30,402 bases of DNA. Origin: Rhodospirillales bacterium (GTDB taxonomy: Bacteria > Pseudomonadota > Alphaproteobacteria > Bin95). The notes under the pieces were generated by a model. The model saw nothing but the letters and a program-made list of their open reading frames with translations. It was not told where the DNA came from and made no database searches. The translations under genes were made by a program, and so were the position numbers. Below are positions 1-30,402 of this stretch, one piece after another; the first letter of the stretch is position 1; each line of letters begins with the position of its first letter. The stretch is taken from the NCBI GenBank assembly GCA_038143065.1, contig JAYQLI010000036.1, forward strand, positions 1 to 30,402, read 5' to 3'.

Positions 1-100
1 GAATCCAGCTATAACAATAGCTTAGCAGATCATCACAAATGGTAAACTATTAAAACCTTACCTGCAACCTTGCCTGAACCAAGGTCCAGGACCGGGGACC
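1..100 (+). repeat. Att-arm repeat copy 1 (cut by the window edge, short heptamer tract)
   Basis: 1-84 aligns ungapped with 8425-8508 (7 mismatches in 84, counted by hand); followed by heptamers accaagg/tccagg/accgggg, then diverges near 100. Confidence 0.92.
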
Positions 101-128
101 GCTGCTCTGAGGCAAACGTTTAAATCTA

Positions 129-1568
129 TTATTTCTGGTTCACGAATTCTGCATTAACCCCGGGGGGAGGTGTAGCACCGAATCCGCCTTTTGCGACAAC
201 GGCCTCTATGCCGCCATTTGCGTTTACGATAGCCATCTGATCAGCCTTCGCCATGGCATCTACTGCTTCTGGGTCACATATTGACCGAAGTTCGGTTTCC
301 AATTGTCTGCGTATGCCATCGTGCTTTGGGTTGGCACCAAGATCACACAATTCTTGCGGGTCCTCAGCTAAATTGAATAACTGTGGCTGCATTGATACAT
401 AATAGACCAATTTCCACTGTCCTTTGCGGATCATAAAAGCACCAGTTGCTGATCCCACAGCATGATATTCAGAAAAAACCAATCTCTCAAAATCATCTGC
501 AGCGTTTGCCAAATCGACGAGCGATTTACCTGGCTTTGCCATTGGGTTGATACCTGCGGTTTTTAGTATCGTTGGGTAGACATCAATCAAGGAAACAGGT
601 GTTTTTGAGGTTTTACCCGAGGGAATTCCTGGGCCTTTTACAATGCAGGGTATACCTACTGACTCTTCATAGAAAGTTCGATTTTCCCCATAATTCCCGT
701 TCACCAATGTTATCACCGTGATCGCTGAGGTAAAAAATCTGTGTGTTGTCGGTAAGACCATTGTGTTCAACCGCTCCTAAAATTTTGCCAATCAAATCAT
801 CAATGAACGTGACAAGCCCGTAATAGGATGCCAGCGCAACCCGTGTTCGCTCTAATGTAAAGTTATCCATGATTTGACAATTTCGCATGGCGTAATGCCA
901 AGGATGCTCTGGGGACTCCCGGGGTTTTGTGGGCATCAAACCAAGCTTGTCATAGAGATCGTAGAATTCTTGCGGTGCGATCAACGGAAAGTGCGGTGCT
1001 ACCATGGATACAAACAGCACCCAAGGTTTCTTTTGTTTGCCATTCGTGGCTAACCACTCTATCGCTTCAGTTGCTACCTGACGGTCATAAATATTGTAGT
1101 CAGTCTCCCTGGGCCAATCTTTTCAGCCATAGACAAAGACTTCCAGCGCTTTGGTAAAGGTTCCCTAACGCAGCCCAGCACATCACCAGTCCCGTTGACT
1201 ACATGCATTGGTATTTTTTGAAAATCCAACCCCACGTCGTCATCTGAGTTACGGTAATGTAGTTTGCCGATTGACCCCACTGTGATACCGGCTTTTTGTA
1301 GCTCGTTGCCCCAAGAGTTTGGTGTGCCAAAATAGGGCGTGGCGTTATCCCAATGACGCGAACGGTGCGCATAATCTCCTGTTGCAAAGGAGGCTCTGGC
1401 GGGCACGCAAATAGGCACATTGGTGTATGCGTTTTCAAATAATGTCCCCTTAGCCGCAAGTTGATCGATATGGGGTGTTTTAACCATTTTATTGCCATAA
1501 CAACCAAGAACCTTCCGCGTGTGCTCGTCAGTCATTAATATGAGCTGGTTAACGGGTCTGTCTTGCAT
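129..1568 (-). CDS. Sulfatase (choline-sulfatase-like, formylglycine-dependent), split over three ORFs by probable indel errors
   Basis: DEH..TPHIDQLA..G, CVPAR (CxPxR), GKLH, APHFP, SDHGD..G..WGK, QLFNLAEDPQE across ORFs 1074-1613, 667-1020 and 129-770; ATG at 1568. Confidence 0.9.
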
Positions 1569-1826
1569 TAGTGAGCGTCCTCTTGGGCAGTGAACTTTAG
1601 AAAGGGCAAGCAAAGCTTATCTGTAAGGAAATAAAATTAAAACCTTCTAAGTGAGGGCACCTATATATTTTAGGAAATGTCACAGTTGCGCATTGCTTGC
1701 CGTTCATTATTCAAAAGCCTTCTAGAAATGTTGCTGAAACCCGATACAGATCCTCGCAGAGCTCATGCTTTTCCTGTTCGGGCATTACAAACTTCATCAA
1801 TAAAAAATTTCCAAAGGAGCTGGCCC

Positions 1827-3050
1827 TTACCTTTTGAGCGTACCGTCCAGCGCTGCGATCAACTTGGTCATGTCCGCGGTAGATGTATAATGGACAAATG
1901 ATAGTCTTACTGCGCCTGCGTCTGGGTCAAGACCCATCTGATTAAACAATCTGGCGGCATAATAATGACCTGCACCCGCCATGATGCCCTTGCTTGCCAA
2001 TTTTTTGCCAATGTCAGCGGCTTTCATATGCGGGACCACGAAGCTTATTGTGGCCGCCCGCGCCTCAGGATCAGAAGACCCAATCAAGTGCACATCATTT
2101 CGCGATTCAATATATTCAAGCAACGTCCTGATATGAGGGGTTTCAGCACTTTTGAAAAGGTCAGTTATTCGGCGCGGGCGCTCACTATCGTCTTGACCAC
2201 CATGGTGCGCGTCTAAGGCATCAAAATAATCGATAACACCATTCGCAGCAGCCACCTGAGCATGATCCGGCCCAGCTGGCACCATCCATTTCATTGGATT
2301 ATCATGATTGAAGAAATGAGATTGCGGCGCAAACAATGGTCGTGCAGCATTTCGAATAACCATAACCCCTTGGTGAGGACCATAGGTTTTATAAGTTGAA
2401 AACAGGTAAACATCTGCACCCAGCGCATCCACATCAGGAAAGCCGTGCGGGCAATAGGATACCCCATCAACCAGTAAGAGCCCTCCTGCTTCATGTGTCG
2501 CGTCGGCAATTTGGCGCACTGGATTAATTTCACCAACAAGGTTGGAACAATGAGTGACGGCGACTAAGCGAACTTTATTGTCGAGCAAGGAAAGCAAGTC
2601 AGAAAGCCGCAGCCGCCCATCTGCAGGATCGACAGGCCATATACGAACATCAATGCCATAATCAGCAAGTTTGCGCCAAACTCCACTGTTAGCCTCATGC
2701 TCCTGCGCTGAAACAATGATAGCCTCACCCTCAGCAAGTCTTTCAAGGCACGCCCATGCAAGCACATATGTGTTTTGTGAAGTTGAAGGACCAAAAAGGA
2801 CTTCGTCGGCATCAACATTCAGATAACGAGCAAAACGTATCGGTGCCAGATCCATTTCTTCGCCAGCAATTTTTGAAGCGGCAAAAGCATAATAGGGCTG
2901 CACCTTGCGCTGCTCAAAATAGCGATTGAAACGATCGATCACCTGTTGACACATGTAGGATCCACCAGCGTTCTCAAAGAATGATTGTCCGTTGAGCGAC
3001 GGCGTTGCAAATGCGGGAAATTGGCGGCGAACAAAGTCAAGATCTATCAT
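1827..3050 (-). CDS. Aminotransferase class V / cysteine desulfurase-like PLP enzyme
   Basis: Intact 407 aa; VRRQFP..FENAGGS, EHEAN, HCSNLVG, VDGVS, FSTYKTYGPH (PLP lysine), VRLSFVHYT. Confidence 0.9.
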   Translation of the reverse strand: MIDLDFVRRQFPAFATPSLNGQSFFENAGGSYMCQQVIDRFNRYFEQRKVQPYYAFAASKIAGEEMDLAPIRFARYLNVDADEVLFGPSTSQNTYVLAWACLERLAEGEAIIVSAQEHEANSGVWRKLADYGIDVRIWPVDPADGRLRLSDLLSLLDNKVRLVAVTHCSNLVGEINPVRQIADATHEAGGLLLVDGVSYCPHGFPDVDALGADVYLFSTYKTYGPHQGVMVIRNAARPLFAPQSHFFNHDNPMKWMVPAGPDHAQVAAANGVIDYFDALDAHHGGQDDSERPRRITDLFKSAETPHIRTLLEYIESRNDVHLIGSSDPEARAATISFVVPHMKAADIGKKLASKGIMAGAGHYYAARLFNQMGLDPDAGAVRLSFVHYTSTADMTKLIAALDGTLKR

Positions 3051-3276
3051 GTGAAACCCTCAGGAGTTTAGTTCGTTGGTTTGTACCAGAAACCCTCGAT
3101 ACTAATAATTTGGCAGGATTAGCTCCGACAACAAGCGTAAACTGATAGGGACGGCGGATAACGTTTTAAACATAAACTCTTCCCCCTCGTGGAAATGAAT
3201 ATCTGTCACCTAATAATAAAAACTCAAGTTCTAGCCAAAATATAGTTCTGTATAGCGATGAGCTACCCAATTAGCC

Positions 3277-3374
3277 CCGGACACCTGGACACTCCGTAGG
3301 AGTGTGTCCTGTCCGTCCGGTAGTTCGGCCCCGGACATAATCTTAATTGTCCGGGTTATGTCCGGTCTGTCCGG
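3277..3374. repeat. Cluster of (CC)GGACA/TGTCC(GG) inverted and direct repeats with a central hairpin; replication-origin-like
   Basis: ccggaca 3277, ggacac 3287, perfect stem acactcc-gta-ggagtgt 3289-3305, tgtcc x2, ccggacataa 3331-3340 inverted to ttatgtccgg 3356-3365, tgtccgg 3348 and 3368. Confidence 0.7.
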
Positions 3375-3520
3375 CATCATGGATTTTAAGGGTGTAGATA
3401 TCATGTTTGACCTCGAGAAAAACCTTTTCAACAGGGTTTTTTCGCGCGCGTTCAAAAGCTTTTTGCTTCGCTTCTTGTGTGTCCGCTGTCTATCTCTGGT
3501 AAAAGATCGTCCGCCCACAA
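3343..3520 (-). pseudogene. C-terminal remnant of a RepA/AAA_25-type primase-helicase of integrative elements
   Basis: A frame absent from the ORF track reads RTIFYQR*TADTQEAKQKAFERARKNPVEKVFLEVKHDIYTLKIHDAGQTGHNPDN*, resembling the C-terminus of these helicases; one in-frame stop; runs into the repeat cluster. Confidence 0.5.
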
Positions 3521-4159
3521 TTGAAGAGGCCACGGAACGGTGGTTTCATGACGCAGATCTGGCACTCATGTGTATGGATGATGATGGGCTAGAGCGGCAT
3601 ATAGAAGACAAGCCTATGACTTGTTAGACATTATTTACCCGCTTTAAGAATGATGTAAGAGCTATAATAGACGGCGCTTTTTGTTGGGACACAAACGCTT
3701 CGTAGAAACACTGAGGGAAAAATTAAAACATGACCCAGAATTTGAACTGGTCCGATTGAGTGACGGCAAAGCTGTAAGGCGGCGGATTCTTGTGTAAGAG
3801 TGTAGGAAGCTTTTTATCCTTCATCCTTACCTTACCAATGTTATTAGGTAGGTCTTATTTTTGGGATTTCTTTCGACACTTCTACACTGCGTATGAAAAT
3901 AGACCGCTCTGGCTGGGGGTTGAAATTAACATTCCTGGATCCAGATCCGCGTTTCAAGCGTCTAGGACCACCATCCTCTGGCCAAACTCTGTGAACTGAT
4001 GTTAGCTTTTGTTATTGCTAATATCCATTGGCAGAAGCTGGTGATGCATCAAATGTTCATATTTGGCTGGGTGCCATTAGCCACATATTCTCTGATACTA
4101 CCGTCATTTTGTCCGGCGGTAGCATCAGAGTTTGTTGGTTTGAATTTTAGAGTATTTGT

Positions 4160-5005
4160 TTAGTCAGCATTTAGAACTGTAAATATTCCTGAAAATGGAG
4201 CTGAACCATATTCCTCAGGAATTGCATCATTACCATTATTGCTCATGAACTGAGTACCCTGACCGGTTAAACGAAACTGGAAGTTAAGGCCATAGGTTTG
4301 CGGCGTAATCGCAAATGGAATGGCTAGGTTCATCACCCCAACCACATGTGTTCTAAGTGTACATGGGCCTGCGGTTCCAGCAGCACTTCGCAATTTTGCA
4401 GAGTTAGTGATAAAACCATCAATAGTACCGCCAGTAACTACCGCGCCTAGGTAGCCTGAGAAGCAAGTGGGACCGCCAAAATTATCAAGGGACTCAGTCC
4501 TGTCAGCTGCTGGACCAGTTTGATCGGCACTACCATTTGCTAAGCCATACCAAACGGTGCCGTCTCCTGCAGTAAAAGTGGTCTTTGTAACAAATTGATT
4601 TTCGAACAGAATGTACGGATACCCATAAGTTCCGACTGGCGGTAAGGTACTTTCTCCATCCATTCCAAGCGATGTACCAATCAAGGCCGCAATATCTGTT
4701 GCGGTTGGCGTTGTGTCACTGTAAACAACGGAGCAGGTGGAGGCGTCAAACGCTTCAGCATCCTTACTGGTTCCATAGGGGTGCGCTGTACAAACACCCA
4801 TCTCGACAACTGTAATTTCGTATTTTTGAGGCGTTGCACCGCACGCCCCACTAGCTGGTGTTTGAGAAATAATGCCATTGGTACCGGCAGTTGCAACACA
4901 AGGGTTCATGGTCTCAGCGTCTACCTTTGCTCCTAAGGCAAAAGCATTAGCAGTTAGAAACAAAGAGCTAAGAAGTATAGTGAGTTGTGACAACAGATTT
5001 CTCAT
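4160..5005 (-). CDS. Secreted hypothetical protein (Gly/Thr/Ala-rich, several Cys)
   Basis: Intact ORF; signal peptide MRNLLSQLTILLSSLFLTANAFA; GGAGG RBS; starts 1 nt after the upstream stop. Confidence 0.8.
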   Translation of the reverse strand: MRNLLSQLTILLSSLFLTANAFALGAKVDAETMNPCVATAGTNGIISQTPASGACGATPQKYEITVVEMGVCTAHPYGTSKDAEAFDASTCSVVYSDTTPTATDIAALIGTSLGMDGESTLPPVGTYGYPYILFENQFVTKTTFTAGDGTVWYGLANGSADQTGPAADRTESLDNFGGPTCFSGYLGAVVTGGTIDGFITNSAKLRSAAGTAGPCTLRTHVVGVMNLAIPFAITPQTYGLNFQFRLTGQGTQFMSNNGNDAIPEEYGSAPFSGIFTVLNAD

Positions 5006-5006
5006 A

Positions 5007-6013
5007 TTAAACTCCTCCAATTCCAGCAACGAACTTGGTTTGGATTACAATTGCGTTATTACGCCGAACCTTATCGAGCATTTTTGTCTTTCATCGACGC
5101 GCTCTCAAACATTTCACTTGAGAATAATGGCTTGCTAGACTGGGCGGCCGCAGCCCCCATTGGAATGGTGTAGGTTAATTGGCCAAAATTCTCGTCTTTT
5201 GAAGCCCATCATAGTCTCTGCGACCAAGCTCAACCTGAACACCGTTTATCAACTGTGAAAAGGCAAGGCTGTAGGTATTACCCTTAGTGTCACCAGCGCC
5301 GTCTTCGCCCTTCCATTTCCAATTTTTCACATAAAGCTTTGCAGCGGGCATATAGGGAATTTGTGCGCCAAGCTCGATATCATGCCCGTCCAGTGCCCGT
5401 TCTTGATTGCCGCTCTTGCCTTTTTCCATTTGGTTAGGGCCTTGTAGCTGTTCGCAGTCAATTCGAAGGCCGAGGCTTTCAACTCTGCCCCAAGGCTGAC
5501 CCGCTGATGCCCATACTTTGGATCATAATCAAGAAATGCGTTGAAACCAGTAAGAACAGTTTCGTCGTCACTGAGGTAACGACGCCCCAAAAGGTTGATT
5601 ACTGCTCTTGAGTTGGCGTTACCAATCGATGACTGCATGAAAGTCTGCGCCTGACCATCATCACTAGGCTCAAAGCCTTTTACGTTTGTGATAAAGTAGC
5701 GTGTCTTTTTGCTTTTGATGCCAGTGATGCTGATGTCAGTTTTGGAGTAGGCCATGGAACTGTCTATAGCAGCAGCAGTTGACATGGCAGCTTTATCAAC
5801 GCTTTTCTTCACAACACCGTCAACCAAAGCCTGCTCTGGATTGGCACTGCCTGCCGCATCAGATGCCATCTTGGCAGCGGTTTCCTGACGTTGACCCGCG
5901 CTATCATCCGGGCCGAAAACAAAATCGACCGTGTTATTCCACCCACTGCTGATCGAAGAACAGCCAGTGAGGGACAGCAAAAGCACACTGCCTGCGAGTT
6001 GGGACTTTTTCAT
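5007..6013 (-). CDS. Inverse autotransporter (intimin/invasin-type) beta-barrel protein with a lipoprotein signal and no passenger
   Basis: Lipobox LTG-C; IN.G.RYL, GFNAFLDYD..HQRVSLGAEL, LTANSY, ERALDGHDIE.GAQIPYMP; after indel correction ends ..MLDKVRRNNAIVIQTKFVAGIGGV* (stop 5007-5009). Confidence 0.85.
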
Positions 6014-6374
6014 AATTTACGACTCAGCATGTAAATAGCGATCGATATCAAGCGATCAACTTTCATCAGATTAGCAAGTCATAACAAACTATGGATATAT
6101 TAGCTAGCGGCAAAAGCTTTAAAGGCGAACGCGAAGGTGGGTTTGGCATCAATAACATGATAACGCGCGCCAGAAAAATAAACGCCAAAATTGACCTTGC
6201 ACCGATTGCTGGTGGGGCAATTCTTACCATCCATTTGCCTTAATCACTGGTTTATTGCTGGCGGATAATCATTTGAAATGGAGAAAGACGAGGTTTTTTA
6301 CGATTTGGTGGTAGGTCTTTAAAGTCAAAATTTTGTGGCTATCATTTCGCAAATCTGTGCCGTTAATCATCTCT

Positions 6375-6860
6375 ATGAAAGCTCAACTATCTATTCTATG
6401 CCTATTAATGGCAAGTGCAATGGCGCTAATTCAATCGCATGCTGCGGTGGCCGAAAAAGGCCTTGTCTGCAGCAAAGCAGAGGATCTTTTATCTCAATGG
6501 ACCGTGAGTGATAGGCCATTATTATCTGTGGTTGCACATTGGTTTGATGAAAAAAGGGTCTCAACACTCACTTGGCAACGAAAAAATGACAGCATTGAGA
6601 TGAAGGCAACACGCCGCGGTGTCCCCTATGAAACTGACATGTCGTCAATAAAGTGGACATTGAGCACTAACGGTCAAGAAATCAATATTTCAATAGACCG
6701 CAACACTGGCCAAAGGTCAGTTATGAAAGATGAAATAGCGGTTGTCTCTGTTGATTGTGAATTATTTGACTCTGAAAAGGCGTTTCAGGAGAAATTGAAA
6801 GAATTAACAAACAGCCTTCAGTTAAATTATGACTCAGCGATTGCAAATCACAAATTGTAA
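6375..6860 (+). CDS. Secreted hypothetical protein
   Basis: ATG 6375, signal peptide MKAQLSILCLLMASAMALIQSHAAVA; two Cys in the mature part; IDRNTG motif. Confidence 0.7.
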   Translation: MKAQLSILCLLMASAMALIQSHAAVAEKGLVCSKAEDLLSQWTVSDRPLLSVVAHWFDEKRVSTLTWQRKNDSIEMKATRRGVPYETDMSSIKWTLSTNGQEINISIDRNTGQRSVMKDEIAVVSVDCELFDSEKAFQEKLKELTNSLQLNYDSAIANHKL

Positions 6861-6940
6861 GACCTCTAACATTGTCTGAATTATTTTAGCGACAGAAATC
6901 ACTTACGTCAAAAACAAACAGGTGGTCGATCAATCAAGTA

Positions 6941-7236
6941 AACCGGCCCCTTGAGCCGCAAGCCCCTGAGTCCTGCGCCCACCCCTCTAATCAAGTCCAA
7001 ATCTGATTAAGAAACGGCTCCAGTAACCCCGGTCCGTGGTCCACGGTGCTGGACAAGTTTCTGAAACCCAAACCTTGGCTCATGATGCTCGAAACTTGGT
7101 CCTCGAACCTCGGACCTTGGTTCAGGCAAGGTTGCAGGTAAGGTTTTAATACTTGACCATATTTAACGAAATGCTAAGCTATTGTTATAGCTAGATTCAG
7201 TCACGAATTGGCGCTGTGGATAGGCATCGAACTTCT
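6941..7236 (-). repeat. Att-arm repeat copy 2 (inverted), joined directly to the integrase coding sequence
   Basis: Reverse complement of 7115-7236 matches 8387-8508 ungapped (15 mismatches in 122); ~13-14 heptamers; weaker similarity continues through ttactg to about 6941. Confidence 0.92.
7153..7180 (+). promoter_or_regulatory. Putative sigma70 promoter within the repeat, facing the integrase
   Basis: TTGACC-N16-TAAGCT with an extended -10 TG at 7172-7173. Confidence 0.35.
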
Positions 7237-8300
7237 CAGCATCGCTTCCAAAAAGCGTAAGATTGAAGTATCCCCTGCGCACGAAATCAAACAAAGGCTG
7301 CTAAATCTGCCGCGGCGCTGTCTGATCGGCTCGAGCGATATTGGGATAGTCTCCGGATGGAGATGATCTATTCATTGGGAACTTGGTTTGAGGGTGCAAC
7401 GCCAGACGCTAAGACTTGTTCCAGTGCCAAAGCTTTTCTATAACAGAGGCGCTGGCGCTCTATCATCGTTTGAAGGGTGTTGGAAAGACAAAGCTGTTTT
7501 TCGAGTCCTCAGAACGAAGCATGCGCTACCTGATAGATTGTCTGGGGCATGATGATTTGGCGGTACTTAAAATTTCAGATGCTGGTCGGTTTCGGGATTA
7601 TCTATTCGATCGGGGTATGTCTTCATCATCAGTAAAGCGGGTATTCTCATCTGTGCGAGCAGTGATCAATCTCGCCATTCGAGAACAGGGCCTATCCATC
7701 AATAACGTGTTCAGCGGCACATTCATTCCAGACGATGAAGCCAAGACGCAACGCTTACCCATCCCAACTGATTCGCTACTAACCATTCAGGATGAATGTA
7801 TGCAGTTGGATGATGAACCAAGATGGTTGATTGCCCTTATCAGCGATACTGGTATGCGCTTATCAGAAGCCTGTGGGTTGCTGACATCCGATATATGTTT
7901 GGATGGCGAATTACCGCACATCACCCTTGTTGCGCATCCTTGGCGGCGGTTGAAGACAGGGCCTAGCTCGAGGTCAATTCCACTGGTTGGCGCGTCTTTT
8001 TGGGCAGCAAAGCAAATCGTAAAGCAAGGCCATCAATTTGCCTTCCCTAAATTCTGCAACGAGTCCAAGTGCAATGCTAACTCTGCAAGTGCAGCGCTGA
8101 ACAAATGGCTAAAGCCTCGTGTTCCCAACGGATGTGTTATCCACTCGTTCCGACATAGCTTAAGAGACAGGCTCGGGCTTATCGAATGTCCTGCTGATGT
8201 AATCGACTCCATAGGTGGGTGGACCACCGAGGGCGTTGGGCACCAATATGGTAAAGGTCACAGCTTGCTGGTAATGAACAGATGGATGAAGAAGCTATGA
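7237..8300 (+). CDS. Tyrosine recombinase/integrase with a DUF6538-like N-terminal region; apparently 5'-truncated at the repeat junction
   Basis: DTGMRLSEA (R), RLKT (K), HSFRH (HxxR), GGW, QYG (Y); upstream of the called ORF the indel-corrected reading is QHRFQKRKIEVSLRTKS..AAKSAAALSDRLERYWDSLRME. Confidence 0.92.
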
Positions 8301-8370
8301 ACCTCGGTTCAAGAACCAAGATCCGAGAAAACAGTCACTTGTATCTCGGTCCACGGACCTTGAACTTGGG
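8301..8370 (+). repeat. Degenerate heptamer tract between the integrase stop and the tRNA fragment (second att arm)
   Basis: In-register 7-mers acctcgg ttcaaga accaaga tccgaga [aaacagt cacttgt] atctcgg tccacgg accttga acttggg. Confidence 0.7.
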
Positions 8371-8373
8371 AAG

Positions 8374-8396
8374 TGGCGCGCTCGGAAGAAGTTCGA
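8374..8396 (-). mobile_element. att core: 3'-end fragment of a tRNA-Arg
   Basis: Minus strand TCGAACTTCTTCCGAGCGCGCCA = T-loop-like + T stem + acceptor CGAGCGC + G discriminator + CCA, as in tRNA-Arg; no 5' half of a tRNA; 74 bp from the integrase stop. Confidence 0.7.
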
Positions 8397-8712
8397 TGCT
8401 TACACACAGCGCCATCCAGTGACTGAATCTAGCTATAACAATAGCTTGGCAGATTGTCACATATGGTCAACTATCAAAACCTTACCTGCAACCTTGCCTG
8501 AACCAAGGACTTCGGTTCGAGGCCCAAGGTCCGAGTTTCACGGACCATTGTCCAGCAGCCACGGATCAAGCGCTGGGGTTACTGCAGCACTTTCCTATTT
8601 CAGAATGACTTTGGCCGAGGGGGTGGGGCCTAGATTGGGCTGGGCGTTGCGCTCGGACCTCGGGAGCTTTGATGGGTTGGCAAAGGCAATGAGGTGTAAA
8701 TTCATCCTTAAG
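8387..8712 (+). repeat. Att-arm repeat copy 3 (most complete, ~326 bp)
   Basis: Core-proximal 122 bp shared with copy 2 (84 bp with copy 1), 11 heptamers at 8502-8578, distal ~130 bp shared with 15437-15563. Confidence 0.92.
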
Positions 8713-8818
8713 TAGAGGATAAAGTTGCCGCTGAAATGATCAGGCCATACGCCCCTCTGCCATACCCATAGGTATATATAGTTATATATAAAAAGATAAT
8801 AAGACAGATACGGTTTCG

Positions 8819-10176
8819 TTGATCCGCGAATTGAGTTACGCTATTTTGGCGATTCACCGATTGGATCCGCAATTTGTCGATAATGCGCCTTGTCATGAAA
8901 TCATTGAAGATGGTGCCAGCCTCAGCCAGCCAGGGCATGGGCTTGACGCGCTTCCGATTCCAGTTTCAACCCCCGGATTTGACAGCGCCCCAACATTAAG
9001 CGCCGGCAATGTCATCACCAAAGATCCGGAAACCGGCGTGCAGAATATGGGCACTTACCGCTGCGCCTTGAAAGCACCTGACCGGCTGGTGGTTCGCATG
9101 GCAACACGTGTTGGCGGTGCTGGCGGTTATCAGCATTATCAAAAATGCCAGCAAATGGGCATTACCGAAATGCCGGTTGCGATTGTTCTTGGCTGTCCGC
9201 CCTATGTTGCCTTTATGGGGCCACAAAATTGCCACTTGGCGTTGATGAATTTACAGTTGCTGGCGGTCTTGCTGGCGCGCCCATCAATGTAACAAAACCA
9301 AAGCATTGATCTGGTGGTGCCTGCCGAGGCCGAAATTGTGATTGAAGGCTTTATCGACACAACGCGGGTTGAACCCGAAGGCCCCTTTGGCGAGTCACAT
9401 GGCCATATCGCGCTTGAAGAATATAATATGCCAATGCGCATTACGGCGATAACTCGCCGTCAAAAAGCGATTGTTCCATCTTATATCAGTCAGGTAGCAC
9501 CAAGCGAGTCCAGCGTCATCAAACGCGTCGCCTATGAGCCGTTATTCCTGCGCCATCTTCGTGATGAGAACAATATCAAAGGCGTCAAAAAAGTGTCGCT
9601 TCACGAGCCATTGACCGGCTTGCTTCGGGTGACCGTTATCACTTGTGATGCTAATATGCCCCGAACCGAATATGGGCGCGCTCTACAGCGGCCTTTTTCA
9701 AAGGTGATTGCAGCAAAATCTGTATTGCCGTGAATGAAGATATTGATGTTGATAATGCCGATGCGCTTTTATGGGCAATGTCCTATCGCACCAACCCGTC
9801 CGAAGATATGCAAACCCTGCCTCACCGCGGCCAAGGTCATGGCCCGAAACGCGAACATGATGGCGAAGAAGATTCAAGCGTTCTAATTGACGCCACAATG
9901 AAATCACCAATGCCGCCGCTGGCCTTGCCCGGCAAAGAATATATGGAACGTGCCAGGGATATCTGGGACGAGCTTGGTTTGCCGCAGCTTAATGTTCAAA
10001 TGCCGTGGCATGGCTATTCGCTTGGGGCATGGCATCAGATCTGGGACGATGCTGGACGGCGCGCCGCCGCTGGTGACTATCTGGAAAATGGCCGCATCTC
10101 GGAAGAACAAGCCCATGAAAACCTAAAGCCTGAATCCAAGCTAGACCCCGATACAGGCCTTCCCATGAAAAAATAG
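8819..10176 (+). pseudogene. UbiD-family prFMN-dependent decarboxylase, N-terminus missing
   Basis: APCHE, LDALPIP, ITKDPETGVQNMGTYR, VAIVLG, VPAEAEIVIEG, EGPFGE, NEDID..LLWAM..R.NP, LIDAT over three ORFs; upstream is AT-rich non-coding DNA and the repeat. Confidence 0.8.
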
Positions 10177-10313
10177 CTGCACTTTGGTATCTATTTTCTA
10201 GCTACCAAAACGGCATATCAGCTGGGCTATTGAAAGGAATGGTGGGGCAAAATTTACTCAAGACCCTACCATTAAAAAGTGGGTATAAGGGGGCTCTGGT
10301 AACCCTGTTTTAT

Positions 10314-11351
10314 CTAAACAGTAGCCACAGGTGTGACAGGAGAACCTACCGCGCCAGTAAGCCGTAGCGGAGGTGCCGTAAGAAAAAAGCGGTTCCTCCC
10401 ATTAGCGGACAGCCATTCAGCTAATTCTTCCAAATACCATAGCTCACCCAAAGGCACCCCAAGTCTAAAAAGGCATTTATTGTGGATAGGTAAACGAGGG
10501 CCTTTGTAATCCTCTGGTCGTTGTATACGCGCATCTTCAACGGCAAAATTATCGGCAATAAGCGCAGCTATCTGACTGGTCTCAATCCAATCTAAAAGTT
10601 TTGGATCGTCTCCGTTTAGTACAGCACAGGAGCTATGTAATTTTTCTGCATTTGGTTTTAGTTTCATTCCATAAAGCATAGTCGCCCAGCCTGTATGCAG
10701 AACCAGCATGTCACCCGGCTCAACAACAACACCATCTTGTTTCATTACACGTTCCAAATCGTCAAAGCTGACAGACACACGTTCGTCACCAAAATGCTGA
10801 TGAAGGTCAATTAAAACGCCACGGCCTTGAACACATGTTGCAGCCATATTCTCAATTCCAAGGCGTTCAGCTTTAGCAGATCCACTTTGATCTGAGCCTT
10901 CAACATCTGCAGGGCCTTTAATATGTTTTCCACCTCGCCAGCCGTTGTAATAGACTATCTCTTCAAAGCCATCATCATCTGCGTCAAATAAAGCGCCCGC
11001 GTGTCCAAGGCTGTCCCACTGTGTCGAATACTGTGTGTGTAACAAGACGCTGTCGTCTGACGATACATCCTCAAAACCAGAATGATAATCTCGCCACCTT
11101 AGGTTGTAATAATGGCTATTGTCCGAGTGGAAAGTTGGTTTTAGAACAGGTGGAAAGCGCTTGGGGTTTACGGAATTTCCACCCGGATAATCAAGAGGCA
11201 AGCTCAAGCAAAAGCTAATCCCTGCCTTAACCTCTTTAACCGCCTCAAGCCGTCGTTCAGGGGTCAGCAAATTGATCCGTCCAACTTGATCATCATGTCC
11301 AAAATCACCCCAAGTTGAGCCTTCAGGCCGGTTCTTCCACCTCTTATTCAT
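10314..11351 (-). CDS. Cyclase family (kynurenine formamidase-like) metal-dependent hydrolase
   Basis: Intact 345 aa; WGDFG.DDQVGRINLLTPE, QYSTQWDSLGH, GRGVLID, PGD..LHTGW, ADNFAVE, GELWYL, GAVGSPVTPVA. Confidence 0.9.
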   Translation of the reverse strand: MNKRWKNRPEGSTWGDFGHDDQVGRINLLTPERRLEAVKEVKAGISFCLSLPLDYPGGNSVNPKRFPPVLKPTFHSDNSHYYNLRWRDYHSGFEDVSSDDSVLLHTQYSTQWDSLGHAGALFDADDDGFEEIVYYNGWRGGKHIKGPADVEGSDQSGSAKAERLGIENMAATCVQGRGVLIDLHQHFGDERVSVSFDDLERVMKQDGVVVEPGDMLVLHTGWATMLYGMKLKPNAEKLHSSCAVLNGDDPKLLDWIETSQIAALIADNFAVEDARIQRPEDYKGPRLPIHNKCLFRLGVPLGELWYLEELAEWLSANGRNRFFLTAPPLRLTGAVGSPVTPVATV

Positions 11352-12997
11352 GATTGATTTCCCAATTCAACAGGATACGAAACTGGTGTTGAACCGCCAA
11401 ATGACGGCATGAACGTGGAATGTAAGCTTGCCCCACCCGCGACGCATATCAGAAAGCCATCTGGATTTTTGGTCATTGGCACATCACTATCTTCGGTAAG
11501 AACTCCCAAGTCCCCTAATCTCGGAGTTCTCATCATTTCTTGGTTTTTTGGTGCAAATTCTGAAAATTTTAGCTTTGTCATTTCAAACAGGGATTTTTTA
11601 ACTTCGTGGATACCAATTTTTTCTTTTTCAAAAATTTGAGCATGTTCTGGGCAAAGCACCAGAAGCGGCGAACCGCCAAACATGTAGTCGTTACTGCCCG
11701 CACTTTTGATACTTTTTGCGATCATTTCTATCAATTCTTGGGCTGACGTGGCTTTGATTATCATGTTCGCCGTTCCTGTGACCCCAACTAACGTCACGGC
11801 ATCTTGACTTATGCTGACAGCATTTTCGGTTTGCGACCTCAGCGGTGGCCAATCAACAACACCCTCAAGCTCAGCAAAACAGAAAGTGTACTTACCGGGT
11901 TGGCCAATGGTTGCAGGGTCAACACCACTTTCCGCGCTTGCGCCACCAATATTCCGCATACATAGTTTTAGTGTCCTTCCAAGTGATGCGTTGTTCACAT
12001 TTCCGCCGCCCAACGCTCCAGACTTGTTGTTAAAACCATTTTTGTCAGTCGACGGACCTCCCACAACTATCACTGGTGTGACGGGGTTGGTTGTTGTCTG
12101 TAGGTTAAAAACTTGAAAATGAGGGTCACATAGCGCTCGCATTACGGCGGCCGCATATGGCGCAATATCTGGGGGCATCCCAGTCATAACGGCATTCGCT
12201 GCGATAACATCAGGTGTAGCCAAACCATTCCTAGGCGGAACACGAAGAGGGCTATCATCGAGCTGCGAGGTTGGCCAAAAGTTCAGAATTTCATTTACTC
12301 GTTCTCTTGTCGGAAGAAAAATGGGTAGACCGTCAGAAACACCAAGACCTGACAATAGAGTGGAGCCGCGATAGTCAGCATCAGGCTCGGGGATTCTTGC
12401 CAATTTTTTGCCAACTTTTAAAAACTCCTCGCTGCTCGACAGAAGTTGGTCTTCATCATCACAATTAACCTTTGTTTTACCAGACAACTTGGATTCTAGT
12501 TCAGTAAAGCTCTTCCTTGAAAGCTTCTCTGTTTGCCCAGATGTAAGTGAGGAAAGAGGATGGGGTATTACCATTACTCGAACGCCATCATGACTCTCAG
12601 GCAATGAAATCTCTGCTAGGCCAACAAATGCATCTGTGCAAAGCAATATTGTTGGAACGCCAATATTGGCCAAAGTCGCAGCATCAATTGCGCCTTGCGA
12701 GGCAGCTGTGCCGCCGTCGCAAATTCCTACAATCACCAAATCAGCCATCTCTTTAAATTTCTGGTAACGGGCCGCACCACCGGCGGCCATCGGACCTTCT
12801 TTCATGAGAGTTAAGGTATCAATTGCCCCGGCATTCAAAGACAGTTCAGCCCATTTACTGAAGAAGCCCTCAACGTTCGATTTCCCGTTACCAAAAAAAC
12901 CTATTCGATGTCCCGCAAGCCGGGTTGGCCACGAGATTTTTGCGCCACTCTCTGAGACGACTGCTTTTTCTCCGCGGGGGTCCAAGATTTCAACCAA
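11348..12997 (-). CDS. UGSC-family domain fused to its commonly adjacent uncharacterised partner domain
   Basis: N-term ILDP..LAG.RIG..N.K.N, D.VIVG.CDGGTA, GVPT, IPHPL; C-term DGLP..PT.ERV, IAANAVM.G, GR.L.L..RNIGG, GQPGKY..AE; ATGA overlap with the cyclase. Confidence 0.65.
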   Translation of the reverse strand: MVEILDPRGEKAVVSESGAKISWPTRLAGHRIGFFGNGKSNVEGFFSKWAELSLNAGAIDTLTLMKEGPMAAGGAARYQKFKEMADLVIVGICDGGTAASQGAIDAATLANIGVPTILLCTDAFVGLAEISLPESHDGVRVMVIPHPLSSLTSGQTEKLSRKSFTELESKLSGKTKVNCDDEDQLLSSSEEFLKVGKKLARIPEPDADYRGSTLLSGLGVSDGLPIFLPTRERVNEILNFWPTSQLDDSPLRVPPRNGLATPDVIAANAVMTGMPPDIAPYAAAVMRALCDPHFQVFNLQTTTNPVTPVIVVGGPSTDKNGFNNKSGALGGGNVNNASLGRTLKLCMRNIGGASAESGVDPATIGQPGKYTFCFAELEGVVDWPPLRSQTENAVSISQDAVTLVGVTGTANMIIKATSAQELIEMIAKSIKSAGSNDYMFGGSPLLVLCPEHAQIFEKEKIGIHEVKKSLFEMTKLKFSEFAPKNQEMMRTPRLGDLGVLTEDSDVPMTKNPDGFLICVAGGASLHSTFMPSFGGSTPVSYPVELGNQS

Positions 12998-13156
12998 GCT
13001 TCTTCTCCGTTTGTCTTTTGTCCTTCGTATGTTTGCAAAATAAAAACATCAGAGCAAACTTACATCATGCGGAAAATTGGACGTCACTGAACAAAATTAC
13101 CGAACTTAGGACTTTTCAACTCATCAAAGTTCCGAGGTCCGCGGACAGTGCAACAG

Positions 13157-13630
13157 TTACTTTTGATCACCTAAAAGTTTTTTAGCTAACTTTACTCGGC
13201 TCTCTGGAGGCATTGACGCAATCTTTTTGACTAAAGTAGTTCGAACCAAGTCCAAACGGCGTGACAACCTAGAGTAATCCACTTCTATCAGAGCTAATAC
13301 TGCGTCGGCATCAAAGGGCGTTGCCTGAATAGCTTGGGCCAATTCTGTCGCCGTAGCTTGCCTAGCGCCTTTTTCCAGTCCAACACCTTTGCTTTGAGCC
13401 TCTTGGAACAAACGGCGGGTCTCACGCTGGTCCTCTCGATCCATTGCAAGCAACAGGGACCTAAGACCAGAAAAACGTTCGGGCAAGCCCACCCTTTGGG
13501 GCGAACCCAAATTAACTACCCGCAAATCCTTGTAGCCCTCCAAGCCAAAAAAACTGCCTATTGCGCCTACCACAAATAAGTTCGCAGCAAGTGAGATCCA
13601 CAGTAATAATTTCATTGTTTTTTTTGACAT
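13157..13630 (-). CDS. Periplasmic heavy-metal sensor (Metal_resist, Spy/CpxP-like)
   Basis: LLLWISLAANLFVVGA anchor, A.PFDADA, MPPESR..LA. Confidence 0.8.
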   Translation of the reverse strand: MSKKTMKLLLWISLAANLFVVGAIGSFFGLEGYKDLRVVNLGSPQRVGLPERFSGLRSLLLAMDREDQRETRRLFQEAQSKGVGLEKGARQATATELAQAIQATPFDADAVLALIEVDYSRLSRRLDLVRTTLVKKIASMPPESRVKLAKKLLGDQK

Positions 13631-13639
13631 TATTTTCTC

Positions 13640-14028
13640 CTAGGTGTGTGCCAGATAAAATCCCAGCTCATCACTCAGCCCAACCAAATCACTTAAGCGC
13701 TCCATTTGGGAAAAGGCAGTCGTGATATCCAATACAAATTTGGGAGGGTTGAACCCAACAATATTCCAAAGAACATAGCCGAAACCAAGCCTGCCCTTGG
13801 GAGCCAGCCGCGGGCCTGAGCTAAAACGTTGGCCAATTGATCAAATAACGGTCGTTCCTCAGGTGCGATTGCAATCTGCGGCTTCTTTAGCGCAGCCTCT
13901 ATGGCTTGGTTTTGTAGACGTTCGAGAAACTGCTCGCTCATTTCCAGTGTTGTTTTCTGAGTTTCATCAAATAGAAGGCCCAATTCATGCTCGTTCAATG
14001 GCGGATACTTGAAATCTTTATTAGTCAT
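13640..14028 (-). CDS. Putative single-pass anti-sigma factor (frameshifted 3' end)
   Basis: EL..LF..SEQFLERL, then a GW..AGL..A..FG..LG transmembrane segment; start overlaps the sigma stop. Confidence 0.6.
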
Positions 14029-14579
14029 CTTCCAATCCTAATGTTTTTTTTGTGGGGCTAATGTTCTCGCCAAGGCTTGCTTGCCACGCGACACTAAACT
14101 TTCAACAGCTTCTATGGAAATCCCCATAATCTCAGAAATATCTGGGTTCGGCAGGCCTACAATGTGACGCAAAATGACCGCTCGCTTTTGCCGATCCGGC
14201 AGGGTCTCCAGCGCGTCGCAAGGCCTGCAGCCGCTCCTTGTTTTGTAAATTGCATTCCACATCTGGCGTATCATCTACCACTTCTTGCTGCACATCACCT
14301 GAATTGCGATTTGATTTCCGCAAATGGTCAATGCATAGATTAAACGTCACACGATAGAGCCAAGTGGTGATCTTTGCTTTGTTCGCCTTCCATTTTGGGG
14401 CCGCTTTCCAAAGACGTAAAAGACTCTCTTGGGTCACATCTTCCGCCTCTGCACGGTCATTCAGGATCCGGAGGGCTTGGCTGAAAACGACAGGAGCCAG
14501 ACGTGAATTCAAAGCAATAGCTGCAGCGATCACCATTTGAAAATCTAGCAAGAAGTTCCTCATCCCTGTGGCTTTTCAT
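14021..14579 (-). CDS. ECF RNA polymerase sigma factor (frameshifted)
   Basis: MKSHRDEELLARF..GD, AEAEDVTQE..LRLW, TWLYRV..NLCIDHLR, LPDRQK.AVILRH..GL.N.DI.EIMG.S.EAVESL.SRG. Confidence 0.9.
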
Positions 14580-14785
14580 TGTTTCTAAAAAGTCATCTGT
14601 ACAAGAATTTTCAAACCACCTTCCAATTTCGTCTCAGCCCTTACTTAATCAAATCTACGGCAAAACCAATGTCGTTGTTATCAACACTGGTTGTCTAACG
14701 TGCTGGGCGTTGCAAAGAAATCATATAACCAAAATCACGGCGATTAGGGGCATCGGGGCCAAGGCGGCAATTAAATTACAAATAA

Positions 14786-15301
14786 CTAGCCATTCTTCGA
14801 TGCCATAGGCTCGGACTTTGGTATCTCATCCATAAACATTTCTTGTTCTGTAAAGGCCTTAAGTTCTTTATCAGTTAGGCTCTTTGCTTTTGGCCTTGTC
14901 ATCCTGCTATTCATTGGAAGCGTCAAACTCTTTTGAGAAATCATCCCATCTTTATTTTTATCAAGATATTTAATCATCCGTTGCCCGCCAAGCCTGGCTT
15001 GCATTTCTGCTTGCTCGACAGCGCCGTTTCCATTTGTGTCCAGGCGCTTAAGTAACCAGTTTGACCGTTTTGTCATTGTGAGCATTAACTCATCTCTGCT
15101 CAGGCTACCGTTGCCGTCGATATCAATATTTGCAAACCTTGCTGTGCCATAGGTCTGAATTTCAGCCTTGGTGATCATACCATCACCATTGGTATCCAGA
15201 ACTGAAAACACTGTTCTATCGCCGCGGAGATGCTGTGCAAATGCTGGGAAGAATGTTAGTGCAGCCATGGTAGCTAATGTCAGAATTGCGATCTTGTTCA
15301 T
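14786..15301 (-). CDS. Secreted EF-hand calcium-binding protein
   Basis: Signal peptide; four EF loops DTNGDGMITKAE, DIDGNGSLSRDE, DTNGNGAVEQAE, DKNKDGMIS; true 3' end probably shifted by an indel. Confidence 0.85.
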   Translation of the reverse strand: MNKIAILTLATMAALTFFPAFAQHLRGDRTVFSVLDTNGDGMITKAEIQTYGTARFANIDIDGNGSLSRDELMLTMTKRSNWLLKRLDTNGNGAVEQAEMQARLGGQRMIKYLDKNKDGMISQKSLTLPMNSRMTRPKAKSLTDKELKAFTEQEMFMDEIPKSEPMASKNG

Positions 15302-15436
15302 TTATAAATTCCCTCCAGTTGATCTGTTTGTGGTTGTTCGAGCGCGTAGCAATTTTCCTGCTTGTGTTGATAGAACGCACCAGCTCAAAGACTCCGTCGA
15401 ATAAACTGGAAAATTATTTTAGATCTAACTTGCTGG

Positions 15437-15590
15437 CCTTAATGAAACTGTATCTCATAGCCTCCGCAAACCCATCAAGCTCCAAGGTCCAAGGCGCAAC
15501 GCCCAACCCAATCTAGGCCCCCTTTGGCCAAAGTCATTCTGAAACAGGAAAATGATCCAGTAATTCGGTCCGTGTTCCACGGTCCATGGA
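15437..15590 (-). repeat. Att-arm repeat copy 4 (inverted; distal part plus 3-4 heptamers, core-proximal part absent)
   Basis: Reverse complement of 15437-15563 aligns to 8579-8712 (e.g. tttcagaatgactttggcc, cctagattggg, tgggcgttgcgc); 15557-15590 resembles 7020-7053. Confidence 0.88.
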
Positions 15591-15616
15591 AATGAGTTCA
15601 AGAGCAATTTAAACGT

Positions 15617-15657
15617 GGCAATGAACGCGGCAATGAACGCGGCAATGAACGCGGCAA
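15617..15657 (+). repeat. Perfect 12-bp tandem repeat (GGCAATGAACGC) x3.4
   Basis: Direct reading; a degenerate partial unit (aacgt) precedes it. Confidence 0.95.
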
Positions 15658-15715
15658 AAATTCAGAACACAAAAAAGAAGCCTCAATCCACTTTATTGTA
15701 ATAATGTGTATTTTT

Positions 15716-15773
15716 TGTTGCGGGGGCGCGCAACCGCCGTTACTTGCACCTAAATTTTGCGCCGCTGGTGTAA
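15716..15773 (+). mobile_element. att scar: tRNA-fMet 3' end (minus strand) overlapping the C-terminal codons of a large serine recombinase
   Basis: Minus strand GCCCCCGCAAC matches the initiator tRNA end (GCCCCCGCAACCA); plus frame 15717-15773 reads VAGARNRRYLHLNFAPLV*; dyad gttgcg..cgcaac. Confidence 0.65.
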
Positions 15774-16039
15774 ATCCGGTTGAACTTTCTGTGCCGGCGC
15801 TATACCGGCGTGATCCATGGTAACCGTTATTGTTTTTTTCACAAAAACACAGTATTTCCGCAATATATCGAGACTATCCCATAGTCCCGAGGGTCACTGG
15901 ATCGTTACGGTTATCTGTTATTTGAAGATCTAAACCCTCACGACATTTAGCCCTTCTCCCGCGTGCAACAGATTTGTTAGAAAATATCGACAAAATATCG
16001 CAAGCAACTCTCAATTTGAAACATGAATGAAATAATTAA

Positions 16040-16109
16040 CCTCTATTTTTTTAACACATCATTTTTTCACTCCTAGACTCGGCCAGCGCTTGCGTTGGCC
16101 TTTTTTTTT
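16040..16109 (+). ncRNA. Possible alphaproteobacterial suhB/alpha-r8 (MmgR)-like small RNA
   Basis: Pyrimidine-rich anti-SD-like tttcactcctagact directly before a strong terminator in a gene-free region. Confidence 0.3.
16081..16109 (+). terminator. Rho-independent terminator
   Basis: ggccagcgc-tt-gcgttggcc hairpin followed by a T9 run. Confidence 0.8.
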
Positions 16110-16199
16110 GACATAGTTATACTCTGATCTGCTGGTTCGGCGGTTCGCTTATTCGGCGCAAAAAAGGGCTATTTTCATAATCTTTAGGGGAGAATGCTA

Positions 16200-17198
16200 A
16201 TGGATGGGGTCATTGATCTCAGCTACGAGTTCGCTGGAGCGACAAGAGCAACATACCAGACACAGTTGGTCAGGGATGGATTGCCGCAGAGCTAAGCGAG
16301 GGTGACTGGACAATTGCGGTTAGTGATGAAGCGTTAGAAGAAATCGACCAAATGGTTGTTCTCATGCGCAATCAACCGTTGCCAATGTTGCTTCGCAACG
16401 TAATGGATTTGACATATCCACTCGCGCACTGTACAACAAAGTGAAAAAGTTTGTGACTGCGGCGCTGGTTTCGCTGTTATAGATAAATTACCCATAGATG
16501 AATATGACATTGATGAAATGCTCGCTGTTTACTGGGTTCTTGGGCAGTTATTAGGCACTAATGTCGCGCAAAAATGGAATGGCACCATGATCTATGATGT
16601 CACCGATACGGGTCAGAAATATGGATATGGTGTTAGAGGCTCAGCCACGAATGTAGAGCTTGTATTTCATACGGACAATGCCTTTGGCATTGCAGTGCCG
16701 GATTATGTGGGTTTGTTATGTAAATATCCCGCAAAAACTGGTGGCTTAAGCCGTTTTTGCAGTCTTTACACTGTTCATCATCGTCTGGCAGAGCAATACC
16801 CACAGGCGCTGAAGCGTCTTTACAAGCCTGTTTATTTTGACAGGCAAGCAGAGCACGCTCCGGGTGAGCCAAAAACTACGTTAGCGCCAATGTTTAGCTG
16901 GCAAAATGGAAGATTGCGCTGTCGGGCAAACAGCTCTCTGGTGCGAAAAGGATATGAAGTTGCCGGCATAAAAATGGATCATGATCTCGCCAACGCATTA
17001 GACGCTATCGACGACATCACATCATCATCAGATTTGTGGATAGAGGCGCCATTAAGGCGCGGCCAAGTTCAGTACCTTAACAATCATGAGCTTGGACATT
17101 ATAGATCAGATTTCGTTGATCACAGCGATCAATCAAAAAAACGACATCTCTATCGATTATGGCACCGTAATTTTGGCAGGGTCAATTATGACGGATGA
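16200..17198 (+). CDS. TauD/TfdA-family Fe(II)/2-oxoglutarate dioxygenase (5' part frameshifted)
   Basis: LVFHTDN (HxD), PDYVGLLC, GGLS, GQ.QYLNN..H.R..F.D, RHLYRLW; G.GFAVI upstream; GGGGAG RBS near 16187. Confidence 0.88.
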
Positions 17199-17272
17199 GA
17201 AGGCGGGCGGAACTGTCCCCCGCTACGTGCAGCAATCGTTATCCAGCATGTAAATGGTCAGAAGAGCCTTGC

Positions 17273-18050
17273 TTATCTGCTTCTGACCATATGAATGTTT
17301 TTGTGACCAAAAAAATTGCTGTGATAAAGGGACACAAAACCGGCCTTTGTCAAAAGGTCTATTGATGTTTCTATGTTTTCTTTGCTCCCGCCAGCTTCAA
17401 AATAAACATGCTGAATACGCTGGGCAAATTCACATTTGAGTAATTCACCAATGACAACACGCTCATAACCCTCGACGTCGATTTTGATGATCAACTCTTG
17501 TTCTGTTGTTGGGATAATGTCAGATAAATCTGACGCATTCACGCACTCTATTGAAACTGTATAACGTTCCTTAACAGCCGGTGATGGCGCGTCGAGTGAC
17601 AGAGACCCGCTATGATACTGATTTACAGAAACCTGCTTTGCCCTCTCTTATCAGCTATTGCGTAATGGTGAGCCGAGATGTTTTTGCGTTATTAACTCAA
17701 TATTTTTTGTTAAAAAACGTGACGTCGTTGGGTCTGGTTCAAAACAGTGGGAATGCACACAATAATGATTTTGACCTGCAATTAGCGAATACAATCCTGC
17801 ATTGGCACCAACATCGACAAAAACAAAATTTGACTTGTAGGTTTTAAGAAATCGTGAAAAATATTTTCCATAGAACCCAAAACAGCAAAACCAGAAGGTC
17901 ATATCCCATATTCTTGGTGACAGCTTTTGGGCCATAAACTGAAGTAATTCCTAAATTATAAAAATGAAATTTTTGGTAAAAACCAGTCTCGTTTAACCAC
18001 TTTTCAAAATGCTTTCGCAATTTAAAATGTGCAGGCTGGGATATAAGCAT
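17273..18050 (-). CDS. FkbM-family SAM methyltransferase (frameshifted, AT-rich)
   Basis: FVDVGANAGLYSL, CFEP, IKIDVEGYE..V. Confidence 0.8.
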
Positions 18051-18216
18051 AATCTATTTTTACAAAAACCTTTAGCAGTGGGGCATCATTTACTAACAGT
18101 TGGATCTATTGCGGTAATAAAGTGTGAGGATTACCTGGTCGCAGTTGCTAAATTGCCAACCGAAACATAACTTTCAGTGGTTGTCTTTAACGCATACACC
18201 TGTTCTCTGAGATAAG

Positions 18217-19021
18217 TTAACAACTGGTTTTTACCGGACCGAGCAGCGCCTCGGCAATCAATTCTGCCGCAAGCGCCAACGCATAACCTTTCTGCCCTGC
18301 CGCAGGAAGAATCGCCCCGCCCTCAAAAATAATCTTCAGGCCTGATCGAAGGATTGCCATGCTTGTCAATAATGCAGCCCGGGGGAAGATTGGCGCCGGA
18401 AGCCTGCGCCGCATAAATCCAGCCTCCGGCAATTAGTGAGGTTGCAAAATCCATAACGAATGGGCCATTGTCATCGCCCGGGAAGCCTATGCACAGGGAT
18501 TGGTTGGCAATTTGGCTTCAATTCCACCATGAGGTGCCACTTGCCGCCATATTTGGTGATTGCCCCCGCCAATCAGGATCGACACTAAACCTTTCTCGGC
18601 GGCATTATCGGCTTAAAAGCGCCGTGACGCCCTGTATGCCCGACATTGACAATTGAGGTGGCGCTGATCCCGATTTTTGCAGCAAGGGTGCAACTGGCAT
18701 CATAGGCCAGCTTCATCGCCGGAATGCCATGGCTGGACCGCCCATCAACAGTGATGAAAGAACCATCCTCATCACTGATATACGGCGCCCCCTTTGCGGT
18801 CATATAGCCGTCTTCTGAATTGTCGGGCATATTGAAGGATGCGCATCACACCGTGCGATTCGGACGCCGCACAGGTCACTGTCAGCCAGATGTTCAGCAA
18901 TCACAGATGATGGCTCAGGAGCGCAACCATAGCTGTGCAGAATATCAACCAGAACCGAGATTGCCTCATCTGCTTTGACGGCCTTACGTTCTCCCTGATA
19001 ATCGAGCTTGGATACCGACAT
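18217..19021 (-). pseudogene. Ldh_2-family (malate/L-lactate/sulfolactate dehydrogenase type 2) oxidoreductase, 3'-truncated
   Basis: IAEHLADSDLCGV, VDG..HG, N.GHTGR.G, TNP..PG, DFAT, GAILPAAG.KGYALALAAELIA; similarity stops abruptly before AT-rich DNA. Confidence 0.75.
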
Positions 19022-19056
19022 CACTCTGTTATTTCCCGGGCATGATTCGCAAGGCT

Positions 19057-20205
19057 TCAGTGGCGCGTCTTGACCACAAAGTCAATCATCCCCGAAAGGC
19101 AGCACCGAGACAATCGCATCACGCGCCATTCCATCGGGAGTATGCACAACAAGCGATGTGCCGACATCCCAATGTGATCGGAGAATCATCGACAGACCGA
19201 CATTACAATCAAGACGCGGCGAAAAGATACCTGACGTTATCTGCCCTACATGTGTGCCATCGGTTGTTGTTACCGGAAAAGGCTTGCCGCATGGCGGTGC
19301 CTTGCCACCAAAAAACGGATCCCACGAATTCGTTGTGCGGGTCCGTTGGCGGCAATCTTCTGCAAAGCCGACTTGCCGATATAATCAATGTCATCACCAA
19401 GATAACAAAACGGGCAAACCCGCACTCAAGCGGGTTGTTCTCGCAGGTGAATTCATTGCCATAAGACAGTAAGCCACCCTCGATCCGCTCAATCAGATTC
19501 GGACAGCCCGGCGTGATGTTATAGGCTTGGCCTGCGTCCCATATCATGTCCCACAGATCGCTGCCAAGTTGGCCACCTTGCAAGTATATTTCATATCCAC
19601 CCTGTTTGCTGTAGCCAGAGCGCGCGATTAATTGTTGCGTTCCAAGAACGTCAAACATCGCAAAGCCGAAATGTGGAAGAACACGAATTCTCTCGCCGAA
19701 CAAATCGGCCATCAAGTCGACAGCTTTTGGACCCTGAATCGCCAACGGGGACACATCCGGTTCATTGATCTCAACATCAAGGCGCATGCCATATGCCAAC
19801 CCCTTTGCCCATAAAAGAATGTCCGAATCCGCGATCGACAACCAGAAATGATCATCGCCCCGTTTTTGCAGAACGGGATCGTTGAGCATGCCTGCATTAT
19901 CGTCAATCAACGGGACATAGAGTCCTTGACCAAACCGGGCTTTGCGAAGATCGCGCGGTGTCATCATCTGGACCAGCCTTGCCGCATCCAGGTCCCCTGA
20001 CTTCGACCTGGCGCTGGCAGGCCACATCCCAGATTTTGCACATGCTCACGCAGGTGCCAGTAATCCCCTCCTCGACAGAGGCGGCAAACGCCTTTGGCAA
20101 AAGCGTGATTGACTACGCTGAAACCACGCACTCCATGTGCCTCAACACGGTCGGTATAGGAGTAGCGCTAATCCGGCGCGACATATTCAAACCCGATTGG
20201 CTCAT
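19057..20205 (-). CDS. dmdA: Dimethylsulfoniopropionate demethylase (GcvT family), frameshifted
   Basis: SRR..[117 protein letters not shown]. Confidence 0.85.
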
Positions 20206-20235
20206 TTGATCTGATCTACCATGAAAATGATGTGG

Positions 20236-20584
20236 TCAACTTGACCACCAGCAAGAATAGCTGTTGGGAGACATAATTACTGGAATATGGTATCGCGCCC
20301 CGGGATCAGGCATGCTGAACCGGATCACAATTTCTTCGAGGATTTGCGCTTTGTCACGCGGCAGTGGCTGTTGTTTAAAAGCAGGCACCGCTGGCAATCA
20401 CCATTTCATATGAGTCACCGGCAATTGCCGCGACCTCGTGCGCGAACCGCCCGCCATCATCACTGTGCGCTGCAAACACAATTTGCCGGTCGCCATTGCC
20501 GTTCAAATGGACCAGTTTCACACCAACATGCGCAGCGTGTGTGCCGTCAACGCCATTCAGAAAATGAGATGAGAGTGTCGCCAT
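20236..20584 (-). CDS. Hydroxyisourate hydrolase/transthyretin-like protein with an atypical C-terminus
   Basis: MATLSSHFLNGVDGTHAA..V, DDGGR, Y.M....G, then after one indel ILEEIVIRFSMPDPGARYHIPVIMSPNSYSCWWSS*. Confidence 0.8.
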
Positions 20585-20605
20585 CGTCTGGTTCCTTCAG
20601 CAAGC

Positions 20606-22347
20606 CTATTCGATTGATGCCTTGTCACGCTTTGACGTGGTTGCCAATACTATGGGGCTGATCACCCCCTTGGCTTTGACATTTACACATGCTGTTTTGC
20701 CACTGGCAATCGCACGTTGCACCGCAGGGATGATATCCTCGCGCCGGGTGACCAATTCCCCATAGCCGCCAAGTCCTTCAAACATGCTATGAAACGGTAT
20801 ATCCCGAAAATCGGTGGCATAATGGGTGCCGCTTTCAAACAGACGCTCTTGCTGTTGTGAGATGCAATCAAGGCCACCATTGTTGTCGATCACAACAGTG
20901 ATGGGACGGTTTTCCTGAAAAGCCGCCTCGATCGACAGACCACCAGACAGAAACGCGCCGTCACCGCTAATCAGAACCACATTTTTGTCGCGGTGAACAT
21001 TTTTCGCAGACACCGCGAAAGAGACGCCGACTCCAAGAAGGCTGAAGGTTCCCGGATGCAAAATGCCGCCAAGTTTCTTGCCCTGAAATCCCGCAAGATT
21101 AACGGCAATCTCCGACCAGAAATGGGTATTGCCACCATCGATCACCAGCCAATCCTCGTCTCCAGCGCTTGCTGCACATCAAGTGCCAGTTGCAATGGAT
21201 GAATGCGCCCGCCGAATTCAGGGGCGCTTGCCTCTCTTTCAAGATCGGCAAGCATCTTTGCGACCCATTCGGCCCGGCGTTGGCGATTTAAATCATACCA
21301 AGTTCGGTCACTTCTAAAGTCTGGCGCTTTGGCCTTTGCAGTCAACATTTGCAAAAATGCACCGGGATCACTGAGCAGGGTAAAATCAGCAGCCCGGTTA
21401 AAATCAATTTCTTCGTGGGAACCGTTGATGCAAACCACATCGGTTGTCTCGGGAAATAGTGGCGGGTTGCCAAAATTCATCTGGTTATCCAAGCGGGCGC
21501 CCACCATCAGAACAAGGTCAGACTCATGAAAGGCATCAGCAGAGGGATGATATTGATGAATATCGGCAAGCCCCATATAGGCCTCGCATTCCTCGCCAAG
21601 TAATTTTTGATGATAAGGGATATTGAATACAGGAATGCCAAGCAGGCGACCGGCCTCTTCTAGATAACCCTCGGCACCCGACCACCAGACACCATGCCCG
21701 CCGATCAAAACCGGCCTTTTGGCTGCGGCCAACTTGTTCACCTGTTGTAGGCGAGACGGCTCCGGCCAGGCACGCGATGGTGCTTGCGGGCCAAGATCAA
21801 ACGGGCGTTCTGACGGCCTGCATCCTCGGGAAATGACGAGAACATCAGATCCACCGGTAGAGAGAGGTGCACCGCACCGGGATAGCCGTTGGTCGCAATC
21901 TTATAGGCACGATCAACGAATTCATTGATCCGTTCTCATCGGTGATGGTCGCACTATGTTAATTAATTGGTTTGGCAGCGCTTTGACATCGTCAATTTCT
22001 TGAACCCGCCTGCCCCCTGGGGTTTTCAAGAGTGCTTGATCCGGTCACAAAAATTACCGGTGAGCGCTCTCCCCACGCTTCCATCATTGCTGGCACGGCG
22101 TTGGCAAAACCCTCTGGCCCGACAAGGCAAACAGCCGGCTTGCGGGTGATGCGTGTGTGACCATCGGCAAAACGTCCGGCAATTTGTTCATGCGGACAAT
22201 TGATCACCTTCATCTGGCATTCCATGAAGCCTTCGAGAGCTTGATTGCAAAATCCTCCGGACAGTGTGAAGACATGCTCTATCCCTTTTTCCTTCAAAAG
22301 CACGTGCAAGTAAGGCGCCGCCTCGAATTTTCGGTTTTTTGACTCAT
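20606..22347 (-). CDS. Thiamine diphosphate-binding enzyme (acetolactate synthase / 2-hydroxyacyl-CoA lyase-like), frameshifted
   Basis: GG.LLARALKEKGIEHVFTLSGG, HEQ, ADG..RIT, AKRPVLIGG.G, SDLVLMVGARLD, GDGAF..NNG ThDP motif. Confidence 0.88.
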
Positions 22348-23507
22348 TCGGCGGCCTTTTCTGACAATGTTTGAATCGGCAACTCGTCGTGGCTGCTGAC
22401 GAGACAGTTTTCGTTAATACCGGCAGGTTGCGACCAAGGTCCATGACTGCGCTGACTTCACGGCTTGTTATGTCAGAATGTCGGACGACCCAGTTCTTCC
22501 CCTGCACCAGCCCTTACATTGCGCTGCGATATTATGACAAAATCTGCACCCATGGCAAGCGCCTTGACAACATGCTCACCGTTGCGAACACCTCCATCGA
22601 AAATCAATGGCATTTCTGTACCAACTGCCCGTCTGATCTGGCCAAGCGAGTCAATGGCTGCGGGTGCGGCATTAAGCTGTCTGCCACCATGGTTCGATAC
22701 ATAAATAGCATCCGCGCCCATTGATTTTATTCGAACGGCGTCATCCGGACATTGCACACCTTTGACCACCAGCTTGCCGTGCCACCGGTCACGGCGCGGC
22801 AAGAAATGACCAGTCAGCTCGTCCGCGGCTGGCATTGCGAACAAAGGTGGTATTGCCACTCGATGTGGCATAATTCATTGGGCGTGGCATCCCATTGCCA
22901 ATTGCGTGGGCAAGAGTTGCCAACGACCAATGCGGATGAGTGGCAAAATCCCAGAGCTTTGATAGGCCCCAACGCATCGGAAAAGCAAACCCGTTATGAA
23001 GATCTCGGATTCTTACCGAAGGTATGGGCACATCAACGGTAAGGATCAGAACCTTGTAATCAGCCGCCGCCGCCCGACCAACGATTTCATCGACAAAGTC
23101 GCCCGACTGATCCGCATAAAGCTGAAACCAGGCCTGCCCTCAGCGATTTCATTAATCTGCTCCAGCGTCATCGAAGACGCGGTTGATACGCATAAAGGCA
23201 TGTGCCTTTTCGCTGCCTCGCGGGCCATATCACGATCAGCCCCCGGCCATGCAAGAGCACACATGCCCATCGGGGCAATACCAAAAGGCACGCCAGTTTT
23301 CTGACCGAGAATGCTTGTGGAAAGATCGCGTTCACTGACGTCAATCAATACCCGTGGCATTAATCTGATACGGTCAAACGCATCTGTGTTCAGGCGGCAC
23401 AAGGACTCGTCGCCAGATGCGCCATCGATAAAATCAAACATCATCCGAGGCAGGCGTTTGCGTGCGCGGCGCCGTGCATCTTCGACGGAGTAAAGCTGTC
23501 TGACCAA
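22344..23507 (-). CDS. FMN-dependent alpha-hydroxy-acid oxidase/dehydrogenase (LldD/mandelate dehydrogenase family), frameshifted
   Basis: ARKRLPRMMFDFIDG, L.PRVL.DVS, PFGIAPMG, W.GKLVVKG, VSNHGGRQL, DGGVRNG..VVKALAMGADFV. Confidence 0.9.
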
Positions 23508-23623
23508 CGATCGACCCTTCTTTCATTAAAAATAAACGGTAACAAACCAAGAAAATATAATGCAAATATAATTATTGGATGAATTGATAGAATAAGGTTA
23601 TAATTTGGTTTTTGGAGATCGGG

Positions 23624-24540
23624 ATGAATTTCAGACAGCTCAAGGCATTTGATACCGTTATGCGCCTTGGATCAATCACCGGCGCAGCAAAGGAATTGCG
23701 TGTCTCACAGCCGAGTGTGACGCGTTTGATTCACGAGCTGGAGACAAATTTGGGCTTCACGCTGTTTATACGCCGTGGGCGCGGCATTGTGGCAACTGTT
23801 GAGGCACGCCGCTTTCATCAGGCTGTGGAAAGTGCCTTTCTCAACATCGAGCGGCTTAACGATCTCGCCGCAACGATCCGCCAAACCACTGTTGGCAAGG
23901 TTTCGGGGTGGGGTAATTCCGACATTTTCAACTTCATTGTTGCCCAATGTTCTGGGGAACTTCGCGAACAGCAGGACGGCATCCACACAACCATATTTAT
24001 TCACAACACGCCGGCAATTGTAGAATCGGTAAGGCTTAATCAGTTTGACCTTGGCATCGTGTCGCGTTCACCGCCCTATGAAGGTGTTCACAGCCTGTAT
24101 CAGACAGTGGTCAATTATGTAGCCCTGATTCCGGAAAACCATATCCTCGCGATTCGAAGATGTGTTGGATTTGAAGGAGATTGCCGGAAAACATGAATTT
24201 GTCACGTTTGGCAACGTCTATCCGCTGGAAATGCAGGGCATGGACAAGGAACTCGCAGCACAACTGCAGCACAAAGCACGTTACAGCGTGGCCAATATTC
24301 TGGCCGCTGCCGCGCAGGTGCGGGCGGCTGGTGTACCGGCGCTTGTTGAGCCTTTCTCGGCAAGAATGTCGGCGTCCGGCAGCGTGGTTATTCGGCCGTT
24401 GCGGCAGAAACTAATCTATCATATCGGCATCATTACCCGTGGTCTTGAGGCGATGACCAGAAGAGACCCGCCAACTTGCCGATGCTCTGATAAACACGCT
24501 GGAAGACGATCCCATCATTCGCAATGCCGACCAGAGCTGA
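23624..24540 (+). CDS. LysR-family transcriptional regulator, divergent from the oxidase operon
   Basis: MNFRQLKAF..GSITGAAKELRVSQPSVTRLI.ELE..LGF.LF.R HTH; DLGI substrate domain. Confidence 0.92.
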
Positions 24541-24550
24541 GCGGGCGGTG

Positions 24551-26082
24551 TCAATTTGTTCGTGGCAGTGCCGCACACGAAGGATGCTGTCCGCTTTCGG
24601 ATCGATGTAGTACGGACGGTGTGATGTTAACAAATCTGTGACACGCTCGGCGGCAAGAATGCGGATATCGCCTTTGCCGGAAACGCCCAAACATCAATGG
24701 TGCGTCTGTCAATAGCTCTGGGTAAAGAAATCCATGAATACATCCGGGCATGGTTTCTGCCTCTGAAAATGCCCAATACCTGTAGCCACCTTGCCACTCC
24801 GTCGCCGCAGATACAGTTTCAGCCGAAACATCAGCCTTCGCGGTAGAGCGAAGAATGGCTCAAGCATATCATTGTCTATGACCATGGCTTCCCAACGGAT
24901 CTCCCATCAAACCGGCCTGTGCGCCACATGCCTGTGTCACAATATTGGCACCGGCATATACCGCTTGAGCCACCGTGAGACATTTTTCATACCCACTTTG
25001 TGCATCGGGAATCTTGCTGTCGGTAGCGCCCGCAATGGTGGATGATGCAAGGCCGACAATGCCGCCATCTGCATAGACGCAGCCGTTAAAGTGGCCTGTT
25101 CTCCCCGCCGCCCGCCATCGCGCCGGTACGCAGATCAGTGATCATTGGGCGCGGGCCAAAACCGCTTTGGCAGCAGGATCAACCAGCCAAGCGATCACCA
25201 TTCCGGCAAGCGTTTCTGCGGTTGTTTGCGCGACACAGCCAGCAATTGTAACGGGACTTGACGCGCCAAGCTGACCAAAGGTGTTGACCATCACCGGTAT
25301 ACCGCAACGCACCGCTTCCATCATCACCTCAGTGCGCCTGGGTCAAACCGCATTGGTGGGATCACATGATTAACATTTATTGACAGGAATGGACGTTGCC
25401 AAAAAGCGTCCTTTGATCCAGCAAGCTGGTAACATATCTGGGCAATATCACGTACGCTTGCTGGTGCGGTTGCGCTGATGAAAGCATGTTTGCGTGCTGC
25501 AAGGACAGGCATAGGCCGTATTCACATCTAGATGACGCATGTCAGGCATGTCCCGCGCCACAACGGCGGCTGAAAAAATGAATGTGGTTCAGCTGATCGA
25601 CAAGGCACGCCACATCATGCAGATCGGACAAACCAGATTCGCGATATTTTCCAAGCGCCGAATCATAAACGCACAGTGGTAGTACGCCACCGGTGCCAGC
25701 AAACACATGGCGGGCGCCAGATTAGGTCTGTATTACCACCGCGTCCCCATAGTTTGATATCACGGCGCAATCCGGCGATTGCTTCAGATGCCAATGTTTC
25801 TGGGAACCGCAAACGATGCTGGTCATCAGATAACCACCACCGCTGATAACCAACTCAACGGCACTTTTTGATGGCTCGCTGAGCCAGTTTCAGCCAAAAG
25901 CGTTATCGCAACGCCATGGATAAGTGCAACATCGGCAGCATCCAATGGTGAATGGCTACCGCCCCGGCCAATATACGCCTGTCGGCGAGCGACTCTGCGG
26001 TTTGTGATGCGGTTATATCAGCCCTTCGGCGGCGTCCGCTACGTCCTGCATTTCGTCCTTTTGTTCCATTATCTTCGTTCAT
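24551..26082 (-). CDS. Trimethylamine methyltransferase (MttB) family protein, heavily frameshifted
   Basis: Arg-rich N-terminus GRSGRRRR; V.PMRFD; GASSPVTIAGCVAQ..AETLAG; D.Q.GYEK; GHF....T, YPEL.DR near the C-terminus. Confidence 0.75.
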
Positions 26083-26860
26083 CTTGCCCCCGCACTCCGA
26101 CTGAAAGATGCCCATACGATAACCGGGGTCGAGAGGATGAATCGCAAAACCCCCCTTGTTTTTGACGTGAGACGGAATAGGCGGGTTAGCCACCGCGCCA
26201 CGCGCCCTGACAACCTCGGTGACAACACCGTCACAGATATGCACACCAACCCTCTGGCTATCAATCGCAATGCCAGCTGCAAGATGTCCGTTTGCCACTT
26301 GACGTTCAAAAGCCTGTCGTCGATCGGGCTCATGACGGTGAAATGGGGGCAAGCACCGCCTCGCGAGCAAACCAGGTCCGGCGTGGAGGTTGAACCTTAC
26401 ATCCTCGGCTCGTGGCCAGAAGCAGTTCGGAAAACCAGCATATGGCAACCGGCGCTCACACGCACCAGGATACAGGCCATGCGCCTGCGGGCCTCCAGGA
26501 TCGCACCTGCAATACCAGCGTAGCGCCAATGCGCCAGCATCGCTGTGGTTGTGCCCCCACCCACATAAAGAATGTCGAGGCCCGCCAAAAGGTATCCGCT
26601 CCTATCCCGGCTTCGGCATCAAGGTACAGAAGAACCCTCGTTCCGGCACAATCGCGAAAGCGTGCGTGAAAGGCATCAATGCGGGTGGGATTGTCATTGC
26701 TGGCATGGCCTATATAGCCGATCTGCGGCCTGCTTATCGGGCCGGCCAAATCAAGAAGGCGATCTTCGAGCAAAAGAATCCTCCGGCCAACCATCTTCAG
26801 GGTGCGGTGAAACCGCCGCCACCAACCGCGAAAATCTGCACTGGCTTTGTCAAACCCCAC
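26079..26860 (-). CDS. Peptidase E (S51) family protein, frameshifted
   Basis: IFAVGGGGF, IGYIGHAS.D, DILYVGGGTT..ML..W, GVSAG nucleophile motif, P.F..EPDRR. Confidence 0.75.
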
Positions 26861-27195
26861 CTTTTTTCAGTGAATTTTTTTCTGATTGGTCGAGGGAAGA
26901 CAACAAACATCAGCATCCCGGCCTTCCGCTGACAGTTGGATCAGTGTGCGCAGAATTTTCGGAATAAGCAATATGAATATAAGACATCGGTTCATGCAAA
27001 TTTTTGTATCAATACATTTCACAAATTATATTTGTTATCAAAAATGGGGAAACTCTCATACTCTGATATGTTTACAAAAGGGGAAAAGCGCAGGACTGAA
27101 AAGTCTGAAGCGCCTCGGGAAAACAACAGCCAAAGCCACAGCACGCTCAACAGGCAGGCGTGTTGCCAGGCGGACGTTATGAGGAGGAATTCTTG

Positions 27196-28742
27196 ATGAA
27201 AAAATGGCTTATCGCGTCAGCAATGACGCTAGTGTTGGGATTGGGACGAGCGCGCTGCGGGCTGCCCCGAGCGGCACCTTCAGGCAGGCACATGAATATG
27301 GATATGGTGACAAATCCAGTCTTGACTCACGCCATCGCGCGGGCGTGTCATGCAAATAACCGAAAAGCTGATGAGCCAGCTGGATCTGCCTCGACTATGC
27401 AAGGCTCTCCGAGCCACGGATCTCGCAAAATCTTGGAGCTCGAACGAGCGCCGCCACAGAATGGACAGTGAATTTGCGTGAAGGTGTAAAATTCCACGAC
27501 GGCCGTGCTTTTGATGCCGGTGATGTGAGTTACACTTTCGAGCGCGTCCTGAACCCTGAAAACCGATTCCAGTACGCTCGGCAGTCAAGATGATCGAGAA
27601 AATGTGAAGCCGTCGAACAGCGCGACTCGTCGAAGTTCAAGCTGTCCACGCCGTTTGCCGGGATATGCCACTGCAATTGATGGACTATCGCTTGCGGATT
27701 ATTCCGGAAGGCTCGGGTGACAGCATCGTACCACCTCTGGTATCGGCACGGGCCCGTTCAAGCATGGCCTGCATCTGATGCCGCTGGTGTGACGATTGCT
27801 TGAAGCCAATATGGATTACTGGGAAGGTGCGCCGGGCGTTGCCAGAGATGGAAGTCATCGGCATTGGTGACGGCCAAGCGCGTATGCAGGCTTTACTCGG
27901 CGGACAGATCGATTTTGAGAACTCTTTCGTCACCAACCAGCAAAAGCCAATGTTCGCTGGTAGCAACAAATTCAAGATGGTTGAAGTGCCGACGAGGAAA
28001 CTGGCGCGTGATCTTGTCTTCCGCACAGATATCGAGGCCATTTACCGGTGTGCGTGTGCGTCAGGCGGTTCGCAATGGCGGCTGACCGCCGAAGAACCGG
28101 TGAAGCATGATCATGGGCGGCGCTGCAACAGTGGCCTGTGATGCGTCCTGTCAAGCCTGATGAAGTGAGTATCGGCCGATCTCAAATGTACACCGAAGAC
28201 GTGCCGGCACAAAGCGCTGCACGGTCGAAGCGGGCTTTGCCGATGGCGGTGATGTTCGCAGTCTACGTTGCCACGCTGGAGCCGACACTGGCCAATCCTC
28301 TGCCGAGGACCTACAGCAACCGCAGGCGGCCAAGGCTGGTATCCGTGTAACCATCCGACAGGTTCCATCAGATGGCTATTGGAGTGACACATGGATGCAA
28401 AAGACCGTTTCAGCAACGCGCTGGAATGGGCGTCCAGCGGACTCTGTACCGCACGAAATCTACAGCTTCCAACAGCCAAGTGTGAACGAGTCATAATGCC
28501 ATAGAGATGCCGACTTTGATGCCCTTCTTGGCAAAGCCCGCCGTGAGCTGCAGCTTTGACAAGCGCAAGGCGCTTTTATGTTAAGGCGCAAGAGCATCTG
28601 CATCAGACGGCCGGTACGTTGATCCCATATCACGCATCAAAGCTTCCATGTGATGAATTTCGCGAGTTGACGGAATCGATGCGGATCGAAAACCACACTA
28701 TCCAGTTGGCATAAGTGACTGTGAAACAAGGCGGCAAATTAG
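27196..28742 (+). CDS. ABC transporter substrate-binding protein, family 5 (Dpp/Opp type); very error-rich, end approximate
   Basis: GGAGG RBS, signal peptide MKKWLIASAM; LREGVKFHDG..F.A.DV..TFER; GTGPF; R.QALL.GQID. Confidence 0.75.
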
Positions 28743-28853
28743 CGATCTTACGGAACAAATGAAGGGCCAGTGGCCAAGGCCGATATCTGTGGGTGTGTTG
28801 TTGGCCCTATCTAAAAACAATAACCGACTCACCAGACATCAGGGAACCGGCGG

Positions 28854-29863
28854 ATGACTTAACACGTTGATCAGGCCGTTTTTTGCTTGGACTAGTGACC
28901 GTGTGTCTCGTGTCATTGATTATTTTTGCAGGCGTTGAAGTTTTGCCCGGTGACGCGCTGCTTCGCAGTATCGCTGGCGAATATCAAGGTCTGATGACGA
29001 GTTGCTGGCACGGTGCCGGAGGATCTTGATTTGAACCGCCCCGCCTTCGACCGGTTTTCCGAGATGGGCGGGCGGCGCCATGGCCGGAGACCTCCGGTCT
29101 TGCGGTTGACGGCTTAAACGAAAAATCAGCACCATCGTTGGCGAGCAGGTGTGCAAAAAAATTCACTGTTGGTGGCAGCTTGTCGATGCCGCGAGCATCA
29201 GTCTGCCTCTGGCTTCGCTGCTTGGCGTCATCACAGGTCTGCCGGCGTGATCGTATGCCTGATTTGATCGCTTCGACATTGGCAATTTTTGCCATGACTC
29301 ATTCCCGCGGAATTTGTCTCCGGCGACATTGTTGATCCTTGTCGTTCAGCATTTGCGGCTTGGACGTTGCCCGGCATTGTTTTGACGTCAGCCGGGCGCC
29401 CCGGCGGCCGAATTGCTTTCCGAAATCCTGTTGCCTGGTAGCATTTGTCCTCTCAGTGGTGATGTGCGCGCACATCGTGCCGGATCAGGTGCGTTCGTCA
29501 GTGATTGAGAGTTCTGGCCAGCGATTATGTGCAGATGGCGACACTGAAAGGGGTGCCATACTGGCCGAAGTGGTATTCCGTCACGCCTTGCCAAACGCTC
29601 TGTTGCCAGCAATCAATGTTGTCGCCCTAACAATTGCCTGGCTTCTTGGACGGCGTCGTGGTAATCGGGAGTGAGTGTTCAACTATCCCGGACTTTGGCC
29701 GGTTAACGAATCGGACTCAATCTCTGGTCGTGATCTCGCCCGTGGTGCAATCCATTGCACTGATCCGTGGCCAGCATATATATGTCTGTGTGCGAATCTG
29801 GCGGCTGACCTCCTGACCATGCTGGCGAATCCAAAGCTGCGCTCAATGTACACGAGGAAATAG
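28854..29863 (+). CDS. ABC transporter permease (DppB/OppB type), frameshifted
   Basis: R.LLGLVTV..VS.IIF..VEVLPGD; RHALPNALLPAINV; FNYPG; NLAADLL..LANPKLR. Confidence 0.8.
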
Positions 29864-29878
29864 TGGCCGTGATCACGC

Positions 29879-30402
29879 ATGACAGCACAGCGTCTGGAAG
29901 TCGTCGCAATTGGTGTCGCCAAGGATTTGGTGTCGCGTCCATCAGGTGCACGATCGGCTCTCTTCCTCGTGATTTTTCACGTATGTCCTGGCACTGGTCG
30001 GCCCATTTCTCGCGCGCTTTGATTACAAGTCGCAGAATTCGGCCCTGATGTTGTTCTGGGCCGGGCTGCTTGCAATCCATTGGCTTGCGTGCTGATCATT
30101 TGGGCCGGGATGTGTTATCACGCACTCGGCGGGTGGACGCGAAGCCTTGCTTGTCACTGGAGTCGCCACACCTCTGGCGGTGATCTGGGGGGCTTTGTCG
30201 GCATTCTTTTCGGGCATGGTTGGTGGGCGCCTCGACGAAGTGCTGATGCGTGTGTGGTCGATGCATTTCTATCCTTACCTGGATTTTGAAGATGCTGGTG
30301 CTGATTATTTGCCCGATGCTGGCGTTGAAATGATGCCACCTTGCGGTTTTTCTGCTTTGTTCAGGTGGTCAGGTTACCCGGTATAACGCATGATGTCATT
30401 GC
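29879..30402 (+). CDS. ABC transporter permease (DppC/OppC type), partial at the window end
   Basis: Follows DppB; G.D.LGRD-like segment, ATPLAV..G..G..GG.LDEVLMR.VDAFL..P. Confidence 0.65.

Follow-up and report, generated by a model that had tools for sequence, protein, structure and literature searches.

Integrative elements of the lambda and P4 type, including those in tandem tRNA arrays, have a core formed by the tRNA 3' end and long arms with repeated short motifs, and to our knowledge all att sites in such arrays are direct repeats. The SAR116 islands described here share the tRNA-3'-end core, the motif-bearing arms and the attP-like junctions present when units are stacked, but differ in that every unit adds an inverted, full attP directly after the integrase gene. 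With the pdif modules of Acinetobacter plasmids, in which host XerC/D acts on 28-bp dif-like sites bounding many small modules, they share alternating sites and cargo bounded by inverted sites, whereas the SAR116 islands bear their own integrase, have arm-bearing sites of 250-400 bp, are chromosomal at tRNA genes and hold one cargo block per unit. In shufflons (Rci), short segments flip and switch the 3' end of one gene; as in these and other invertible tyrosine-recombinase segments, the SAR116 recombinase adjoins DNA held between inverted copies of its own site and both orientations occur, but here 3-13 kb of unrelated cargo flips, no switched gene was seen, and the sites double for integration. 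The likeness to pdif modules and shufflons drawn in a preliminary description of this DNA holds for topology only. The yeast 2-micron plasmid (Flp/FRT) combines a tyrosine recombinase with two inverted repeats, which carry the recombination site, and two isomerising unique segments; the SAR116 islands differ in their bacterial host and integrative lifestyle, in that no circular form was seen, and in that just 2 of the 4 genome islands, and none of the 17 metagenome loci, have a replication gene adjoining the inverted site.

In the passages of Hackl et al. on which we draw, the tycheposons of Prochlorococcus have a tyrosine recombinase beside a tRNA gene, partial tRNA repeats at their ends, metabolic cargo and, in some members, a primase/helicase, with later arrivals stacking in tandem and remnants decaying into islands (bioRxiv 10.1101/2020.12.28.424599). 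Compared by description, the SAR116 islands are alike in the recombinase by a tRNA, the partial tRNA ends, metabolic cargo, stacking and decay, and in the presence of a primase/helicase gene in some members (here G064 and G048). The hosts belong to another phylum, the SAR116 integrase has a DUF6538 N-terminal domain, and those passages make no mention of an internal inverted att copy or of cargo inversion. We found no published description of islands like these in the literature.

The window, by which we mean the whole stretch of 30,402 nucleotides analyzed, is an entire contig whose source organism is SAR116 (Puniceispirillum-like), in a mixed bin that contains three different 16S genes. The best explanation of the window as a whole, to which we give a probability of roughly 68%, is that it holds two decayed, tandem units of a SAR116-specific, tRNA-targeting family of integrative islands. 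Its features are as follows:

1-84/100, plus strand: arm A, 92% identical to arm C over 84 nt (E 5.7e-28)
129-1613, minus strand: cargo 1 sulfatase (Pfam Sulfatase/SGSH_C)
1827-3050, minus strand: cargo 1 class V aminotransferase (Pfam Aminotran_5, E 1.9e-50)
5327-6013, minus strand: cargo 1 inverse-autotransporter beta-domain ORF
6333-6860, plus strand: cargo 1 ORF of 175 aa, no known family, adjoining arm B
6941-7236/7251, minus strand: arm B, 85% identical to arm C over 149 nt (E 1e-42)
7237-8300, plus strand: DUF6538-type tyrosine integrase pseudogene, 5'-truncated and frameshifted
8387-8712, plus strand, with a leftward extension to 8329: arm C, the reference copy
8329-8372: inverted integrase leader, part of arm C
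about 8373-8400: inverted tRNA-Arg(ACG) 3' end, part of arm C
8401-8508: c1 of arm C, with 12-mers at 8480-8503
8509-8578: c2/O of arm C
8579-8712: c3 of arm C
8819-10176, plus strand: cargo 2a UbiD-like decarboxylase (Pfam), 5' end missing, split into three ORFs
10314-11351, minus strand: cargo 2a cyclase (Pfam)
11348-12997, minus strand: cargo 2a UGSC-family protein (Pfam)
13100-13147, minus strand: fifth, truncated arm remnant (48 nt), with a c3 end and an O-like palindrome
13157-15301, minus strand: cargo 2b, with Metal_resist, a 111-aa ORF, an ECF sigma factor and an EF-hand protein (Pfam)
15454-15563/15592, minus strand: arm D, 83% identical to arm C over 115 nt (E 4.7e-24)
15437-15730, minus strand: full extent of arm D, both parts, a hybrid

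Four copies of one repeat, running +,-,+,-, had been reported, and repeat search, BLAST of the assembly and nhmmer recovered all four at these places and on these strands; A and D, however, are only partial copies (D half a copy), and the core-proximal identity of the arms within the window, given earlier as 88-92%, measures 82-92%. A full copy is attP-like, with a 130-nt arm that contains two tandem 12-mers, a core of 16-17 nt matching the tRNA-Arg(ACG) 3' end exactly, and the 5' leader of the integrase. Neither ARAGORN nor Rfam found a tRNA gene in the window, the only tRNA sequence being this tRNA-Arg(ACG) 3' end inside the arms. Arm C is a complete inverted attP-like site (8329-8712) of the type that we call S_in, and arm A is a second such site truncated by the contig start, with core-proximal sequence only, namely c1, where two 12-mers lie at 56-79, and a short stretch of c2/O (89-100); c3 is absent. 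Arm B is an attR or junction-type site that reads c3'-O'-c2'-c1' and then the first bases of the tRNA-Arg core; a deletion of some 190 nt has removed the remaining core there, together with the 80-nt leader and roughly 30 codons of the integrase. In the hybrid arm D, only the distal O-c3 (15437-15590) is common to B and C, and the outer part (15591-15730) is a different arm type with four tandem 12-mers ATTGCCGCGTTC, a stretch resembling a terminator, and 12 nt matching the tRNA-fMet 3' end (about 15714-15727); on contig C39 an arm of this type comes immediately after an intact tRNA-fMet at an rRNA operon end. Two motifs mark the arms: GGWCC-RY-GGWCC occurs 8 times in the window (0.59 expected), each time at an arm or the remnant, and the tandem 12-mers CCTTRCCTGMAM, which are putative arm-type integrase binding sites, occur 6 times (0.06 expected).

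Each unit of the family, read from the tRNA, comprises a 16-24-nt core (the tRNA 3' end), an 80-nt leader, the tyrosine integrase of DUF6538 type, a convergent SAM-methyltransferase or other gene (some members only), and then S_in as a second, complete, inverted attP-like site, and closes with 3-13 kb of cargo followed by an ordinary right arm and the repeated core (attR). Because the second att site lies inverted right after the integrase, the cargo is flanked by inverted sites, so that each cargo block sits between inverted copies of the same 0.15-0.35-kb arm, and because each unit brings one inverted and one direct site, stacked units show +,-,+,-. We observe this anatomy, and its recurrence, in other genomes and in metagenome contigs. 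L043 and G064 have an intact tRNA-Arg(ACG), the leader and an integrase of full length, and the order integrase, inverted arm, cargo, direct arm is found in six genomes (G042:C28, G041:C22, G064:C1, G050:C1, G048:C6 and G061:C11), which include one single 2.75-Mb contig and a single-cell genome. The inverted site after the integrase holds arm, core and leader, i.e., a whole attP. The arms elsewhere are not confined to single, direct attR ends, and the alternation is not peculiar to this contig.

Our census of the family covered SAR116 genomes and 80 metagenome loci. Among the matches listed for the SAR116 genomes, S_in lies no more than 2 kb away in 12 of 14 integrase loci with downstream sequence; among metagenome loci, 48 of the 67 whose downstream sequence reaches 300 nt or more have it, as do 25 of the 30 with 2 kb or more, and in the other 5 of these 30 it went undetected. 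Three related S_in-negative loci (L160, L161 and L163) have c1 turned the other way immediately after the integrase. Every metagenome locus with a tRNA has it directly upstream of the integrase on the same strand (29/29), and eight tRNA species are targeted, which does not bear out the proposal of a tRNA-Arg hotspot. Nor did the idea of separate, non-autonomous cassettes hold, since the repeating unit is the whole island (integrase, inverted attP-like site, cargo and attR). The ideas of stacking and inversion fared better and are largely supported: the tandem junction arm(-)-core-leader-integrase of the window also occurs in G042:C28, G041:C22 and L142, and the repeats are indeed the att arms of the adjacent DUF6538 integrase.

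The core of S_in co-varies with the resident tRNA. For example, S_in bears the 3' end of the resident tRNA in G064 (Arg), G048 (Gly) and G061 (Asn), though not in G050, and in 14 of the 21 metagenome loci having both a tRNA and S_in; 2 of the 7 loci with no core match have too short a downstream sequence for a judgement. Within intact islands the two arms are near-identical, S_in matching the right arm at 99.7% over 291 nt in G064, 98.1% over 213 nt in G061 and 96.9% over 320 nt in G050, with only 89.7% over 273 nt in G048, against a between-genome mean of 84% (125 pairs).

Cargo between an inverted pair of sites occurs in both orientations relative to the tRNA and integrase, and the c1 arm moves with the cargo. 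Four independent sequences hold cargo 1 of the window between sites at an identity of at least 95% (95-98%), with the sulfatase end beside S_in in the window and L134, and the aminotransferase end beside S_in in L094 and G042:C78. Window positions 1114-3462 are 95% identical to G042:C78 with the order inverted, positions 6111-7047 are 77% identical to the sequence that immediately follows S_in-c3 there, and the aminotransferase is also present in L094 (96%) and L134 (98%). The junction of c1 with X-sulfatase belongs to S_in in L134 but to the attR arm in L094, which also has the c1 variant of the window. In addition, window positions 11878-13136 (UGSC) are found inverted after S_in-c3 in L139 (91% identical), and a homologue of orf144 is placed towards S_in in G064 and, reversed, towards attR in G050. 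Independent capture of the same cargo could in principle produce such differences between genomes.

A possible but less favored explanation accepts the internal inverted site as both real and conserved but has the cargo flipping by homologous recombination, with the integrase only integrating and excising; S_in would then have another purpose, for example as a methyltransferase promoter and leader, as a spare attP or for antisense regulation of the integrase, or else be a tolerated duplication kept uniform by gene conversion. Repeats of 150-340 nt, up to 99.7% identical, suffice for RecA and fit gene conversion, and the inverted leader runs to the methyltransferase ribosome-binding site in G042:C28, G041:C22 and G050. 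The integrase segment, which likewise lies between inverted cores, was never found flipped in loci with a tRNA (0/29 metagenome, 0/6 genome), a surprising result were the integrase free to act on any pair of inverted cores. Against this explanation, S_in is kept where no gene separates it from the integrase (G064, with a 30-nt spacer, the window, and many metagenome loci at +32), its 30-nt core segment tracks the resident tRNA across five tRNA species, and the promoter-like match in c1 is at chance level (3 found, 2.7 expected).

It is far less probable that the cargo blocks are independent modules that move between islands or replicons by paired site recombination, as pdif modules do. The sites do alternate like pdif sites, and the aminotransferase-sulfatase cargo (at least 95% identical) is found in islands whose core is Arg (window, L094) and in others whose core is Gly (L134, G042:C78); whole-island retargeting, with a change of core, explains the same data, however, and intact islands have a single cargo block between S_in and attR; arrays of numerous short modules are absent, a plasmid context was not seen, and the recombinase is island-encoded with long arm-bearing att sites rather than host XerC/D on 28-bp sites. 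Least likely of all is that the alternating layout of the window is biologically meaningless, the product of a single rearrangement or of chimeric assembly at repeats, since, for all that the contig begins inside an arm, a neighboring contig ends just before one, the bin is mixed, small indels against public contigs are many and the window arms are only 82-92% alike, the same order occurs in the single-contig and single-cell genomes and several other assemblies, the A-side junction is reproduced in L134 at 97.6%, and X20 contigs span 10199-14068 and 14044-15684. The indels and the start inside an arm mean that a local misjoin at a repeat may be present.

Under our preferred reading of two tandem islands, the window is a decayed array and this copy is probably no longer active. 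The integrase lacks its leader and about 30 N-terminal codons, its longest ORF (7416-8300) encoding 294 aa against 380-382 aa in intact relatives, of which an intact homologue has DUF6538 and Phage_integrase domains; the unit 1 integrase survives as a 72-aa fragment on the neighboring contig, and contig C37 terminates about 90 nt short of the window start with an integrase 3' fragment and an inverted leader. Several genes are broken: the sulfatase is split into three ORFs (129-770, 667-1020 and 1074-1613), and comparison with public contigs shows single-nucleotide indels in it at 672 and 1106. The UbiD gene is cut at the left edge of cargo 2, which itself marks the array as decayed; in this region public contigs have loose ends at 8864 and indels at 9224-9687. 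The fifth arm remnant marks the seam between cargo 2a and 2b, where the right arm of unit 2 would have shrunk to 48 nt and become fused to a module found elsewhere beside tRNA-fMet. Window positions 13131-15634, spanning cargo 2b with its heavy-metal resistance family (Metal_resist) domain and shortened ECF sigma factor, are 92% identical to C39:22567-25082, and the differences are mostly substitutions (188, against 12 indel events).

In the island family as a whole, the integrase would flip the cargo by recombining the two inverted cores, although the same products would be expected of RecA-dependent recombination between inverted repeats of 0.15-0.35 kb. Such a flip may take place within the chromosome, or else an excised circle may recombine between its two attP sites before re-insertion. 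This circle would resemble the yeast 2-micron plasmid in having a recombinase and two long, near-identical inverted repeats, each carrying a recombination site, with two unique segments that could isomerise.

Repeat, BLAST-type and profile searches bore out the preliminary description of four repeat copies on alternating strands, which we refer to as arms A to D, and which we divide into segments c1 (core-proximal), c2, O and c3 (distal).

Repeat copies (arms) in the window
1-84/100, + strand: arm A, 92% identity to arm C, E 5.7e-28
6941-7236, - strand: arm B, 85% identity to arm C over 149 nt, E 1e-42
8387-8712, + strand: arm C, reference copy
15454-15563, - strand: arm D, 83% identity to arm C, E 4.7e-24

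Multiple alignment demonstrated that only arms B and C are full copies. Arm A consists of the integrase-proximal c1 and a short stretch of the adjoining part, and is cut at the contig start because the window is the whole of contig C36 in an assembly of 52 contigs; arm D comprises only the distal O-c3, and its outer half is a different sequence. ARAGORN and Rfam identified no tRNA gene in the window, with only a tRNA 3′ end present inside the arms. The window arms are 82-92% alike, a level of likeness in keeping with an inactive remnant. A promoter scan of the arms gave results at chance level, and no gene spans an arm.

The undisturbed arrangement is seen in locus L043, which contains an intact tRNA-Arg(ACG), an 80-nt leader and a full-length integrase of 380-382 aa (N-terminus MVWVRLPVYFYKRN...), the homologue of which in genome G064 contains DUF6538 and Phage_integrase domains (Pfam). 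Alignment to L043 showed the full repeat of the window to be an attP-like site which, in tRNA sense, reads c3′-O′-c2′-c1′, core, leader, with the 16-17-nt core, CTTCCCGAGCGCGCCA, being the tRNA 3′ end. Two tandem 12-mers close c1, CCTTACCTGCAA and CCTTGCCTGAAC (6 matches vs 0.06 expected), and look like putative arm-type binding sites; c2 and O, which differ in length from copy to copy, are made up of GGTCC-N2-GGACC-like palindromes (8 matches vs 0.59 expected). Arm C, a complete inverted site (S_in, i.e., the inverted attP-like site after the integrase), begins 30 nt past the integrase stop codon. Arm B is an attP-like site on the + strand that retains only the first bases of its core and has lost ~190 nt, comprising the 3′ part of the core, the leader and ~30 integrase codons, and the integrase at 7237-8300 is therefore a truncated, frameshifted pseudogene.

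Segment c3 is a conserved element of ~130 nt (GGTTACTGG...ATCAGATTTGGACTT...GGGGTGGGG...) located at 8579-8712, 6941-7047 and 15454-15563 in the window, and also present on contigs C39 and C3 and in genomes G064, G050 and G048, where it is found with two different outer arm types. In G064, S_in and a distant right arm are similar across 615 nt. On contig C35 of the same bin (~8560-8676), the leader between a tRNA-Gly and a distant DUF6538 integrase paralogue contains tandem GGTAGACAAA(A/G) motifs that resemble the reverse complement of the 12-mers in the contig C3 copy, which hints that such tandem motifs are putative general binding sites of this integrase class. Two other readings of the arms were discarded. 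The tRNA-like arm piece had been taken for a sense-strand tRNA-Arg(CCT) end (17/24 matches), but the L043 alignment identifies it as the tRNA-Arg(ACG) 3′ end on the other strand, and with that reading fell two models, one of a crossover at O and one that saw arms A and D as reciprocal attL/attR halves. A GCGCGC palindromic overlap acting in either orientation of the Arg core is needless since S_in is a properly inverted full site, and this idea fails for the Gly, Asn and Thr cores.

Once every locus was oriented with the integrase on the + strand, a common order emerged in six genome loci: tRNA, leader, integrase, 0.03-1.7 kb, S_in, 9-13 kb of cargo, and attR, a direct arm with a repeated core. 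G042:C28 comes from a single-cell genome, G041:C22 from a metagenome-assembled genome and G064 from a genome of one 2.75-Mb contig; the other loci (G050, G048:C6 and G061:C11) belong to three more assemblies. The resident tRNA in these genomes is Arg(ACG), Gly(TCC) or Asn(GTT); the right ends in G064, G050, G048 and G061 consist of the last 14-17 nt of the resident tRNA plus up to 7 nt, and the integrase adjoins the tRNA in these four, in L043 and on G042:C78. In three cases (L072 15037-15819 on G042:C28, G041:C22 and G050), the integrase-S_in interval contains a gene for a 260-aa SAM-dependent methyltransferase, convergent with the integrase, which appears to borrow the integrase 5′ leader, since it starts exactly at the end of the inverted copy of that leader.

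This layout is widespread. An integrase-arm query matched in 41 of 61 genomes related to G042, and among the matches listed, which leave 12 further ones aside, S_in lies within 2 kb at 12 of the 14 integrase loci having downstream sequence. Our metagenome scan returned 306 relatives, of which 80 loci were examined. A tRNA is located within 200 nt upstream in 29 of these loci, on the integrase strand in 29/29 (Arg-ACG 8, Gly-TCC 8, Gly-GCC 5, Thr-CGT 4, and one each of Asn, Leu-CAG, Arg-CCG and Thr-GGT). Among the examined metagenome loci, 48 of the 67 with 300 nt or more of downstream sequence have S_in, as do 25 of the 30 for which 2 kb or more is available; all six genome loci have it too. 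Of the other five well-covered metagenome loci, three (L160, L161 and L163; 67% integrase identity) have c1 facing the other way, 127 nt past the integrase, and S_in was not detected in the remaining two. Because an inverted, complete attP-like site follows the integrase, arrays of this family are not all-direct in att orientation. Many contigs end at or near att sites, as is expected of inverted repeats. For the single control, the tRNA-adjacent DUF6538 integrase of C35, no core copy, whether inverted or direct, lies within 8.7 kb, and an integrase-alignment scan of viral contigs identified no relative and no circular form.

The subgroup formed by L160, L161, L163 and L164, with c1 opposite ~127 nt after the integrase, has no tRNA nearby, and its layout, with the integrase adjoining attR, may be ancestral. 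A second, unrelated tyrosine integrase of 326 aa (L078/L079, G064:C1 1674947-1675927; also contig C37 of the window's bin, 7071-8051) begins the next island of the G064 array, directly past the attR core of the first. Since this second island ends in the same c3-c1 arm type, the two integrase families seem to have one arm and one tRNA core in common.

Comparison of the sites within and between islands gave signs, at the level of sequence, that S_in is maintained and is no fossil. The 30-nt core segment of S_in corresponds to the resident tRNA in three genomes, namely Arg in G064, Gly in G048 and Asn in G061; G050 differs, with an S_in core that is still Arg and Gly at both ends. Among 21 metagenome loci with both a tRNA and S_in, 14 contain the inverted end of the resident tRNA after the integrase (last 17 nt with at most 1 mismatch, or 30 nt with at most 3), and two of the other seven have at most 130 nt downstream. 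Within one island, S_in and the right arm are 99.7% identical over 291 nt in G064, 98.1% over 213 nt in G061 and 96.9% over 320 nt in G050, with a lower value in G048 (89.7% over 273 nt); between genomes, c1 and core average 84% (125 pairs).

Cargo of these islands is found in either orientation. In cargo 1, the block between arms A and B, the aminotransferase-sulfatase part is 95-98% identical in three other sequences; the comparison covers four sequences, two per orientation, which come from different genomes or samples and not from one clone.

Orientation of the aminotransferase-sulfatase cargo
Window, Arg core: sulfatase end adjoins S_in
L134, tRNA-Gly island: sulfatase end adjoins S_in
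L094, Arg core: aminotransferase end adjoins S_in
G042:C78, tRNA-Gly island: aminotransferase end adjoins S_in

The precise junction at arm A (c1, short c2/O, ...TGCTCTGAGGCAAACG..., sulfatase stop) forms S_in in L134, and in L094, which has the c1 variant of the window, it is found reverse-complemented as the attR arm beside the Arg core and chromosomal flank. The whole arm-cargo-arm segment has therefore been reversed, with the exchange on the core side of c1. Segment c3 keeps to the side of the cargo with the 175-aa ORF, i.e., at arm B in the window and at S_in in G042:C78. In a second case, 11878-13136 of the window (UGSC) is inverted after S_in-c3 in L139, at 91% identity, and in a third, weaker case, an orf144 homologue is on the S_in side in G064 and reversed on the attR side in G050. 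The integrase segment, which also lies between inverted cores, was never found flipped (0/29 metagenome loci and 0/6 genome loci). Read-derived Logan contigs with at least 85% likeness to the window were all short, and too short for circular forms. Their joints (7044/7047 to 15604-15642; 8596/8711 vs 15636/15456 on opposite strands; 7233 vs 8346) fit arms of other loci in other combinations, and would be compatible with either the presence or the absence of inversion within one population.

Site structure, site conservation, co-variation of the core, arm identity and orientation polymorphism can all be read directly from these loci. As to how the orientations arise, we infer that the integrase recombines the two inverted cores, flipping the cargo between them, either in place or within an excised circle. 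By the latter route, the two attP sites of the circle would recombine, with re-insertion via the site beside the integrase start, and this route would explain why the integrase is always by the tRNA while the cargo faces either way. The main rival to either route is RecA-dependent recombination between the inverted repeats, which would yield identical products. A more far-reaching reading, to which our analysis assigns a probability of only about 0.15, is that the inverted attP is a functional second site, so that each excised circle would contain two equivalent attP sites in inverted orientation and be isomerised by the integrase. One or more of three outcomes could follow: the cargo could be flipped relative to the integrase before re-insertion; members with a primase/helicase could convert theta replication into multi-copy amplification; and two tRNA cores, such as those of G050 (Gly at the ends, Arg inside), could let one island target two tRNAs and swap cargo with islands at other tRNAs. 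If true, the second-site reading would describe a bacterial integrative element with a programmed, integrase-driven device for cargo inversion and exchange.

The window itself represents a decayed array of two units. Unit 1 would begin on contig C37, which ends with a 3′ fragment of an integrase gene and an inverted leader, and would continue, across an inferred gap of ~90 nt, with arm A (S_in), the cargo 1 block and arm B. Unit 2 contains the truncated integrase, arm C (S_in), a cargo encoding UbiD without its 5′ end, a cyclase and UGSC, and a 48-nt right-arm remnant at 13100-13147, beyond which a sigma-factor/EF-hand module closes in arm D; on C39 this module follows an intact tRNA-fMet at the end of an rRNA operon. 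The equal size of the two modules, ~7.2 kb, which the preliminary description had pointed out, turned out to be a coincidence of this array, as cargo measures 3-13 kb in relatives. Within the sulfatase and UbiD genes that are broken in the window, public contigs (up to four runs) differ from it by indels of 1-2 nt, and they part from it upstream of 8864, so these ORF breaks are specific to this contig and represent errors or decay. The same 1-3-nt indels recur in two to four public runs at 672, 1106, 5081-5590 and 9224-9687, inside genes broken in the window, with 130 further such sites. The outer end of arm D (15714-15760, 47 nt) combines a hairpin-like GTTGCG...CGCAAC with a match to the tRNA-fMet 3′ end; it recurs at least five times on one strand over 100 kb of G050:C1 (1170196-1273583) and is also present in G061 and G090, and may represent a second island family with its own arm type and only O-c3 in common. 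At 24932-25025 on the - strand, where short ORFs overlap, Rfam gave a match below threshold (35.8 bits against a gathering cutoff of 38, E 4.5e-4) to PYLIS_3, the mttB pyrrolysine insertion element, and an intact MTTB-family gene is present on C39.

The bin containing the window is mixed, with three different 16S genes on C35, C39 and C49 whose pairwise identities are 83-89%. The main contig, C35 (2.86 Mb), contains two 16S copies, which match the nominal genus of the bin. The 16S in the rRNA operon of C39 is 88-89% identical to these and 97-99% identical to relatives of a Candidatus Puniceispirillum single-cell genome, and the third 16S is on C49. A 2.5-kb stretch of the window is 92% identical to C39; the differences comprise 188 substitutions and 12 indel events, and this predominance of substitutions rules out sequencing noise. 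In our genome collection, the window integrase matches only Puniceispirillum-type records. Searches of 40 or 25 genomes with the arms and all three parts of the window found almost nothing, and no synteny, in the nominal relatives of the bin, because its main chromosome is that of another organism. Taken together, the C39 16S, the C39 match, the integrase matches and this lack of synteny place the window and C39 with a SAR116-like organism and not with that of C35. Near-identical words of 6000-15900 are present in 20 runs, which come from 14 studies that sampled marine, estuarine and salt-marsh water.

Tycheposons, in which a tyrosine recombinase at a tRNA is combined with partial tRNA flanks, cargo, tandem stacking and decay (10.1101/2020.12.28.424599), are similar in layout: the recombinase at the tRNA, partial tRNA flanks, cargo and stacking are all found in the SAR116 family, and an internal inverted attP and invertible cargo are unmentioned in the available part of that paper. 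The SAR116 elements thus behave as tRNA-targeting tyrosine-recombinase islands do that stack and decay; the full texts searched contained no published description of the inverted-attP layout. The likeness to pdif modules and shufflons raised initially holds for topology and for nothing beyond it. Inverted, alternating flanking sites are common to pdif and SAR116 arrays, but pdif sites are 28-bp dif-like XerC/XerD sites, whereas those described here are 250-400 bp with a tRNA-derived core, arms and their own adjoining integrase. As in a shufflon, the SAR116 cargo segment occurs in both orientations, although here different genomes or samples are compared. Integrons, by contrast, are defined by attI, an IntI-type integrase and promoterless cassettes that are bounded by attC and all face one way, features that the SAR116 islands lack; these islands have DUF6538 and Phage_integrase domains, tRNA-derived sites and multi-gene cargo on both strands, and Rfam identified no attC-like family in the window. 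The predicted circle, implied from the integrated form, would resemble in design the yeast 2-micron plasmid with its two FRT sites, i.e., two inverted sites and a recombinase, but most SAR116 members lack the replication functions that the 2-micron design requires. A primase/helicase is the first cargo gene in G064 and G048 only, with none in G050 or in the first G061 cargo ORF scanned, and tblastn found none in 17/17 metagenome loci.

SAR116 is among the most abundant bacterial groups of the surface ocean, and its flexible genes are largely located in tRNA-linked islands. Our findings demonstrate that one widespread family of these islands has a fixed, conserved design, with a flipped copy of its own attachment site. 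This accounts for assemblies breaking at SAR116 islands, for att arms alternating in stacked islands, and for identical cargo being found in both orientations and at different tRNAs. If inversion is integrase-driven, these islands would offer an uncomplicated natural example of a single recombinase responsible for both the insertion and the rearrangement of multi-gene cargo, and would bear on gene trade among streamlined marine genomes.

Follow-up and report, generated by a model that had tools for sequence, protein, structure and literature searches.

A tyrosine integrase gene cut at the edge of its att site, at a probable joint between two modules of a tRNA-type island array

The DNA analysed here (the window) comprises 30,402 nucleotides and is the whole of contig C36, one of 52 contigs in the assembly of a Rhodospirillales bacterium (G000). 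Its left part carries a tyrosine integrase gene without its beginning, lying between the arms of an inverted repeat (7076-7236 and 8387-8547; 161 nt, 83% complementary in a repeat search of the window). The features of the region are as follows, where L017 is a related locus and P0001 the best relative of the protein among the matches listed.

1..87, plus strand: copy 1 of the conserved flank, at the contig start and limited to the first module of that flank; 92% identical to 8425-8508.
6865..7236, minus strand: copy 2, inverted conserved flank (P arm of an att site), with the 161-nt inverted repeat shared with 8387-8547.
7216..7260, plus strand: frame of 14 codons starting with GTG and running across the junction (VDRHRTSQHRFQKA, then a stop), from three-frame translation.
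7234..7239, no strand: junction between 7236 and 7237, where the flank ...AACTTCT is joined to CAG (Gln28).
7237..7415, plus strand: 5' remnant of the integrase gene, codons 28 to about 87, with the rest of the DUF6538 domain; broken by indels relative to L017.
7416..8300, plus strand: open frame of 294 aa with the core-binding and catalytic domains of a tyrosine integrase (PF00589, 7.7e-11; PF13102, 5.5e-05; 96% identical to P0001).
8329..8373, minus strand: inverted copy of the P' arm; window positions 8329-8396 occur inverted about 40 nt upstream of the integrase gene in most loci.
8374..8389, minus strand: inverted att core, TGGCGCGCTCGGAAGA, the tRNA-Arg(ACG) 3' end including CCA, one base shorter than in relatives.
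8390..8720, plus strand: copy 3, made up of the imitation T-arm and the flank; 92% match to L017 across 8301-8720.
15454..15563, minus strand: copy 4, a partial inverted distal flank module closing the second cargo block, from inverted repeats (8579-8669 versus 15477-15563) and BLAST.

Copies 2 (about 6865-7236, inverted) and 3 (8387-8720) are real and their match is not due to chance, because the same flank sits downstream of the integrase gene in most related loci, as in L017 (92% over 420 nt). Their homology ends at 7236 and 8387, respectively, and copy 1 pairs with both of them. The original prediction had placed the end of copy 2 at 7236, followed from the next codon by integrase-like sequence, and both statements hold to the base: the homology to integrases of 380 aa (96% identical) begins exactly at 7237, which corresponds to Gln28, and continues from residue 28 onward. 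As was also proposed, copy 3 runs on into a tRNA fragment, identified here as the reverse complement, at 8374-8389, of the 3' end of the tRNA-Arg(ACG) genes located before intact relatives. Copy 3 is the standard downstream partner of the gene and not a separate relic, its tRNA fragment being the inverted core. Regarding copy 2, it ends in an imitation T-arm box, TTGGCGCTGTGGATAGGCATCGAACTTCT (7208-7236), shares 87% identity with L062 over 372 alignment columns (window 6865-7232) and aligns with the region upstream of the intact integrase gene in two further loci, L049 and L069. The P' arm found inverted after the gene is present in intact relatives also between the tRNA and the ATG.

A cargo block of 6.8 kb lies between copies 1 and 2, and a second one between copies 3 and 4. 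No whole tRNA was detected in the window by ARAGORN or Rfam, its sole tRNA-Arg-type remnant being the inverted 16-nt end, and Rfam at a permissive threshold gave no tRNA-like match for the imitation T-arm within 6800-8800. A direct copy of the core (attR) at the far end was likewise not found in the window, where copy 4 is truncated; one candidate site composed of P arm, core and non-arm sequence is present in L053. Copy 1 probably continues from the end of contig C37, which would make C37 and C36 neighbours: the end of C37 holds a 72-codon 3' fragment of another integrase, stopping where C36 would begin, and its positions 17707-17963 match the window at 8099-8355 with 88.8% identity. When considered as a candidate arm-type site, AAGGTCCG is only mildly enriched, with 28 matches against 18.7 expected (2 of 100 shuffles reach 28), and three of its four exact copies lie in att regions. 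Further to the right, window positions 13131-15634 recur at 92.5% identity on contig C39, beside a tRNA-Met gene; in the window this stretch ends in a 12-nt unit, ggcaatgaacgc, present as three tandem copies (about 15620-15665), C39 having one full copy and then a partial one.

The protein search retrieved 6354 relatives, and of the 120 matches listed, 101 are about 380 aa long and carry DUF6538 (PF20172) together with PF00589. Compared with P0001 and with those 101 homologs, the window lacks 27 N-terminal residues. P0001 begins with MVWVRLPVYFYKRNDTFYFSRSIPSDL, followed by QHRFKKRKIEVSLRT, and across the break point it reads ...IPSDL and then QHRFKKRKIEVSLRT; in agreement, the tblastn match of residues 1-90 of this protein to the window begins with residue 28, at base 7237. 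Thus, the suspicion that no native N-terminus is visible proved right, with exactly 27 residues missing on alignment to full-length homologs, and these homologs do not naturally start at this position but 27 codons earlier. The 294-aa frame belongs to the tyrosine recombinases (phage integrases), as seen by its catalytic PF00589 match at 7.7e-11 and its SAM-like core-binding domain. It is not part of a complete translatable gene with DUF6538: this domain spans residues 9-68 of the intact relative (whose Pfam matches are PF20172, PF13102 and PF00589), the loss of residues 1-27 removes 19 of its 60 positions, and the rest is broken by six indels.

The GTG at 7216, pointed out in the original prediction, is indeed in frame with codon 28, but its frame ends at the TAA at 7258-7260, a stop 7 codons past the junction. 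The peptide read there previously, QHRFQKRKIEVSLRT, is not a literal translation and needs two frame corrections, the integrase-like pieces upstream of 7416 being spread over all three frames. Relative to L017, six uncompensated indels are found (7248, 7272, 7291, 7375, 7396 and 7428), five of them in 7237-7415 and the sixth, at 7428, just inside the part with the 294-aa frame. The unbroken form is present at 7289/7291, 7396 and 7428 in contigs of four public sequencing runs; among the public runs, none contains more than 0.33 of the sampled words. From 7431 to 8300 there is no net indel, as three indels cancel out within 10 nt, and the substitutions are even, with 8 in 194 positions before 7430 and 33 in 870 after it. 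The six indels are therefore confined to the 194 nt beside the junction, the next 870 nt remaining in frame; this crowding could be due to local consensus trouble, to mutation linked to repair or to constraint on the open frame of 294 codons.

An AlphaFold (AF2) model was built from 34 homologs, with an overall mean pLDDT of 69.6 and block means of about 78-87 over residues 11-60. It places strands at 8-13, 16-22 and 35-40 and a helix at 45-73, and the best whole-protein fold matches are the Tn1549 and lambda integrases. As modelled, the DUF6538 N-terminal domain looks like the small arm-binding domains of lambda/Tn1549-type integrases, and the deletion takes the first two predicted β-strands of this domain. 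The gene cannot yield a normal integrase, and the left att site is no longer able to recombine.

The extent of the missing segment is given by the alignment with L049 and L069, in which the window matches up to ...GGCATCGAACTTCT and picks up again at CAGCATCGC. About 180 nt are absent at the junction: 14 nt belong to the core, 85 nt to the arm and leader together and 81 nt to codons 1-27. In a contig of run X3, the sequence following copy 2 after the equivalent of 7236 reads TCCCGAGCGCGCCATT, which is a normal core. On the left, the break falls 3 nt into the 17-nt block TCTTCCCGAGCGCGCCA that is common to the tRNA and the element (TCT, then TCCCGAGCGCGCCA), and the microhomology at the joint amounts to 1 nt, or to 4 nt (CTTC) assuming the loss of one T. 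A probe of 141 nt spanning the junction had no match in 36 genomes of the assembly's order, and none of the imitation T-arm boxes without arm in 96 related loci reads into integrase codon 28. A piece bridging 7236 and 7237 was not seen in the contigs of the four public runs, contigs being unable to show absence. A candidate at 4135 of L051 was considered as a second P arm cut at the same point and rejected as a chance 11-nt box inside a flank.

The layout of intact relatives was obtained from the 96 loci; marine metagenomes supplied 80 of these, and the other 16 were taken from species genomes, for the most part SAR116/Puniceispirillales MAGs. Of 50 loci scanned, 37 have a tRNA gene whose end precedes the integrase ATG by 84-87 nt, and the left site is formed by the last 17 nt of the tRNA and about 45 nt after it. 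The relatives thereby show the trait of tRNA-targeting island arrays, an integrase gene beside a tRNA 3' end that is common to the element. Eight tRNA types are found to the left of the gene: Arg-ACG, Arg-CCG, Gly-TCC, Gly-GCC, Gly-CCC, Thr-CGT, Thr-GGT and Leu-CAG. After the gene, an inverted core plus arm is present in 47 of the 96 loci; in 26 of these it comes 29-38 nt past the end of the protein match, and in the other 21 after 376-2569 nt containing one or two unrelated cargo genes (chalcone-isomerase-like, methyltransferase, LysR and DoxX, GMC oxidoreductase, HIRAN/GIY-YIG). The imitation T-arm box TGGCGCTGTGGGTAGGCATCGAAC lies outward of the inverted core in 42 of the 47, and a flank of ~330 nt comes next. 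The inverted core is specific to the left-hand tRNA: where both sites can be compared (33 loci), left and right core plus arm agree at 58 or more of 68 positions in 25. An unbroken integrase gene preceded by the inverted flank, imitation T-arm, core, arm and leader is found in L049 and L069, and diverged versions of this upstream arrangement occur in 16 further loci. As in shufflon or Fim-type systems, a segment is bracketed in the relatives by inverted sites (~68 nt of core plus arm), of which the window keeps the right one only; the two orientations of such systems were not seen in nature, as the tRNA is on the 5' side of the gene in 45 of 45 loci with a tRNA-type left site.

Several observations accompany this fixed layout, exemplified by L017 (2585-4330). 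In L003 (2395-3844, a MAG contig), the module lies between two complete convergent tRNA genes, Arg-ACG upstream and an inverted Gly-TCC downstream; it is the only locus with a real tRNA on the 3' side as well, so the right-hand inverted site can be a real tRNA. The left and right cores are of different tRNA types in L009, L020, L031, L051 and L001 (such as a Gly-GCC core on the left paired with an Arg core on the right), suggesting an exchange of ends between lineages. The spacing from the gene to the inverted site recurs at 653-654 nt in L004, L013, L062, L063 and L092, at 841 nt in L001 and L002 and at 1675-1681 nt in L027, L028, L030 and L036, as would be expected if the module held a limited number of conserved small cargo sets. 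Within the assembly, more than 12 DUF6538-integrase paralogs lie on small contigs, many of them broken, and inverted repeats of 48-123 nt surround the gene of distant paralogs in 6 of 11 loci examined (on C5, C46, C38, C12, C3 and C37; 27-69% identical across aligned segments).

The contig itself requires caution. Its sulfatase, UbiD and TPP enzyme genes are split into three pieces each, and its cover by long ORFs is 0.35; eight 50-kb chunks sampled from contig C35 (2.86 Mb) give 0.53-0.81, with six at 0.75-0.81; on the small contigs it is mostly 0-0.66, with four of 51 at 0.73-0.91. Part of the apparent decay on such a frame-broken contig may be sequencing error. The right half of C36 is colinear, at 70-71% identity, with Puniceispirillales genomes and matches only one of nine genomes of the assembly's own genus, compared to nine of nine for a sample of C35. 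In addition, the core differs in the tRNA-Arg(ACG) gene of C35 (CCCGGGCGCGCCA), which has no neighbouring integrase gene. C36 is probably mis-binned.

Fragments of integrase genes were also searched for elsewhere. The orphan 5' piece next to an att arm, for which the original prediction had suggested a search, is in none of the 52 contigs, and tblastn with residues 1-90 of P0001 gives paralogs only, at most 59% identical; this search is weakened because C36 is probably mis-binned and some of the genome to which it truly belongs may be missing from the bin. N-terminal integrase stubs stand alone beside tRNA-Arg in the MAG loci L015 (4001-4135, about 45 codons) and L016 (4001-4100, about 33 codons). 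They were considered as the reciprocal product and rejected, as their breakpoints differ; they are independent truncations from the other side. The 3' fragments in C37, C22, C1, C3, C12, C35 and C6, which seemed to begin near one residue, proved on alignment to be diverged paralogs with different limits and do not share a common breakpoint. Finally, the database proteins of 304-328 aa that lack DUF6538 result from start-site calls or contig ends and do not represent a recurring truncation, since the gene of L001, the source of P0038, is unbroken in its DNA.

With moderate confidence, the region can be regarded as the place where two neighbouring modules of a tRNA-type integrative island array meet, and as containing a dead integrase gene. 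The ancestral state would have been like L049 and L069, with the inverted flank (P arm), the imitation T-arm, a 17-nt core of tRNA-Arg type, a P' arm of about 45 nt and a leader, followed by a full DUF6538-type tyrosine integrase gene of 380 codons and by the inverted core plus arm and flank (copy 3). A single event would then have removed the ~180 nt that begin 3 nt into the core and end with codon 27. The att core and the arm would have been lost with this segment, together with the ribosome-binding region, the start codon and the portion encoding the first two predicted β-strands of the N-terminal domain. The missing segment and its limits are read directly from the alignments, and we infer that it was lost in cis, as a deletion. 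In tRNA-targeting integrases, strand exchange is expected near the 5' edge of the tRNA-identity block. A break made by the integrase in the crossover region, then joined to non-att DNA, and a plain illegitimate deletion are about equally probable; the former is favoured by the position of the left end, 3 nt inside the block and near the expected strand exchange. In only a few percent of cases would a purely random deletion have its left end this near the edge of the core (an estimate, 17 nt of about 400), and a part of the integrase in making the break, whose left end lies in the presumed crossover region, is possible. Uniform decay also fits poorly, with six indels in the first 194 of 1064 nt and 294 codons left open ((194/1064)^6 is about 4e-5). 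The idea of self-inactivation is thus retained in so far as the gene is truncated at the boundary of its att site and inactive; recombination at a pseudo-att inside the gene is not supported.

Instead of a deletion in cis, the left module (cargo 88-6860 plus copy 2) might have integrated in trans, through its own attP, between codons 27 and 28 of a resident integrase gene, with the 5' piece lying beyond the left module or lost later. The P arm is kept up to 3 nt inside the identity block, resembling what an attR-type product would show if the crossover took place at the core's left edge, and copies 1 and 2 stand as inverted flanks around the 6.8-kb cargo as would be expected for one module. 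However, the region of codon 28 is unlike the core: the attP core agrees with it at only 2 of 16 positions in the junction register (ungapped), which speaks against the pseudo-att that had been postulated within the gene, and with shifts of up to 3 nt, 33-65% of gene positions match as well or better. Moreover, a fragment with codons 1-27 is in none of the 52 contigs, the end of C37 offering only the 72-codon 3' fragment of another integrase, and the event is unique among the 96 loci, so that such an insertion is rather unlikely. A programmed split of the SSV1 type, in which the att site lies inside the gene and integration parts int(N) from int(C) until excision restores it, is extremely improbable. 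Such "suicidal" integrases are, according to the available part of PMC8371274, defined by an att site inside their own gene, carry PF16795 (Phage_integr_3) and are known only in archaea, both halves of the gene flanking the element. The likeness to them is the superficial picture of an integrase coding sequence interrupted at an att junction, with an att arm abutting an internal codon. Here, by contrast, the site is the tRNA 3' end, 84-87 nt before the ATG (37 of 50 loci) and not inside the intact ORF, and the core is upstream of the ATG in the 45 of 96 loci with a visible tRNA-type left site. Furthermore, 82 of the 96 related genes are unbroken and the other 14 are broken at scattered places, the int(N) fragment was not found in the 52 contigs, and the family is defined by PF20172 and PF00589, not by PF16795, in a bacterial host. 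The breakpoint, whose recurrence in other genomes had been proposed as a check, is absent from the 96 loci and from the 36 relatives; the upstream core, the lack of an orphan in the assembly and the six additional indels likewise count against the proposed switch.

It may also be asked whether the junction and the frame breaks arose from a low-coverage, error-rich assembly of a repeat-rich region. The cover by long ORFs is low on the small contigs (mostly 0-0.66), many genes on this contig are split, the proportion of sampled words reaches only 0.33 even in the best public run, and the unbroken form exists at four indel sites in contigs of relatives. Nevertheless, a clean loss of 180 nt between two unrelated sequences is not a homopolymer-type error, the joint has no shared repeat able to mislead an assembler, and the substitution divergence is equal on either side of 7430 (8/194 and 33/870), making an artefact of this kind improbable. 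Still less probable is that the frame of 294 codons was kept as a working recombinase devoid of the arm domain, translated from an internal start and acting on the adjoining inverted att site. It would agree with the placement of all six uncompensated indels upstream of 7430, with 7431-8300 open, 96% identical to P0001 and intact in its catalytic-domain match; against it, inspection by eye reveals neither an ATG start nor a ribosome-binding site ahead of 7416, an open stretch of 870 nt is not unusual at the contig's break rate of ~1 per 600-700 nt (an estimate), and the form is absent from relatives, the shorter entries such as P0038 being start-site calls on the unbroken L001 gene. A more speculative proposal, which is possible yet doubtful, regards the junction as an off-target footprint of an undescribed kind of tyrosine-integrase module, in which DUF6538 integrases lie between two inverted complete att sites. 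Such a module would consist, in marine Alphaproteobacteria, of the integrase and zero to two cargo genes; one att site would be a real tRNA end and the other a built-in imitation T-arm with the same tRNA-specific core. These modules could be flipped or swapped by double recombination, as a natural cassette exchange, and the break at TCT/TCCC would mark the position cut by the enzyme.

In the literature searched, no double-att layout was found in which a tyrosine integrase and zero to two cargo genes lie between a tRNA-type att site and an inverted site bearing an imitation T-arm. A search on DUF6538 returned nothing, the matches listed for "inverted attP" all concern transgenic engineering in insects (Drosophila or mosquito), and the search combining Puniceispirillum, island, integrase and tRNA gave unrelated matches only. 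Compared to the tRNA-targeting integrases of the lambda/P4 type, the present family shares the three-part organization (small N-terminal, core-binding and catalytic domains), the location of the gene beside a tRNA 3' end and the 17-nt identity block that rebuilds the tRNA. It differs in having DUF6538 as its N-terminal domain, in the use by close relatives of at least eight tRNA genes at a fixed spacing of 84-87 nt and in the second, inverted att site after the gene. Degraded or fragmented integrases within tRNA island arrays of marine bacteria are described in the available part of the tycheposon preprint (bioRxiv 10.1101/2020.12.28.424599), although tycheposons, as presented there, differ from this element in host lineage and integrase family; in the same part, the word "inverted" appears in the reference list only, and "attP" and "SAR116" do not appear.

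The junction is thus a case of routine mobile-element decay and a new instance of a known thing. A dead integrase at the joint of an island is of low interest in itself, and it serves as a warning that a truncated integrase gene beside an att arm should not be read as a programmed switch. More interesting is the double-att design seen across a widespread marine family of DUF6538 integrases, which targets at least eight tRNA genes and carries a second, inverted att site with an imitation tRNA arm. If this design is functional, it would suggest that streamlined ocean bacteria have a general means of shuffling small gene cargoes.
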